A stretch of 64,000 nt of DNA from Minisyncoccota bacterium (GCA_958295675.1 OY282360.1:530026-594025); one strand, 5' to 3'. Positions 1 through 64,000 are shown, numbered from the stretch's first letter. Program-made: numbers and translations. The notes: generated by a model not told the origin, from the letters alone.

Positions 1-390
1 GTGTTCATAGTCGTCATACTTGGCTGTCCGTAGAACGGCAAATCGATCAGGCATGACTTTTGTGAAAATAACAGAAACCAGCTGTTCAAAGCACTCTGAT
101 TCAATGTTGTTCCGTTTATCAACATCAACACTCCTATCTCTGATATGTCTCTCCTTTTTTTCCACATACCTCCTATCCTTATCCAGTTTCTCGGGAGGAT
201 AGAATGCACGAAAGGCGGAAACACTGACCCGTCCGTCATGCTCAAGCTGTATACCGATATCCTCATAGTGCTCAACAATACCGGTCATGAGTGTGTGCAT
301 CTTCTCCCGTTCTTTTTTTAGAAATTTGTTCTCAACACCATTACTTGATTCGCGGCCTGAAAAAGAATAGTTTCTTCTTTCCCTTCTCAT
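1..390 (-). CDS. hypothetical protein, N-terminal 130 aa (gene runs off window start)
   Basis: Reverse-strand ORF from ATG at 390-388 (MRRERRNYSF...) is open for 130 codons to position 1. I translated it by hand. It is absent from the ORF track because it has no stop inside the window. No family recognised. Confidence 0.4.
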   Translation of the reverse strand, partial: MRRERRNYSFSGRESSNGVENKFLKKEREKMHTLMTGIVEHYEDIGIQLEHDGRVSVSAFRAFYPPEKLDKDRRYVEKKERHIRDRSVDVDKRNNIESECFEQLVSVIFTKVMPDRFAVLRTAKYDDYEH

Positions 391-499
391 ACTATTGCAG
401 TATAGCATCAAAAACACATGAAGATGGTGTACACTATGCGATATATAAATCATGACGAACCACACTGACCGAAAACAACAATTTTCCGGAGGGTATATC

Positions 500-1201
500 A
501 TGACCGGGTTTAGTACCAATCTTCGTGAAATCGTATACGGCGGCATTGACGGCATTATCACCACTTTTGCCGTTGTCTCCGGTTTTTCCGGCATGTCGCT
601 GACTACGGAATCAGCGGTTTCCCTGTCAGCTGCCGTCGTACTGCTGTTCGGATTCGCGAATCTGTTCGCTGACGGGGTGTCCATGGGTCTCGGCAGTTTT
701 CTCTCTCTTCGATCGGAAAATAAACTGTTTGTGCTTGCAGAAAAAAAGAAACGGGAAGAACTGCGGAAAAATGAATCCTTTGAAGCGCGAAAAACAGCGG
801 ATATACTTGAGGCACACGGATTCTCAAAAGACGATGCGGACACTGTCACGGATATATTCCGAAAAAATAAGGGGTACTGGCTGAACTTCATGATACGGGA
901 AAAAATAAATATTCTTCCTGCTGAAAACAGCGGTATGGTGAAAAAATCTGTCTCCATTTTCTGCGCGTTCATACTCTTCGGCATGGTTCCGATACTGCCC
1001 TTTCTGTTCGTTACTGTCCCGTCACAGGCGTTCTATGTCTCCGTTATGAGTGTCATTATCGCACTCACCGTGCTCGGCATAGTCCGCGGTGCCGTTACAA
1101 AAGAAAACATAGTGTACGCGATCGCGGAGGTGCTTTTCATCGGGCTGGTTGCCGGAAGTATTGCGTTCTTCATCGGTTCTCTGTTTGAAGGGGCGGTATA
1201 G
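500..1201 (+). CDS. VIT1/CCC1-family (vacuolar iron transporter-like) membrane protein
   Basis: GGAGG Shine-Dalgarno at 487-491 precedes ATG 500 (MTGFSTNLREIVYGGIDGIITTFAVVSGFSG). The DGxxTTFAVVSG motif and hydrophobic C-terminal half are typical of VIT/CCC1 (PF01988). Confidence 0.6.
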   Translation: MTGFSTNLREIVYGGIDGIITTFAVVSGFSGMSLTTESAVSLSAAVVLLFGFANLFADGVSMGLGSFLSLRSENKLFVLAEKKKREELRKNESFEARKTADILEAHGFSKDDADTVTDIFRKNKGYWLNFMIREKINILPAENSGMVKKSVSIFCAFILFGMVPILPFLFVTVPSQAFYVSVMSVIIALTVLGIVRGAVTKENIVYAIAEVLFIGLVAGSIAFFIGSLFEGAV

Positions 1202-1250
1202 CGGTGTAGAAAAAGGTAACCATGCGCGCAACGCGCGGTACACTGACGGC

Positions 1251-2108
1251 ATGTCTTTCCCTATCACGACACTCTCACCGGACCAATACCCGCCGTCTCT
1301 GAGAGAAATACCGCACATCCCGAAACATCTTTACTGCCGCGGCAAATCTATGGACGAATCAAAACATGTGATCGCCGTTGTCGGCGCGCGGCGACATTCT
1401 GACTACGGTAGAAAAGCGTGCGAAAAAATAATCACGGATCTCGCAGGATACCCGATAACCGTTATCTCCGGGTTGGCTATCGGCATTGATGCTATCGCGC
1501 ACGAAACAGCCATAGCATCGGGGCTCACCACCGTGGCAGTGGTCGGTTCAGGACTTGACGATTCGGTGCTGTACCCTGCCGTGAACAAGCCGCTCGCGCA
1601 ACGAATTCTTGAACATGACGGCTCGCTTATCTCTGAACTGGAGCCGCAAGCACGCGCGACAAAATACACATTCCCGTCCAGAAACCGCATCATGGCGGGA
1701 CTTGCTGAAATTGTCATCGCCGTGGAATGCGAATTAAAATCAGGAACCCGCATCACTACCCGACTCGCGACTGAATACAACAAAGAGGTCGGCGCGGTAC
1801 CGCACAGTATATTCTCAGAAGTCGGTGCGGGTACAAACGCTCTCATACAGCAGGGCGCGCATGTGATACGGGACGGGAGAGATGTCATTGAACTGCTCGG
1901 TTTGGAAACACCGGTGAACACTGCCGTAAAAACGGAAACACTCACCGATGCGGAACAAAAGGTGTACAATGCACTGAACACACCGAAAACAAAAACCATG
2001 CTGTCACAGGAAACAAATCTGTCCGCACAGGAGCTGCAGTCAGCGATTGCCGCGCTTGAAATGAAAGATGTGGTGATAGAAATGATGGGGACAGTACAGC
2101 GACGATGA
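1251..2108 (+). CDS. dprA: DNA processing protein DprA (Smf)
   Basis: IAVVGARRHSDYG...ISGLAIGIDAIAHETA Rossmann core with a C-terminal winged-helix-like tail. In-frame ATG at 1251. TGA stop. Confidence 0.8.
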   Translation: MSFPITTLSPDQYPPSLREIPHIPKHLYCRGKSMDESKHVIAVVGARRHSDYGRKACEKIITDLAGYPITVISGLAIGIDAIAHETAIASGLTTVAVVGSGLDDSVLYPAVNKPLAQRILEHDGSLISELEPQARATKYTFPSRNRIMAGLAEIVIAVECELKSGTRITTRLATEYNKEVGAVPHSIFSEVGAGTNALIQQGAHVIRDGRDVIELLGLETPVNTAVKTETLTDAEQKVYNALNTPKTKTMLSQETNLSAQELQSAIAALEMKDVVIEMMGTVQRR

Positions 2109-2175
2109 GTGGTGTATAAAAAATATCTCCGCGCCGAATTGCTCCGGAGCGGAGACAGAAGTGTGTCTGAGAAGG

Positions 2176-3588
2176 TTACTTGTCTTCAGACCGTTTGCCG
2201 TAATCAGCCGCATCGCTCATGTCGCCGAGACGGGATGTGGAAATGCCGAAAGTGCTGGCAAAGCGACGAATCCACGCATGAACGATGGTGCGGACTTCAG
2301 GATGTACCCTCACACCGGAACGCAGCCGCAGAAGATACAGCCACTTATCCAGAGTGCCGTTCATCTCGAAAAACACCTCAACACCCATCGGCAGGAAGTA
2401 CAGAATGTCCTGTGACCTGGAAAAGGTATTCCAATACACTCTGGACATGGTTAACCCACCAGCGGTTGAGTGCACTACTTCATTCCGCTTATCTAGTGAT
2501 GGTATTTGATCAAAATACCACCCTGCAAAGCGAACATGTTCCGATTCCGCCGGAAGCGAAAACGATTTCGCATACGGTCGATGCCGCCACAAGTCACGCA
2601 ATGACCGCATTGACACTGAACCAGTACAGCGAATCGTCCCGAATCGTCCGAGAAAATCGTCAGACAGACGGGAATCCAATGCAAGCCGCAACAGGTTATC
2701 AATGTAAGGGCTGCATACCCTTTTTGTGTCAAACAATGCGAAGTGCGCTTCAGCAGATTCAGGTACATCAGAACGAACAAGCCGTTCGTCGCGTGCCAAA
2801 AAGGCATGGTTTTTCAGACAATCTCGCAATGATGCACGAGTGTTGAACTCAGCAGGATCCCGTTCCTTTACGGAATTCGGACACACATGGTTGATGACCC
2901 GAAGCAAATGATCACCGATGGCGGTAATCTCACCCTGACCTAGATAGGACTGCATTTCCCACGCATGCTCAATCAGGTTGCGAATATCACAGGTCAACAC
3001 AACACTGGTACGCGCTGCCAAAGGCAAAAACGCACCGGCGATGTCAAATGCTTTCGGTTCCGCATCCTTCGGTTCCATTCCCTGTTTTCGGAACTCCTCC
3101 TTGAGCATATCCAACACACTGCGGTACTGTGAGAACCAGCCCTTGACGGTATCGTGTGCATCCGTATTGTCCCGGAGAGACGGCGGCAGCAGATACCTTG
3201 TCTCGCTGAAGTCAATGTATCGCGTGGATGCCTCCTGTCCCTGAAACCGAGCGAACTCAATAGTCCGCAACGCACCGTACATGGACACATCCTCAACAGC
3301 AAGCGTCAGATGCCCCATCTCGCCGATGGAATCGTGTCCGTAGTTGCGGAAGTATCTGCCGATAATTCTGTCCCGCTGTTTCAGTGTGAGTTCAGCGAAA
3401 CGAACACGAAGCGGCGCAGGATCGCGCGACAGTGTGGCACCGAGTGCGGCGAACATTTCCGGATCGCCGTTGATCAGCACGACAATCCGAAATCCCAATG
3501 GGTGTTCATATTCCCGCAAACGCATGCCATCGCTACCGACAATTTCAGTCGGTTCAACCGGCAATGCCAGTATGTCTGTGTCAGCCAT
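2176..3588 (-). CDS. thyX: tandem-domain ThyX-like protein (flavin-dependent thymidylate synthase fold, duplicated)
   Basis: First half: GHDSIGEMGHLTLAVEDVSMYGALRTIEFARFQGQEASTRYIDF resembles the ThyX GHESVfEH...RHRxxSxxxESQRY block with a degenerate RHR. Second half has RHRPYAKSFS and two HAWE/HAWI (HAQWEIR-like) blocks. At 470 aa it is about twice canonical ThyX. Confidence 0.4.
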   Translation of the reverse strand: MADTDILALPVEPTEIVGSDGMRLREYEHPLGFRIVVLINGDPEMFAALGATLSRDPAPLRVRFAELTLKQRDRIIGRYFRNYGHDSIGEMGHLTLAVEDVSMYGALRTIEFARFQGQEASTRYIDFSETRYLLPPSLRDNTDAHDTVKGWFSQYRSVLDMLKEEFRKQGMEPKDAEPKAFDIAGAFLPLAARTSVVLTCDIRNLIEHAWEMQSYLGQGEITAIGDHLLRVINHVCPNSVKERDPAEFNTRASLRDCLKNHAFLARDERLVRSDVPESAEAHFALFDTKRVCSPYIDNLLRLALDSRLSDDFLGRFGTIRCTGSVSMRSLRDLWRHRPYAKSFSLPAESEHVRFAGWYFDQIPSLDKRNEVVHSTAGGLTMSRVYWNTFSRSQDILYFLPMGVEVFFEMNGTLDKWLYLLRLRSGVRVHPEVRTIVHAWIRRFASTFGISTSRLGDMSDAADYGKRSEDK

Positions 3589-3765
3589 GAAATCTCTCCC
3601 TTTTGTGGATGTTCACCGCCCCGGTACCTCATTCAAGGAACGGACTTGTGGCAAAAGACCAATGCCGTTGGTGCGGCATACTTCCTATAGTATACATCTA
3701 AAAATAGCAAACAATCAAACAGAACAATTTGACAATAAATCGTGTATACTATATACCGAGAACAT

Positions 3766-5919
3766 ATGCAGAACCTCGTTATCGTTGAGTCACCGACTAA
3801 AGTAAAAACAATAGAAAAATATCTCGGTAAAGAATATAAAGTGGTCGCTTCAGTCGGACATATACGGGATTTGCCGAAAAGCGAAAAAGATGCGGTTGAT
3901 ATTGACCGCGGATTCACGCCGAAATATGTGACCAATACGGAAAAAAAGAAAGTGGTACAGGATATCAAAAAAAAGGCGAGAAGCGCGGACCGCGTCATAC
4001 TCGCGACTGATCCGGACCGTGAAGGCGAAGCGATTGCATGGCACATACAACAGGCCGTTGATCTTGAAAACCCGGATAGGGTTGTATTCAATGAAATAAC
4101 CGAAGAAGCGGTTCGTGAAGCGCTGAAACATCCGAGAAAAATAGATCAATCACTCAGAAAATCACAGGAAGCGCGACGAGTGCTGGACCGGTTATTCGGC
4201 TACACGCTCAGCAAACTCATCTGGACCAAGGTGCGGTACGGACTCTCCGCGGGACGCGTGCAATCCCCGGCTCTGCGCATACTCATGGAACGGGAACGGG
4301 AGATACGAAAGTTCAAACCGGAAACCTATTGGGAAATACGCGGAACATTTAAGCGGGAAGACGGAAAAGAATACATAGCGGAATGTGAAAAGACATTTGA
4401 CAAAAAAGAAGAGGTTTCTGATATTGTACATCAGGCAAAAAAGAAGAAGTGGAAAGTTAATGATATACAGGAACGGATGCAGAAACGAAATCCGCGCGCG
4501 CCGTTCATCACCTCAACACTGCAGCAGGCGGCAAACAGCGCGTTCGGGTGGTCACCGTCATACACAATGCGAACAGCGCAGCGGCTCTATGAAGCGGGAC
4601 ATATCACCTATATGCGCACCGACTCAACAAACCTATCCGCACACGCCCATGCAATGCTGAAAAAGCACATCACGGAAGAATACAATGCGAATGAATACCG
4701 CAGAACGGATTACAAGACAAAAAGCAAATCGGCACAGGAAGCGCACGAAGCAATTCGTCCCGCATCAATCAGCGGCATACACCGCGGAAAAACAAAACAG
4801 GAAAGCGCGCTCTACACCCTGATACATCAGCGAACGGTCGCGAGTCAAATGAACCCCGCGGAACTGGTACGCACTGTGGTATCTTTTACAGCGGACGGCA
4901 TGCCGCTTTTTCTCATTCGCGGTGTCGTCATCGTGAAAGAAGGGTGGTTCATGGCGGATCCGAACGCGCGCGGTGAAGAAATAACGCTTCCGACATTCAA
5001 CAAAGATGAGAATATGATATGCACTGATATGCAGTCAGCGGAAAAACAGACCGCTCCGCCGTCACGCTACTCAGAAGCCGGATTGGTTAAGGAACTTGAA
5101 GCGCGAGGCATCGGCAGACCATCCACCTATGCTCCGACTATCCAGACACTTGTGGAGAGAAAGTATGTTGAAAAAGAGAACCGATCACTCAAACCGACAA
5201 CACTCGGCGATGTTGTCAGCTCATTCATAGAAAAAAACTTTGAAAACTATATCAGCGATTCCTTCACGGCAAATATGGAACAGAATCTTGATGAAATAGC
5301 GAACGGAAAAAAGGAATACGAGGAAACACTTTCATTATTCTACCGTCCGTTCAGAGAAAGTGTGGAATCAAAACAGGATGTTCCCAAACTGACTTCACTC
5401 GGTGCCGCACCGAAAGAATACCTCTGTCCTGTCTGTGACGGCACTATGGAATACAAACTGTCAAAAACAGGCACTTTCATGAGTTGCAAAAAGTATCCCG
5501 AGTGTCTCGGGGCGCGCACGGATGAAGGAGAAGAAATACAGCCGCCGAAACCGATCGGCAAACCATGCCCGAAATGCGGTGAATCGCTGGTGAAACGAAC
5601 CGGTAGATTCGGTGAATTCATCAGTTGTGAAACATACCCGAAATGCAAGTATGTTGAAGAAGACCCCGAAGAAAAAGCAAGAAAAGATACCGGTGTGCTG
5701 TGTACAATCTGCAAAAAAGGAACCATAATTGAACGACAGGGTAAGTTCGGTCCTTTCTTCGGTTGCTCAGAATACCCGAAATGCAAGAACACAATGCGCG
5801 CGCGACCGACGGGAGAAAAATGTCCAGAATGCGGCGCACTGATGATGGAAGGCACAAAGACCATACCAAATCGCTGCTCTGTAAAGACATGTCCGATGCA
5901 TAACCCGCACAAGGCATAA
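3766..5919 (+). CDS. topA: DNA topoisomerase I
   Basis: TOPRIM N-terminus (MQNLVIVESPTKVKTIEKYLG, DPDREGEAIAWH) and active-site-region motif (TYMRTDS). Four C-terminal Cys4 zinc ribbons (CPVCDG..CKKYPEC etc). Confidence 0.9.
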   Translation: MQNLVIVESPTKVKTIEKYLGKEYKVVASVGHIRDLPKSEKDAVDIDRGFTPKYVTNTEKKKVVQDIKKKARSADRVILATDPDREGEAIAWHIQQAVDLENPDRVVFNEITEEAVREALKHPRKIDQSLRKSQEARRVLDRLFGYTLSKLIWTKVRYGLSAGRVQSPALRILMEREREIRKFKPETYWEIRGTFKREDGKEYIAECEKTFDKKEEVSDIVHQAKKKKWKVNDIQERMQKRNPRAPFITSTLQQAANSAFGWSPSYTMRTAQRLYEAGHITYMRTDSTNLSAHAHAMLKKHITEEYNANEYRRTDYKTKSKSAQEAHEAIRPASISGIHRGKTKQESALYTLIHQRTVASQMNPAELVRTVVSFTADGMPLFLIRGVVIVKEGWFMADPNARGEEITLPTFNKDENMICTDMQSAEKQTAPPSRYSEAGLVKELEARGIGRPSTYAPTIQTLVERKYVEKENRSLKPTTLGDVVSSFIEKNFENYISDSFTANMEQNLDEIANGKKEYEETLSLFYRPFRESVESKQDVPKLTSLGAAPKEYLCPVCDGTMEYKLSKTGTFMSCKKYPECLGARTDEGEEIQPPKPIGKPCPKCGESLVKRTGRFGEFISCETYPKCKYVEEDPEEKARKDTGVLCTICKKGTIIERQGKFGPFFGCSEYPKCKNTMRARPTGEKCPECGALMMEGTKTIPNRCSVKTCPMHNPHKA

Positions 5920-6001
5920 TCATAAAAAATTCTGCCGATGTCCGAAGACAATCAGCAGAATATGGATCGGAACAACGCAATCAATCGTGAGCATGAAGAC
6001 A

Positions 6002-6559
6002 TCAAAGACCGAGCACTAATTTTTGCAAATCAGCGCGGGTTACTTTAACATCCTTATCACCTCTCCACAACGCGGTACACGCTCCGGAAAGAAACGATTC
6101 TGACGATTCCGTCTTTAAGCCATCGACACATTGCTCACGGGAAACAGTTGTGCCGTCACTCAGTTTGATTTTTGCGTCGGCATAATGCACCAACACATCA
6201 GCAAGTCGTCTGTTGTACTCACACCAAATGGGTACATCGTACCTGTATTCCCCTGTTTCCTCATCAAGCATGGGAAAAAGGTAATCCCTGTAGTCAATAC
6301 CTGCATCACGAATTCTGATGCAAATACTGACATCCTGTTCGGGTGAAGAAGGTGCGGGAGAACCTTCATGGCGCGGCAAAGCAGCGGCTTTTGGCTCTTT
6401 CTTTTCCGAATCTGATTGATTGAAAAAGGCAAAACCCTGAGACCGAACTCCGGAAAGTGTACCACTCTCCGCGGCAACGGCACAAACACACGACACCTGC
6501 ACACCGGCACAAACAAAAAAACCGGCAAGCACTTTTTTTAAACCACCTTTCACCATCAC
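6002..6559 (-). CDS. secreted protein, member 1 of a WCxYN/ACTALW C-terminal-domain family
   Basis: N-terminal signal peptide. The C-terminal ~90 aa (IWCEYNRRLA...DGTTVSREQC...ACTALWRGD...LQKLV) are shared with the next two genes. Confidence 0.55.
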   Translation of the reverse strand: MMVKGGLKKVLAGFFVCAGVQVSCVCAVAAESGTLSGVRSQGFAFFNQSDSEKKEPKAAALPRHEGSPAPSSPEQDVSICIRIRDAGIDYRDYLFPMLDEETGEYRYDVPIWCEYNRRLADVLVHYADAKIKLSDGTTVSREQCVDGLKTESSESFLSGACTALWRGDKDVKVTRADLQKLVLGL

Positions 6560-6708
6560 ACAACCTCCTTCAGTGAGCAGGACGAAAGAACACTCTATTT
6601 ATATTTTATCACAACAAGAAGAGTATATATAAAAAAGTAACACCGATGTGAATAAAAAGTAACCGCGACAATATACATGTTTTCACATGACATTGTCGCG
6701 GTAAAATG

Positions 6709-8301
6709 CTACCTCACTCCGGGAACGAGCATACTAAGATCTCGCACCCGAATTGTGGCCATCTCTTGATCACCTTTCCATAGCGCAGTACACGCCCTAG
6801 AAAGATCAGAAGGACCGTCATGTGCCGCAAGATTCCTGATACATTCATCTTGCGATACAGACGTGCCGTCATCAAGAGAAATTTCCTCAAATGAAGAAGG
6901 ACCGGATTCAGCGAGTTTCAGCGCAAGTCGAGCATTGTATCGGCACCAGATAACAGGCTGGTATCTCCAGCTCCGTGTTCTGGTGTTGAATACTCTCTCA
7001 CGCAGATACGCCCTGTGGTTCAGGGTACGCAACTTCTCACACGCGTTCCTCGAGTTTTGATCATCAGAATGCTGAGCAAGGTTTTCCGCCGGAACCACTT
7101 GATCCGATTCACCCTCTTCAACAGGATCCTCAATCACCTCGGGTCCATCGGCTTCAGCATCATCTTCAAAGAACGGGAAGTCGTCAACCAAAACCGGTTT
7201 CGGTGTTTCGTCAACAAAAGTCACCTCCACACGAATTGGTTTGTGATGTTCCGGAAGAACATCAAGATCGGTGCTCGCAGCGTCCTCAGCAGAACCATCA
7301 AATCCGGGGAGATGAAGAACCGGATCTTCAACGACCACTTCTCCGGAGAGATTCGGCTCTTCAACAACAACCGCTTCTCCGGAGAGATTCGGCTCTTCAA
7401 CAACAACCGCTTCTCCGGAGAGATTTGGCTCTGCAACAACAACCGCTTCTCCGGTGAGATGAGGAGTCAGATCTTCAACAACCACTTCCAGCACTCTCAC
7501 TCTGTCGCCATCAGCAGTTTCAACCTCAAACTCTCTCAAAGGAAGACCACTTTCTGCAGGAGTCGAGGGGGTGAGAATTTTCCCGGCGCCAGCAGCTTTC
7601 TCCTCAATCTCTTTCAGAGAAACACCGAATCCTCCTTCTGCTTCCTCAACTACTGCACCTAGTTGCGCAGGATCCGGAGAGTCGTCGCTTACTCCTTCCG
7701 ATCCCTCAATTTCTGTACGTGGTGGCACAGAAGTCAAGGTCTCATCAGTCGCTGTTGCCCCCTCATCCGTTTCGCTTGATAGCGCAGGAGCCGGAGAGTC
7801 GTCGCTTACTCCTTCCGATTCCTCAATTTCCGTACTTGGTTGCACAGAAGTCAAGGTCTCGTCAGTCGCTATTGCCTCCTCAAACATCTCGCTTGGTAGC
7901 GTGGTTTCCGGAAACAGAACAGCGGGATCTTCCCCAGCTACTGCATCTGGTTGCGTAACAACCAGAGAGTCGTCAGATGCTTCCACTTCCTCAACTTCCG
8001 CGCTTGGTTGCACAGGAGCCGGAGTGTCGTCAGATGCTTCCACTTCCTCAACTTCCGCGCTTGGTTGCACAGGAGCCGGAGTCTCGTCAGTCGCTGTTGC
8101 CTCCTCATCCATTTCGCTTGATAGCGCAGGAGCCGGAGAGTTGTCAAATTGAGTTTCAGTCCTTCCTTCAAAGGAAAACAGAAACCGAGTCGTTTGCTCC
8201 ACAAACACCTCGAACGGTATATCGCCGTATTTGTGCTCAAATACGGCACCTCCACCGAACAGGGTCAATGCAGAAACCACACACAAAAAACCTTTGAACA
8301 T
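6709..8301 (-). CDS. secreted acidic repeat protein, member 2 of the same C-terminal-domain family
   Basis: Signal peptide. Long D/E/S/T/P/A low-complexity body built from DNA tandem repeats. C-terminus VIWCRYNARLA...DGTSVSQDEC...ACTALWKGD...LSMLV. Confidence 0.6.
   Translation of the reverse strand: MFKGFLCVVSALTLFGGGAVFEHKYGDIPFEVFVEQTTRFLFSFEGRTETQFDNSPAPALSSEMDEEATATDETPAPVQPSAEVEEVEASDDTPAPVQPSAEVEEVEASDDSLVVTQPDAVAGEDPAVLFPETTLPSEMFEEAIATDETLTSVQPSTEIEESEGVSDDSPAPALSSETDEGATATDETLTSVPPRTEIEGSEGVSDDSPDPAQLGAVVEEAEGGFGVSLKEIEEKAAGAGKILTPSTPAESGLPLREFEVETADGDRVRVLEVVVEDLTPHLTGEAVVVAEPNLSGEAVVVEEPNLSGEAVVVEEPNLSGEVVVEDPVLHLPGFDGSAEDAASTDLDVLPEHHKPIRVEVTFVDETPKPVLVDDFPFFEDDAEADGPEVIEDPVEEGESDQVVPAENLAQHSDDQNSRNACEKLRTLNHRAYLRERVFNTRTRSWRYQPVIWCRYNARLALKLAESGPSSFEEISLDDGTSVSQDECIRNLAAHDGPSDLSRACTALWKGDQEMATIRVRDLSMLVPGVR
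7339..7460. repeat. intragenic 36-bp tandem repeat (about 3.3 copies)
   Basis: Unit ttctccggagagattcggctcttcaacaacaaccgc reiterated head-to-tail. Further ~60-100 bp near-perfect reiterations lie at 7660-8130. Confidence 0.8.
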
Positions 8302-8493
8302 GGTCTTTTCCTTCAGTTGTTGATGGTAGACAGCACAAAGACTGCCACTCTAGTTTCTATTATATAAAATATAAACATATTGTCAACTTTTATAGAATAA
8401 GGTTCAAAAAAAATACAACTAAATAACCCCTTCCCTATATAAAAAGAAAAAGACCACAACAACAAGATAAACTGTCGTTGTGGCCTTTGAAAA

Positions 8494-9126
8494 TCACCGC
8501 CGATCAAAAACGAGACGGTACAAGTCAGATGACATCACGGTGGGCTTTCCACCACGAAGCAACACTGAGCAAGCGCGGGAATAAAGGTTCTTCCCGTCCG
8601 TCTGCATCGGCAGATGGGCGACACAGTCCTCAACCGTGACTGGCTCGCCGTCAACATCAATGCTGTCCGCGGCAATGTCTGCGTTTCCAAGTTCAGCAGC
8701 CAATGTGCGGTTGTACGCACACCATGTTGCTGCCGAGTAAACACGAAACCCGCCATCCCCGAGGTTAGTGTCATAGCGGGTACTCGGTTGTTGATCTGCA
8801 TACTGATCGCATGGATTTTCATCCACTTCGGAATCATCAGATGCGGACTGATCAGCAACCATCTCAGGCATGGGGGGCATGGCTACAGGATGAGGCACAA
8901 CATACGGACCCGAACGCGACACTATTGCCCCATTTCGTTCCCGGTACTGCTCACCAAAGAGCGATGAGACGCTTCTGTCACCATAGTGATGCATGAAAAA
9001 TGCACCGAGAACCGGCAACGAAAGCATGAACAACGCCAAAACGACACCGCGCAATACACCGCCACTCCGTTTTGCATCACCACCAGTTTTTGCCCCGTCT
9101 TCGGGAGCAGTATCCTGTGTGTCCAT
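8494..9126 (-). CDS. membrane-anchored/secreted protein, member 3 of the same C-terminal-domain family
   Basis: N-terminal TM anchor. C-terminus TWCAYNRTLA...DGEPVTVEDC...ACSVLLRGG...LYRLV. Confidence 0.55.
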   Translation of the reverse strand: MDTQDTAPEDGAKTGGDAKRSGGVLRGVVLALFMLSLPVLGAFFMHHYGDRSVSSLFGEQYRERNGAIVSRSGPYVVPHPVAMPPMPEMVADQSASDDSEVDENPCDQYADQQPSTRYDTNLGDGGFRVYSAATWCAYNRTLAAELGNADIAADSIDVDGEPVTVEDCVAHLPMQTDGKNLYSRACSVLLRGGKPTVMSSDLYRLVFDRR

Positions 9127-9352
9127 TTTTCCTCCTTACTGGAAGTTGAAAAGAAATATAAAGAGACCCGTATAAATGGTCCCTAGTCCTGAATATATAA
9201 TAGTATGAAAACAATATATTGTCAATATCCCCTTATATAATACTCATATACCGCGATTATCACATAGATAACCACATAGCAGCAAAACCGGGGGATATAC
9301 ACATTCTCTTTCCATACAAAATCGGAAAATACCTTCTATTTTATTACAAAAA

Positions 9353-10903
9353 ATGGATATAAGATTTGTGTTGTATAGTACCAATATGAAAGCAGCAACA
9401 GAACAAGTAATAACATCACAGGACTATATCACAGCACAGGATATTATTGATTCAATACCGTACCAAATACCCATCAATGACAGACAAACGATAGAAAAAG
9501 CATGCGCATTTGTAAAAAAAAAGCATGAAAGACAGAAACGATATTCCGGTCTTCCCTATTACACACACGCCTTTGAAGTCGGAAAACTCATTGCGGAAGC
9601 AAATATGCCCATTAATATCATCATCGCCGGAATCCTCCACGACACGATAGAGGATACTGATACGACCGCTGCAGATATAGAAAAAGAATTTAACAAAGAA
9701 ACAGCATTCCTCGTGGAGAGCGTGAGTCATCTCGGTGAAGTACGCTATCAAGGATTGGATATACGGGTCAAATCACTCCAAAAACTATTTGTGGCAACAT
9801 CAAAAGATTTACGCGTCATCATCATAAAACTGATGGATCGGCTGCACAACATGCGAACACTTGATGCCGTTCCGGCAGAAAAACAAAAACGCATTGCCAA
9901 AGAAACACAATTGGTATATGTACCGCTTGCCGCTCGCCTTGGCATGGGTACTTTAAAAACAGAATTGGAAGAACTGGCATTCAGGCATATTGATCGAAAA
10001 ACATACAACATGCTGAAAGAAAAAATTAACACGGTAATCGGGTCAATATCAATGAAAGATATGGAAAGAAAAATGAGTGATGTTCTTTTGTCCGAAGGAG
10101 TTACTAATGTCAGCATAACATCAAGGATAAAAAACGCATACAGCACATACATGAAAATGAAGTATAAAAAATGCTCTTTTGAACAAATCCAGGATATCAT
10201 CGCGCTCCGCGTCATCGTTGATGACATACCGACCGCATACCATGTGTTAGGCATCATTCACGCGCATTGGCGCCCGATACCGGGAACATTCAAGGATTAT
10301 ATATCTCTGCCGAAACCGAACGGTTATCGCACGCTTCACACCAGAATACTCATTGACCAACACATTCTTGAAATACACATCCTGACTTACAGTATGTATC
10401 AGCACGCCCAATTCGGCATCGCCGCGCATTTTCATTATAAGGAAAAAAGAATAGGAATCGCCGGTATTGAACTGCAATGGTTTGACAAATTACTTGCTCA
10501 CAAAAAAACAGAACCGACAAAAAAACAACTCCCATGGCTGGAGCGAACTGCCGAACTTCACCAAAAAGAGAACGATAATGAGTCATCATTTGTTGAAAAT
10601 ATGCAGGTGGATTTCCTGCAGGAACGCATGTTTATATTCACACCAAAAGGTGAAACGGTTGACTTACCGCGAAAGGCGACTGCTCTTGATTTCGCGTTTG
10701 CTATTCACAGCGACATAGGAACACATGCGGAAGGTGCCTTTATCAACGGCAAATACACCTCACTAAGGCAGGAATTAAAAAACGGTGATATTGTCAGGAT
10801 AAAAGCAGCAAAAATACCGAAGGCGACAAAAAAATGGCTGGAATGGGTAAAAACAGCGGAAGCGCGTTCAGAAATCCGCCAGTTTATAAAGAAAAATTCT
10901 TAA
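9353..10903 (+). CDS. rel: bifunctional (p)ppGpp synthetase/hydrolase, short RelA/SpoT homologue (HD + synthetase + TGS, no ACT)
   Basis: HD-domain motifs (HDTIEDT, DRLHNMRTL), synthetase motifs (ALRVIV, GYRTLHTRI, EIHILT...AAHFHYKE) and a TGS domain (IFTPKGETVDLPRKATALDFAFAIHSDIG). The true start may be M at 9386. Confidence 0.8.
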   Translation: MDIRFVLYSTNMKAATEQVITSQDYITAQDIIDSIPYQIPINDRQTIEKACAFVKKKHERQKRYSGLPYYTHAFEVGKLIAEANMPINIIIAGILHDTIEDTDTTAADIEKEFNKETAFLVESVSHLGEVRYQGLDIRVKSLQKLFVATSKDLRVIIIKLMDRLHNMRTLDAVPAEKQKRIAKETQLVYVPLAARLGMGTLKTELEELAFRHIDRKTYNMLKEKINTVIGSISMKDMERKMSDVLLSEGVTNVSITSRIKNAYSTYMKMKYKKCSFEQIQDIIALRVIVDDIPTAYHVLGIIHAHWRPIPGTFKDYISLPKPNGYRTLHTRILIDQHILEIHILTYSMYQHAQFGIAAHFHYKEKRIGIAGIELQWFDKLLAHKKTEPTKKQLPWLERTAELHQKENDNESSFVENMQVDFLQERMFIFTPKGETVDLPRKATALDFAFAIHSDIGTHAEGAFINGKYTSLRQELKNGDIVRIKAAKIPKATKKWLEWVKTAEARSEIRQFIKKNS

Positions 10904-11855
10904 AAGTGTACATATCATCCTCTTCGCTCTCCCCATCCGAATCATTACCATCCTCATCAGGATAAAACGCATTATCGCTATCCTCGGGTATCGGTATATC
11001 CTGAACAGTACTCGCGCTAATCTGCTGCGCGCGCAATCGGTCAACAATACCTTTCAAATCATCACCGGAAAAATAATCAATGACAATTTTTCCGCCGTTC
11101 TCACCTTGCGACTGAATATACACCCTCGTGTCCAGCAACCCCTCTATAACCGATTGCACTTCTTCTATATACGGGTCGCCGTTTTTCTTGCGCACGCGAT
11201 CGGATGCCTGCCGGCGGGCTATAATCTCTGATTCCCGCACGGTAATTCTCCGCTGTAGTATCTCATCAAACAATGTCCGCTGTTTCTGCGGATCGTCCAC
11301 CAACATCAGCAGCGGACGGGTATGCCCCTCGGAAATCTTGCCGTCAATGACGGCCTGAATAATGTCATCAGCAAGGGTTAACAGTCGCAAACTATTTGAA
11401 ATATATTCCCGGCTCCTGCTCATACGGTGTGCGACCTCTGTGTGTGTCATAGAAAATTCGTCAATTAACCGCCGGAACGCGCGCGCGCGATCTATAGGAT
11501 TCAAATCCTCCCGCTGCAGATTCTCTATAATAGCGAGTTCAAGACGCACATTATCATCCTGTATATCAGAACGAATCACCGCGGGGATTTGCAGCAGTCC
11601 CGCGATTTTTGAAGCGCGTAAACGCCGCTCTCCGGCGATAAGTTCATACCGGACGGACATGTCGCCGGAATCGGCAAGTGCCTCTTTTTTTGTTACCACC
11701 AACGGCTGCAAAACACCGTATCGGCGAATTGACTGCGCTAAATCATCTAATTTACCGTCCGCAAACTCTTTCCGTGGCTGAAATGGATTCGGATCAATCT
11801 TTTCAACTGCAATCCAAAAAACAGATAGCGAAGGGGTGCCGGGTGTTTCATCCAT
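10884..11855 (-). CDS. parB: ParB/Spo0J chromosome partitioning protein
   Basis: ParB box GERRLRASKIAGL, HTH region and C-terminal dimerisation region. Confidence 0.8.
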   Translation of the reverse strand: MDETPGTPSLSVFWIAVEKIDPNPFQPRKEFADGKLDDLAQSIRRYGVLQPLVVTKKEALADSGDMSVRYELIAGERRLRASKIAGLLQIPAVIRSDIQDDNVRLELAIIENLQREDLNPIDRARAFRRLIDEFSMTHTEVAHRMSRSREYISNSLRLLTLADDIIQAVIDGKISEGHTRPLLMLVDDPQKQRTLFDEILQRRITVRESEIIARRQASDRVRKKNGDPYIEEVQSVIEGLLDTRVYIQSQGENGGKIVIDYFSGDDLKGIVDRLRAQQISASTVQDIPIPEDSDNAFYPDEDGNDSDGESEEDDMYTFKNFSL

Positions 11856-11952
11856 ACAAAATCAGTATACAATATATACTACGGATGCGGTACAAATACA
11901 ATACAATTGACGCGTGTCGGATAACAATACCCGCCGTTACAGCACGCTGAAT

Positions 11953-12024
11953 GGGTCTATAGTTTAATTGGTAAAATAGCGGTCTCCAAAACCGCCGTTC
12001 CAGGTTCAAGTCCTGGTGGACCCG
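11953..12024 (+). tRNA. tRNA-Trp (anticodon CCA)
   Basis: Folded by hand. Acceptor GGGTCTA/TGGACCC. Anticodon stem GCGGT/ACCGC with loop CTCCAAA. T-arm CCAGG-TTCAAGT-CCTGG. Discriminator G, no encoded CCA. Confidence 0.75.
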
Positions 12025-12059
12025 CTAAAATGCGCCGGATACCATATACCGCCGTCTTT

Positions 12060-12959
12060 TCAGACATGCGCATACACATCATCAAGGTATCTATACATAT
12101 CCTTGAACTCATGCTCTTGAAACCACATTGCCCCGGAATATCGCCGCCACCAGGTCTCCTGCCGTTTCGCATACGCGACAGTCGCGCGTAATAGATTGGT
12201 ATAGGTATCTTCTTTAGACACACCTTGCGTGAACATTCTGCTGACATGCCGGCATTCAAGTCCGAGCCCGTCCAACCAGTCAGGGTCAATGCCTGTATCC
12301 AGCAAATTACGCACTTCATCTATCATCGCATCAAAACGCGCATCAAGCCGCAGAGCAATCCGCTCGCGCACATGCTTCCTGCTGTGCTTGATACCGACTA
12401 TTTTGTGCGCGTACCGCTCACGCCGCTCTTGCGGAACAAATCTACCGAATGAACGAATCACTTCAAGCGCGCGAATAACACGACGAGGGTTGTGCGTATC
12501 CACCCGATCATACGCTTTTGAATCCTTCTCCCGCAATTCCCGCACCAATGAATCTCTGTCTCTGTGTTCCAATTCCCTACGATATGACGGATCAGACGGT
12601 GCATTACTCATTGAGCCGTCAAAGAGCAGGGTGTCAATATAAAAACCAGTACCGCCGGCAACAATAGGAATCGAACCGCGCGTATATATATCCGCTATGT
12701 GCCGCGAAGCGGCATCAACAAATAAATGCGCATTATATGACTCACCGGGCGGCACAACATCAAGCATGTGATGAGGAACACCGCGCATTTCCTCCTCGGA
12801 AATCTTACCGGTGGTGTAAAACAGTGATTGGTATACCTGCCTTGAATCGGCAGATATAACTTCCCCGCCATAGCGCAACGCAAGATCAACCGCTAAATCA
12901 CTCTTACCGCTCGCGGTCGGTCCGATAATAACAAGCAACGGAGGATACTGCTGCGACAT
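12060..12959 (-). CDS. miaA: tRNA dimethylallyltransferase
   Basis: P-loop LLVIIGPTASGKS with IPVTP-transferase body. Start taken at the internal M (MSQQYPP) rather than the ORF-track extension. Confidence 0.8.
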   Translation of the reverse strand: MSQQYPPLLVIIGPTASGKSDLAVDLALRYGGEVISADSRQVYQSLFYTTGKISEEEMRGVPHHMLDVVPPGESYNAHLFVDAASRHIADIYTRGSIPIVAGGTGFYIDTLLFDGSMSNAPSDPSYRRELEHRDRDSLVRELREKDSKAYDRVDTHNPRRVIRALEVIRSFGRFVPQERRERYAHKIVGIKHSRKHVRERIALRLDARFDAMIDEVRNLLDTGIDPDWLDGLGLECRHVSRMFTQGVSKEDTYTNLLRATVAYAKRQETWWRRYSGAMWFQEHEFKDMYRYLDDVYAHV

Positions 12960-13047
12960 ATATACCATAAGTATAATACATATATTTCTAACACTCATGC
13001 TACCAACAATTGATGCTGATAAAATTTTTACTTTTCTCTTTAATAAG

Positions 13048-13075
13048 TTGACAAAATATAGTTTTTATCTATAAT
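13048..13075 (+). promoter_or_regulatory. consensus sigma70 promoter (TTGACA-16-TATAAT) for secreted-protein gene 1
   Basis: TTGACA at 13048-13053 and TATAAT at 13070-13075. The identical block recurs at 13964-13991. Confidence 0.6.
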
Positions 13076-13138
13076 ATATACTAGGAGTGGAGGAGTATAA
13101 CAACTCTTTCATTGTTACACTTAAAGGAGCAACACACA

Positions 13139-13830
13139 TGGGTCGTAAGACACCTTTCATCATCGTTGCGCTTGTCATGGCAATGAGCGGTTGGACCGCT
13201 CTCGCTGAGGACAAGGGTACCGATACCGATGCCAGCACCGCAGAAGTTGAAAGCGGACATACCGCTGTGGACAACGGTACCGACGCCAGAGGCGACTTCG
13301 TTCAGCATCGGGTAGACCAGGTTTCCAGTTTCGCCGAAGCATTGGCGAACATGTATCCGGACAATCGGGTAGACCAGGTTTCCAGTTTCGCCGAAGCATT
13401 GGCGAACATGTATCCGGACAATCGGGTAGACGCGGTTTCCAGTTTCGCTGAAGTATTGGCGAACATGAATCTGGATCTGGAGAAGTCCTGTTTGTCCAGT
13501 ACCTCTCTTTCTCCGCCTGCCGCACAGAAGCACGCGGAGAATTGGCAGAAGTTGGTTGATTCGGGTGCCGACATCGATGTGTCGGACATAACGTTTCAAG
13601 TGTTTCTTGCCACCATGGACAGCAGCACGCGCGATGTTCAGTGTTTCCCAAGAAATTGTCCATGGTCACATGAGGAAATTGATTGGGATGACGGCGACGA
13701 CAGACTCGCCTATGTCCGGTGGATGGCAAATGCCAGTACCGAGGATTTGAAGGCCTGTCTCAGCGGCACGGAGATTACTCCGCTTGCGGCGCAAACGCAC
13801 GCAGAGAACTGGTTGGTGGCGGCAGAGTAA
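13139..13830 (+). CDS. small secreted repeat protein (paralogue 1)
   Basis: AAAGGAG Shine-Dalgarno precedes the ATG at 13139. Signal peptide MGRKTPFIIVALVMAMSGWTALA. Three 20-aa tandem repeats (RVDQVSSFAEALANMYPDN). Conserved C-terminus shared with 14055..14621. Confidence 0.65.
13302..13470. repeat. 60-bp tandem repeat x3 inside the secreted-protein gene
   Basis: catcgggtagaccaggtttccagtttcgccgaagcattggcgaacatgtatccggacaat repeated with 1-2 substitutions. Confidence 0.8.
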
Positions 13831-13844
13831 TCATCCCCCCATTA

Positions 13845-13884
13845 AACCCAATAGGAGTCCGCTCCTGTTGGGTTTATTTTTTTT
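13845..13884 (+). terminator. rho-independent terminator
   Basis: AAACCCAATAGGAG-tccgc-CTCCTGTTGGGTTT followed by a T9 run. Confidence 0.8.
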
Positions 13885-13963
13885 AATATTAGTCGTGCGC
13901 GTCTGCCCGTGCCGTCAATCTCTGATTGACGCTGACAGAGTTTTTTACTTTTCTCTTTAATAA

Positions 13964-13991
13964 GTTGACAAAATATAGTTTTTATCTATAA
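13964..13991 (+). promoter_or_regulatory. consensus sigma70 promoter, second copy
   Basis: TTGACA 13964-13969, 16-nt spacer, TATAAT 13986-13991. Confidence 0.6.
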
Positions 13992-14054
13992 TATATATTA
14001 GGAGTGGAGGAGTATAACAACTCCTTCATTGTTACACTTAAAGGAGCAACACAC

Positions 14055-14621
14055 ATGGGTCGTAAGACACCTTTCATCATCGTTGCGCTTGTCATGGCAA
14101 TGAGCGGTTGGACCGCTTTCGCCGAGGACAAGAGTACCGATACCGATGCCAGCACCGCAGAAGTTGAAAGCGGACACACCACGGACAATGTGGAAAAGGA
14201 GACCAACAAAGTCCAGGACGACTCGGACGAGATCATTTTCGCTGAAGTATTGGCGAACATGAATCTGGATCTGGAGAAGTCCAAGGCATGCCTCTCCAGC
14301 ACCACTTTTTCTGGTGAATACAAGGAGTACCCTTCTGAGGACTTTGTGAAGTTGATAGAGGGTGCTGTTGATTTGGACACATCGTTTCAAGTGTTTCTTG
14401 CCATCATGGAAAGCAGCACGCGCGATGTTCAGTGTTTCCCAAGAAATTGTCCATGGTCACATGAGGAAATTGATTGGGATGACGACGACGACAGACTCGC
14501 CTATGCCCGGTGGATGGCAAATGCCAGTGCCGAGGATGTGAAAGCGTGCCTCAGCTCTACCGTTATTACTCCGCTTGCGACGCAAACGCACGCAGAGAAC
14601 TGGTTGGCGGCGGCAGAGTAA
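14055..14621 (+). CDS. small secreted protein (paralogue 2)
   Basis: Same Shine-Dalgarno, signal peptide and C-terminal ~70 aa (DVQCFPRNCPWSHEEIDWDDDDDRLAYARWMANASAEDVKACLSSTVITPLATQTHAENWLAAAE) as paralogue 1. Confidence 0.65.
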   Translation: MGRKTPFIIVALVMAMSGWTAFAEDKSTDTDASTAEVESGHTTDNVEKETNKVQDDSDEIIFAEVLANMNLDLEKSKACLSSTTFSGEYKEYPSEDFVKLIEGAVDLDTSFQVFLAIMESSTRDVQCFPRNCPWSHEEIDWDDDDDRLAYARWMANASAEDVKACLSSTVITPLATQTHAENWLAAAE

Positions 14622-14634
14622 TCATCCCCCCATT

Positions 14635-14674
14635 AAACCCAATAGGAGTCCGCTCCTGTTGGGTTTATTTTTTT
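14635..14674 (+). terminator. rho-independent terminator (copy of 13845..13884)
   Basis: Identical hairpin plus T-run. Confidence 0.8.
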
Positions 14675-14759
14675 AATATTAGTCATGCGCGTCTGCCCGT
14701 GCCGTCAATCTCTGATTGACGCTGACGGATAGTCGCCACGGAGTGGCGGAATGATGGGG

Positions 14760-14826
14760 TGCCGGAGGCGGGAGTTGAACCCGCACACCCGAAGGTACAC
14801 GATTTTGAGTCGTGCGCGTCTGCCCG
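14760..14826 (-). pseudogene. partial tRNA-Leu(CAA) copy (3' two-thirds, from D-loop to discriminator)
   Basis: Identical to the 14887..14954 part of the intact gene. The 5' acceptor/D-stem is replaced by the 29-nt element cgtgccgtcaatctctgattgacgctgac. Confidence 0.7.
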
Positions 14827-14886
14827 TGCCGTCAATCTCTGATTGACGCTGACGGATAGTCGCCACGGAGTGGCGGAATGATGGGG

Positions 14887-14968
14887 TGCCGGAGGCGGGA
14901 GTTGAACCCGCACACCCGAAGGTACACGATTTTGAGTCGTGCGCGTCTGCCAATTCCGCCACTCCGGC
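14887..14968 (-). tRNA. tRNA-Leu (anticodon CAA)
   Basis: Reverse complement folds as GCCGGAG acceptor with anticodon stem CACGA/TCGTG and loop CTCAAAA. Long variable arm. T-arm GCGGG-TTCAACT-CCCGC. Discriminator A. Confidence 0.8.
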
Positions 14969-15006
14969 ATATAAAACAGTATAACAAACAGATATAGCAC
15001 TTCCTT

Positions 15007-17304
15007 CTACCGTACTTCAAACCCGTTTTTTTGCAGCACAGCATTCAATGCTTCCATACATACATTCACTGTGGAATCATCAAGAGTTCTGTCATCCGAT
15101 TGGAACACAAGACGAAACGCATACGATACTTTTCCGTCTTTTTCAAAGGTATCAAACATATTCACACGGCGCAGGTATTCACCGCCGTGTTCCCGGAGCA
15201 GATGTTCTGTCTGTTCTACCGTCGTGCCGTCCGGAACAAATACAGCAATATCCCGCAACACAAACGGAAACGGAGAAAACGGCGTATAGCGCACACGACC
15301 GATAACCGGAGGAAAATCATACGCATCCGGTTCAAGCGGCACTTCATCAAGCGGCACTTCCCAAACACCACCATCAAAACCGCCGGGAATAGGAAGTGCC
15401 TTCTTTATACTCTTTTCTATCTCCTTGATATCAGGCCCCGATCTGCCGAGTGTCGCGGTAATGCCGAGTGCAAGATGTATACTCTCACCACGCTCTGTAA
15501 ATACAGAACCAATCTCCATAATACGAATATCAGACACCCCGAGTAATTCTCCGACATAGGCATTTCTTTCAAGGGCTTCCTCAATCCCTTTTCTCAGGTC
15601 AGTACGCAGACACCCTTTATCCGCAGCGACAGGATGCGAAACACATACATCACCTTTCTCAAAGAATGAATGGGTAATCACTTCAGAAAAACCAAAAACA
15701 CGCAACGACTTCACAAGGGCAAGATGCTTCGCGAATATCGGCTCAACAGATTGCTCGCTTTGTGATGGTATAGCGGTCGGAGCGGCGCTCGGCACTGTGT
15801 CATAACCGAGTATTCTGCCGACTTCTTCAGTTAAATCAAACGCATTCCGTATATCAGGTCGTTCAACCGGCACAGTCACAACAAAACGCCTTTCATTATC
15901 CCAAATACTCGCCGCATATAGCATGCGTTTCCGGTCAAATTTCTTTGTCACCACGGCATTCGCACCGCTGCTTCCTTCCGCTTCAACAATGGTATCAGCA
16001 TCCAAAAGAACAGCGACATGATTAAATCCTGTCTTGACCGATCCGGGAGAGACAGGGTACCCCGATTCATACACCGATTCCGTGTGCAACGGAAGATTCC
16101 TGTCATCCGACTCCATGAAAATAAGATCGCCCGGACGGGGGTCAGTAACCTCAGCAGCGGAAAGAAATTGATTAACGGATATGCGCGGAATAGATTTTCC
16201 CGCACGCGACGCGCACCAGCAAACGAGCGATGAGCAATCAAAAGCATCGGGGGCATCTTTAGTAACAGACGCTCCCCACTTATACGGCTTGCCTGTCTGC
16301 GCTTTCACTGTTTCAATGAACAATGCGCGCGGGTCTTCATATGTGTGCGGCAATTGCAGTCGCTCAAGCGCGGCGCGCACATCCTCTTCAGTATGCGATG
16401 ATCCGAGTATAGCATTCACTTCGGCGACCGAGATGCCGGTCATCCGGCGGTGTCCGATCGGCACCCGCTTGCTGTCAAAAGAATCAACGATAGTACCGTG
16501 TTCACCGAAAACTTCTGCCGCACGATGAGCACTGTAACCGACAAGTTCCGGGGGAATATTCTGCGAAAATCGCAAGGAAGCATCCGAAACAAGATTGAGT
16601 CGTCGCATCGTGCGGCGGATAGTCGCGCCACGAAAGGTTGCTGATTCAATATAAATACTCTTCGTGTCCGGACTGACTCCGGTATCTTCCCCGCCCTTCA
16701 CACCGGCAAGCGCAACAACTCGGTCGGCATCAGTGATAACTATATCATCAGAAGAAAGCGTAACAGTGTCCCCGCCAAGCAGCGTGAGTGTTTCACCGTC
16801 ACGCGCTTGCCGCACACCGAACTCACCGGATACCTTTTCCGCGTCAAATGCGTGTATTGGCTGACCGATATCAAAAAGCACATAATTAGAGAGATCAACA
16901 ATCGGATTAATGCTCCGCTGCCCTATCGCCTCAAGCCGCAACCGTATCTCTTCGGGTGTTTCCTGCAATGACACATCATCAACTTTCATAATGGTATACC
17001 GATCACAGTACTCTGTCTGTATACACGCCGCCTCCCGCGCAAACTGAAACGGTTCCGTAAAATAGTGACGACGCATAGTCAGCGAAAAAACAGCAGCGAT
17101 TTCCTTCGCGACACCGTAATGTGCAAGACAATCAACCGACCGATTCGGCAGGATATCCAGTTCATACACGGTATCATCGCCGTTCCGCACTACATCCTCA
17201 ACCTCAAACGCATGCCGCATCAGACCGTCCGAAACTATATCCGGTGACGGCAACGGTTCGTTAAAAAATGATTGTAACCATGCGTGACTGTATATTCCCT
17301 TCAT
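15007..17304 (-). CDS. pheT: phenylalanine--tRNA ligase beta subunit with an inserted NlpC/P60 peptidase-like domain
   Basis: B3/B4, B5 and C-terminal FDX-ACB-like regions are recognisable. The start overlaps the pheS stop (ATGA). Residues ~352-503 of the ORF-track protein (nt ~15885-16338) carry PYKWGASVTKDAPDAFDCSSLV ... GDLIFMESDD ... FNHVAVLLDADTIVEAEGS. Confidence 0.8.
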   Translation of the reverse strand: MKGIYSHAWLQSFFNEPLPSPDIVSDGLMRHAFEVEDVVRNGDDTVYELDILPNRSVDCLAHYGVAKEIAAVFSLTMRRHYFTEPFQFAREAACIQTEYCDRYTIMKVDDVSLQETPEEIRLRLEAIGQRSINPIVDLSNYVLFDIGQPIHAFDAEKVSGEFGVRQARDGETLTLLGGDTVTLSSDDIVITDADRVVALAGVKGGEDTGVSPDTKSIYIESATFRGATIRRTMRRLNLVSDASLRFSQNIPPELVGYSAHRAAEVFGEHGTIVDSFDSKRVPIGHRRMTGISVAEVNAILGSSHTEEDVRAALERLQLPHTYEDPRALFIETVKAQTGKPYKWGASVTKDAPDAFDCSSLVCWCASRAGKSIPRISVNQFLSAAEVTDPRPGDLIFMESDDRNLPLHTESVYESGYPVSPGSVKTGFNHVAVLLDADTIVEAEGSSGANAVVTKKFDRKRMLYAASIWDNERRFVVTVPVERPDIRNAFDLTEEVGRILGYDTVPSAAPTAIPSQSEQSVEPIFAKHLALVKSLRVFGFSEVITHSFFEKGDVCVSHPVAADKGCLRTDLRKGIEEALERNAYVGELLGVSDIRIMEIGSVFTERGESIHLALGITATLGRSGPDIKEIEKSIKKALPIPGGFDGGVWEVPLDEVPLEPDAYDFPPVIGRVRYTPFSPFPFVLRDIAVFVPDGTTVEQTEHLLREHGGEYLRRVNMFDTFEKDGKVSYAFRLVFQSDDRTLDDSTVNVCMEALNAVLQKNGFEVR

Positions 17305-17305
17305 A

Positions 17306-18010
17306 CTAAAATTGATTAATAAAACGCAAATCAGCCCTGTAGAGCATACGCACATCATCAAATCGATAGCGCAGCATGGCAATACGATCAATTCCTATCC
17401 CAAAAGCGAATCCGCGGTATATCCGGGAATTAATACCGACACGAGAAAAAATATGCTGATGCACCATGCCGCATCCGAGTATCTCTATCCAATCCCGGTC
17501 GCCGACCCGCTTCATATCAACTTCCAAACTCGGTTCCGTAAACGGAAAGAAGCTCGGACGATAACGCATCTCAATATCATTTCCGAATATGCGACGCAGC
17601 ACGGTATCAAGAACACCCTTCATGTGCGCAAGCGAAGTGTCTTCGGTCACACACAACCCTTCAAGTTGATGAAACTGTGCACCATGTGTCGCATCGGTTG
17701 CCTCATTTCTGAACACCTTACCGGGTACAACAATACGGATTGGCGGCTGATGCGTTTCCATATACCGTACCTGCATCGGCGAAGTATGTGTACGAAGCAC
17801 TGCACCGGGACAACCTTTAATCCAAAAAGTGTCCTGCATTTCCCTGGCAGGATGGTCAGCTGAAACATTCAGCGCATCAAAGTTATAATATTCATCCTCC
17901 AATTCAGGACCGACTGCGACCGTATACCCAAGACCGTCAAAAATACTGACCAATTCACTGGTAATCGCAGTAATCGGATGAACACCCTTCTGTTTTCCGG
18001 TCGTTTCCAT
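17306..18010 (-). CDS. pheS: phenylalanine--tRNA ligase alpha subunit (short form)
   Basis: Class II aaRS motifs (FRNEATDATHGAQFHQLEG, GFAFGIGIDRIAMLRY). Confidence 0.85.
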   Translation of the reverse strand: METTGKQKGVHPITAITSELVSIFDGLGYTVAVGPELEDEYYNFDALNVSADHPAREMQDTFWIKGCPGAVLRTHTSPMQVRYMETHQPPIRIVVPGKVFRNEATDATHGAQFHQLEGLCVTEDTSLAHMKGVLDTVLRRIFGNDIEMRYRPSFFPFTEPSLEVDMKRVGDRDWIEILGCGMVHQHIFSRVGINSRIYRGFAFGIGIDRIAMLRYRFDDVRMLYRADLRFINQF

Positions 18011-18036
18011 ATACTATAATTCTAGTATATCACACC

Positions 18037-18492
18037 ATGAAAGTGCTACTGCTTGAAAATATACGAAGCATATTGAATGTCGGCAGTATATTCAGAACCG
18101 CTGATGCTGTCGGAGTGGAAGAAATACTATTAGTCGGCTACACACCCTCCCCGATTGACCGCATGGGAAGAAAAAACGAGAAATTAATTAAAACCGCACT
18201 CGGTGCGGAACAAACAGTGCAGTGGACACAATACAAAACCGTAACAGAAGCATTGCGGGAACGGAACAACCACACGCCAATTATCGTGGAGCAGACCGAC
18301 CGGGCGATACCGTACACCGAACTGAGTGTTACCAATCCGATATTTATATTCGGCAACGAAACAGAAGGTGTAACACAAGAAACGCATGACGCTGTGACAC
18401 AGCATATATATCTGCCGATGCGCGGAAAGAAAGAATCGCTCAATGTCGCTGTTTGCGCTGCTGTGATACTATATCACTTTTCAGAGTTATGA
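18037..18492 (+). CDS. SpoU/TrmH-family RNA 2'-O-methyltransferase
   Basis: SPOUT fold motifs (NVGSIFRTADAVG, IFGNETEGV, LNVAVCAAVILY). Confidence 0.7.
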   Translation: MKVLLLENIRSILNVGSIFRTADAVGVEEILLVGYTPSPIDRMGRKNEKLIKTALGAEQTVQWTQYKTVTEALRERNNHTPIIVEQTDRAIPYTELSVTNPIFIFGNETEGVTQETHDAVTQHIYLPMRGKKESLNVAVCAAVILYHFSEL

Positions 18493-18550
18493 GTATACAA
18501 AGTGCGCGCTATGCAGTATCCGGTTTCTAAAAAAGTGGAATTCTTTTCTG

Positions 18551-19144
18551 TTAAGACCGTTCAGTATATACAAACCGCCAAAGACGCTCCGTTCCCTTTG
18601 AAATACCTATACGCGGTGTGCGCTGAATTGACATCGGTATGTCTTCTCTCCCCAATACATACACCGCGGATTCCGCATCTGTCAGATTAACGCCATTGTG
18701 CCGTTTTTCAATAGCAAACGCCTGACACAACTTTCCGGGTCCGTTCATAATATCACGGTCACACACCGTGCGCTTTCCTGTGCCAAGCCGTTGTCTGTTT
18801 TGTCTGGCAAGAGCAAGACCTTCAATCGGTTTTGCCGCGCGCACTAGCACAGCGGAACCGAAACCTTCTTTCTCCGAAACAATATTAAGACAGTGATACA
18901 TGCCGTAGGTGAAATATACATACAGATGTCCGCCGCCTAAGAACATGACTTCATTTCTTTTAGTTCTCCTGCCGCCGAAAGTATGCGACGCTTCATCTCT
19001 CTCGGTATACGCCTCCGTCTCGCAAATAACACCGGCAATCCTGCCGTCCGGGGTCTCATGTACTAACACACATCCAAGCAAATCTTTCGCGAGATGCACT
19101 GTGGATCGCTTTCTGAAAAAATCCCCTGTTACTCTTTTTCCCAT
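18551..19144 (-). CDS. DNA-3-methyladenine glycosylase (AAG/Mpg family)
   Basis: LLGCVLVHETPDGRIAGVICETEAYTERDEASHTFGGRRTKRNEVMFLGGGHLYVYFTYGMYHCLNIV matches the AAG-family core. Confidence 0.75.
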   Translation of the reverse strand: MGKRVTGDFFRKRSTVHLAKDLLGCVLVHETPDGRIAGVICETEAYTERDEASHTFGGRRTKRNEVMFLGGGHLYVYFTYGMYHCLNIVSEKEGFGSAVLVRAAKPIEGLALARQNRQRLGTGKRTVCDRDIMNGPGKLCQAFAIEKRHNGVNLTDAESAVYVLGREDIPMSIQRTPRIGISKGTERLWRFVYTERS

Positions 19145-19243
19145 TATTCTTCAGTGTATCATCAGCGCAATATATCAAAATATACTATACTGACATAAGT
19201 ATCCGTTAGGATACTTAACCCGCAACACAAAAAGGAGTGTTCC

Positions 19244-19642
19244 ATGAACCTGATAAAGGTGCTTCAAGCGGCAAGTGAGTGGATTCAGAAGAAATTAGCC
19301 GATGAGGAAACATGCTTTTTCTGGGATGAGACGCATGGGACGCGATGGTTCAAGCGAAGAATCTGGACACACCTTGCAAGAAGTCGGCATGTGTCCGTTC
19401 GATGCATTATCGCGGGAAAACGGTGTATGCCGGAATCAGTGCTCAGCGACATGCTTGCAGATCCGGACAAGAGAGTCAGGGGAATAGCGGCACATAACCC
19501 TATGACACCATGGGGTTACAGGAAATTGACAGTCCTTGATGAAGAGGAAGAGGAATGTCTAAGACAGGCATATCCCGCTCAAGGACGAAACATACAATCT
19601 CGTCCTGATTCTGACACACAAACTCTTAAGTCCCGTTTCTAA
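19244..19642 (+). CDS. hypothetical protein with an LRV (leucine-rich repeat variant)-like motif
   Basis: LADPDKRVRGIAAHNP fits the LRV consensus. Otherwise unassigned. Confidence 0.4.
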   Translation: MNLIKVLQAASEWIQKKLADEETCFFWDETHGTRWFKRRIWTHLARSRHVSVRCIIAGKRCMPESVLSDMLADPDKRVRGIAAHNPMTPWGYRKLTVLDEEEEECLRQAYPAQGRNIQSRPDSDTQTLKSRF

Positions 19643-19657
19643 CGGGACTTATTTTTC
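19628..19657. terminator. bidirectional rho-independent terminator shared by convergent genes
   Basis: AAGTCCCGTT-tctaa-CGGGACTT followed by T7. Stop codons of both 19244..19642 (+) and 19639..20022 (-) lie inside the hairpin. Confidence 0.7.
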
Positions 19658-20022
19658 TTTGCGTTTTTCCTTTCAACCAATTTCCGCAAGTACGGAGAAA
19701 TTTTTGTCACCGGACGGTTTTTGATATGCATCCGACCTGTTTTAAGAATCTGATACTTCCCTTTTGTCTCCGCGATAGGATCGGTAATCGGATCAATAAG
19801 ATCGCTTTCAACCGCATCACTCCCCTTCTCATATATACGCATTAAACCGCGCAGATGCCGCCTGAATCGCTGCAATATATCAAACAATTTCTGATCAAGA
19901 GCAAGTCGCACATCAGAAGCGAAACGATTGCCGTAATTGACCTCCATAACGACTAACATCACATATCCGATTGCCACGCCGGACAGAATAAAAATTGAAT
20001 ATATAACAAATGCAGTTCCCAT
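19639..20022 (-). CDS. hypothetical membrane-anchored protein
   Basis: N-terminal TM segment. No recognisable domain. Confidence 0.4.
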   Translation of the reverse strand: MGTAFVIYSIFILSGVAIGYVMLVVMEVNYGNRFASDVRLALDQKLFDILQRFRRHLRGLMRIYEKGSDAVESDLIDPITDPIAETKGKYQILKTGRMHIKNRPVTKISPYLRKLVERKNAKKNKSR

Positions 20023-20047
20023 ATACTGTCAGGAAGTATACCATCAA

Positions 20048-20629
20048 TTACAAACTCCAAACAACAAATCTTCCTATCTCCAGACGCTCACCGAATTTCT
20101 GCACCGCTTCTTCAACAAGATTCTGAATAGTTCTGCTCTCATCTTTCAAAAACGATTGTTCAAGCAAAACGACTTCTTTCATTTTTGAATCGGTCATGCC
20201 CTGCAGAATTTTTTCCTGCACATCTTGCGGTTTACTTGAGTCCACCTCTCCTTTCAATTCAAAAATCACCTGATCCATCACCTCCTTCGGCACAGAATCC
20301 CGCGAAAGATACTGCGGCTGAAACGCTGCGCAGTGCATAGCGATATCACGAGCAAGGGCGACAAATTCTTCATTATTCGCGACGAAGTCAGTTTCACACA
20401 ACAACTCAACCATAGCACCGATACGGTTCGTATTATGAATATACGCCTGCACAACACCGGAGCCGAGATGACGATCCGCCTTCTTCTGCGCGGTCAAAGA
20501 CCCTCGTTCACGCAGTACATCACGCGCCTTATCCATATCACCGCCGGTCTCCTCAAGCGCATCCTTACACTTCGCTATGGAATGTCCGGTCTCATCCCGT
20601 AATTTTTTAATCAAACCTATATCTGCCAT
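20048..20629 (-). CDS. tsf: elongation factor Ts
   Basis: MADIGLIKKLRDETGHSIAKCKDALEETGGDMDKARDVLRERG is the UBA-like N-terminus of EF-Ts. Start placed at that M. The 5' extension in the ORF track overlaps rpsB. Confidence 0.85.
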   Translation of the reverse strand: MADIGLIKKLRDETGHSIAKCKDALEETGGDMDKARDVLRERGSLTAQKKADRHLGSGVVQAYIHNTNRIGAMVELLCETDFVANNEEFVALARDIAMHCAAFQPQYLSRDSVPKEVMDQVIFELKGEVDSSKPQDVQEKILQGMTDSKMKEVVLLEQSFLKDESRTIQNLVEEAVQKFGERLEIGRFVVWSL

Positions 20630-20630
20630 A

Positions 20631-21341
20631 TTACTTTGCTGCTTTTTTATCAGCCCCGCCACTCGCACCTCTGCGATATGCGTTTTCAACAAGAGATAAC
20701 ACATACGCGACAGTATCTCGTGACTGTATATTGGCAATAATAGGATACTGAACGACATGCAAATCAGCGTTCGCGTTTGAAAAACCGATAATAGGAATAC
20801 CGGCATTATTCGCCTCAATAACGGCATTTTTCTCCCGATAAGTATCAAGAATAAACACTGCAGCCGGTAAATTCTCCAAAGTGCTGATACCGGAAAATCG
20901 GCTCTCCAATTTGGTCAATTCACGATTCATCAGCACTTTCTCTTTTTTGGTATACTTCGTCCATTTTCCCTCATCCTTCTCTCTCTGCAGGCGCTCCAAA
21001 CGCTCAACGCGTCCGCGAATATGCTTGAAATTTGAGAGTGTTCCGCCAATCCAACGATTCAGCATTCTCGGCAGCAAAAGATTCTCCGCAGTTTTCTCAA
21101 CAAGATCAACAGTTTCGCGCCGTGTTGAAACGAAAAAGATAACTTGTCCGTGTCTGCCGCACTGTTCAATAAAAGTAAGCGCGGACTGCAGCATTTCCGC
21201 GACTTTCTCAATATCAAAAACCCCCTTGCTGCCGGTACCGACAACGAAAGGAGTGACTGACGGATGTCTGTACCGGCTGGTTACGGCATGCTGTCCGCCC
21301 GCATCGGTTATCTTTTTTGTTATTTCTTCATTGTCTGACAT
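20631..21341 (-). CDS. rpsB: 30S ribosomal protein S2
   Basis: FGHQTRRWNP-like core (QHAVTSRYRHPSVTPFVVGT...) in the rpsB-tsf operon arrangement. Confidence 0.85.
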   Translation of the reverse strand: MSDNEEITKKITDAGGQHAVTSRYRHPSVTPFVVGTGSKGVFDIEKVAEMLQSALTFIEQCGRHGQVIFFVSTRRETVDLVEKTAENLLLPRMLNRWIGGTLSNFKHIRGRVERLERLQREKDEGKWTKYTKKEKVLMNRELTKLESRFSGISTLENLPAAVFILDTYREKNAVIEANNAGIPIIGFSNANADLHVVQYPIIANIQSRDTVAYVLSLVENAYRRGASGGADKKAAK

Positions 21342-21432
21342 AGTATGTAGAACATCCTACCACATACTGTAAACAATAGGCAAATTGATTTTTGAAAAAA
21401 ACATGATATTTCCGTATCAGCATACCGGTATG

Positions 21433-22380
21433 TTATTCCGCCGCATACGCTTCCTGAAGCGCGGCAACGATGCCGTCCAAATTACCGGCAAGAATACCGT
21501 CAACATCGGACCAGCTTTTCTTGATGCGATGATCGGTTACCCTATCCTGCAAAATATTGTAAGTGCGGATTTTTTCCGATCGATCAGCGGTTCCGATTTG
21601 TGACCGGCGCATAGCGGAATAGGCGGATTGTTCTTTCTCCTGACGGTCCATTTCCACTTTTGCCGTGAGAATCTCGAGTGCCCGATCTCTGTTCCGCTGC
21701 TGTGTTCGCTCTTCCGTACACCGCACTTCTATTCCGGTCGGCAAATGCACCATACGAACCGCGGATTCAACCTTATTGACATTCTGACCGCCCGCGCCCC
21801 CGGAGCGGGAAAACTCCATCTTAATATCATTCGGATCCAATTCTTCAGCATGATGTTTCCGAATGGGTAAAATAGCGACTGATGCGGTGGAAGTATGTAT
21901 TCGTCCGGATTTCTCCGTCGCGGGCACGCGCTGCACTCTGTGTACCCCCGTCTCAAAACGAAGAAATGCGTACACATCTTTCCCCTGTATACGAAACACC
22001 CCCTCCTTATACCCGTTCATGTTATTCTCCGACATTGATACCGGTGAGAATAAAAAACCCTTGTTCAAAACATACCGCTGATACATTGACGCGATATCGC
22101 GCGCGAACATGGATGCTTCATCACCGCCGGCACCGGCGCGCACTTCTAATATCACCTCATTCGCACCGGCATCAGCGACAGATTCTTCCCGCACAATGTC
22201 CATAATATGCTGTTCTGTTTCTTTCATTCGGTTCGTAATACTTACCTCTTCCTCACGCACAAGATCATCCATGCCGTCTTTCCGCAATTGATCCAACGAC
22301 TGTAATTCCTTCTCAAGCCGTTTGTATTCTTTTGCAAAATGCGCAGTACGCGGATCCGTTATATATTGTTCAATATCCAT
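21433..22380 (-). CDS. prfA: peptide chain release factor 1
   Basis: GGQ motif (SGGAGGQNVNKVESAVRMVHLPTGI) and PAT tripeptide anticodon motif (RVQRVPATEKSGRIHTS). Confidence 0.85.
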   Translation of the reverse strand: MDIEQYITDPRTAHFAKEYKRLEKELQSLDQLRKDGMDDLVREEEVSITNRMKETEQHIMDIVREESVADAGANEVILEVRAGAGGDEASMFARDIASMYQRYVLNKGFLFSPVSMSENNMNGYKEGVFRIQGKDVYAFLRFETGVHRVQRVPATEKSGRIHTSTASVAILPIRKHHAEELDPNDIKMEFSRSGGAGGQNVNKVESAVRMVHLPTGIEVRCTEERTQQRNRDRALEILTAKVEMDRQEKEQSAYSAMRRSQIGTADRSEKIRTYNILQDRVTDHRIKKSWSDVDGILAGNLDGIVAALQEAYAAE

Positions 22381-22401
22381 ACACAATGACAGATACAACA
22401 G

Positions 22402-22773
22402 TTACTGCTGAGTATCGTTCATGTGCCGCGCATTCTTTTCTTTCCGTCCTTGCTTTCCCCCGCTCAACGACTGTATATTCCTGTCAACAGGCGTATCCGC
22501 AATCGCGCTGCGCTGTTTCCTCCCTTTTTCCGCTTTTTTGCCGGCTCTCACCTTAAACTTCTCAACCCGACCGGCGGAATCGATAATATTCTCCTCACCG
22601 GTATAGAACGGATGACTCGCCGAACTTATCTCAACCGGTATAACAGAATACTCAACACCGTCAATAACTTCTTTCTCTTCCGATGTTTTGGTGGAAGTGG
22701 TGATAAAGTCAACACCGGCTCCGGTATCGCGAAAAATAACCGGCTGCATAATCGGATGTATATCTTTTTTCAT
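22402..22773 (-). CDS. rpmE: 50S ribosomal protein L31 with a basic C-terminal extension
   Basis: MKKDIHPIMQPVIFRDTGAG...HPFYTG core followed by ~50 extra Lys/Arg-rich residues. Confidence 0.75.
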   Translation of the reverse strand: MKKDIHPIMQPVIFRDTGAGVDFITTSTKTSEEKEVIDGVEYSVIPVEISSASHPFYTGEENIIDSAGRVEKFKVRAGKKAEKGRKQRSAIADTPVDRNIQSLSGGKQGRKEKNARHMNDTQQ

Positions 22774-22905
22774 AACTGAGGTAGTGTACATCACAAAGAG
22801 CGGAAATTCAACAGGTGGAAAATACACTTAATACATGATAGTGCGTGCTACCTTACACAATAGTTGAACATTTAACAGCAACCTTGCAGACGAAAGGAGG
22901 TGAAG

Positions 22906-23421
22906 ATGGTGCGGAAAATGAGTTTGGACAAGGAAGAAATATACCGCATCATTCCTTACGATGCCCACTGGCGTTTGCTGGAACATGCGGAGATTTCTCC
23001 AGAAAAGGTAGAGGCAACGGTTGATCTGTGTAACAACCCGATGTGCAAGGGACACTTCAAAGGCACTGAAATCACGCCGGCACTCTTGCCGATTGAAGCA
23101 GTCGGTCATGCAGCTCTGCTGCATACAATGACAATGCGCCGCCGGGTTACAAGCGAAGACACAGCACCGATGATGCCGCTGTTTTCTGGATTGACAGAGG
23201 TTGAGTGCCATTCCATAATTCCGAAAATCTTTCTTGTCAAAGCATTCTTTTTGGAAGACATAAACAGGAACAAAACCTGTTATGCGGGCGAGGTCTGCGG
23301 AGGAGCACCAGAACACGCCGCGCTTGCGACCATCTCTTCCCTGCAATTAGTTGTCACACCGTCAAGGACTCTGAAAAGATATGTTACGCGGCTGAAGGAG
23401 CGCCATAAACAAACACTATAG
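22906..23421 (+). CDS. hypothetical Cys-containing protein
   Basis: Strong AAGGAGGTG Shine-Dalgarno before ATG 22906. I prefer it to the antisense ORF 22828..23346, which has no Shine-Dalgarno. Confidence 0.45.
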   Translation: MVRKMSLDKEEIYRIIPYDAHWRLLEHAEISPEKVEATVDLCNNPMCKGHFKGTEITPALLPIEAVGHAALLHTMTMRRRVTSEDTAPMMPLFSGLTEVECHSIIPKIFLVKAFFLEDINRNKTCYAGEVCGGAPEHAALATISSLQLVVTPSRTLKRYVTRLKERHKQTL

Positions 23422-23512
23422 GTGTGCATGCTCGCTATGCGGGCATACACACCTATTTTTTATATACTCAACGGCAAAAACATTTTCACCGCCGATACGG
23501 TATGCTGTCTGT

Positions 23513-24679
23513 ATGCGTATACTTTCCATAGAAACCAGTTGTGATGAAACAGCGGCGGCACTGCTTGAATTCACACAAAAAAACGGGGATATAGCAGTGA
23601 ATATTGTAGCGGAAAAACTGCACTCACAGACAGATATACATGCTGAATACGGCGGTGTCTTTCCCACGCTTGCAAAACGGGAGCACCAAAAAATACTTCC
23701 ACTGCTTGTTAAAAACATGCTGAAAGAAACAGGTACACTTCAATCAGACACGGCAAAAAGCATAACAAAAGACATAGAAACAATATGCGAACGCGAACCG
23801 GACATGCTCAGCATGATCAGGGACAATTTTGAAAAAACACGAATCGAAGACATTGATGCGATTGCCGTGACACGGGGACCGGGACTCGCGCCGGCACTGT
23901 GGGTCGGCGTGAATTTTGCCCGTGCCATTGCGACGCTCTGGCAAATACCTGTTATCCCGGTAAATCACATGGAGGGTCATATATTTTCCGCCCTGTTCAA
24001 CACATCAGGGACATGCAGCAAACCGCAATACCCCGTGCTTTCCCTGCTGGTATCCGGCGGACATACTGAACTTGTCCTCTCGCCGAAAGAAGGCGAATAT
24101 AAAAAAATCGGCAACACGCTTGATGATGCCGCCGGCGAAGCGTTTGACAAAGTAGCGCGATTACTCGGACTACCGTATCCTGGCGGACCTGAAATCGGAA
24201 AGATTGCACACACCGCCCGAGAACAGAATCTTGCCGCTCCGGTCACACTTCCACGACCGATGCTGAAAGATTCATCACTTAATTTCTCCTATGCCGGTCT
24301 TAAAACCGCAGTGCGGGTATATCTAGAAAAAAATCCGCGATTATCAGAGGATGAAACAATGGCACTGGCAATGGAATTTGAAGATGCGGTAGTGGAAACA
24401 CTATTGGAAAAAACCCGCCGAAGCATTGAAATACACAACCCGAAAACAATAGTGGTTGGTGGCGGTGTATCGGCAAATAAACACCTGCGGGAAAAAATGA
24501 CAGAAATGATTAACATGTACCCGGAAACTACGCTCCATCTTTCTGAACTCAAACATGCCACCGATAATGCAGTGATGATAGCACTTGCCGCGTACATCCA
24601 CAGAAATGAAAAGACGGATGCTCTGTCACTCTCGGCTGATTCCGGTCTCTCATTCCCGATGATGCAACATACCAATTAA
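23513..24679 (+). CDS. tsaD: tRNA N6-adenosine threonylcarbamoyltransferase (Kae1/TsaD)
   Basis: MRILSIETSCDETAAAL... with metal-binding HMEGH and ASKHV/actin-like fold motifs. Confidence 0.85.
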   Translation: MRILSIETSCDETAAALLEFTQKNGDIAVNIVAEKLHSQTDIHAEYGGVFPTLAKREHQKILPLLVKNMLKETGTLQSDTAKSITKDIETICEREPDMLSMIRDNFEKTRIEDIDAIAVTRGPGLAPALWVGVNFARAIATLWQIPVIPVNHMEGHIFSALFNTSGTCSKPQYPVLSLLVSGGHTELVLSPKEGEYKKIGNTLDDAAGEAFDKVARLLGLPYPGGPEIGKIAHTAREQNLAAPVTLPRPMLKDSSLNFSYAGLKTAVRVYLEKNPRLSEDETMALAMEFEDAVVETLLEKTRRSIEIHNPKTIVVGGGVSANKHLREKMTEMINMYPETTLHLSELKHATDNAVMIALAAYIHRNEKTDALSLSADSGLSFPMMQHTN

Positions 24680-24739
24680 TTCTCCACATAGGTATATCCG
24701 ACAATAATGTATGATATGATAGTGATATAACAATAGAAT

Positions 24740-25306
24740 ATGAAAGCAAAAAAGAAAAAGACAACGACAAAGAAAAAGAAAACAACAAAAAAAATATCAA
24801 TAATGAACCGTATACTCGGACGGGACAGAAAGTATGATGACTTTGATGATTTTGAAGAAATAGACGAGATGGATTTAGATACTGACATGACGGATGATTA
24901 TGACCGGGAGATTGAAAACATTATGGAAAATGATACAGAAGAGGACTTAGTGCAGCGTATGCCGAGTGATGAAACGGATCAGGATTTGCAGATAAATCTG
25001 GTGGATAAAAGTAAAAAACTCATCGCACAGGCCGTTATTCCGGGGCTCAGTGAAGATCAAATAGACATAAATCTAACCCGAGAGATGCTCACTATCTCAA
25101 CTAACTCAAATGATCATTGTATTGAGAAAGGAGGTGACTATCTCTATGAAGAACTGATATTCGGCTCTTTCTCCCGTTCAATTCTTCTGCCGGCAGAAGT
25201 GGAAGTGGAGGAATCAACAGCAGAGATAAAAGACGGTATCCTGACAATTAACATGCCGAAAATTAACAAAGCGGCACAGAAAAAACTCGGTGTGAAAAAG
25301 AAGTAG
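24740..25306 (+). CDS. Hsp20/alpha-crystallin family small heat-shock protein with a Lys-rich N-terminus
   Basis: C-terminal alpha-crystallin domain (LTISTNS...GILTINMPK). Confidence 0.7.
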   Translation: MKAKKKKTTTKKKKTTKKISIMNRILGRDRKYDDFDDFEEIDEMDLDTDMTDDYDREIENIMENDTEEDLVQRMPSDETDQDLQINLVDKSKKLIAQAVIPGLSEDQIDINLTREMLTISTNSNDHCIEKGGDYLYEELIFGSFSRSILLPAEVEVEESTAEIKDGILTINMPKINKAAQKKLGVKKK

Positions 25307-25325
25307 GATGTATACTACAGAGTAA

Positions 25326-25409
25326 GCTCAGGTGGCGGAACTGGTAGACGCGTACGCTTGAGGGGCGTATGGGAGTAATCCCGTGGAGGTTCAAGTCCTC
25401 TCCTGAGCA
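25326..25409 (+). tRNA. tRNA-Leu (anticodon GAG)
   Basis: Acceptor GCTCAGG/CCTGAGC. Anticodon stem TACGC/GCGTA with loop TTGAGGG. Long variable arm. T-arm GGAGG-TTCAAGT-CCTCT. Confidence 0.8.
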
Positions 25410-25457
25410 CTTACTTAAGTTGTTATAGATTATACAAATCCTTTTGATATAAAAGCA

Positions 25458-25754
25458 TTGTGTGTGGTATACTATAATTACATGATCGGAAAAAATAAAA
25501 TAGTATATATTTGGTTTGCTATTGGAGCTGTACTGGCACTGCTGCGTGTGTTTCTGGGATCCGCAGAAATCAGCGTTGCCGGCATAACCGATGTTCTCGC
25601 TGTTCTGACTGCACCCGGTCTCGTGCTCGTGCTTCCGTTAATGAATCTCATAGCACATCCCGTCTGGCCTATCACTATCACGGTACTTGCCAACGGTGTT
25701 GTGTACGGTTTCATTGCTGCCGGTATCAAATACTTGGTGCAAAAAAGTAAATGA
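25458..25754 (+). CDS. small membrane protein (98 aa, 3 predicted TM)
   Basis: Hydrophobic throughout. It sits between tRNA-Leu(GAG) and a degenerate copy of its 3' half. Confidence 0.45.
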   Translation: MCVVYYNYMIGKNKIVYIWFAIGAVLALLRVFLGSAEISVAGITDVLAVLTAPGLVLVLPLMNLIAHPVWPITITVLANGVVYGFIAAGIKYLVQKSK

Positions 25755-25805
25755 TATACCGCATACTGATTGTATCAACAGTAAAATTGATAAACGCATA
25801 CGATT

Positions 25806-25856
25806 AAGGAGCATATGAGAGTAATCTTGTGGAGATCCAAATACTCTTCTAAGTAC
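25806..25856 (+). pseudogene. degenerate partial copy of the tRNA-Leu(GAG) 3' half
   Basis: atgagagtaatcttgtggagatccaaatactcttctaagtac aligned against gggagtaatcccgtggaggttcaagtcctctcctgagcacttacttaag. Confidence 0.5.
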
Positions 25857-25909
25857 TTTTTGTTTGATAAAAAAGAAAGGTAATTTTACCATGTTATGCT
25901 ATCTTTAGC

Positions 25910-27118
25910 ATGGCAGATATATGCAAAGAACTGCGGAAACAGTTGAAAGAACTGAATACATTGCGAGAATCGTGTGGCTCTTTGCTTCTCAGAGAAGGAA
26001 TGGAATCCGATGCGGCAAAGAAAACGATTGAGGAGTTTGATACACTGGCGGAACACCTGCGTGATGCGGTTGCATTGTACAAACAACCGTTCGGTGAGTA
26101 TCTTGATATACTTGAAAAAAAGATAGACGACAAGAAACCACTTGACAGACGGGAATGCGGTCTGTTGTACGGTGTGGATCGGTATCCAGGAAATGTCAGT
26201 GATGCTGAAAAAGTAAAACGATACACTCTAATAAAGAAAAGAACCGGTGCAGAGAAAAAAGAAGATCTCAAACTTGCGCTTGAGGAACTCACCCCGCCGA
26301 GAGAGATTGATGGTGATTTGAATCTTGTTGATATCACCTCCGCTGAAGGACTCATCCTGCCGGAGAAAATTGGTGGTGGTCTGAATCTCAGAGGTCTCAC
26401 CTCCGCGAAAGGACTCACGCTACCTGAAGAGATTGGTGGTTTTCTGTATCTCGGCAGTCTCACATCCATAGATACTGAATTCACTATGCCGAAGAAGATT
26501 GATGGTGATCTGTTTCTTAGCAGACTCGCGTCCATAAATACTAAGCTTACTATGCCGGAGGAGGTTGGTGGTGATCTAGATCTCAATCTTCTTGAATCCA
26601 TAGATATTGAATTCACCATGCCGGAGAAAGTCGATGGTGATCTGTGGCTCGACAGTCTCACATCCATAAAGAATAAGCTCACTATGCCGAAGGAGGTTGA
26701 TGGTGGTATGGTTCTCATTAGTCTCAAATCCATAGATACTGAGATTATTATGCCGGGGAAGGTTGGCGATCATCTGGATCTTGAAAGTCTCACATCCATA
26801 GATACTGAGATTACTATGCCGAAGGAGGTTGGTGGTAATCTGGATCTTCGCAGTCTCACATCCATAGATACTGAGATCACTATGCCGGAGGAGGTTGGTG
26901 TTGATCTGGATCTTAAAGGACTCACATCCATAAATACTGATCTCACTATGCCGAAGGAGATTGGCGGTAATCTGTATCTCAACAGTCTCACATCCACGCA
27001 AGGTATCACCAACTGGCCTATAAAAATTAGACGCGAGATATATATAAACCCAGCATTGCCAGACAACGAAAGAGAAGAACTGGAGAAACGGTATCCGGGT
27101 CAGGTTCGATACGAGTGA
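25910..27118 (+). CDS. 23-residue-repeat (BspA-type LRR-like) protein, paralogue A
   Basis: N-terminal MADICKELRKQLKELNTLRESC helix. About 14 repeats of LTSIxTExTMPxEVGGDLDLxxL. C-terminal ITNWPIKI...EELEKRYPGQVRYE. Confidence 0.65.
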   Translation: MADICKELRKQLKELNTLRESCGSLLLREGMESDAAKKTIEEFDTLAEHLRDAVALYKQPFGEYLDILEKKIDDKKPLDRRECGLLYGVDRYPGNVSDAEKVKRYTLIKKRTGAEKKEDLKLALEELTPPREIDGDLNLVDITSAEGLILPEKIGGGLNLRGLTSAKGLTLPEEIGGFLYLGSLTSIDTEFTMPKKIDGDLFLSRLASINTKLTMPEEVGGDLDLNLLESIDIEFTMPEKVDGDLWLDSLTSIKNKLTMPKEVDGGMVLISLKSIDTEIIMPGKVGDHLDLESLTSIDTEITMPKEVGGNLDLRSLTSIDTEITMPEEVGVDLDLKGLTSINTDLTMPKEIGGNLYLNSLTSTQGITNWPIKIRREIYINPALPDNEREELEKRYPGQVRYE

Positions 27119-27142
27119 ACCATGCTACCTTACTCTTGGTAT

Positions 27143-27190
27143 GGCAGATATATGCAAAGAACTGCGGAAACAATTGAAAAAACTATAGAA
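27143..27190 (+). pseudogene. N-terminal fragment of a fourth LRR paralogue (MADICKELRKQLKKL*)
   Basis: Includes the conserved upstream block accatgctaccttactcttggt + ATG found in front of paralogues A and B. Truncated after 15 codons. Confidence 0.55.
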
Positions 27191-27256
27191 ACAAGATCCG
27201 AACAAATCAAGGACGATATAGCATATCTTTCTGAAAAGATGTAGTTTTTATATTCA

Positions 27257-27332
27257 GTGCGAATGGTAGGACTTGAACCTACGACCTCTCCATTATCAGT
27301 GGAGTGCTCTAACCACCTGAGCTACATTCGCA
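27257..27332 (-). tRNA. tRNA-Ile (anticodon GAT)
   Basis: Reverse complement has D-arm AGCTCAGGTGGTTAGAGC, anticodon stem CTCCA/TGGAG with loop CTGATAA, and T-arm GTAGG-TTCAAGT-CCTAC. Confidence 0.75.
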
Positions 27333-27388
27333 TAACACATATAATACCACCGTACGCGTTATGTGAAAAGTCCGTCACTAACATATAA

Positions 27389-28543
27389 TTAGTATCTTCT
27401 AAAGAGGAAAACGATAATACTTCGCGTGAGGACGCCGATGAAAAAGAGGGTGGAAACAACCGTGATAACGAGCAACAACGGCGTGAAAAGGGACGCAAGC
27501 AGCAGCAGACCGACACCGAGAGCGGTTGATTTCGCGGTAACATGAATATCTTTTTTCCTGAACAATAACCATACAACAGCACCGACAAGGACCGGAGTAA
27601 CAATAATTCCGAGAAAAATCACAAGTAAAAGAGATAAAAGAAGCGCCATTGCAATACCAAAAAATCCGGGAATAAACAAAAGCACCAATGAAAACAGCGC
27701 GGCGAGTATCACAAAGGCAAGACCGATTAAAACAGCAAGAAGAGCATGCGTAACCGACATCCGCAGAAAAGTATTCCAGCGGCTTCTGAGAGCACCGTAT
27801 GCCAAAAACCCGCCAACTGCAAGAGAAATGAGAGTGGTGATAAATACAAAAAGTGCCTTCTTCCCCTCCTCTTTAACCGGCATTGTATCCCCGCCGACAA
27901 TCGCACCAGGATGCAAAGTGAGTGTTTCTGTTTTATCCTGATCTGTGTACACAATATCTCCCGTCACATTCGCTCCTTCGTGTAGAGTTATTTGCTTCGT
28001 ATCTTCAGCATACACAGTACCGTCAACGGTACCGTGAATAACAAGATTAAGACCGCTCACACGCATGTCGCCATGAACAGTGCCATGAACAGTGGCGGCA
28101 TCAGCATACAGCGCAATGTCAGATCCAACAATACCGTCCTGTTCTAAAACAAAAGAAGTGCCGACAAATAAAACTTCTCCTGTAATCTCATCACGCACAA
28201 CACCACTGTCAGCGATGATGCGCGCATCGCCATGCACACGCTCATCAAGAATAATATCTTCACCTATAAATCCGATATCACCGATTAAATGTTCTGCGAT
28301 ACGCAACGATTTTGCGAGAGCATAAATATCGCCGGACATCGGTGAATCAACGGAAATGATATTACCGATGAGATATACATTTTCGTCTTTCTCACCCAAA
28401 GAAACAATATGCTCATCTGTGATTGAGATAAGCGGACTATGTTTGTCATAATCGGAGGTCTCCGCAAAAACAGGCACGCTGAACAGGAAACAGATAACAA
28501 ACAAAATGCTCGCGGCAACTGATTGTCGGCTGCTGGATAGCAT
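27389..28543 (-). CDS. signal-peptide beta-helix (bactofilin/DUF4097-like) protein with polytopic C-terminal membrane domain
   Basis: Signal peptide. ~200 aa of short GD/VxG-rich beta-helix-like repeats (VHGDxRVSGLNLVIHGTVDGTVYAEDT...). Then ~5 TM helices. Confidence 0.5.
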   Translation of the reverse strand: MLSSSRQSVAASILFVICFLFSVPVFAETSDYDKHSPLISITDEHIVSLGEKDENVYLIGNIISVDSPMSGDIYALAKSLRIAEHLIGDIGFIGEDIILDERVHGDARIIADSGVVRDEITGEVLFVGTSFVLEQDGIVGSDIALYADAATVHGTVHGDMRVSGLNLVIHGTVDGTVYAEDTKQITLHEGANVTGDIVYTDQDKTETLTLHPGAIVGGDTMPVKEEGKKALFVFITTLISLAVGGFLAYGALRSRWNTFLRMSVTHALLAVLIGLAFVILAALFSLVLLFIPGFFGIAMALLLSLLLVIFLGIIVTPVLVGAVVWLLFRKKDIHVTAKSTALGVGLLLLASLFTPLLLVITVVSTLFFIGVLTRSIIVFLFRRY

Positions 28544-28603
28544 ATGGATAAGTATATCACAACACGCAACTGTTTCAAACAGGGCTGAATACCCTATCTA
28601 CAT

Positions 28604-30619
28604 CTACACGGTATCTTCCCGCGTATTGCCGTCATTACCAGCTCTCTGCAAATCATTGAGATTAATCCAGTCGTCATCATAGTGTATTGGCGGTTTCTTT
28701 TTCTCCTGTGGCTTCGGTGGAACTGTCAAATCTTTCTTCAAACCGCTTTGCTGCGTAGATTTAATAAGACCGCCTAATGAACCGGTTGTTGTTTTCTGAT
28801 GTGCGGATACCTCTGTATCACTGTCTCTGTTTTTCTTTTGCGCAACATCTTTCTGTTTCTTTAATCTGTCTTTTTTGTCATCCTTGCGATCTTTCTCCGG
28901 AGCAGGATTCAGCCGCTCTTCAGATTGATCTTTGTGTACATTACTATCCGAGCGTTCTCTCTGTTCCGATCGAATATCTTTTTTTTCTTTATTATTCCTT
29001 TCAATGACATCAGAAGCTGGCATTGTCACGGATGTAGAAGAAACAGAATCATTCTTTTTCTGCGCGGTATCAGTCCTCATCCGCGCCTGCGCGCCTTTCT
29101 GAGACCGATCCTTCTTATCAAATCCTTTTTCTTTTGCACCTCCACCCGTCAATTTCTGAATGAGACCTTTTGCGACCTTTTGAAACGGTTTTTGTGTTTC
29201 CTGTTGTGCGGATGCCGATTTGCCGTCTTTCCTTCCTTTCTGATCAGCATACTTTCTCTTATTTTTTTCATCAGGTTTCCGCTGACCGGAAGACGGAACA
29301 ACCGTGCCTTCCAGGCGTTCCCGTATCTGTTCTTCCAGCGCAACCTGATCAACACCGTATCGTTCTCCTGATTTTTTTATAACCAGTTCCGCAAGCGATA
29401 TCGGCGGTGGATCCGGCATCTGAAATGTTCTCGCTGAAAACGGCGTTGATCCCGCGCCGTCAATATTAAGTGTCAGAAACATATGCCGTCTCGGCAGCGC
29501 GACCAAATCCTCTTCGGTGATAACCGGCGCGAATTGTTTCGCGATAATCTCAGCATCAACCGGTCCGACACGAAACGAGACAAAAGTGCCGACATTGCCG
29601 AATACGGCATCCCGAATCATGTTCCCTTCTGCGGCATCATCACTATAAAGCTGTCCGATATACTGGTGCGCCAGCACAAGGTTCAGTTTGTACTTCCGCG
29701 CCTCGGAAAGAATACCGGCAAATGAGGAATTCGCGAACGATTGGAACTCATCAACATAAAAGTTACAGGGTGCGGCATCAGTGAGTTCCTGATGTGTCAT
29801 ATCTCCGCGGGAAAGCGCGGCAAGGTATATTTTGGTGGTGAACAGCACACCAAGCATTTTCGCGTTATTCTCACCAATCTGCCCTTTTGAAAGATTCACC
29901 AGCAGCACCTTCTTGTTGTCCATGATCTCGCGAAAATTAAAAGACGATTTCGGCTGTGCGATGATATTCCTGATAAGCGGATTCGCAGTGAACTGTCCGA
30001 GTTTATTCTGAATTGCCGGAGTCGCATCCTGCACATACCGCTCGTTATAGTTCGCGTAATCCTCAATCCAATATTTCCTTACCTGCGGATCTTTGATATT
30101 TTCTATCACATGATTACGGAACTCCTTGTTCGAATACATCCGACCGATATCTAAAAGTGTGGTATTCGGATATTCAATGAGAGCGAGCAGGGTGTTTACA
30201 AGAATGTATTCCATACGATCCGACCAGCTTGTCTCACCCCATATCTTGTGAAACGACGCTATCAAACTGCTGACAACAAGATGTCGCTTGTCATATCCGA
30301 TATCCTCCATAATATTCAGACCAATGGGACGATTCTGCAGGTGCGGAGCAAAATAAATGGTGTCATCAACCCGATTTTCAGGCACAAAATTCAGCAGGTT
30401 ATCCACTGACTGACCGTGCGGATCCATGAAGATGAGACCTTCGCCGTTCATAACATCCTGAGTCGCCATAATTTCAAGCAATGTGGATTTTCCGGTACCT
30501 GTCTGCCCTATCACATAAATATGTCGGGACCGGTCTTCCTCCTTGATGCCGAACCGAATGGTCTCGCCACGTCTGTCAAGTTCACCGACATATACTTTTC
30601 TTTCTGGATCATACGCCAT
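28604..30619 (-). CDS. TraD/VirD4/TrwB-like (AAA_10, FtsK-HerA superfamily) P-loop ATPase with ~250-aa Lys/Glu-rich disordered tail
   Basis: Walker A VIGQTGTGKST. Walker B NFYVDEFQ. Downstream LVLAHQYIGQL motif typical of type IV coupling-protein-like ATPases. Confidence 0.55.
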   Translation of the reverse strand: MAYDPERKVYVGELDRRGETIRFGIKEEDRSRHIYVIGQTGTGKSTLLEIMATQDVMNGEGLIFMDPHGQSVDNLLNFVPENRVDDTIYFAPHLQNRPIGLNIMEDIGYDKRHLVVSSLIASFHKIWGETSWSDRMEYILVNTLLALIEYPNTTLLDIGRMYSNKEFRNHVIENIKDPQVRKYWIEDYANYNERYVQDATPAIQNKLGQFTANPLIRNIIAQPKSSFNFREIMDNKKVLLVNLSKGQIGENNAKMLGVLFTTKIYLAALSRGDMTHQELTDAAPCNFYVDEFQSFANSSFAGILSEARKYKLNLVLAHQYIGQLYSDDAAEGNMIRDAVFGNVGTFVSFRVGPVDAEIIAKQFAPVITEEDLVALPRRHMFLTLNIDGAGSTPFSARTFQMPDPPPISLAELVIKKSGERYGVDQVALEEQIRERLEGTVVPSSGQRKPDEKNKRKYADQKGRKDGKSASAQQETQKPFQKVAKGLIQKLTGGGAKEKGFDKKDRSQKGAQARMRTDTAQKKNDSVSSTSVTMPASDVIERNNKEKKDIRSEQRERSDSNVHKDQSEERLNPAPEKDRKDDKKDRLKKQKDVAQKKNRDSDTEVSAHQKTTTGSLGGLIKSTQQSGLKKDLTVPPKPQEKKKPPIHYDDDWINLNDLQRAGNDGNTREDTV

Positions 30620-30622
30620 ATG

Positions 30623-30802
30623 CTATTTTTTTGTAGAATCATTCCTGCCGCGCCTGCCAACCTGTATCGCGTCGCAGACAGATATGATAATAAGCACCAG
30701 TCCTATACCGAACGCCGTCCACATTTTCCATTCAGAAAATACTTTGATAAAAGGAAAGAGCAGAAGAATAAGACCGATTAAAAATGTAAAACGATGAGAC
30801 AT
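30623..30802 (-). CDS. small membrane protein (59 aa), translationally coupled upstream of the ATPase
   Basis: MSHRFTFLIGLILLLFPFIKVFSEWKMWTAFGIGLVLIIISVCDAIQVGRRGRNDSTKK. Its stop lies 3 nt before the ATPase ATG. Absent from the ORF track only because of the 60-aa cutoff. Confidence 0.4.
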   Translation of the reverse strand: MSHRFTFLIGLILLLFPFIKVFSEWKMWTAFGIGLVLIIISVCDAIQVGRRGRNDSTKK

Positions 30803-30829
30803 ATACTATATAGTATACAATACAATGCG

Positions 30830-31528
30830 CTATGCAACAGTATCCAGCGAGGAAATAATCAGAACAATCTCGCCGCGCACCATATCAGGATGTTCATGAT
30901 AGTATTTCAAAACATCAGCAGCAGTACCCGAAATAACTTGTTCATGCACCTTGGTCATTTCACGAACAACAATGATCTCTCTGGCGGGAGCAATATGCTC
31001 GCGCAGCGATTCCAAGGTCTTCAAAAGACGATGCGGCGCTTCATAGCAGACAACAGTCCGCTCTTCCGCGGCAATCTGCTGAAACACGGTTTCTCTCCTC
31101 TTTTTGCGCGGTAAAAAGCCAAGAAATACAAAAGAAGAACATGGTGCACCAGAAATGGAAAGTGCTGCGGTAACTGCGGACGGTCCGGGTACGGTCTGGA
31201 TAACAGCGGCATCGCCGAGTACATTCCGTATTTCCCGCACAAATTTCACACCGGGATCGGATATAACCGGCGTACCGGCATCGGAAACAAGCGCGACATC
31301 CTTTCCTTCTCGCAACATCGTTATTGCTTTGTGTATCTTCCCAAATCCGCTGAATGAATGATATGAAACACATGGCGTGTGTATATCATAGTGTGTGAGC
31401 AACTTTTTTGTTACACGAGTATCTTCACAAAACAGCATATCCACGGAACGAAGAGTTTCAACAGCGCGAAACGATATATCGGCGAGATTACCTATCGGCG
31501 TGGCAATAATATAGAGTGTTCCTATCAT
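30830..31528 (-). CDS. rsmI: 16S rRNA (cytidine1402-2'-O)-methyltransferase
   Basis: MIGTLYIIATPIGNLADISFRAVETLRSVDMLFCEDTR is the tetrapyrrole-methylase N-terminus typical of RsmI. Confidence 0.85.
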   Translation of the reverse strand: MIGTLYIIATPIGNLADISFRAVETLRSVDMLFCEDTRVTKKLLTHYDIHTPCVSYHSFSGFGKIHKAITMLREGKDVALVSDAGTPVISDPGVKFVREIRNVLGDAAVIQTVPGPSAVTAALSISGAPCSSFVFLGFLPRKKRRETVFQQIAAEERTVVCYEAPHRLLKTLESLREHIAPAREIIVVREMTKVHEQVISGTAADVLKYYHEHPDMVRGEIVLIISSLDTVA

Positions 31529-31580
31529 GCCAGCAGTATATCAGGAACCGAGTTACGCCGCCTTTTTCATTTCTTCACCT

Positions 31581-32342
31581 TTATTCCAACGCTGCTGTGA
31601 CAGGTTTTCTTCCAGTATATTCTGCTCTCTCTATATACTTATATAGACCGGATGTAACTATAAACTTCAAATCATCCAAAGAACATGAAAAAATGCCGGG
31701 CATATTCATAACTTGATCTTTATAACCGGCAAGCACCAACATACCGGCAATATATCCGTTAAGAGATCTTTTATCAAAATAGTGAAGATACTCAGCGAGA
31801 ACATTGATGTACCCCGCCTTTATCAATGTGCCAGCAAGATCATGCTGATGAACATCAGCAAATGTGTCGTTCAGATGCGCAAAAACAAGTGCTCCGTTAC
31901 CCTGTTCAGCGAGTATGAGGGCTATATCGGCACGATACGATGAATTAAATGAATTTATCTTCGGAATAATTTCCCCAACGGGTAGAGTATGTATGGCATC
32001 TCTCACAAAAGATAACGCCTCTCTTTTGCTGGCTTGCACATGCTTCATGACAGATTCAGGACCAATATCCTTCAGTTCTGTATGAAGATTCTCTTTCATA
32101 TCAATTCTTCTTTCTTTCGTTAATCCTTTTTCATTAGACCAAGGGTCTCTCTTCCAATTATAATTATGATTATAATTACCACGAGTATGATGACTTCTTC
32201 TCCTTGTTACCTTTCCGTGCTGCTCAACAAATTTTTTATCCTTCGGGCGTTGTTCAGGACTCTGCGATCGCGTTGCATCAAAAGATTTATTTCCTAACAT
32301 GCTAGGCATGCTACCACACCCACAATACCAAAAACAAGACAT
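31581..32342 (-). CDS. hypothetical protein
   Basis: ORF only. Basic His/Asn-rich N-terminus. No domain recognised. Confidence 0.35.
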   Translation of the reverse strand: MSCFWYCGCGSMPSMLGNKSFDATRSQSPEQRPKDKKFVEQHGKVTRRRSHHTRGNYNHNYNWKRDPWSNEKGLTKERRIDMKENLHTELKDIGPESVMKHVQASKREALSFVRDAIHTLPVGEIIPKINSFNSSYRADIALILAEQGNGALVFAHLNDTFADVHQHDLAGTLIKAGYINVLAEYLHYFDKRSLNGYIAGMLVLAGYKDQVMNMPGIFSCSLDDLKFIVTSGLYKYIERAEYTGRKPVTAALE

Positions 32343-32393
32343 ACCCTGTTAACAATACATTTCTTTTTTCAACTCTCTAAAACATAGACATCT

Positions 32394-33458
32394 TCACAAC
32401 CTGGTATCATCATAACGAATTTTATTTGGATACCGTTTCTCCAGTGCTGCTTTCTCATTGCCTGGCAGCGCTTGGTTCACTTGTATAGTTCCTATAATTT
32501 TGACAGGCCAGTTAGTGATACCTTGCGTGCTAGTTAGACTATTGAGATACAGGTCACCACCAATCTCCTCCGGCAATGTAACTTCATCTGCAGAGGTAAG
32601 ACCAGCAAGAGATAAATTACCACCAACCTCCTTTGGCAGGATGGATCTTTTCACGGAGGCAATCTTGTAGAGATACAGATGACCACCGATCTTTTCTGGG
32701 AAGGTAATAAGATTATCTACGGAAGTTAATTTGGTGAGATATAAAGAACCACCAATCGTTTTCGGCAAAGCAAGTTTCTTTGTGGAAACAAGATGACGGA
32801 GATTCAGATCACCACCGACTTCCTCCGGCATGGTGAATTCAATATCTATGGATTCAAGAAGATTAAGATCTATACTGCCACCAACCTTCTTCGGCAGGGT
32901 AAACCCTTTTACAGAGATGAGATTCCCAAGAGACAAACTGCCTTCAATCTCCTCTGGCAAAACAATTTTATCGTCGTCAATGGAAATGAAATCATCAAGT
33001 TTTAAATCACCGCAATGGTAGCGCATTTTTCCCAAAAGCGCATCTAATTTAGTCAAAGAAATACGATCAATGGTGGTGTCAAGCGCACATGCGATATCCT
33101 GTTTCTTTTGTGTATCACTTCTCCTTTCTTTCAAATATATTTGTCTTTGTTGTTCCCTAATATCATAACCTCTCGCTCTCGGATACTGATCAATATCATA
33201 CAACAGACGGTATTCCCGTTTCGTGCAAGGTACACCGTGTGCTATCTTCCGTTCTATACGATCCAGATGTGCACTGAACGGTTGACTATAAAATGCAACA
33301 TCATCACGCAATTCTTCCGCCAATGTATCAAACTCCCTTATTGTTTTCTTTGTTGTTTCGGATTCTGCTCCTTCTCTGACAAGCGCGGAGACACACGATT
33401 CCCGCAATCCGTCCAGTTCTTTCAACTGTTCCCGCAATTCTTTACATATATCTGCCAT
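32394..33458 (-). CDS. 23-residue-repeat (BspA-type LRR-like) protein, paralogue B
   Basis: Start at MADICKELREQLKEL. Same repeat architecture and C-terminal ITNWPVKI...EKRYPNKIRY tail as paralogue A. Confidence 0.6.
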   Translation of the reverse strand: MADICKELREQLKELDGLRESCVSALVREGAESETTKKTIREFDTLAEELRDDVAFYSQPFSAHLDRIERKIAHGVPCTKREYRLLYDIDQYPRARGYDIREQQRQIYLKERRSDTQKKQDIACALDTTIDRISLTKLDALLGKMRYHCGDLKLDDFISIDDDKIVLPEEIEGSLSLGNLISVKGFTLPKKVGGSIDLNLLESIDIEFTMPEEVGGDLNLRHLVSTKKLALPKTIGGSLYLTKLTSVDNLITFPEKIGGHLYLYKIASVKRSILPKEVGGNLSLAGLTSADEVTLPEEIGGDLYLNSLTSTQGITNWPVKIIGTIQVNQALPGNEKAALEKRYPNKIRYDDTRL

Positions 33459-33480
33459 ACCAAGAGTAAGATAGCATGGT

Positions 33481-34491
33481 TCACAGATATGCGTCTTCAA
33501 CCTGACTCGGATAGCGTTTCTCCAATGCTGCTTTCTCACTGTCTGACAATCTAAAGTTCACACGCACAGTTCCTCCAATATTACCGGGCCATTTAGTGAT
33601 ACCTTGCGTGCTGGTGAGATTACTGAGATTCAAATCACCACCAACCTCCTCCGGCATAGTGAGCTTATTCTTTATGGATGTGAGTCTGCCAAGAATCAGA
33701 TTACCGCCAACCTTCTTCGGCATGGTGAGTTTCTTCTTTATGAATGCGAGATTACTGAGATTCAGATCATCACCGACTTCCTCCGGCATGATGAGTTCCT
33801 TCTTTATGAATGTGAGTCTGCCAAGAATCAGATTACCGCCAACCTTCTTCGGCATGGTGAGTTTCTTCTTTATGAATGCGAGATTACTGAGATTCAGATC
33901 ATCACCGACTTCCTCCGGCATGATGAGTTCCTTCTTTATGGATGTGAAATTTCTGAGATCCAAACCACCACCAATATTCTCCGGCAGAGTGATTCTTTTC
34001 GCAGAGGTTAAATTATTGAAATTGAGATTATGGAAAACCAGATTGCCGTAATGGTACCGTATATCACCAGAAAATGCTTCTTTTTTGGTCAGAGAAATAC
34101 GATCAAGGGTAGTGCCAAGCACAAATGCGAGATCTCGTTTCTTTTCTTCATCGCTTCTCCATTTTTCTACCATATCTTTTCGTCTTTTTCTTTCCTCTTC
34201 ATTGTTACCTTTCAGGTGCTGATCTATACCGTACAACACCCAGTATTCCCATTTCGTCAGGTTCTTCTTGTCCTCCATCTTCCGCTCTATATCGTCCAGA
34301 CGCTCATCAAACGGTTGTCTGTACAGTACCACCACATCATGCAATTCTTCCGCCAATGTATCAAACTCCCTTATTGTTTTCTTTGTTGTTTCGGATTCTG
34401 CTCCTTCTCTGACAAGGACGGAGACACACGATTCTCGCAGGATGTCTAATTTATTCAACTGTTCCCGCAATTCTTTACATATATCCACCAT
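33481..34491 (-). CDS. 23-residue-repeat (BspA-type LRR-like) protein, paralogue C
   Basis: MVDICKELREQLNKL start. Near-identical internal 69-bp DNA repeats. C-terminal ITKWPGNI...EKRYPSQV. Confidence 0.6.
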   Translation of the reverse strand: MVDICKELREQLNKLDILRESCVSVLVREGAESETTKKTIREFDTLAEELHDVVVLYRQPFDERLDDIERKMEDKKNLTKWEYWVLYGIDQHLKGNNEEERKRRKDMVEKWRSDEEKKRDLAFVLGTTLDRISLTKKEAFSGDIRYHYGNLVFHNLNFNNLTSAKRITLPENIGGGLDLRNFTSIKKELIMPEEVGDDLNLSNLAFIKKKLTMPKKVGGNLILGRLTFIKKELIMPEEVGDDLNLSNLAFIKKKLTMPKKVGGNLILGRLTSIKNKLTMPEEVGGDLNLSNLTSTQGITKWPGNIGGTVRVNFRLSDSEKAALEKRYPSQVEDAYL

Positions 34492-34587
34492 ACTGACGGT
34501 AGTGTACCATAGCTTTTTCTGATGTAATTATGATTATATTCGGCTTTCCTGTATGCAAGAAAGCAAACGAGTTTCGGATACAAAAAC

Positions 34588-34899
34588 TTATACTTCTGAC
34601 TTCTGTGTACCGCTCTCTTGACGCATTTTTTGCAAAAAACGATCTATTTCCTCTTTCAAAATTGTCTCAACATCAATATTTTTCTCTTGAAGAAAATCAG
34701 GAACGCTATTCTCGTTATTGTCATTACTCTTAAGCATGTTAAGGAAACTTTCCGCATCGGTATCATCCAATGCTTCAAGAATCCTCTTCAGAACACATGA
34801 ATCAATCACATCTTCAACAATTTCCACGAACTGATTCTGAACATCATCCGAAAAACCGTCCATGCCGAAAATTTTTATAACACTTTCTTTTTTACTCAT
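34588..34899 (-). CDS. hypothetical acidic protein
   Basis: ORF only. Confidence 0.3.
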   Translation of the reverse strand: MSKKESVIKIFGMDGFSDDVQNQFVEIVEDVIDSCVLKRILEALDDTDAESFLNMLKSNDNNENSVPDFLQEKNIDVETILKEEIDRFLQKMRQESGTQKSEV

Positions 34900-34943
34900 A
34901 CCACATGTATTGTATCATTAATTAATAATAACATTATTGACGA

Positions 34944-35327
34944 TTACTGAATCTGCGAATCATCAAACATACTGACCCTGTACCTCCTCCATAATGTATC
35001 TTTCACTTCATCAAAAGATTCTCCGTTGTATAATTTCGCTTGAAGTTTTGCGACCACAGGATGCTTTCCCACAAGAACAAACATATCTCCGAGCATTTTT
35101 TTTGCTACCGCATCACGCTCCTGAACAGCATCCGGTAACTCACCGCGCCATTTTTCCCGATCTGCCCCTGATCCGAATGTTCCACCGTGTACCTCATTAA
35201 CAAAACCATAAAGGTTATTACTTAATGATTCAACCCGTTCGTTCGAAGCTCGCAGTGTTTCCAAGCTGGCGTTAAGCCGCTCCTTCGCATCATCGTACCG
35301 CGCTGCCCTTTTTTCATAATTTACCAT
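34944..35327 (-). CDS. hypothetical coiled-coil protein
   Basis: ORF only. Confidence 0.3.
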   Translation of the reverse strand: MVNYEKRAARYDDAKERLNASLETLRASNERVESLSNNLYGFVNEVHGGTFGSGADREKWRGELPDAVQERDAVAKKMLGDMFVLVGKHPVVAKLQAKLYNGESFDEVKDTLWRRYRVSMFDDSQIQ

Positions 35328-35490
35328 AAATTAAACATATTACTTAATAATGTATCCGATAAAACAACTAAAACAACACCTAAAATTAATATAACATGGC
35401 ATATAACGCTATGTGCCGCATTTTCCACAGACACATATCACAACAAACAACAATATATTGAATAAGGGATTGCAAGAACAACATACATAA

Positions 35491-35510
35491 CACCTTTCTC
35501 TTGCTCCAAC
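35491..35510 (-). other. 3' half of the pre-16S processing stem
   Basis: On the transcript strand it reads GTTGGAGCAAGAGAAAGGTG. This is complementary to CACTTTTCTCTTGCTCCAAC at 37096-37115, which lies upstream of the 16S 5' end. Confidence 0.55.
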
Positions 35511-35611
35511 TGCTCCCGGTTTCGCTGTATCCGGGAAAGCGAGTACATGTTTAGGACAAGGTACCACTGTCCTGCTCTTCCGTTGCCGAAAGAATAATTG
35601 ACATTCCTCCT

Positions 35612-37090
35612 TGCGGAGGCAATTTCACTTGAATTATTCCACGAACAGCTTCCGCTACCCGTGCCTTGTTACGCCTTAGCCCTTGTTATTGAATTTACCT
35701 TAGACCCGTATAAAACGGGGCATCGGGTACCCTCAACTTCCTTGACTTGGCGGGCGGTGAGTACAAGACTCGAGAACGTATTCACCGCAGCGTGCTGATC
35801 TGCGATTACTAGCGATTTCAACTTCATGGGGTCGAATTGCAGACCCCAATCCGGACTGAGACTGTTTTTATTAGGATTAGCTCCGGCTTGCGCCTTGGCA
35901 TCCCGTTGTAACAGCCATTGTATCATGCGTGCAGCCCGAGGCGTCAAGGGACATGCGGACCTGGCGTCATCCTCTCCTTCCTCCCTCGTGAGAGGGCAGT
36001 CTCGCCTGACATCATATAACAGACGACGAGGGTTGCGTTCGTTACCCCACTTAAGGGAACAGTTCAAACCACGAACTGACGACGGCCATGCATCACCTGC
36101 CTACCCGCCCGAAGGAGATACCCCTTTCAGGGTATCGTCGTGTAGGTTTCTAGCCTCGGTAAGGTTTGTCGCTTAGCATCGAATTAAGCCGCGTGATCCA
36201 CCGCTTGTGCGAGTCCCCGTCTATTCCTTTGAGTTTTAAGCTTGCGCTCGTACTACCCAGGCGGCTTGCTTAACGCGTTAGCTTCGCCTCTCAAGGGTCA
36301 ATGCCTCAAAAAGCCAGCAAGCATCGTTTAGGGCGTGGACTACTGGGGTATCTAATCCCATTCGCTACCCACGCTTTCGTCTCTGAGTGTCAGGAGCAGA
36401 CCAGTGTGCTGCCTTCGCTTTTGGTGTTCCCCACAGTATCAACGGATTTCACCCCTACTCTGTGAGTTCCACACACCTCTTCTGCCCTCTAGTGCTGCCG
36501 TTTCGTATGCGGTTTTCCGGTTGAGCCGGAAGATTTAACACACGACTAACAGCACCACCTACAGACGCTTTACGCCCAGTGATTCCGGGTAACGCTCGGG
36601 GCTTCTGTATTACCGCTCCTGCTGGCACAGAATTAGGAGCCCCTTATTCATACGGTACTGTCAATAAACTTCCTCCCGTATAAAAGGTGTTTACGCGCCG
36701 AAACGCTTCATCCACCACGCGGCGTCGCTCCGTCAGGCTTTCGCCCATTGCGGAATATTCTCGACTGCGGCCTCCCGTAGGAGTATGGCCCGTGTCTCAG
36801 TGCCATCGGTGGGGGTCAGGCTCTCACCTCCCCTACGCGTCATTGCCTTGGTACGCCGTTACCGTACCAACAAGCTGATGCGAAGCAGGCCCCTCCCTAA
36901 GCGAAAAATCTTTACTCCGTAGAGACTATCAGGAATTAGCACACCTTTCGATGCGTTATGCCTGACTTAGGGGTAGGTTCCTACCTGTTACTACCTCGTT
37001 TGCCACTGGGTCCGAAGACCCCGTTCGACTTGCATGCCCTATCCACGCCGCCAGCGTTCACCCTGAGCTAGGATCAAACTCTAAATAAAG
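35612..37090 (-). rRNA. rrs: 16S ribosomal RNA (complete, no linked 23S)
   Basis: Reverse complement begins AGAGTTTGATCCTAGCTCAG at ~37082. It contains ACGGGAGGCAGCAG, GTGCCAGCAGCCGCGGTAATAC, ATTAGATACCC, ACGAGCTGACGAC and AAGGCGTAACAAGG. It ends with the CCTCC anti-SD near 35615. Confidence 0.9.
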
Positions 37091-37095
37091 AAACG

Positions 37096-37115
37096 GTTGG
37101 AGCAAGAGAAAAGTG
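37096..37115 (-). other. 5' half of the pre-16S processing stem
   Basis: See 35491..35510. The inverted 20-nt match brackets the 16S. Confidence 0.55.
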
Positions 37116-37335
37116 TCATATATAGCACACATCCTCTCTTGCAGATATCCTTACTCAAAAAATATAATAAAATAATAGGTTCTGTATGTTGATTGTTAAA
37201 AGGACAACGAGACACACTACCCTCCTCAAAAGGAAAACAAATACAAAAGTGTTTGTTTCGCGTGTATATTCAGTATACCCATATATGACAAAAAAGGTCA
37301 ATGCAAGCGCACCAAAAAGCAAATCATACGAAATG

Positions 37336-40300
37336 TCAATGACGCGCCTGCGCCTCTAACAACTCCTGAATTTTTTGCTGAATTCGCTGTATCTCTCTTC
37401 TAAGAGATTGTATGAGTTCCTGTTGTTGCGTTTCAGTAAGCGCCTGTGCAGATGGTGATGCGTCAGATTGCACCTGAAACATGACGGTGCGGGTACGCGG
37501 ACCATAGTAGCCGCTCGCGGGTGTGATACCGCGCGCCTGTTGAAAGGCGATAAGCGCGCGGTGGGTTGCCGGTCCGAAGTAATCACTTTCATTGCCGACG
37601 GAACCGGGTCCTGTTTCAGCGACAGTATATCCGCCTTTGTTCAAAAATTGCTGAAGCGCACGCACACCGGGATCGCTCACACCAATCTCAAGGTCATATT
37701 CAGGCAGCAGCAGCGGTTCCGGTGCTAACAGAGATGAAAATCCGTCGGCGGGCAATGCTTCAACAGGAACAACGCCGGAGATGACAGGCGGTGCTGCAGA
37801 TTGCTCGGACACAGTGGGCGATTCAGGTATGCGCGGTGCGGAGACAGTCGGAGGACGGTACGAACTTCGGCTACCGCCTCCTCCGCCTCCGCTGCTGCCG
37901 CGACGGATTGAAAAAGATGACAACAACAGAGACACTGACGCGGCATTGCCGGCGACATCAATCATGGTGAGTGAACAGTCATCGTAGTTGCTGCGCGCTC
38001 CGGAGAAACGAAGGGTATGGCTCGCGGTGCCGGATCCGATAACTGATCCGGTAACCTGCAGATCATCGCAGACACCGCCTCCGCTGACAGCAAACCGTAC
38101 GGTCTCTTCAATGGTTTGGTTGTGGTTCACCGTAATAGTAACCTCCGGTCGTCGTGAACTCGGTACTGACACCGTTCTCTCAACAAATGCGGGAACGGAG
38201 GTGTCGCGAGTAACGGCGAGCGGCGCGCTATACACCGTATTGTGCGCACTGTCGCGAACTCTGGCACAAATATAACGAATGCCATCGGAAAGTGATGCAG
38301 CGGTGATAGTCGCTATATCAGTAATAGTGTACGAAAGCGTATCCGCGCATACCGAACCCGGGTTAGTGTCCGTTACCGCATAGGTAACCGTCACTCCGTC
38401 GTCCTCATTCACTGTGACGGCAGTCACAATCGGCTGCGTGTTCCGTTCCCCATCTCCCGCCTCATCAGCGTTTATATACCCGTCCGTCGCAACCCCGGCA
38501 TGCGATAAATGCGCGGTAACAGTCGGCGCGACGGTATCAACGGTAACGGTAAGAGCAGGAGACGGATCAGACAGCGGACTGCCATTAATTGACTGTTTTG
38601 CGGCTATAGTCCACGAACCGGATATACCGGCGGCGGCAATACGACTGCCCTGTGCATCCGCCGCGGTTGTGAGATCAAGAGTGATTGTATAGCTGCCGTC
38701 AGCACTGTCGGCGACAGCAGTGCCGGTAGCAGTGTAAGCGGTAGCATCAACGGTCTTCACGGCGGTAAGGGTCACCGTAGCACCGGCATTCGCGGTACCG
38801 GAGAATGAAAGTGTCGTATTCCCCGTTACAGCATCCTCCGACCCCGTATCAGACGATGTCTCAAGAGCCGGCAAAGCAGGAGCAGCCGGCTGAAACAATA
38901 GCGGATAGCGGCGTTTCAGTTCGCGCAGCGCGCCGAGAGTGTTCAGCACCCTGCCGCCGCCGACAACCTGCGCGCTTGTCAGACCGCTCGTGCCGCCGAC
39001 CGCATGTGTCGCCGCGGTCAGGGTGTTTGAACCGCTCAGCAAGATATCACGCGTCTCGGCGACGGTGAGATCCGGCTTTACCTCAAGCAGCATAGCCGCG
39101 GTGCCGGCGACCATCGGCGCGGCAACGGAGGTGCCGGAAAAAACGCGATAGTACCCGCGCAGCAGCTCCTGCTGATGTGTAAGATCAGCGCGAAGAGGAC
39201 CTTTGAAGAACACAAATTCATTATCAAATATCTTACAGTTCTCTTTTGTCAGCCCGGTGGTTGGTGAACCACTCCAATCAAATCTAAAATGAAAGTTTGA
39301 AGTCAAGTGCGCAGTACCGGACAATTCAGCGTATGAAAATGTGTGTGTTGCCGGATTATGCAGTGCAATAGGACTGGAATAGTCCGTTCCGTCACCGCTG
39401 AACGAGTATGAAAGATGATTGTACTCACCCCGACAATCATGCCGAATGGCAAGGAGTACCCGTTCACCGCGCGCGGGATCAATAAAACTAAGATCAATCG
39501 GTCCGATGGTATAGGAAGACGCGGCGGAAGCGGCAGTTTCCGAACCGGCATCCGGTATCGGCGATATATAGCGCGTACCCGAATCAGTGCCGGACGACCA
39601 CGATGTCGCGCTAACGGGGACGGCGGAACCGTCGCCCAGCCCGCTTCCCTGCTGCAATCTGGAGTATCCCGACTTATACGACGGCAATGCCACACCAACC
39701 GCCGGCGCGAGTATCTCTATATGCGGTCCGTAATTTGTGCCGCCGTACACGGCATTATTCCTGTCCACACCACCGACCGCGAGGACATGAGAGAGTCCGG
39801 TCCAGCATTCATTGCCGTCAGTATCGCTGACTGACTCGGTGTAATCAACCGGTACAACCCAGTCGCTTGTGGTACCGATCTTCCTCCCGCTGTTGCCGGC
39901 GGCGATAGTGACAATGCCGGGAAAATCACGCAACGCGGCGTAGAGCATTGCGTCAAAACCGCCCTGCTTTTTCTCTTCCGCCGTGCCGCACGATAGCGTG
40001 CTTGAGGACGAATTGTTGGGATAGGTACGCGCCCAACTGATACTGAGCACATCCGCACCGTTATGCCGCGCCGTGTTAATCATACGCACGGCATCCGCCG
40101 TATACACCTTATCAACCTTGTACGGGAATCTGCTGCTCGGCGGCGCGGCGAGCGCCATCAACCGGCTGTTCTGCGCCACACCGAACGCGCCCTTTCCGTT
40201 ATTAAAACCGCCGAGCGCGGCACCCGCCATCGCGGTGCCGTGCACGGCAAAACCGGCTTCCGGATCGTTAGTGAACACCCGCTGTGTCCGACCGTTCACC

Positions 40301-40977
40301 AACCGCGCCTCAACATTAAAACCGCCCTTCGGACACCCGCTAACAAATGCGGTATTTGTATCATCAAAACAGGATGTCGGCTGCCACAACATTCCCTGAA
40401 ATTCAGGATGTGATGTCTTGATATTCGTATCAACAACGGCAATAACAGGTGCGCTGTCAGCGCGGTATGAATCCGGCGGTATCAAACCATACGCTTCTCC
40501 GAGACCCAAAAAAGAGAACGGCCACGCGTAGGTGTTTGCAATAAGCGGATCATTTGACGGCGGTTCGGTCTGCGCGTCGTACGCGAAGTTCGGCTGCGCG
40601 TGCGCGATACCGGCAACAGCGGACACCTCAGCGGACAACGCGGCAACATCAACATGCTCATCAAACGAAAGCAGTGCGGCACCGGTATCAGTAGCAACAT
40701 CTTCCGTGCGAATATCGTCAGTATCAACGCCGTGCTCACGCAATACTTTTTCCACCTCCAGATACAATGCTTCCTTCGCGTCAATAACATGAGTACTACT
40801 AACGGAAACATCGGAATCAATCTCCTCATACACCACAATAATCTGGTTCGGCGCATACACATCAGCGGAAGAATCTTCGGAAACAGTGACTGCACCCTGC
40901 GCGGCGGCGTATGGCACCGACAAACACATACAAAAGAGTAAAAAACAGAAACTGCCGTTCTGCAACGAAATATACAT
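37336..40977 (-). CDS. subtilisin-family (S8) serine protease with C-terminal peptidoglycan-binding domain
   Basis: Signal peptide. Catalytic triad motifs VIAVVDTNI (Asp), HGTAMAGAA (His) and GTSVAAPMVAGTAA (Ser). C-terminal PG_binding_1-like LQQFLNKGGY...GPATHRALIAFQQARGI. Confidence 0.8.
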   Translation of the reverse strand: MYISLQNGSFCFLLFCMCLSVPYAAAQGAVTVSEDSSADVYAPNQIIVVYEEIDSDVSVSSTHVIDAKEALYLEVEKVLREHGVDTDDIRTEDVATDTGAALLSFDEHVDVAALSAEVSAVAGIAHAQPNFAYDAQTEPPSNDPLIANTYAWPFSFLGLGEAYGLIPPDSYRADSAPVIAVVDTNIKTSHPEFQGMLWQPTSCFDDTNTAFVSGCPKGGFNVEARLVNGRTQRVFTNDPEAGFAVHGTAMAGAALGGFNNGKGAFGVAQNSRLMALAAPPSSRFPYKVDKVYTADAVRMINTARHNGADVLSISWARTYPNNSSSSTLSCGTAEEKKQGGFDAMLYAALRDFPGIVTIAAGNSGRKIGTTSDWVVPVDYTESVSDTDGNECWTGLSHVLAVGGVDRNNAVYGGTNYGPHIEILAPAVGVALPSYKSGYSRLQQGSGLGDGSAVPVSATSWSSGTDSGTRYISPIPDAGSETAASAASSYTIGPIDLSFIDPARGERVLLAIRHDCRGEYNHLSYSFSGDGTDYSSPIALHNPATHTFSYAELSGTAHLTSNFHFRFDWSGSPTTGLTKENCKIFDNEFVFFKGPLRADLTHQQELLRGYYRVFSGTSVAAPMVAGTAAMLLEVKPDLTVAETRDILLSGSNTLTAATHAVGGTSGLTSAQVVGGGRVLNTLGALRELKRRYPLLFQPAAPALPALETSSDTGSEDAVTGNTTLSFSGTANAGATVTLTAVKTVDATAYTATGTAVADSADGSYTITLDLTTAADAQGSRIAAAGISGSWTIAAKQSINGSPLSDPSPALTVTVDTVAPTVTAHLSHAGVATDGYINADEAGDGERNTQPIVTAVTVNEDDGVTVTYAVTDTNPGSVCADTLSYTITDIATITAASLSDGIRYICARVRDSAHNTVYSAPLAVTRDTSVPAFVERTVSVPSSRRPEVTITVNHNQTIEETVRFAVSGGGVCDDLQVTGSVIGSGTASHTLRFSGARSNYDDCSLTMIDVAGNAASVSLLLSSFSIRRGSSGGGGGGSRSSYRPPTVSAPRIPESPTVSEQSAAPPVISGVVPVEALPADGFSSLLAPEPLLLPEYDLEIGVSDPGVRALQQFLNKGGYTVAETGPGSVGNESDYFGPATHRALIAFQQARGITPASGYYGPRTRTVMFQVQSDASPSAQALTETQQQELIQSLRREIQRIQQKIQELLEAQARH

Positions 40978-40989
40978 ACCGCCAGTGTA

Positions 40990-42297
40990 TCACGCGATCC
41001 GGGCAATAGTGTTCAAAAACGAATCAGTCACCGTCTCCGGCACTTCAGTACTCCCGACATAGCACACCGCCATAGTATCTGTAACAAAAATATCCTCCGC
41101 GACCCGGCGTACATCCGCAGGCGTTACCGCCCTGATATGCTTCTCGTATTCCTCATCGGACTCCACGGCACCCGTTTGCGCGTACAGCACCATATTCCGT
41201 CCGGCAATACCCTGTGTGCTCTCCTGTTGCACAGCACGGACACCGAGAATGTACTCCCGCGCCTTCCGTAATTCATCATCAGACACCGTATCCCGCAGTA
41301 CAGCGGCGCACTCATCGGCAACGGCTCCCATCACCTCTTCGGTCCGTTTCCCGTTAATGCCCGTATAGATTGAAAAACTGCCGTAATGCGCGTTCATATC
41401 AGCGGACGCATTGATGGTGTAGCAAGCACCGAGATGTTCGCGCACCCGCAGAAACAAACGGGAACTCATAGAACCGCCGAGTACCGTACCAAGCAACTGA
41501 AGCGCATGACGGTCATCGCTGCCGCATGACGGCGCGTACCCGCCGATAACAATATGCGACTGCTCCAAATCAGAACGCACCACATGTACATGCTTCTGTT
41601 TTACACCGACAGCGGATACCGCGACCTGCTCGGTATGCCCGCCGACAGGTGCTGATCGGTACATGCGCTCCAATGCGGCGAACACTTCTTCAGAATCAAA
41701 CTTACCGGCGACAGAAATAATGATATTGCCGGAGACATAATGTTTCCGTAAAAACTGCACGAAGTCATCGCGGGAAAACGACCGGACTGAATCAGCAGTG
41801 CCGAGAATATCATGCTCGGCGGCAGTTCCATGAAACAGTGATTTTTCAACTTCATTACCGGCTTTTGCGGCGGGATCATCCTCGTACATTGCTATCTCCT
41901 CAACGATAACACTCTTTTCTTTTTCAAGTTCACCGGCGGGAAACAGAGAACGCAAAAAAATATCAGAAGTGATATCCATCATATCGCCGATTCTCTCCGC
42001 CCTGCCGAACAGATAGTAGCCGGTATATTCCCTTGAGGTATACGCGTTCCCGACGACACCGGACTCGTCCATGCGCACCAGCAGCTGCGTATAGTCGGGA
42101 TAGGTTTCCGTCCCCTTGAAACACATATGTTCAAAAAAATGAGCCAAACCATGCTCATGCGCCTCCTCATGATTCGCGCCGATATTCACGCCGACCAGCA
42201 CGCACGCCGTCTTTGCGTGCGCATTAGGATCAAAAATAACAGTAATCCCGTTGCTCATCGTGCGTACCTCAGCCATACACCTACCACTATACATCAA
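40990..42297 (-). CDS. M16 (pitrilysin/insulinase) family zinc peptidase
   Basis: Inverted zinc motif HFFEHMCFKG with the downstream glutamate region. Start may be M8 (MAEVRTMSNG). Confidence 0.75.
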   Translation of the reverse strand: MMYSGRCMAEVRTMSNGITVIFDPNAHAKTACVLVGVNIGANHEEAHEHGLAHFFEHMCFKGTETYPDYTQLLVRMDESGVVGNAYTSREYTGYYLFGRAERIGDMMDITSDIFLRSLFPAGELEKEKSVIVEEIAMYEDDPAAKAGNEVEKSLFHGTAAEHDILGTADSVRSFSRDDFVQFLRKHYVSGNIIISVAGKFDSEEVFAALERMYRSAPVGGHTEQVAVSAVGVKQKHVHVVRSDLEQSHIVIGGYAPSCGSDDRHALQLLGTVLGGSMSSRLFLRVREHLGACYTINASADMNAHYGSFSIYTGINGKRTEEVMGAVADECAAVLRDTVSDDELRKAREYILGVRAVQQESTQGIAGRNMVLYAQTGAVESDEEYEKHIRAVTPADVRRVAEDIFVTDTMAVCYVGSTEVPETVTDSFLNTIARIA

Positions 42298-42459
42298 AAC
42301 GCAGTACCGGTAATCACATTTTTTCTCAACACCAAAAAGTACACCATCCTGTTCTACAACATACCAAAAAAACAGTAATATAACTACAAAACAACAGCAA
42401 AATATGCTACACTACCCGCCAGAACCCTGTTCTTTCCACACACAACGAGGACGTTTCTC

Positions 42460-45024
42460 ATGCACAGACGAGCAGCAGGCATCCTGCCTGTTTTCCTGCT
42501 GACCGCGACATTCGCGGTCGGCGAAACACAGACGGTACCGCTGTTCGCTCCCGCGAATGACGGTATTCGGCAGGGATTCACGCGAGTCGTGAATCTCGCA
42601 CACCGAGACGGTACGGTCACAATCCGTGCCCGTGACGATGCCGGTGTCCTGCACCGGAGTTCGTTCCGCATCGCTGCATCCGCGGTGTACCACTTCAACT
42701 CAGACGACCTGGAGAACGGCAATGCCGTGAAAGGTATCACCGGTATCGGCAACGGCACCGGTGACTGGCAGCTCGCACTGGACAGTGATCTGCCGATCGC
42801 GGTCACCGCGTACCTGCGTACCGATGACGGCTTTCTCACCGCGATGAACAACACCGTGGCACGAGGCCCTGACGGGGTCCACCGGGTCATGACCTTCAAT
42901 CCCGCCTCAAACGTGAACCAGGAGAGTATGCTCCGGCTGATCAATCGGTCGGGGCGGACCATCACGGTAACCGTGCGGGGTACTGACGATCAGGGTGCAG
43001 CGGGAGACCGTCCCGTGACGGTATCCCTCCGCCCCAACGGTGCACGTACCCTGAGCGCGAAAGACCTGGAGAACGGAGGACTCGGCGACGGAAGCGGTAA
43101 GTGGCGATTGCTCGTCACGGCACCGGAATCCATTGTCGTCATGTCCCTCATGAGCACCAAGGTCGGCTACCTCACGAACCTCTCATCGGCACCGGAAGGC
43201 ACCACGATTCCGCTGTTCACCGCGGTCTCGCGGTTCAGGCAGAGTTTCGCGCGGATCATCAACCGCTCACCGGAAGCGGGCACCGTGACGGTACGCGCCA
43301 GGGATGACTCGGGCACCGAACGGGGCTCGTTCACCATCCCCATCGGCGCCAATCAGGTGCGGCACTTCAACTCCGATGATCTGGAAAACGGCAGTGTCGC
43401 CAAAGGTGTCACCGGTGTCGGCGACGGTACCGGTCACTGGCGGCTGACGGTCTCCGGCGATCTGGACCTACAGGTACTCGCCTACATGCGCACCGATGAC
43501 GGTTTTCTCACCGCACTCCACGATATCGTGGGTGATGCGGGACGGACGCACCAGGTACCCATACTCAACCCGGGCAGTAACACCGACCGGGAGAGCAGTT
43601 TGCGAATAGTCAACACCACGGGTGCCGTGACCACGGTCACCGTCCGCGGCTTTGACGATAGAGGCAGAGAAGGCGACAGCACAGTCCGCATCACCCTGCG
43701 GGGCAATGAAGTGAAAACCTTCACCGCCAAACGGCTGGAGGATCTGGGACTCGGCGACGGCAGCGGTAAGTGGCGGCTCATGGTCACCGCGACCAATCCC
43801 GTCATCCTGCTGTCCCTCATACAGACAACAACCGGGCACCTCACCAACCTCTCCTACACACCGGCAGGCATTCGGGTCATCGCCAGACCGGTGGAAGCAT
43901 CGTTCACCTACGAGGAGGACGACGGCATCCCGTTCGGCATCCGCTTTGACGCCACCGCGTCCAAAGGAGACCTCACGGACTACGCCTGGGACTTCGGGGA
44001 GAACAGTCTGCGGGTTGACACCACGACCGGCACCGGTCCGACCCCCCTGTTTGTCTACGACAGTACCTGGTTCTTCGGGCGTACCCGGGGTGACCACCTC
44101 GGCTACGAGGGTCGCTACCCCGCCACGACGACCTACCCGGTCACCCTGACCGTTACCGACCGCTACGGCGCCACAGACACCCATGCCGAGACAATCACGG
44201 TAACCAACACCCTGTCCTTCGCCGGCATGCGCGACCTCATCGGTCGTATCACCGACGGCGGGCACCGCGGGAAACTCATTATCTCGGAGTTGGGTATCGG
44301 CGAGGCGTTCGAGGGCAGCCATGCCCAACAGACGGTGTATGTGAACATGAAGGAGGAGGGAGTACCCGCGGCGAGTATCGTGGTGCACGGTCCGGGGATC
44401 ACGAACCCGCGCGCACTCGGTTCGTTCGGCATCCTGACCCACCCGGACAACGCCGCCCTGCGCGCCGAGACCCTGGTGGTGAATCTGTCGGTACTGCCCG
44501 CCTTTAACCGATTGAGTGTACCGCACATCCCTGCGCACAATATCATATGGGTGGCGAGTGCGGGCAACCTTGATCCCGACATCGCGGCGTGCGGTCCGAC
44601 CGACCCGCGCATCCGTGATTTCTGGCGGTCTGACCATCCGTACTTCTCCTGTGAGGGGAGGGATCGCAGTCCCGTCTATATCGACACCATGGGCGCAGTC
44701 AGAACCGGCAAGGTGCTGATGGCGACCGCGGCGGTGCGCAGACAGGACGGCACGGTCGTGCCGGATACCGGTGTCATGATGTGCGGCGACACCAGGGAGC
44801 AGTGCTTCGCGGTGGAGCAGTCGAGGATTACCTCGGCATCGGCACCGGCACTCAGCGCGGCGGTGTTCCACCTCTTCCAGACCTACGAGGATGCGGAGGA
44901 TGTGGTGCACGCCCTGAAGTCGTGCGCGACGGATATCGGGGAGCCCGGGGTTGACCGTGAATTCGGTCAGGGGCTCGTTGACTTCCGCTGCGCTGCGGCG
45001 ATGCTGCCGGTTGTTGATCGGTAA
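42460..45024 (+). CDS. secreted ~100-aa-repeat protein with degenerate S8-peptidase-like C-terminal domain (copy 1)
   Basis: Signal peptide. Four tandem ~100-aa repeats (...NSDDLENGxxxKGxTGxGxGTGxWxL...). C-terminal block HNIIWVASAGN ... SRITSASAPALSAAVFHL echoes the subtilase oxyanion/Ser motifs. Confidence 0.6.
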   Translation: MHRRAAGILPVFLLTATFAVGETQTVPLFAPANDGIRQGFTRVVNLAHRDGTVTIRARDDAGVLHRSSFRIAASAVYHFNSDDLENGNAVKGITGIGNGTGDWQLALDSDLPIAVTAYLRTDDGFLTAMNNTVARGPDGVHRVMTFNPASNVNQESMLRLINRSGRTITVTVRGTDDQGAAGDRPVTVSLRPNGARTLSAKDLENGGLGDGSGKWRLLVTAPESIVVMSLMSTKVGYLTNLSSAPEGTTIPLFTAVSRFRQSFARIINRSPEAGTVTVRARDDSGTERGSFTIPIGANQVRHFNSDDLENGSVAKGVTGVGDGTGHWRLTVSGDLDLQVLAYMRTDDGFLTALHDIVGDAGRTHQVPILNPGSNTDRESSLRIVNTTGAVTTVTVRGFDDRGREGDSTVRITLRGNEVKTFTAKRLEDLGLGDGSGKWRLMVTATNPVILLSLIQTTTGHLTNLSYTPAGIRVIARPVEASFTYEEDDGIPFGIRFDATASKGDLTDYAWDFGENSLRVDTTTGTGPTPLFVYDSTWFFGRTRGDHLGYEGRYPATTTYPVTLTVTDRYGATDTHAETITVTNTLSFAGMRDLIGRITDGGHRGKLIISELGIGEAFEGSHAQQTVYVNMKEEGVPAASIVVHGPGITNPRALGSFGILTHPDNAALRAETLVVNLSVLPAFNRLSVPHIPAHNIIWVASAGNLDPDIAACGPTDPRIRDFWRSDHPYFSCEGRDRSPVYIDTMGAVRTGKVLMATAAVRRQDGTVVPDTGVMMCGDTREQCFAVEQSRITSASAPALSAAVFHLFQTYEDAEDVVHALKSCATDIGEPGVDREFGQGLVDFRCAAAMLPVVDR

Positions 45025-45051
45025 CTTCTTTTTTTCGCCTACAAGGCAGTA

Positions 45052-45080
45052 CCCGCGCGGTTATCCGCGCGGGTTTTTTT
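45052..45080 (+). terminator. rho-independent terminator
   Basis: CCCGCGCGG-ttat-CCGCGCGGG followed by T7. Confidence 0.85.
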
Positions 45081-45179
45081 ATTTGCTCTTATATACAGCG
45101 TTGCTAATGTGTTATGGAGTATATGAACAACTGGCAGTGGTACTTTTGTTTCGCTTGAGGGACTGCTGTATGTCCTGAT

Positions 45180-45500
45180 TCTCGTTTGCGTAAATGATGT
45201 GCCACAGGTTTTTGTACTCGCTGCTGGTGACCAGGTGCTCCAGGGACAAGTTCCACAACTCGCACTGGTCGGACTACTTGCCCAGGTACCGTTGGTGCAG
45301 CTGTAGGTGGCGGATCTCTACGGAGAACCGGTACTGTCCCTCGCGGTATCGCTGCTAGCGGTTGTGGATGCGACTCTACCGCTACAGGTCCTACCGCTCA
45401 CGGTCCAGGAGACATCTTTCGGGGGGCAAGGCCGAATTTTGCAGGATCCCGTCCTTGTACTTGTTGACCAGGTACCGTCGTCGGTGCATCTGTAGGTGGC
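45180..45500 (-). pseudogene. decayed fragment of a Cys-repeat surface-protein gene (paralogue of 48152..52222)
   Basis: 45270-45480 aligns at roughly 80-85% identity, with indels, to 48885-49060. Reverse-strand translation gives ...TYRCTDDGTWSTS...VSWTVSGRTCSGRVASTTASSDTARDSTG, which is one Cys-repeat unit. Confidence 0.55.
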
Positions 45501-45566
45501 GAAACACAGACGGTACCGCTGTTCGCTCCCGCGAATGACGGTATCCGGCAGGGATTCACGCGAGTC

Positions 45567-48011
45567 GTGAATCTCGCACACCGAGACGGTACGGTCACGA
45601 TCCGTGCCCGTGACGATGCCGGTGTCCTGCGCCGGAGTTCGTTCCGCATCGCTGCATCCGCGGTGTACCACTTCAACTCAGACGACCTGGAGAACGGCAA
45701 TGCCGTGAAAGGTATCACCGGTATCGGCAACGGCACCGGTGACTGGCAGCTCGCACTGGACAGTGATCTGCCGATCGCGGTCACCGCGTACCTGCGTACC
45801 GATGACGGCTTTCTCACCGCGATGAACAACACCGTGGCACGAGGCCCTGACGGGGTCCACCGGGTCATGACCTTCAATCCCGCCTCAAACGTGAACCAGG
45901 AGAGTATGCTCCGGCTGATCAATCGGTCGGGGCGGACCATCACGGTAACCGTGCGGGGTACTGACGATCAGGGTGCAGCGGGAGACCGTCCCGTGACGGT
46001 ATCCCTCCGCCCCAACGGTGCACGTACCCTGAGCGCGAAAGACCTGGAGAACGGAGGACTCGGCGACGGAAGCGGTAAGTGGCGATTGCTCGTCACGGCA
46101 CCGGAATCCATTGTCGTCATGTCCCTCATGAGCACCAAGGTCGGCTACCTCACGAACCTCTCATCGGCACCGGAAGGCACCACGATTCCGCTGTTCACCG
46201 CGGTCTCGCGGTTCAGGCAGAGTTTCGCGCGGATCATCAACCGCTCACCGGAAGCGGGCACCGTGACGGTACGCGCCAGGGATGACTCGGGCACCGAACG
46301 GGGCTCGTTCACCATCCCCATCGGCGCCAATCAGGTGCGGCACTTCAACTCCGATGATCTGGAAAACGGCAGTGTCGCCAAAGGTGTCACCGGTGTCGGC
46401 GACGGTACCGGTCACTGGCGGCTGACGGTCTCCGGCGATCTGGACCTACAGGTACTCGCCTACATGCGCACCGATGACGGTTTTCTCACCGCACTCCACG
46501 ATATCGTGGGTGATGCGGGACGGACGCACCAGGTACCCATACTCAACCCGGGCAGTAACACCGACCGGGAGAGCAGTTTGCGAATAGTCAACACCACGGG
46601 TGCCGTGACCACGGTCACCGTCCGCGGCTTTGACGATAGAGGCAGAGAAGGCGACAGCACAGTCCGCATCACCCTGCGGGGCAATGAAGTGAAAACCTTC
46701 ACCGCCAAACGGCTGGAGGATCTGGGACTCGGCGACGGCAGCGGTAAGTGGCGGCTCATGGTCACCGCGACCAATCCCGTCATCCTGCTGTCCCTCATAC
46801 AGACAACAACCGGGCACCTCACCAACCTCTCCTACACACCGGCAGGCATTCGGGTCATCGCCAGACCGGTGGAAGCATTGTTCACCTACGAGGAGGACGA
46901 CGGCATCCCGTTCGGCATCCGCTTTGACGCCACCGCGTCCAAAGGAGACCTCACGGACTACGCCTGGGACTTCGGGGAGAACAGTCTGCGGGTTGACACC
47001 ACGACCGGCACCGGTCCGACCCCCCTGTTTGTCTACGACAGTACCTGGTTCTTCGGGCGTACCCGGGGCGCTCGCCACGGCTACGAGGGTCGCTACCCCG
47101 CCACAACGACCTACCCGGTCACCCTGACCGTTACCGACCGCTACGGCGCGGAAGCCACGCACACCGAGCCGATCACGGTAACCAACACCCTGTCCTTCGC
47201 CGGCATGCGCGACCTCATCGGTCGTATCACTGACGATGACGAACACCGCTACAAACTGGTGATCTCGGAGTTGGCTGATGGTGAAGCGTTTGAGGGCAGC
47301 CATGCCCAGCGGACGGTGTATGTGAACATGAAAGAAGAGGGCGTGCCGAAAGCGAACATCCATGTGCACGGTCCGGGGATAACGGACTGGCGCGTAGTGG
47401 ACGGTGCGTACGGCTTCCTGACCCACCCGGACAACGCCGCTCTGCGCGCCGAGACCCTGGTGGTGAACCGGTCGGTACTCCCCGCCTTCAATGAGCTTGC
47501 TGCGGAACACATCGCCGCGCACAATATCATATTTGTGGCGAGTGCCGGTAATGTGAACCACCATAGCGTGAATCAGTGCGATCCGCCGGACAATCCGGAT
47601 CGGGACCTGTGGCGTCCTGACCATTCGTACTTCACCTGTGATGATGGCGGTCGGCGGTGGATGTATACCGCAACGATGGACGCGGTCAGGACCGGTAAGG
47701 TGCTGATGGCGACCGCGGCGGTGCGCAGACAGGACGGCACGGTCGTGCCGGATACCGGTGTCATGATGTGCGGCGACACCAGGGAGCAGTGCTTCGCGGT
47801 GGAGCAGTCGAGGATTACCTCGGCATCGGCACCGGCACTCAGCGCGGCGGTGTTCCACCTCTTCCAGACCTACGAGGATGCGGAGGATGTGGTGCACGCC
47901 CTGAAGTCGTGCGCGACGGATATCGGGGAGCCCGGGGTTGACCGTGAATTCGGTCAGGGGCTCGTTGACTTCCGCTGCGCTGCGGCGATGCTGCCGGTTG
48001 TTGATCGGTAA
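45567..48011 (+). CDS. copy 2 of the repeat/S8-like protein, N-terminally truncated (possible pseudogene)
   Basis: >95% nt identity to copy 1 from GETQTVPLF onward. No signal peptide and no Shine-Dalgarno. The first in-frame start is GTG. The upstream in-frame sequence derives from the Cys-repeat fragment and opens with a stop at 45465. Confidence 0.5.
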   Translation: MNLAHRDGTVTIRARDDAGVLRRSSFRIAASAVYHFNSDDLENGNAVKGITGIGNGTGDWQLALDSDLPIAVTAYLRTDDGFLTAMNNTVARGPDGVHRVMTFNPASNVNQESMLRLINRSGRTITVTVRGTDDQGAAGDRPVTVSLRPNGARTLSAKDLENGGLGDGSGKWRLLVTAPESIVVMSLMSTKVGYLTNLSSAPEGTTIPLFTAVSRFRQSFARIINRSPEAGTVTVRARDDSGTERGSFTIPIGANQVRHFNSDDLENGSVAKGVTGVGDGTGHWRLTVSGDLDLQVLAYMRTDDGFLTALHDIVGDAGRTHQVPILNPGSNTDRESSLRIVNTTGAVTTVTVRGFDDRGREGDSTVRITLRGNEVKTFTAKRLEDLGLGDGSGKWRLMVTATNPVILLSLIQTTTGHLTNLSYTPAGIRVIARPVEALFTYEEDDGIPFGIRFDATASKGDLTDYAWDFGENSLRVDTTTGTGPTPLFVYDSTWFFGRTRGARHGYEGRYPATTTYPVTLTVTDRYGAEATHTEPITVTNTLSFAGMRDLIGRITDDDEHRYKLVISELADGEAFEGSHAQRTVYVNMKEEGVPKANIHVHGPGITDWRVVDGAYGFLTHPDNAALRAETLVVNRSVLPAFNELAAEHIAAHNIIFVASAGNVNHHSVNQCDPPDNPDRDLWRPDHSYFTCDDGGRRWMYTATMDAVRTGKVLMATAAVRRQDGTVVPDTGVMMCGDTREQCFAVEQSRITSASAPALSAAVFHLFQTYEDAEDVVHALKSCATDIGEPGVDREFGQGLVDFRCAAAMLPVVDR

Positions 48012-48038
48012 CCTCTTTTTTTCGCCTACAAGGCAGTA

Positions 48039-48067
48039 CCCGCGCGGTTATCCGCGCGGGTTTTTTT
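48039..48067 (+). terminator. rho-independent terminator (duplicate of 45052..45080)
   Basis: Same hairpin followed by T7. Confidence 0.85.
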
Positions 48068-48151
48068 ACTACCTGCGTTAGTTATATACACAAGCAATAT
48101 GCTACACACCCTAAATCTGACACACTGCGTTCGCCGGTCTTCCAATCATCA

Positions 48152-51100
48152 TTAGGATGTCGGACACCCGCTCGTGGTGCAGGCATTACCGGAGTGTTGG
48201 TAGGTACCGGCAGTGGCAGCATCAGTGGTACTTGTGGTGCACTGACAGGGACCCTGATTGCAAGTACCGATACTACTTCCTCCGGTCCAGGTTTGGTTGT
48301 TACAGCTGTAGCTTCTGGAACCCTGATAATCTCCGTCAGTATCTCGGGCAACAACAGTTCCATTCGTGGTTCTTGCGCTCAAAGTAGTGCTGCACGATCC
48401 CCATGTGACAGATCTCGCTGAGCATCCGGGTGGTTTCGCCACAGAGCAGGTGTCAATGGTTACGCCACCGTAGGAACACCGCCATTTGTAGTGCGTAGTC
48501 GTAGTCATCGCATAGCCACCACTAGCGTACCCAGGGCTGCAGGTATTTCTGGTTGTGCCGCATCCGGGTGGTTTCTTCTTGGAGCAGCGAGGAGAGTTGT
48601 AGCCTTTAGGAGATTTGCTGTCTCCGCTCGTTCCATCACACTGCCATCTGTAGTGCGTGTCCGTGTCAGTATACGTCTTGTCATTGTGTGTACCGTGTAA
48701 GCACCCGTTCCGCTCGCTGTTATTGCATACACCGTTCACCGGACACGCTATTTCCCTTTGACATGGTCCACCAGGAACACGCCAAGTGGGTCCTTGGTAG
48801 TATAGCCGGACACCGTTAAGAGCGGGATCGCCGGTGCCTACTGTACACACACACGCACCAGGACCGCATTTCGCCCCCGTATTCGGACTACTTGCCCAGT
48901 CCCCGTCGGTGCAGCTGTAGGTGGCGAATCCCCGATTATGACCGGTACTGTCTATCGCGGTACCGCTGCTAGCGGTTGTGGATGCGAGGGTACTGTTGCA
49001 GGTGTATTCAATGTTCTCGTCCTGATCATCGGGCACTGTCCAGGAGACAGTGTTCAAGGGGCAACTTATAGGTTGGCAGCTCGCAGCGGTCGGACCACTC
49101 CATGTTTCGTCGTTACAACTGTAGGTCGCGCTGCCGGTGTAGCCAGCAGATTTAGTATTGGCAACTACCTTACTTCCGCTTGCACTTGCTGTTCCTGTGC
49201 TTCCACCACATTGAGTTCCCCAAGTTACATCTTTATCCTCACATCCCGGTTTCTTTATGTCACAATACGCTATCTCAGTGTCGGGCTTTCCTATGCAACA
49301 CCAACGGTCAAGCGTAGTGGTATCTTGACATCTCGTGCCGGTGTTTGATTTGCGCCCGACTAAGCATTCATCTACTTCAGCATTGTTGCATACAGGTGTT
49401 TGTGGACAATTATTCGCCTCGTTGCAGGCACCGCTGCCGTCAGACCAGGTGCCGGCGTTCGTAGCATCGGTTTTTGATGTAGTGCAGTTGCAGGTTTTTG
49501 TCGGACAGTTATTCGCCGTGACGGTGCAGGCACCGCTGCCGTCAGACAAGGTGCCTTTGTTCGCGGCATCGGTTTTTGATGCGGTGCAGACACAAGGAAC
49601 AGGAGTGCATCCACTACCACAACACTGTGATTGGGTGCTTGAACCTGAGCAGGTGCCGCAGGTTGACTCGGTTACGGTTTTACTTCTTGATCTGCTTTGG
49701 GAGCCATTTGAACATGTACTCCAATCACTCCAAGGTCCCCATTGACAATTTGTCGCCGGTTTCGTGCCGGTCGTTGATCGTGAACCGCAGGTTCTGGACT
49801 GGGTGAATCTCTTGCCGCTACAGACCGTGTTTCGTGCCGGTGACCATGTCCCACTTTGGGGTTTTGTCCCGGTCGTCAACCGACTTGTTGCACAGTTATT
49901 ACACTCAGTGTTGCAGGTTCTGAACTGGGTGAATCTCGTGCCGCTACAGACCGTGTTTCGTGCCGGTGACCAGGAACCGCATTTAGGGCTCTTCGGACAG
50001 TTATTTGCCGAGACGGTGCAGGTATTGCCGGTGGTACTGCAAGTACCGGCGTTCGTAGCGTCTGTTTTTGATGTAGTGCAGTTGCAGGTGCCGCACGGTT
50101 TTTCCTTTTCGCAGACAGGAGAGTTTTTTCCGCCATTCCGTCCGTCGCAGCGCCATTTGTAGTGCGTGGTCGTGTCAGCCACCGCGGAGTCATTGGCATC
50201 ATTGTAGAGCGTGCCGGACGAGCACCTGTTCTGCCTGCTGGTATCGCATACGCCGTCTTGCAGACACCCACTCGTGGTGCAGGCATTCGTGCTGTCAGCA
50301 TCATCCCATGAGCCATTGTCGTTACATTTGTAAAATCCGCCACCACCCGTTGATCCATCAGTGTCCAATAGATTAGCGTATGCACCGGAAGGTGTAATTG
50401 AGCGGGAAAATCTGCAAATTCTGTTGTTGTCTTCACTCCATGTGACTATATCGGCGGGACAGGATGTGGATGAGCAAGTCGCACCGGTTCCGCTTAACCA
50501 TATTGAGTCATGCATATTGTCACTCCAATGTCTCCAGAAAATCCAAGAAGCATCGTATCTACTAAACATGGTTCTCCAGGTACCATTAACACATCTGTAG
50601 GCGGCGACACCGATTGTTGGTTTGGTGGCATCCCTCGCGACGCTGCCGCCACCATGTCGTGTTGTGGTTCGGGTGCCGGTGCAGGTGTGACTGCCTACTG
50701 TCCAATTGACCGTACCACCGGCACATGTTCTGTCGCACAATGCGAAAGATGGCTCGTCGCTCCAGGTGCCATTGGTACAGAGGTACTTCGCACTGCCGCG
50801 TGATGTTCCTTCGGTACTCCGTATGAAGACCTCTCCGCCGGAAGGTGCCATAGGTCGGGACGCTGTGCAAGTCCTGCCGTTCTTGGTCCAGCTGACTGTA
50901 TCAGCGGCGCAGGATGTCGTCGCACTTGTGCACCACGCGAACAGCGGGTTGCTCAAGGTACCATCATTGCAGTCGTAAATGGCTCTGCCGCGTGTCGTTC
51001 CAGTCGTGTCCCACACGGTGGTTGGATTTTCACCTATATCGGCTTCAGGAGTTACTTCTGGCAAGGAGCCCGAACAGGTCTTGCCGTTCACGGTCCATCT

Positions 51101-52222
51101 GACAGTACGACCGGCGCAGGATCTCTTGCACCATGTATGAGGTGTGGCACGGGTACCGGCGGTTGTGCTGTCGGTTGCGGACGGGGTGCAATTACAGGGT
51201 GGATCTCCATATCCGCAACTCATGCTAGTTGCGATCCAGTCGCCGTTGTTACAGCTATAGGTCGCGCTACCGGTTGACGGTCCGGTGCTATCAGTTGCAG
51301 TATCGCTGCTACCGGAGTTTGTCTCGTCTCGGGAACCGGTGCAGTCGTGATTGTCCACGCTCCAATCAACACTACCGCCTGAACACTTGAGAGGAGGAAG
51401 AGTTGTAGATTCGCAACTTGTGTTAGTCGGTTCGGTCCAGGCACCGTTGTTGCAGCTATAGGTCGCGCTACCGGTTGACGGTCCGGTGCTATCAGTTGCA
51501 GTATCGCTGCTACCGGAGTTTGTCTCGTCTCGGGAACCGGTGCAGGTGTGACTGCCTACTGTCCAGGTGACCTCATCGTCTTCTTGGCAGTGGGGAGGAT
51601 CGTCTGCACATGATGCGCTCGTTGGTTCTCCCCATGTCCTGTCATTATTACAGTGATAGGTCGCGCTGCCGGTGGGCGGTCTGTTGCTATCAATTGCAGT
51701 ATCGCTACTGCCGACCACTGTTGTGGTTCGGGAACCGGTGCAGGTCTTGTTGTTCACAGTCCAGCTGACACTTCCGCCGGAGCAGGATGGAACGGTAGCA
51801 GCAACCACCGGCACCACGATACCGCATGAGGTACTTTGTGTCCCTTTCGTCACCGTCACATAGTACGGTGAGTTGTACGGGTTGGCGATGTCTCCTGCGT
51901 TAATGGACAGGGTATCTGAGGTCATTGCGGTCGTTTCCTCACGCAGTATTCTGCTCTGCGTGTCAAACTTCCAGCGGTAGGTATAGTCACCGGCAGCGGA
52001 GAAGTTATCCGTGGTCACCGTTAAGGTGAACGACTGTGCCGTTGTCGGCGATGCGGGTGAGACCGACACTGCACAGGAAGGGACGGTCTGAATGGTCGCA
52101 CAGTCCAGCGACCCGTCATTGTTGACACCGCGGACATACTCTCCCGTGCCGCATACTTGGTTCACTCCCGCTTTCTGAACACTGGCACAGGTAACCTGTC
52201 TGACCCCGTTGACCGTGGTCAC
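48152..52222 (-). CDS. giant Cys-rich multi-repeat surface protein (1356 aa)
   Basis: At least 10 copies of a ~60-aa 4-Cys unit (C..VSWTV..TC[TS]GSR...SSDTATDSTG...ATYSCNNG.W...C). THYKWRCDG-type repeats. A TSP1-like WGPWSDWSTCS motif. Nearly identical internal 160-bp DNA duplications. First in-frame start is GTG with no signal peptide. Confidence 0.6.
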   Translation of the reverse strand: MTTVNGVRQVTCASVQKAGVNQVCGTGEYVRGVNNDGSLDCATIQTVPSCAVSVSPASPTTAQSFTLTVTTDNFSAAGDYTYRWKFDTQSRILREETTAMTSDTLSINAGDIANPYNSPYYVTVTKGTQSTSCGIVVPVVAATVPSCSGGSVSWTVNNKTCTGSRTTTVVGSSDTAIDSNRPPTGSATYHCNNDRTWGEPTSASCADDPPHCQEDDEVTWTVGSHTCTGSRDETNSGSSDTATDSTGPSTGSATYSCNNGAWTEPTNTSCESTTLPPLKCSGGSVDWSVDNHDCTGSRDETNSGSSDTATDSTGPSTGSATYSCNNGDWIATSMSCGYGDPPCNCTPSATDSTTAGTRATPHTWCKRSCAGRTVRWTVNGKTCSGSLPEVTPEADIGENPTTVWDTTGTTRGRAIYDCNDGTLSNPLFAWCTSATTSCAADTVSWTKNGRTCTASRPMAPSGGEVFIRSTEGTSRGSAKYLCTNGTWSDEPSFALCDRTCAGGTVNWTVGSHTCTGTRTTTRHGGGSVARDATKPTIGVAAYRCVNGTWRTMFSRYDASWIFWRHWSDNMHDSIWLSGTGATCSSTSCPADIVTWSEDNNRICRFSRSITPSGAYANLLDTDGSTGGGGFYKCNDNGSWDDADSTNACTTSGCLQDGVCDTSRQNRCSSGTLYNDANDSAVADTTTHYKWRCDGRNGGKNSPVCEKEKPCGTCNCTTSKTDATNAGTCSTTGNTCTVSANNCPKSPKCGSWSPARNTVCSGTRFTQFRTCNTECNNCATSRLTTGTKPQSGTWSPARNTVCSGKRFTQSRTCGSRSTTGTKPATNCQWGPWSDWSTCSNGSQSRSRSKTVTESTCGTCSGSSTQSQCCGSGCTPVPCVCTASKTDAANKGTLSDGSGACTVTANNCPTKTCNCTTSKTDATNAGTWSDGSGACNEANNCPQTPVCNNAEVDECLVGRKSNTGTRCQDTTTLDRWCCIGKPDTEIAYCDIKKPGCEDKDVTWGTQCGGSTGTASASGSKVVANTKSAGYTGSATYSCNDETWSGPTAASCQPISCPLNTVSWTVPDDQDENIEYTCNSTLASTTASSGTAIDSTGHNRGFATYSCTDGDWASSPNTGAKCGPGACVCTVGTGDPALNGVRLYYQGPTWRVPGGPCQREIACPVNGVCNNSERNGCLHGTHNDKTYTDTDTHYRWQCDGTSGDSKSPKGYNSPRCSKKKPPGCGTTRNTCSPGYASGGYAMTTTTHYKWRCSYGGVTIDTCSVAKPPGCSARSVTWGSCSTTLSARTTNGTVVARDTDGDYQGSRSYSCNNQTWTGGSSIGTCNQGPCQCTTSTTDAATAGTYQHSGNACTTSGCPTS

Positions 52223-52292
52223 CTGCAGAAACTGTCCCGCAGGACAGTTCGTGGATTCCAGCAGTGCCTGCTCCGCGGAAATACATTCCAGT

Positions 52293-52424
52293 CCGTTGTC
52301 AGTTAAGCTGAGGATTCATTATCCGCGCAGGCGATTTGTGCGTTTGTCATGCCGTATGACACGAACAGCATGCTGAGTATACCTATAGCAAGTACAACTT
52401 GCAGGATTTTGTGGGTAATGTGCA
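52293..52424 (-). pseudogene. orphan signal-peptide ORF, out of frame with the giant gene
   Basis: MHITHKILQVVLAIGILSMLFVSYGMTNAQIACADNESSA* lies 70 nt upstream of the giant gene's GTG, in a different frame. Confidence 0.45.
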
Positions 52425-52482
52425 TATATACTTGTAGTGTATATCGCAGGGAAATAGAGTTTTTTTGGTGGTGGAAAAACAC

Positions 52483-53499
52483 CTACATAACATCCTGCCC
52501 TTGAAGGATGTCTTTTAGGGTGTCTTCCGCTTTCTCTGTATCTGTTTTTGTACGGTTACCATCCTCTTTCTGTGGAAAGTGACGGTGCCACAGCAGAAGG
52601 AGTGACGGCGCGAAAAAGAGCGATGAGTAGGTACCGGCAGCGACACCGACAAACAGTGCGACACCGAACCACTGCGTGACAGGCACCAGGGCTATAAGAA
52701 GGGCGAGAGGAATGACCGTTGAGACGGAAGTATAGAGTGATCTTCGGACACTGCTCCGCACGCCGTAATCAACCACTGTTCCGAAATTCTCTTTGTGTTT
52801 TTTTACCATATTCGTCTTAAGCCGGTCGCGGATACGGTCAAATATGACAATAGTATCGTTTATAGAATAGCCGAGCGTGGCAAGTAGAGCGGTTACAAAC
52901 AGCGCGTCAACGGATGCGGAGGTGAACGGCGCAAGCAGGGCAAAGATGCCGAGCGGCGCGGCGACATCATGCAGCAATGCCGCTATTGAGACAACACCGT
53001 ATTTCCAGGAAGCGATAGGCCGCGACACGCCTTTAAACACAAATGAAATATAGGCAATGATGATAATGGTTGCGATGATGAGGGCAAGAAGCGCTTTGCG
53101 TACCAGTTCCTGACTGATAGAGGGAGAGAACGATTGATACTCAGTGATGGTATGTGCGCCGACGGTATCAGTGATATGTGTGAGTAAACCTTGATATTCC
53201 TCGTCACTGAGCGCGCGCGAAGTGAATGACCATTCCGTTTCTGAAATCTGCTGCGGTGTGATATCATACGGAAACTCTGCAAATGCGGTATGCATACTCT
53301 GCGTAGATTGTTCACTCTGAAAATCAACCTGCAGGTGCGCGGTGCCGCTGAACTCCGGCGCGATATTCGGTGTGATGACGAAAACACTCAGCAGAAAAAC
53401 GACAATGAGCGCGACACCTATAACCGCGTGTTTTTCCGCGTGTCTGCTTATCATATGTTGAAATCTGTTTTGTATCATATATTTTAGTGAATATACCAC
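52483..53499 (-). CDS. secF: protein translocase subunit SecF
   Basis: Six-TM SecF topology with periplasmic loop. Immediately downstream of secD. Confidence 0.8.
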   Translation of the reverse strand: MVYSLKYMIQNRFQHMISRHAEKHAVIGVALIVVFLLSVFVITPNIAPEFSGTAHLQVDFQSEQSTQSMHTAFAEFPYDITPQQISETEWSFTSRALSDEEYQGLLTHITDTVGAHTITEYQSFSPSISQELVRKALLALIIATIIIIAYISFVFKGVSRPIASWKYGVVSIAALLHDVAAPLGIFALLAPFTSASVDALFVTALLATLGYSINDTIVIFDRIRDRLKTNMVKKHKENFGTVVDYGVRSSVRRSLYTSVSTVIPLALLIALVPVTQWFGVALFVGVAAGTYSSLFFAPSLLLLWHRHFPQKEDGNRTKTDTEKAEDTLKDILQGQDVM

Positions 53500-54797
53500 T
53501 TTTTCATTCGATCCCGCAGCGCATCGGATGTGGTCCGCAGGAACAGCCGGGTAAGGAGATATGCCGAGAGCATACTGAGCAGCACACCGATGATGAACGC
53601 GAAGGCGAATCCTTTAATGATGGATGTGCCGAACCAAAAGAGCAGGAACGCGATGATGATACTGGTGAGATTCGCATCACGGATGGCGAGCCACGCGCGC
53701 GAGCAGCCGCGCTCTATCGCTTCGCGGCGAGATATGCCGTTCCGCAATTCCTCGCGCATGCGCTCAAAGATGAGCACATTCGCGTCAACGGCGAACCCGA
53801 GCGACATAATAAAGCCGGCAAGTCCGGCAGCGGTGAGCACCACCGGGATTCCCTTAAACACCGAGAGCATGACGGCGACATAGACGGCAAGCGCAAACAC
53901 GGCGACAATACCGACAAAACGATACGCCAGCAGGAAGAGCATACTGACCAGCAGCAGTGCTATCATCGCGGCAGTCATGCTCTTCGTCACGGTCTCAGAG
54001 CCGAGTGTCGGATTGACGGTACGCGTTTCGGAAAGTTCAATCGGCATCGGCAGCGCGCCGAAACTCAAACTGTCCGCGAGTTCTGTCGCTGATTCAAGGT
54101 TGAAGTTCCCTTCTATCTGTGTCGTGCCGCCGAGAATCGGCGTGACAATCACGGGCGACGATATGAGCGCGCCGTCCAGATAGATGCCGAGCAGGTTGCC
54201 GACATTGTTCCGCGTCAGATCGGCGAACATCCTGCCCCCTTCGCCGTTAAAGTTCACCACTACCACCGGCTCATTGGTAAGCGCGCCGCCGATGCCCTGT
54301 AAAAATTGCACGCCGGCGGAAGTAACATGCCCGCCCTGCAGACCCACAGAATCAAACTGTTCGGTCTCTTTGTTGAAAATGCGGAATTCAAGGTGCGGTG
54401 TCTGACCGATTGCCCGTGTCGCCTCGGCGATATCTGTCACGCCCGGCAACTCAACTACCAGCCGATGTGATGACGGAAGACCGGTCAGTACGGAGCTTGA
54501 AGCGGTGTAGACCTTCGGCTCGGATACGCCGAGCGCGTTCACCCGCCGCTCAATAACCTGTTGCAACGCGTCCATACGCCCGTTTATCTCCTCTTCGGGC
54601 ACATCAGAGGTATCGGCGACATAGGTAACCTGCGTACCGCCCGCGAGATCAAGACCGAATGAGAACGGAAACCGGTCTATATCACGGACATAGAAAACGG
54701 CAAGTGTGATAGCAAGTGCGAGAACGCAGACACTGGTAAGAGCAAGGATGATCCGCTGTTTTTCCATACCATTCCAGTATACACGGCAAGGATACAA
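53484..54797 (-). CDS. secD: protein translocase subunit SecD
   Basis: Large periplasmic domain followed by a six-TM bundle (LLAYRFVGIVAVFALAVYV...). Confidence 0.8.
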   Translation of the reverse strand: MYPCRVYWNGMEKQRIILALTSVCVLALAITLAVFYVRDIDRFPFSFGLDLAGGTQVTYVADTSDVPEEEINGRMDALQQVIERRVNALGVSEPKVYTASSSVLTGLPSSHRLVVELPGVTDIAEATRAIGQTPHLEFRIFNKETEQFDSVGLQGGHVTSAGVQFLQGIGGALTNEPVVVVNFNGEGGRMFADLTRNNVGNLLGIYLDGALISSPVIVTPILGGTTQIEGNFNLESATELADSLSFGALPMPIELSETRTVNPTLGSETVTKSMTAAMIALLLVSMLFLLAYRFVGIVAVFALAVYVAVMLSVFKGIPVVLTAAGLAGFIMSLGFAVDANVLIFERMREELRNGISRREAIERGCSRAWLAIRDANLTSIIIAFLLFWFGTSIIKGFAFAFIIGVLLSMLSAYLLTRLFLRTTSDALRDRMKKWYIH

Positions 54798-54856
54798 AAT
54801 CCAGTTGTAAAAATAAAGGTTTTACAGACATTTCTATCGCGAACGCGGCAATGCTG

Positions 54857-55978
54857 TTATTTGATCGGAAGGCGAAGTTCATCAAAACTGCCGGCAAATT
54901 GAAGGCGCGCCATGCCGAGTACAAGCGCGATTGCCAGGGATTCGGCGAGTATATGCGATCCGCCATAACTCATAAACGGCAGAGTAATGCCCGTGACCGG
55001 AACCACGCCGGCATTCACGCCTATATGCATCAGCATATGGGAAAAAATAAATACAAAGACACCGACAATGAAAAGTGTCTCAAAGTTTGTCCGTCCCCGA
55101 ATAGCATGATGAAACAGCCGCCACCCTATCACACCGTACAGCAGAAACAGCAACACCACGCCGATAAAACCCCATTCCTCCGCGAATGCGGCAAACACAA
55201 AATCTGATTCGTACAGCGGTAAAAATCCGAGTTTGGACTGTGTTCCTTCGCCGATACCTTTGCCGAATATTTCTCCAGAACCGATTGCTATCTTTGATTG
55301 GTACGCTGTATAGCCGGATGATTCCAGGTTTTCAAGCGGTTCAAGAAATGAAAGAACACGATCCTGCTGGTAGTTCGGTATGAACTGCCAACTGATAACG
55401 GACACAGTGACCGCGAACAACAGCAAAGCGATAATATGTTTTTTTGAGACACCGGAAACAAAAATCATGCCCGCCCAAATCGCAATGAGAATCACAGACG
55501 AACCGAGATCCGGCTGAATAAACACCAGAAAAAACAGGGTCGCCATGATGGCGAATGAAACAGCGACATGCCGAATGTGCCTGATGCGGATATGTCTGCT
55601 CGCGAAGTAGCGGGCAAGTATGATGATAAGTACTATTTTTATAAACTCAACGGGCTGCAGCGCGATCGGACCGATGATAAACCAGCTGTGCGCGCCGTTT
55701 ATTTCCGGAGAAAAAAGAAGCAGCGCGATGAGTGTGACAATAGAGGCGATGAACAATGTCAGTGAGATCAACGGTCCGCGAAGAACGCTGTATGTATTCG
55801 CGGACGCGAACAGTATGACAACAACAGCGATACCGGTGAATAACGCCTGTTTGTAAAACAACGAACTGACAAGGGGGTCGTCAACGGGAAAATTGGTCAC
55901 TAAACCGATCGCCATGATAAGGAGAACGGGAGCAACGAGCAGCCAGTCAAGGGAGCGTATGTGGTGTAACAGGTTCAT
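54857..55978 (-). CDS. SEDS-family peptidoglycan glycosyltransferase (FtsW/RodA)
   Basis: 10-TM protein with conserved SEDS C-terminal block (GVVPVTGITLPFMSYGGSH). Confidence 0.75.
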   Translation of the reverse strand: MNLLHHIRSLDWLLVAPVLLIMAIGLVTNFPVDDPLVSSLFYKQALFTGIAVVVILFASANTYSVLRGPLISLTLFIASIVTLIALLLFSPEINGAHSWFIIGPIALQPVEFIKIVLIIILARYFASRHIRIRHIRHVAVSFAIMATLFFLVFIQPDLGSSVILIAIWAGMIFVSGVSKKHIIALLLFAVTVSVISWQFIPNYQQDRVLSFLEPLENLESSGYTAYQSKIAIGSGEIFGKGIGEGTQSKLGFLPLYESDFVFAAFAEEWGFIGVVLLFLLYGVIGWRLFHHAIRGRTNFETLFIVGVFVFIFSHMLMHIGVNAGVVPVTGITLPFMSYGGSHILAESLAIALVLGMARLQFAGSFDELRLPIK

Positions 55979-55987
55979 ACATAGACC

Positions 55988-56800
55988 CTACCATTTTGTG
56001 ATGACAGGGATAATATCAATATATTTAACCTGTGCATCACATAATCCATCGGCACATTGCATTTTTTGAAGTTCAAACGGGTGAATCCAGGTGTACTGAA
56101 CGGAGCGGGATTCGCCGGGTTGCATATATTTCTCAAATGTTCGCGATGCTCCGACAGCATTGCTGTTTTCATCGTACACAGTAACAACGAAATCAACACC
56201 TGATATCTCAGTTGAACCGATATTTGTCACAACGGCATGTATGCGCGGAGACACACCCGCTGATGCTTCAATCCTCTCATCTGATACTTTGAAACTGTAT
56301 GATTCAGGAGAACGGACAAACTGGGGATCCTCAGTAAAACGGAACGATGCGCTGACCGCCTCAATTTTGCCGGTCCGCAGAAACGGCACAAACACGGGTG
56401 TAACATCGACCGGCATAATAGCGGTTTTTTCTGACGCGCGCGCGATGATGCCTCCTTTCGCGTCATGCAAGGTGATTTCAAACTGTACTGACGGCACATA
56501 AAAACCTTCATTCTGATTCTCTATGTGCGCAATAGCGGAATACACTTTTTCGCCGTCATCTCGTTCGCCAAGCGGAAACACGCGCGTTACAATAGGCAGG
56601 AGCTGTTTCCATTGCACCGGACATGCGTTCGGACACGACCCGCCGCAATCAACACCGGTCTCCGAGCCGTTCTGTACCCTGTCATTGCAGGTCGGCGGGT
56701 TATAGAAAATAAGAAAAAGCAATCCGCTGACCACGAGTGTGATAAGCACCAAAAAAGTTACAAATGCAAAAATCCTTCTTTGTGCGCTCCATGCTGACAT
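55988..56800 (-). CDS. hypothetical membrane-anchored protein with Cys-rich ectodomain
   Basis: N-terminal TM anchor, then CNDRVQNGSETGVDCGGSCPNAC. Confidence 0.4.
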   Translation of the reverse strand: MSAWSAQRRIFAFVTFLVLITLVVSGLLFLIFYNPPTCNDRVQNGSETGVDCGGSCPNACPVQWKQLLPIVTRVFPLGERDDGEKVYSAIAHIENQNEGFYVPSVQFEITLHDAKGGIIARASEKTAIMPVDVTPVFVPFLRTGKIEAVSASFRFTEDPQFVRSPESYSFKVSDERIEASAGVSPRIHAVVTNIGSTEISGVDFVVTVYDENSNAVGASRTFEKYMQPGESRSVQYTWIHPFELQKMQCADGLCDAQVKYIDIIPVITKW

Positions 56801-56835
56801 ACTACCGCCAGTATACTATATGTTCCTAAAACACA

Positions 56836-59367
56836 TTAAAATGAAGATACATAGGTCAGTATCATATCACGGGTCCGCCGATCCAAAACACCCGTTACCG
56901 GCACACCGTTCACGCGCTGAAAACTCCGAAGCGCGCGTTCAGTTGACGAGCCGAATGTGTTAACTTCATTCCCGGGACTGCCGGCACCGGATCGTGAGAC
57001 CGTATACCCGTTATTGTTGAGAAATACCTGCAGCCGATATACCTCTTCATCGGTATCGCCGATTCGCAGTTCATCGGAACCGGTCGGCACTACAACACCG
57101 AGATTTTCCCGGGTCTCTTCCACAACCTCGTCGCGTGATCTGGAAACTTCCTGATCCTCATCGGCGGATTGCTCCTCATCGGCGGTAACAACTCGCTCAA
57201 CAACAACCTCGCCCGGCAATCTGGGAGCAGTCAGACCTCTCAGTTCCGCGGCGCGGCGCTGTGCATCGGCATGCACCGTCGCTTCGTCAAAAATGACCAA
57301 ACGCTCATCTTTCTTTTCCGCATCATCCGCAGCACTGCGCAGCTTGGCATCAACATCCGCAATCAATGCGTTTATCCGTTCGGTTAAACTTTCCAAAATT
57401 GTCTTTCGTTCCGAAAGTGTGTCAACTGATTCTGCCTGTGAACCGGCAGCACTTTCTGAAGTTGTTTCTTCAGATGAACATGTAACAGGAATGGAATCGT
57501 ATATATATAAAGCACCGGTATCCCGTTCGGCGGTATCGTGCTGCGGCGCGCCGACAACAAGATGCCGACCGTCAAACGCCACGCTTGTGCCGAATCTGTC
57601 ACCGGACTTGACCATCTCCCCGGAGGTTGTCTTCCGCAGAGTCCATTCTGCATCTCCGTGTGTATAGGTGTAGACAAGTCCTGTCCTGTCACCGTTCTCA
57701 TCTTCAGCACCCGGCGCGCCGACAACCAACACACCGTTTGAATATGCCAACGATGTACCGAAGTGCTGTGAAAATCCGTTTTCGGGAGGGGTAATTTCCT
57801 GCTGCAGCTGCCACAAGTCGCCCTGACGCGTGTAGACATACACGGCACCGCGTCCTTTCTGGGCGGCACCGACAAACAAATTACCGTCGCCGAAAAGAAT
57901 TTCCGAACCGAATGTGCCTTCTGAGTCAGTATCCGGCGGCACAATTTTCTTCTCGTTCCAACGCGACCCATCAAATGCGTACACATATACCGCACCGGCA
58001 TCAGCACCACTGATAAGATCCCCGGGAGCACCGATCGCTATAACATCGCCATCAATGGCGATACCGGCACCGAACTGCTGACCCCGGGCAGTATCCGAAG
58101 CGGTTAAGCGAACGGAGCGAACCCATTGATCATTCCGGCGTGTATAGACATACACATACCCGCTCTTATCGCGCCCTTCGGCACCGATAGCGAGTGTATT
58201 TCCGTCAACGGCAATACTTCTGCCGAACAAATCATACGGTGCGGTCGTGGCCGATAGAAGCGCGGAACGAAACAGGAGTGACGAATCAGACCGCCGATAC
58301 ACATACACAGAACCGGACTGATGTCCGCCATGATGTGCTTTCGGCACACCGACAATGACATCCTGACCGTCAGACACGGCAACCATCCGGCGGGTGCCGG
58401 TAGAACGGTACTCCTGTTCAACAACCGTACCGGACGGTTTCCACGACGAACCGTTATCGGTGTATAGATACGCCTTGTGAATACCGGTACCGGAAACAAG
58501 GGTATCTCTATTGATACTGACATTTTCCCCGAGTTGTGTTTTTCTCTCCGGATTTTCCGGCACCAATTTCTGAGTCATGGTATAGGTAACACACTCGTAT
58601 AACATTTCAGCGGCTTCATCTTCTTGCGCGGTAACTGTTGCTTTCACCGGCGGTTTCTCAACAGATTTCGGTACTGCAATGATAATAGGTTCCGCAAGCG
58701 TGCCCCGCTGACTCTCATGGCTGCCCCGGCGAATAACCGCGGCAAAATGATTCTCCCCGACAGCCAATTCATCCGCGCTGATAGAAGGAAAAGAAACTGA
58801 ATTGCCGGTTACTTCTTCAGGCGTTACAACCCGCATACGAATCTCAGAATCATTCAAAAAAACAGAAACACTGTCTCCGGTCAAAAAATTTCCCGAAACC
58901 GCGATACTGTACGAATCAGCAGGCGCATCGGCATCGGCGGATTCCGGTTCAACAATAATGGACGGCTGTGCCGGGACACCGACTATCGTCAGCTCAAACG
59001 GCTCCGTTTCCTGAAGTGTAGCACCGTTACGAGCCAATTTCGCGACAACATTATTCACACCGGTCACAAAAACATCGGTTGATATATTATCAACAATAAC
59101 CTCACCGCCCTCAGTAACATCATCCGCACCGATCACCTTCGCGGTGATAAATGAATCATTGCTGAATATATTTATAACATCATTCTCCTGAAACGCGCCG
59201 AACACGCGAACCGCGACAACGGATGTATTATGTTCGTTCCTAGAGAAACCGATAATACTGAATGATGTTTCTTGTGCTGAGACCTTGACGGCAAATAAGA
59301 CAAGGCATACCAGCATAAACAGAACTGCACGGACAAAATTCCTATTAAAACGACTGTACGCTTTCAT
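56836..59367 (-). CDS. FG-GAP/beta-propeller repeat surface protein with C-terminal peptidoglycan-binding domain
   Basis: Signal peptide. Repeated FG..DG..D units (LFGRSIAVDGNTLAIGA, FGAGIAIDGDVIAIGAPGD, FGTSVAFDGRHLVVGAP). C-terminal LQVFLNNNGY...RALRSFQRVNGV. Confidence 0.65.
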   Translation of the reverse strand: MKAYSRFNRNFVRAVLFMLVCLVLFAVKVSAQETSFSIIGFSRNEHNTSVVAVRVFGAFQENDVINIFSNDSFITAKVIGADDVTEGGEVIVDNISTDVFVTGVNNVVAKLARNGATLQETEPFELTIVGVPAQPSIIVEPESADADAPADSYSIAVSGNFLTGDSVSVFLNDSEIRMRVVTPEEVTGNSVSFPSISADELAVGENHFAAVIRRGSHESQRGTLAEPIIIAVPKSVEKPPVKATVTAQEDEAAEMLYECVTYTMTQKLVPENPERKTQLGENVSINRDTLVSGTGIHKAYLYTDNGSSWKPSGTVVEQEYRSTGTRRMVAVSDGQDVIVGVPKAHHGGHQSGSVYVYRRSDSSLLFRSALLSATTAPYDLFGRSIAVDGNTLAIGAEGRDKSGYVYVYTRRNDQWVRSVRLTASDTARGQQFGAGIAIDGDVIAIGAPGDLISGADAGAVYVYAFDGSRWNEKKIVPPDTDSEGTFGSEILFGDGNLFVGAAQKGRGAVYVYTRQGDLWQLQQEITPPENGFSQHFGTSLAYSNGVLVVGAPGAEDENGDRTGLVYTYTHGDAEWTLRKTTSGEMVKSGDRFGTSVAFDGRHLVVGAPQHDTAERDTGALYIYDSIPVTCSSEETTSESAAGSQAESVDTLSERKTILESLTERINALIADVDAKLRSAADDAEKKDERLVIFDEATVHADAQRRAAELRGLTAPRLPGEVVVERVVTADEEQSADEDQEVSRSRDEVVEETRENLGVVVPTGSDELRIGDTDEEVYRLQVFLNNNGYTVSRSGAGSPGNEVNTFGSSTERALRSFQRVNGVPVTGVLDRRTRDMILTYVSSF

Positions 59368-59573
59368 ATATGATCAAAATACATATGTAGTATACTGCTG
59401 AAAACAGAGTCGTGTGACATGTTTCCACATCGTATGAGAAAAGAAATATGGATTCATTGTTGAAGAAAAATAAAAAATAAATGTGACAACTTTTTCAGAC
59501 AAGATGCCGTATGGAAAGCATATGAGCGTGCGTTGTACTCGGTAGGTCTATATAAAAACAACAGCCGATAGAC

Positions 59574-59600
59574 AAAAAATCACCCCACCTAAGTGGGGTG
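59574..59600 (-). terminator. hairpin + U-run (candidate terminator on the reverse strand)
   Basis: CACCCCAC-ttag-GTGGGGTG followed by T6 on the reverse strand. Confidence 0.45.
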
Positions 59601-60060
59601 AGAAGAAGATGGGAAGCCGATACCCGATGTTACCGACCTTTTTCCAGTGTTCGGGAAGTGATTTTACGTACACGGTAGTAATGGGTGGCCATCTCGGCGC
59701 GCGGGATTCTTGGCGTGTATGCGTCGGAAGAATCCACTTAATGCGGGCTGATGAGATCTAGCTCCCAAAACCATTACCGAATCCGTGAACCGCGATGGAC
59801 GAAAAATCGTCACATGCGCAGTAGTCAACCTCACTCCTCACAATGGCTAGACGCGAAAACCACCAGAGAACGAGGACACTTCAAGATTTCCGGGGAATTA
59901 CACCGCCGGTCCTCTCTGTCCGCACTGAAACGCTTTCTCTAAAGTACCTGAACACCCTCACAGGAAGAAATTACTCCCCTCCCGCTTGATGAGGATCCGT
60001 TGCATCTTTTTGGCATGCTTCGCCGTCACTTCCCATCTTCTGAATCTATTGTAGCAAAAG
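59600..60060. ncRNA. candidate structured non-coding RNA / orphan GC-rich island (unclassified)
   Basis: No ORF of 60 aa or more with coding features, in a genome that is otherwise densely coding. GC-rich. Long-range complement AGAAGATGGGAAG (59610) / CTTCCCATCTTCT (60028). Flanked by two CACCCCAC hairpins, each preceded by AAAAAATCACCCCAC. Confidence 0.3.
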
Positions 60061-60108
60061 AGAGTAAAAAATCAATGTTGAAATGGGGATAGCTCTGTAC
60101 AAAAAAAT

Positions 60109-60194
60109 CACCCCACATATCCTGGTCATCAGTCATCCAGGTGGTAAGTCTGGACTAGGACTAGATAACCCTGGATATTGGATATGTGGGGTGG
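60109..60194. repeat. long imperfect hairpin (13-bp outer stem CACCCCACATATC / GATATGTGGGGTG)
   Basis: Seen directly. Shares the AAAAAAATCACCCCAC leader with 59574. Confidence 0.6.
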
Positions 60195-60601
60195 GGAGAT
60201 ATAGTCATGAACGGACTGAGGTTGGCTATCTCCCGCATATATTATAGCAAAAAACCAAAATTAAACAAATAATGTAAGATGGTGGGATGTATCTTTTGAT
60301 TAAGTATTTTTGTTTATAGTTTGTATTATAATCATGGAATACATCCCCAGATTTTTTGGTGGTACTCCGTAGTACTAATATCCGGTAAAACAAGTTGTTT
60401 TGTACAAAGCGTGAAAACAGGCAGAGGAGGGTTATTAACTCTTTTTGATATAAAAGGTGTGATAGACGAGTATCATTAGGGTGTCAGGGGATATACCCTG
60501 ATTTTTTTCTACTACTAAAGTTTGTGAAATATTGTATAATGATATTGTTGGCAGTGAAATGCCCTTGCGTTCAGTTCTTTCCACAAAAAGGAGGTGGGAA
60601 T

Positions 60602-60904
60602 ATGCAAAAAGCACTTGCTATCGTCTTCATTGTGACCGGTTTGCTGGTTCTCATACTGACGAGCTGGTATCACGATATATCGGCATGGGTTGTTGTTCCA
60701 TTATTTGTCGCCTTTATGGTGTGCACATATGGTGTAGTGATAACCCGATCGGGGCCGACACAACCGCCGCTGAAACTTGCTGTGAGCGTACTAATCGCTT
60801 GCGTCGTTTTGAGCGTGGTTCTCATGATGGTAACACAGTTTTTGTGGATGCTATCACTGATACCAGAGTACAATGCGTATGACGCTCATCAGGTCATCAG
60901 GTAG
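60602..60904 (+). CDS. small membrane protein (about 100 aa, 3 TM), cassette copy 1
   Basis: AAAGGAGGTGGG Shine-Dalgarno before ATG 60602 (MQKALAIVFIVTGLLVLILTSW...). Confidence 0.55.
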   Translation: MQKALAIVFIVTGLLVLILTSWYHDISAWVVVPLFVAFMVCTYGVVITRSGPTQPPLKLAVSVLIACVVLSVVLMMVTQFLWMLSLIPEYNAYDAHQVIR

Positions 60905-60915
60905 TGCTTGATTCT

Positions 60916-60944
60916 TCCTCCTCTGCATAGAGGAGGATTTTTTT
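60916..60944 (+). terminator. rho-independent terminator
   Basis: TCCTCCTCT-gcat-AGAGGAGGA followed by T7. Confidence 0.8.
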
Positions 60945-61341
60945 AATATGCTATCCGCTATTTGTTTGCTAATACAAGAGAATTCTGTAACCATTAATCA
61001 ATTAATGCCACATGAAAATGGTAGATAAGAGAGGATATACGCGCAGATTTTTAGGAGTATGTCCCCTGACTTGCTGTGGTAGGGGTTTATTACGATTTGT
61101 CGGTAAGTTATCAACATCGTTGCTATTGTGAGGTATACTGTGATTAAAAAAATAATAAGTATATGCCAATAAACTTCGCTGAAAGCACCCTGTTTACCAG
61201 CGATAATCTGCCGATGTGGTATGTCAAGGGATACACCCCGATTTTTATTTATTGTGAAAGGTTATAAGGTATGGTATGACTATAGTGTTGGCAATACAAT
61301 GCCCTTGCGTTCAGTTCTTTCCACAAAAAGGAGGTGGGAGT

Positions 61342-61599
61342 ATGCTAAAAGCACTTGAAATCGTCTTCATTGTGACCGGTTTGCTGGTTCTCATACTGAC
61401 GAGTTGGAGTTTCAACATGCCGGCGTTACTTGTTGTTCTGTTGTTCACCGTCACGCTGGTGTGTACATACGGCATAGTGGTAAATCGCACGGCGTTGCAG
61501 CAACTGCCGCTGAAACTTGCTGTGAGCGTACTGATCGCTTGCAGCATCGTGAGTGTGGTTTTCATGGCGGCACGACTGTTGTCATTAACACCGACCTAA
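61342..61599 (+). CDS. small membrane protein, cassette copy 2 (paralogue)
   Basis: Same Shine-Dalgarno and 55-nt leader. MLKALEIVFIVTGLLVLILTSW... ~60% identical to copy 1. Confidence 0.55.
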   Translation: MLKALEIVFIVTGLLVLILTSWSFNMPALLVVLLFTVTLVCTYGIVVNRTALQQLPLKLAVSVLIACSIVSVVFMAARLLSLTPT

Positions 61600-61609
61600 T
61601 GCTCATTAA

Positions 61610-61640
61610 AGACCCTCTCTACAGAGAGGGTCTTTTTTTT
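61610..61640 (+). terminator. rho-independent terminator
   Basis: AGACCCTCTCT-aca-GAGAGGGTCT followed by T8. Confidence 0.8.
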
Positions 61641-61824
61641 AAATATTCTTTTGACAAGACAAGAGAATTCTGTGACTATGAATCAATTATTATGACGGAA
61701 TACATCTATCCATTCTTAAATATTTTTTAGCGCATTTCAACCTGCTACTGTGCTTATCAACGGTATAGATGATGAATGTGAGGATGTATCAGCAAAGGAA
61801 TACATATCAAAAATTGAATTGGAC

Positions 61825-61912
61825 TGATTATCTCTCAAAGGTCTCAAATGATACTTATATGTTGAGGAAGATGTTCTGATTAGATGTTTTCAGGGACACA
61901 AGGGATACAGTA
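61825..61912 (-). pseudogene. degenerate copy of the 23S rRNA 3' terminal region
   Basis: ctgattatctctcaaaggtctcaaatgatacttatatgttgaggaagatgttctgattagatgttttcagggacac aligns to 62655-62745 of the real 23S at roughly 75% identity. Confidence 0.5.
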
Positions 61913-62400
61913 TATAAATAAAAAATAGGTAGTATAGAAAAAGAGAAAGTGTCCCGCGCGAAACGGGACACTAAAGGAGAAAAGGTGGAGTTCCGCGAAC
62001 CTGACTCTATTCGGCAGTATCTGTGAAAGGCCTGTTTGTGTGTATCACACACACGCATCCATCACCTGTCAGAGCGTACTTGATATCAGGCAGTGACCAG
62101 CTTATCAGAACATGTGTTCCGAAGAGTCAGGAAGCCACCGACCGAAAGTACCCCCAATGGTCGTGCGTGAGGCAGTTCGCTAATTCGTTGATAAAGCAAG
62201 GTCAAGCCGCACAACGAATCCGTTCGACGTGACAGTGGCGAACATCAATCACTATCAAAAAGCCGGAACGCCACGGAAAAACTTACGCTTCTGGAGGACC
62301 AAATCCAAAAAGTCGCACCACCTTTCCGCCAGCAGCAGTGTAGCACAGACAAATGATAAAAGCAAACTTCTTCAATGCAAACTCTTCCCCACCACCATTT

Positions 62401-62512
62401 TGTTCTGGCGACGAGCTACTCTCCCGCGCATGCAGTACCATCGCCCCTGGAGGGCTTAACTTCCGTATTCGGAATGAGAACGGGTGTGACCCCTCCGGTT
62501 TCATCACCAGAA
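62401..62512 (-). rRNA. rrf: 5S ribosomal RNA
   Basis: Reverse complement GUUCUGGUGAUGAAACCGGAGGGGUCACACCCGUUCUCAUUCCGAAUACGGAAGUUAAGCCCUCCAGGGGCGAUGGUACUGCAUGCGCGGGAGAGUAGCUCGUCGCCAGAAC matches the bacterial 5S consensus (CCGAACACGGAAGUUAAGC, GAGAGUAGG). Confidence 0.9.
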
Positions 62513-62707
62513 CAAAATAGTGGTGTGATTATATTTTTACTATTGCAATACGCATGGGCAATCCGCTACAGAAACGATTATTACATTTCTCACGAAAAGA
62601 ATCGACTAATTAGTACTCCTCTGCTAAACGCATCTCTGCGCGTACACATAGAGCCTATCAACCTGATCATCTCTCAGGGGTCTCAAATGATACCTAATCT
62701 CAAGGTG

Positions 62708-62740
<33 letters not shown>

Positions 62741-62799
62741 CTGCCCAACATAGCTACCCAGCTGTGCCGCTGGCGCGACAACTGGTACACCAGAGGTTA

Positions 62800-62831
<32 letters not shown>

Positions 62832-62870
62832 TCCTTTCAAGTATCAACGACTGCGGAAGATAGAGAACCA

Positions 62871-62914
<44 letters not shown>

Positions 62915-62928
62915 TTGGAGAACAGCCA

Positions 62929-62982
<54 letters not shown>

Positions 62983-63017
62983 GAACTCCGTCGTCGATAT
63001 GAACTCTTAGACGGAAC

Positions 63018-63049
<32 letters not shown>

Positions 63050-63558
63050 ATGATCTCTGACCGCATCTAAAGCGTATCAGAGGTTCACTAAGTCCTGCTT
63101 TCGCATCTGCTCGCGATGTCCCGCTTGCAGTCAAGCTCCCATATACCTTTACGCTATCGGCACGGTTTCCATTCGCGCCTAGGGAACCTTTGAACTCCTC
63201 CGTTACCTTTTGGGAGGATAGCGCCCCACAAAAACTACCCGCCACGCACTGTCCCTGTACGGTTTTGCCGCACGGGTGAGAGATTACAGACACACAGAGA
63301 GGTATTTCACTGGCGACTCCACTGTTCCCAAGAGAACAGCTTCAAAGTCTCCCTCCTATGCTACGCAGTATATCCGTAACCCCAATACGAAGCTGTAGTA
63401 AAGCTCCACGGGGTCTTTCTGTCTTTCCGCAGTAAGCCGGCATCTTTACCGGCATTGCATTTTCGCCGGGCTCCTCCCCGAGACAGTACTTCACTCGTTA
63501 CGCCATTCGTGCGCGTCCGAAATTACCGGACGAGGTATTTCGCTACCTTAGGACCGTT

Positions 63559-64000
63559 CATTCGTGTTAGCTTTATGTCTCCATAAAGATCGGACTATAT
63601 CTTCACGATATATTATCGTGTTCCGCGTGTAGTCTCTGAGGTTCTGTCTTGGTATACATCATGTTGTGTATACTTCCTTTTCCTGCCCCGTCCTTCATTC
63701 AGTTGTTCACGGAGTTGAATAATAGTTTTCAACCCCCGAGCGGTAACATGCTCTTTTCGGTATATTCTTTCAACAATATTTGAAAAAGTTACAAAATCTT
63801 TCTTTTTCTTTGCTGAAAGAAACCTGAACTTTCTGAAGAAAGGAAGGATGGTATCGTGCAGAGCGGTTATATTAACCACTTCATAACACACAACACCATC
63901 ATCTCTCTCACGCAGGGTTCCACATTTAAGTGTATTCTTTATCTTTGCCAGTATTACCCTGTCTTTCTGAGAGATGTTGAACGAAGCGTTCACTTTCCAT
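63559..64000 (-). mobile_element. group I intron in 23S rRNA helix 69 (E. coli position ~1917), partial
   Basis: Exon identity stops after ...TTCGCTACCTTAGGACCGTT at 63558. The next base is the expected intron-terminal G. AT-rich sequence with an embedded ORF follows to the window edge. Confidence 0.75.
63613..63993 (-). CDS. intron-encoded LAGLIDADG-type homing endonuclease
   Basis: 126-aa ORF inside the intron. ...LHDTILPFFRKFRFLSAKKKKDFVTFSNIVERIYRKEHVTARGLKTIIQLREQLN is the characteristic C-terminal half of single-motif LAGLIDADG enzymes. Confidence 0.65.
   Translation of the reverse strand: MNASFNISQKDRVILAKIKNTLKCGTLRERDDGVVCYEVVNITALHDTILPFFRKFRFLSAKKKKDFVTFSNIVERIYRKEHVTARGLKTIIQLREQLNEGRGRKRKYTQHDVYQDRTSETTRGTR

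Follow-up and report, generated by a model that had tools for sequence, protein, structure and literature searches.

A giant cysteine-rich modular protein of a Minisyncoccota bacterium, probably cut off from its signal peptide by a recent single-base deletion

The 64,000-nucleotide stretch of DNA analyzed here (the window), derived from a Minisyncoccota bacterium, contains a gene for a giant repeat protein whose signal peptide is encoded in a different reading frame. We think that this arrangement probably goes back to a real single-base deletion and that the gene is a very recent pseudogene, or an allele switched off in the sampled population, of an adhesin-like exported family. A fresh pseudogene is the most likely fate of this copy, because the missing base cuts the gene off from its export signal.

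As originally predicted, the large ORF starts with GTG and comprises 1356 codons (48152-52222); like all other features of this locus described below, it is located on the minus strand. A protein identical to its 1356-aa product is deposited in NCBI/ENA (P0001). The product contains 103 cysteines (7.6%), and T, S, and G are abundant. The giant frame is already open from position 52315, yet no ATG, GTG, or TTG precedes 52222. This start-less in-frame extension (52223-52315, ILSLTDNGLECISAEQALLESTNCPAGQFLQ) is homologous to aa 38-68 of a paralog, P0002. A small ORF, MHITHKILQVVLAIGILSMLFVSYGMTNAQIACADNESSA, precedes the GTG by 80 nt in another frame and encodes a putative signal peptide or signal anchor. 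The prediction had correctly placed such an ORF out of frame, but its size and position had to be revised from 43 codons at 52293-52424 to 40 codons at 52303-52425, reaching from an ATG at 52425 to a TAA (52303-52305) that is created by the frameshift. It represents the 5' end of the ancestral gene. Together with these upstream parts, the repaired gene would span positions 48152-52425 and about 1424 codons.

P0002 is an intact paralog of 1808 aa, apparently encoded on the same 724.5-kb contig, given that the records of both proteins state an identical length of the longest contig (724,510 nt). It starts with MHITHKILQVALAISILSMLFVSYGMTDAQTACADGEVLTLASTGLEC, the same signal peptide being joined to the mature protein without a change of frame. 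By tblastn, aa 1-37 of P0002 matched positions 52425-52315 in one frame with 86.5% identity, while aa 38-1127 matched 52315-49043 in the next frame with 96.7% identity and without any further break. Inserting one residue at the junction resulted in a gapless N-terminal alignment of both proteins (89% identity over 224 aa). The comparison with P0002 therefore indicates that one base is missing from the window copy at approximately nt 52315. Based on the tblastn junction, three-frame translations, and the gapless repaired alignment, the frameshift site was mapped to 52306-52317 and reads GAA[N]TC CTC (E-V-L in P0002). One gene is therefore split between its signal peptide and the mature protein, as had been suspected.

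The leader consists of MHITHK, ILQVVLAIGILSMLFVSYG, and MTNA, followed by Q. By eye, it shows a charged n-region, a hydrophobic stretch, and small residues at positions -3 and -1, all conserved in P0002. These features would qualify it as a Sec signal peptide or signal anchor, for which we expected a positive n-region, a hydrophobic region of about 15-20 residues, and small residues at -3 and -1. The lipobox-like character ascribed to the leader was weak on inspection by eye: the sequence A-Q-I-A-C (A-Q-T-A-C in P0002) does not agree with the lipoprotein lipobox [LVI][ASTVI][GAS]C, having a Q at -3. A polar stretch, SYGMTNAQ, is located between the hydrophobic region and the Cys. An A-x-A-type signal peptidase I site, with cleavage between TNA and Q, appears to fit the leader better.

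Apart from the one base, the ORF is flawless over 4.1 kb, which fits a very recent mutation and a consensus or assembly error equally well. A second assembly of the same population was looked for, but not found. In the case of such an error, the main alternative but the less likely one, the real genome would have the extra base and encode an intact 1424-codon paralog of P0002 with a signal peptide. Besides the otherwise fully open ORF and its 96.7% identity to the intact paralog, this explanation can draw on the difficulty of polishing two copies with 97% identity over 3.3 kb, as a read from one copy may be assigned to the other. But the site (GAA/TCCTC) contains no homopolymer, no run longer than two, and no simple repeat, so that the homopolymer error initially considered is unsupported. 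Moreover, the assembly is not prone to indel errors, since the genes of the window are full-length and the 3.3-kb alignment with P0002 (1091 aa) requires no additional frameshift. About 20 conserved housekeeping genes in the window are intact and free of frameshifts: TopA, SecD, SecF, FtsW, PheS, PheT, RpsB, and Tsf cover their Pfam profiles end to end, as do the release factor, DprA, RelA/SpoT, and VIT1. Finally, the neighboring sequences bear independent and clearly biological damage, namely an in-frame stop and a recombinational truncation. A remnant of a third family member (45150-45560), which sits between two tandem-duplicated genes, retains two type A units, of which one is partial and the other is complete but contains the in-frame stop (DSTGSP-stop-RSATYSC), and a type D unit with 88% identity to those of P0002 (see below for unit types). 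The tandem duplicate of the neighboring 854-aa gene, 94.6% identical, is truncated at its 5' end, with both the start codon and the signal peptide missing. Taken together, we infer a biological deletion rather than an error of assembly.

Alternatively, the leader could be joined to the giant ORF by programmed ribosomal frameshifting or transcriptional slippage, which would then set the amount of adhesin. This requires a -1 or +2 shift inside the 10-nt overlap of both frames (52306-52315, ATCCTCAGCT); because the frames overlap, a shift there would yield a protein colinear with P0002. We nevertheless regard this mechanism, also raised in the original prediction, as extremely unlikely. The overlap contains neither a slippery heptamer X XXY YYZ nor an A or T run. 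The RNA downstream of the site has a minimum free energy of -29.1 kcal/mol, compared to -25.9 +/- 3.2 for shuffled sequences, and hence no significant stimulatory structure (z = -0.99; 27 of 200 shuffles fold equally well). The arrangement is also not conserved, since P0002, which alone among the homologs shares this N-terminus, requires no shift. Very unlikely, too, is expression of a leaderless protein from the GTG at 52222 or a non-canonical start, with an intracellular function or a non-Sec exit. This reading agrees with the call of the gene callers, for which the GTG-initiated ORF is the gene. However, a protein with so many cysteines, whose modules are found behind signal peptides elsewhere, would not be expected to fold in the reducing cytoplasm. 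Furthermore, the GTG lies inside the sequence that coded for the ancestral protein, because the 31 codons upstream of it are conserved with the mature region of P0002.

The N-terminal non-repeat region of the giant protein (aa 1-146, 51785-52222) is common only to P0002 and does not match Pfam. It is followed by 23 small Cys-containing modules of five kinds: 10 type A, 6 type B, 4 type C, and 2 type D units, and a single thrombospondin type-1 repeat (TSR). The predicted mosaic of at least three repeat types is thus even richer, with types B and D not having been separated before. Type A, the 4-Cys unit of about 60 aa expected in at least 10 copies, measures ~58-66 aa and is present in exactly 10 (aa 147-205, 212-270, 280-336, 369-431, 438-496, 500-583, 588-648, 994-1049, 1054-1119, and 1267-1321). 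Type B is a 35-aa CxCT..TDA.NAGT..C..ANNCP unit, degenerate in one of its copies, and type C corresponds to the THYKWRC units noted earlier. Type D units read WSPxxxTVCxGxxFTQxRxC.

According to our repeat analysis, the array begins with type A units 1-7 (aa 147-648, 50279-51784), broken by the first type B unit (aa 341-370, 51113-51202). Type C unit 1 (aa 653-710, 50093-50266, containing THYKWRCDGRNGG) and type B unit 2 (aa 711-745, 49988-50092) lead to type D units 1-2 (aa 746-822, 49757-49987; WSPARNTVCSGxRFTQxRTC...GTKP), within which a DNA repeat was detected (49787-49857 and 49913-49983, 90%). The TSR follows (aa 825-872, 49607-49750), NCQWGPWSDWSTCS...CCGSGC, without the 4-residue xxCG loop. 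Next are type B units 3-4 (aa 875-942, 49397-49600), where TRF reported a 102-nt period at 49393-49589, type C unit 2 (aa 939-994, 49241-49408), and type A units 8-9 (aa 994-1119, 48866-49243). The homology to P0002 stops in unit 8, at about nt 49043. The C-terminal part contains the degenerate type B unit (aa 1122-1163), type C units 3-4 (aa 1160-1262, 48437-48745), and finally type A unit 10 (aa 1267-1321) with a terminal type B unit (aa 1324-1356; together 48155-48424). A near-identical DNA duplication proved to be real but shorter than the predicted 160 bp: it lies in units A2 and A3 (51228-51344 and 51430-51545, 95.7% over 117 nt) and can be extended to 133 nt at 92% with a spacing of 201 nt; the repeat search returned a third copy at 70%. 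Repeat expansion in this family is also evident from P0002, where an 83-aa double unit absent from the window copy occurs seven times in near-identical form (six of the copies are identical).

The motif CQWGPWSDWSTCS (aa 826-838, 49709-49747), previously noted as a thrombospondin type-1-like signature, is part of the TSR. The whole giant protein matched no Pfam profile at E <= 1. The excised 48-aa unit aligned to positions 2-44 of the 49 positions of TSP_1 (PF00090) with 17.5 bits (E = 0.0048), which is below the gathering threshold of 21.6 bits. By the standard of profile scoring on which the motif was to stand or fall, it formally fails in Pfam, but stronger tests overturn this failure. In a phmmer search of aa 653-990 against 1.84 billion proteins, the TSR unit (query positions 170-228) matched P0070 (4.5e-19), P0110 (1.9e-11), P0112, P0116, P0121, and others, and all of these matches carry PF00090 in the reciprocal check (E = 1e-14 to 1e-95). 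An HMM built exclusively from these validated TSRs scored aa 825-872 with 36.1 bits over positions 1-52 of 53 and nothing elsewhere in the giant protein. The best seven matches of a PDB sequence search were all TSRs.

In an alignment of 53 TSRs, the unit keeps the near-invariant columns: WGPWSDW and SRSRS coincide with the conserved columns W11, R24, and R26. Like known TSRs, such as those of thrombospondin-1, properdin, F-spondin, complement C6-C9, coadhesin, and SCO-spondin, it has a W-x-x-W-x-x-W ladder facing an R-x-R(-x-R) strand (here S-R-S-R-S) and a C-x-G-x-x-x-x-x-x-C third strand. TSRs normally have six conserved cysteines forming three disulfides. Here, C6, C17, C38, and C48 are kept, whereas a 4-residue loop is gone together with the second, xTCG-loop Cys (CSxTCG to CS--NG); extra cysteines occur in STCGTC and QCC. 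An AF2 model, whose input alignment was made of TSRs, shows three strands in an elongated TSR fold (pLDDT 77). The best ~35 PDB matches of this model in Foldseek were all TSRs (probabilities up to 1.00, E-values 0.05-2), including C6-C9, UNC5A, TSP-1 3r6b, properdin, F-spondin, Sema5A, and BAI1; the match to 3r6b had a TMq of 0.64, an rmsd of 2.4 A, and 36% identity. Because of the reciprocal searches, the score against the validated profile, and the predicted fold, for which all the best structural matches were TSRs, we judge the unit to be a genuine TSR lacking four residues. The eukaryotic enzymes for C-mannosylation and O-fucosylation would not be expected in a tiny bacterium of the candidate phyla radiation (CPR) such as this one.

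No curated family covers modules A to D. Types A, C, and D are widely distributed in other bacterial secreted proteins, in arrays of up to 27-41 units, and those read start with an N-terminal signal peptide; type B was found in only two other proteins. Type A resembles Sushi/CCP modules (PF00084) in length (~60 aa), its four Cys, an all-beta structure, and the end ...G-x-x-x-[YF]-x-C-x-x-G-x-W-x(5-8)-C. Its profile matched the C-terminal halves of successive CCP modules in HpARI (E = 3.7e-5) and factor H (E = 0.02). In contrast to CCP modules, the second Cys follows 15 residues after the first instead of ~30. The Pfam Sushi profile matched just 2 of 88 type A units, and weakly (best E = 0.018), and there was no CCP structure among 54 Foldseek matches of a model of unit A2 (pLDDT 92). 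With only the C-terminal G..Y.C..G.W...C motif matching, the resemblance of type A to CCP seems to be local and does not demonstrate membership. Type D aligned with the TSR profile over only 12 columns (hhalign, 4% probability). PF23260 (TSP1_2) matched 3 of 41 type D units weakly (best E = 0.0018), and the PDB gave no sequence match for them.

Overall, the sequence features point to a Sec-exported, disulfide-rich, modular protein of about 1400-1800 aa, encoded by two paralogous genes and located outside the cell or on its surface. The secreted adhesin-like mosaic originally proposed is supported by the Cys content of 7.6%, the occurrence of the modules behind signal peptides elsewhere, and the TSR, although adhesion is suggested by domain types only. 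In the intact form, the signal peptide or signal anchor would carry the chain across the membrane, and about 100 cysteines would lock the 23 modules outside the cell into a stiff, T/S/G-rich, stalk-like array. Such an array, including the Trp-Arg ladder of the TSR, would offer binding surfaces to a partner cell or matrix and thus act as an adhesin. The deletion, 37 codons into the gene, would separate the leader from all that follows. The locus would now yield no more than the 40-aa leader and, in the best case, a cytoplasmic protein that lacks a leader, and therefore be a very recent pseudogene or switched-off allele rather than a recoded gene. Large Cys-rich extracellular proteins, proposed to function in attachment, have already been described in CPR bacteria (Peribacteria; Anantharaman et al. 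2016, PMC4736985). Going by their description, they are similar in having >1000 aa, several percent Cys, a signal peptide, no functional annotation, and variation between strains or paralogs. In contrast to these, the lineage of the window is Paceibacterota/Kaiserbacteria-like (Patescibacteria), and the passages describing the Peribacteria proteins do not mention the TSR or modules A-D.

The P0039 family of uncharacterized bacterial proteins contains the same type C and D modules in the order C, D, TSR, with CQWGPWSxWS-type TSRs and an N-terminal signal peptide. Unlike the window TSR, its TSRs are canonical and above the Pfam threshold (70.7 bits), and type A units are missing. At each locus read, the P0039-type genes adjoin a conserved cluster of reprolysin-like metalloprotease and LRR genes, which is absent from the window. 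As an admittedly improbable speculation, the TSR described here and the P0039-type TSRs next to reprolysin-like proteases ("ADAMTS in pieces") might be part of a set of matrix-type adhesion modules that prokaryotes possess and have exchanged with animals or protists, and the CPR cell would use its module for attachment to a partner that is either a eukaryote or associated with one. This toolkit would then include types A, C, and D as families not yet recognized, with type D possibly being a minimal TSR derivative; the frameshift at the leader junction would represent an on/off allele of a surface antigen that varies, and the paralogs and fragments would serve as recombination cassettes. The P0039-type loci read are located on three bacterial contigs (1.6 Mb, 3.7 Mb, and a 19.7-kb scaffold), and listed relatives are found on contigs of up to 4.3 Mb.

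The giant open reading frame (ORF) is located on the minus strand at 48152-52222, starts with GTG and encodes 1356 amino acids, including 103 cysteines (7.6%); threonine, serine and glycine together account for 39% of the residues. Upstream on the same strand, 58 nt past the secF stop codon, a small ORF of 40 codons begins with an ATG at 52425 and ends with a TAA at 52303-52305; its product is MHITHKILQVVLAIGILSMLFVSYGMTNAQIACADNESSA. The original prediction had described this small upstream ORF correctly in substance, while its coordinates (52293-52424, 43 codons, 70 nt upstream) were slightly off. The giant frame is open from 52315 (two stop codons followed by ILSLTDNGLECISAEQALLESTNCPAGQFLQV...) and contains no ATG, GTG or TTG until 52222.

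A homolog search with the giant protein returned the identical database entry itself (P0001) and a paralog, P0002, a protein of 1808 amino acids with 97% identity across 78% of the query; the longest contigs given in the two records are equal in length. The N-terminus of P0002 (MHITHKILQVALAISILSMLFVSYGMTDAQTACADGEVLTLASTGLECVSAEQALLESNNCPEGQFLQVTTVNG...) consists of the same signal peptide, in frame with the same mature N-terminus. When P0002 was aligned to the window by tblastn, its residues 1-37 mapped to 52425-52315 in one frame (86.5% identity). Residues 38-1127 matched 52315-49043 in the frame next to it, without a further break and with 96.7% identity over 1091 amino acids. Insertion of one residue at the junction results in a gapless alignment of the P0001 and P0002 N-termini, with 89% identity over 224 amino acids. 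At the DNA level, the junction GAA TCC TCA GCT TAA equals GAA [N]TC CTC AGC TTA A minus one base, and this base was probably the G of GTC, since P0002 reads E-V-L at this position. Because the P0002 mapping and the one-residue repair join both frames, the reconstructed ancestral gene spans 48152-52425, about 1424 codons. The presence of both parts fused in frame in P0002 supports the suspected frameshift between signal peptide and remainder. Accordingly, the region should be annotated as one disrupted gene of this length rather than as a leaderless 1356-aa protein and a stray small ORF.

The original prediction had left open whether this split reflects an inactivating frameshift, a homopolymer error or programmed frameshifting. 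Joining the two frames requires a -1 (or +2) shift inside 52306-52315 (ATCCTCAGCT). This stretch contains neither a homopolymer, which speaks against that type of error, nor an X XXY YYZ heptamer. The 98 nt downstream of the shift window fold into RNA structures no better than shuffled sequences (z = -0.99), and the arrangement is not conserved: the sole homolog with the same N-terminus, P0002, has both parts in one frame. We therefore see no support for programmed frameshifting. An assembly error at the junction would likewise account for a single missing base and is the main rival, but we consider it less likely than a real deletion. Two results speak against an assembly that is error-prone in general: TopA, SecD, SecF, FtsW, PheS, PheT, RpsB and EF-Ts, as well as a class-I release factor, DprA, RelA/SpoT and VIT1, cover their Pfam profiles over practically the full length, and the colinear alignment with P0002 runs over 3.3 kb with no further frame change. 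In addition, the neighborhood contains unmistakably biological decay, namely a duplicate of an adjacent gene without start codon and a remnant of the giant-protein family with an in-frame stop. Based on these three observations, a real and very recent loss of a single base, which would leave a pseudogene or an off-allele, is the more probable reading. Neither a scan of genome contigs with P0002 nor a scan of metagenome proteins revealed a second assembly of the same population, contig look-ups for both proteins did not find their coding DNA, and a junction pattern with an optional base (N{0,1}) had no metagenome match. The frameshift itself is ordinary.

The N-terminus, conserved in P0002, combines a basic n-region with a hydrophobic core of 19 residues and a putative TNA|Q cleavage site, so that the intact form would be exported by the Sec system, with this segment acting either as a cleaved signal or as an anchor. 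The lipobox-like sequence noted earlier is non-canonical; with a glutamine at position -3 this reading is weak, and a lipoprotein is unsupported. By eye, the C-terminus shows neither an evident sortase signal nor an anchor. Once exported, the long string of small modules would be stiffened by its many disulfides. As sequenced, the copy in the window cannot be exported.

The original prediction had recognized at least three repeat types in the giant protein; we count five types of modules. Type A (about 58 aa, C-x6-W-x6-C-x~28-G-x-A-x-[YF]-x-C-x-x-G-x-W-x6-8-C) is present in 10 copies, type B (35 aa, CxCTxSxTDAxNAGTxxxxxxxCxVxANNCP) in six, one of them degenerate, type C (about 50 aa, G-V-C-x4-R-N-x-C-x2-G-...-T-H-Y-x-W-x-C-x-G-x2-G-G-x5-C) in four, and type D (about 35-43 aa, W-S-P-x3-T-V-C-x-G-x2-F-T-Q-x-R-x-C...G-T-K) in two. 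The fifth type, the thrombospondin type-1 repeat (TSR) discussed below, occurs once (aa 825-872). Profile-profile comparison by hhalign did not reveal any kinship among the five types. The whole protein has no Pfam or NCBIfam match, and no consistent Pfam family emerged when 88 A, 47 C and 41 D units were scanned singly. The near-identical DNA duplication reported previously lies in units A2/A3; it measures 117 nt with 95.7% identity, or 133 nt if extended, with 92%. P0002 departs from the window copy past unit A8 and continues with seven near-identical 83-aa double type D units, six of them identical, which indicates that the arrays of this family do expand.

The TSP1-like motif did not pass the Pfam test: the whole protein has no TSP_1 (PF00090) match, and the excised unit scores 17.5 bits (E = 0.0048), below the gathering score of 21.6. 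Its identity as a TSR was nevertheless borne out by five other lines. First, the top seven matches of a phmmer search against PDB sequences are TSRs of thrombospondin-1, F-spondin and C9 (best E 0.0027), with alignments spanning the Trp ladder, the Arg strand and the third strand. Second, a search of 1.84 billion proteins matched this stretch with E values from 4.5e-19 to 1e-8 to proteins in which Pfam itself recognizes genuine TSR arrays (E down to 1e-95). Third, an HMM built from validated TSRs alone aligns over its whole length to aa 825-872 with 36.1 bits and leaves the rest of the protein unscored. Fourth, in an alignment of 53 TSRs the unit retains the nearly invariant positions C6, W11, C17, G20, R24, R26, C38 and C48, and lacks the four-residue xxCG loop. 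Finally, an AF2 model (pLDDT 77, three strands), the input alignment of which consisted of TSRs, has only TSRs among its top ~35 PDB matches, with probabilities up to 1.00. These include thrombospondin-1 (3r6b; TMq 0.64, rmsd 2.4 Å) as well as C6-C9, properdin, F-spondin, Sema5A and BAI1. We therefore file the unit as a divergent, loop-deleted TSR. Thus, an organism of the CPR carries a thrombospondin-type repeat in a large Cys-rich protein; our literature search yielded no specific account of TSRs in bacteria or the CPR.

For type A, the fold is predicted with confidence and has no counterpart in the PDB. In sequence, the C-terminal third of its profile (tGsatYsCnnGtWs...C) aligns with the corresponding stretch of consecutive CCP/Sushi modules, with E = 3.7e-5 for the CCP modules of HpARI and E = 0.02 for factor H, but the second cysteine is differently placed in type A. 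Since this match is confined to a local motif, no CCP structure was retrieved with the type A model, and only 2/88 units weakly touch Pfam Sushi, we do not assign type A to the Sushi/CCP family. For types C and D, the PDB contains no relatives by sequence. Of 41 type D units taken from many proteins, three weakly match PF23260 (TSP1_2, SEMA5B-like; best E 0.0018), and hhalign pairs the C-x-G-x2-F-T-Q-x-R-x-C motif of type D with the third TSR strand at 4% probability. At most, this hints at type D as a reduced TSR.

The modules are not restricted to the giant protein. Type A was found in 22 other proteins from diverse bacteria, with as many as 27 units per array; the source of one is given as an alphaproteobacterium, that of another as a Hyphomicrobium. 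An exhaustive phmmer search of the same 1.84 billion proteins with aa 653-990 gave 237 matches at E <= 1e-3. The 174 proteins collected contain 682 type C units, spread over 111 of them in arrays as long as 41 units, and 275 type D units in 45 of them. The modules are shuffled into numerous combinations (A+C, C+D, C+D+TSR and D+TSR); only P0001 and P0002 unite A, C, D and TSR among these proteins.

TSRs are also not unique to this bacterium. P0039, which gives its name to a family of bacterial proteins, contains three type C units followed by type D units alternating with canonical TSRs (70.7 bits), and about 40 relatives are listed, with contigs reaching 4.3 Mb. Both large contigs that we analyzed (1.6 and 3.7 Mb) are bacterial, one of them carrying rpsB, tsf, frr, pnp and infB adjoining. 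Together with a 19.7-kb scaffold, they harbor the clusters at L004 (1476-7868), L005 (6001-13466) and L006 (1151-8913). At all three loci, genes for a reprolysin-like (ADAM-type) metalloprotease and for an LRR protein adjoin the C/D/TSR gene, a conserved arrangement that resembles an ADAMTS protein divided into separate genes.

In eukaryotes, the TSR is a fold for adhesion and glycosaminoglycan binding (PMC3417536). CPR genomes encode large Cys-rich extracellular proteins that vary between strains and have a proposed role in attachment (PMC4736985). Given the module types including the TSR, the array architecture and this precedent, the most likely role of the intact protein would be attachment to a partner cell or matrix. 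An indel-disrupted, large, Cys-rich and secreted repeat protein in a CPR genome is an already known type of object. New are the details, that is, the module dissection, the TSR in this lineage and four common modules lacking a curated family, one of them with a confident fold prediction but no PDB match. The protein provides a dissected example of a poorly understood group with a proposed role in attachment to hosts. Modules A-D (A, C and D abundant, B in few proteins) could serve as starting points for defining new families and for structural studies.

The organism is a bacterium of the Patescibacteria (CPR) with a small genome. TopA from the window shares 78% identity with TopA of a 641-kb 'Candidatus Paceibacterota' chromosome and 75% with that of a 'Candidatus Kaiserbacteria' MAG, and the P0001 record lists a contig of 724,510 nt. 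The giant gene follows ftsW-like, secD and secF genes of like orientation, and a hairpin with a T-run terminator (48038-48061) separates it from its convergent neighbor. Near this cluster, an 843-aa protein (56836-59367, minus strand) with FG-GAP repeats and a C-terminal peptidoglycan-binding domain represents another large surface protein.

On the other side, the region 42460-48068 contains a tandem duplication (42516-45081 and 45495-48068) with 94.6% identity over 2585 bp. The product of the first copy, 854 aa long, carries a signal peptide and shows weak similarity to PKD and subtilase-C-terminal domains; the second copy, for which 814 aa are called from a GTG at 45567, no longer has a start codon or a signal peptide. 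Where the two copies meet, a third member of the giant-protein family persists as a remnant (45150-45560, minus strand), in which a type A unit interrupted by an in-frame stop is followed by a type D unit sharing 88% identity with those of P0002. The duplicated genes are part of a block (36000-48000) with a G+C content of 0.52-0.62, compared to 0.42-0.50 over most other parts of the window. This block, which may be acquired DNA, also includes an S8 peptidase with a peptidoglycan-binding domain (37336-40977), an M16-like peptidase (40990-42297) and the 16S rRNA gene (35627-37089). The latter is unlinked to the 23S and 5S genes (62403-64000), and within the 23S gene (62589-64000) lies a group I intron (63571-63791) that scores 50 bits, exactly the Rfam threshold. 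Two tRNA-Leu(CAA) genes are arranged in tandem (14758-14969) within a 144-nt repeat of 99% identity. The PheT homolog (15007-17391, minus strand) has B3_4, B5 and FDX-ACB domains and, at aa 367-428, an NlpC/P60 match, an odd insertion for the beta subunit of a tRNA synthetase.
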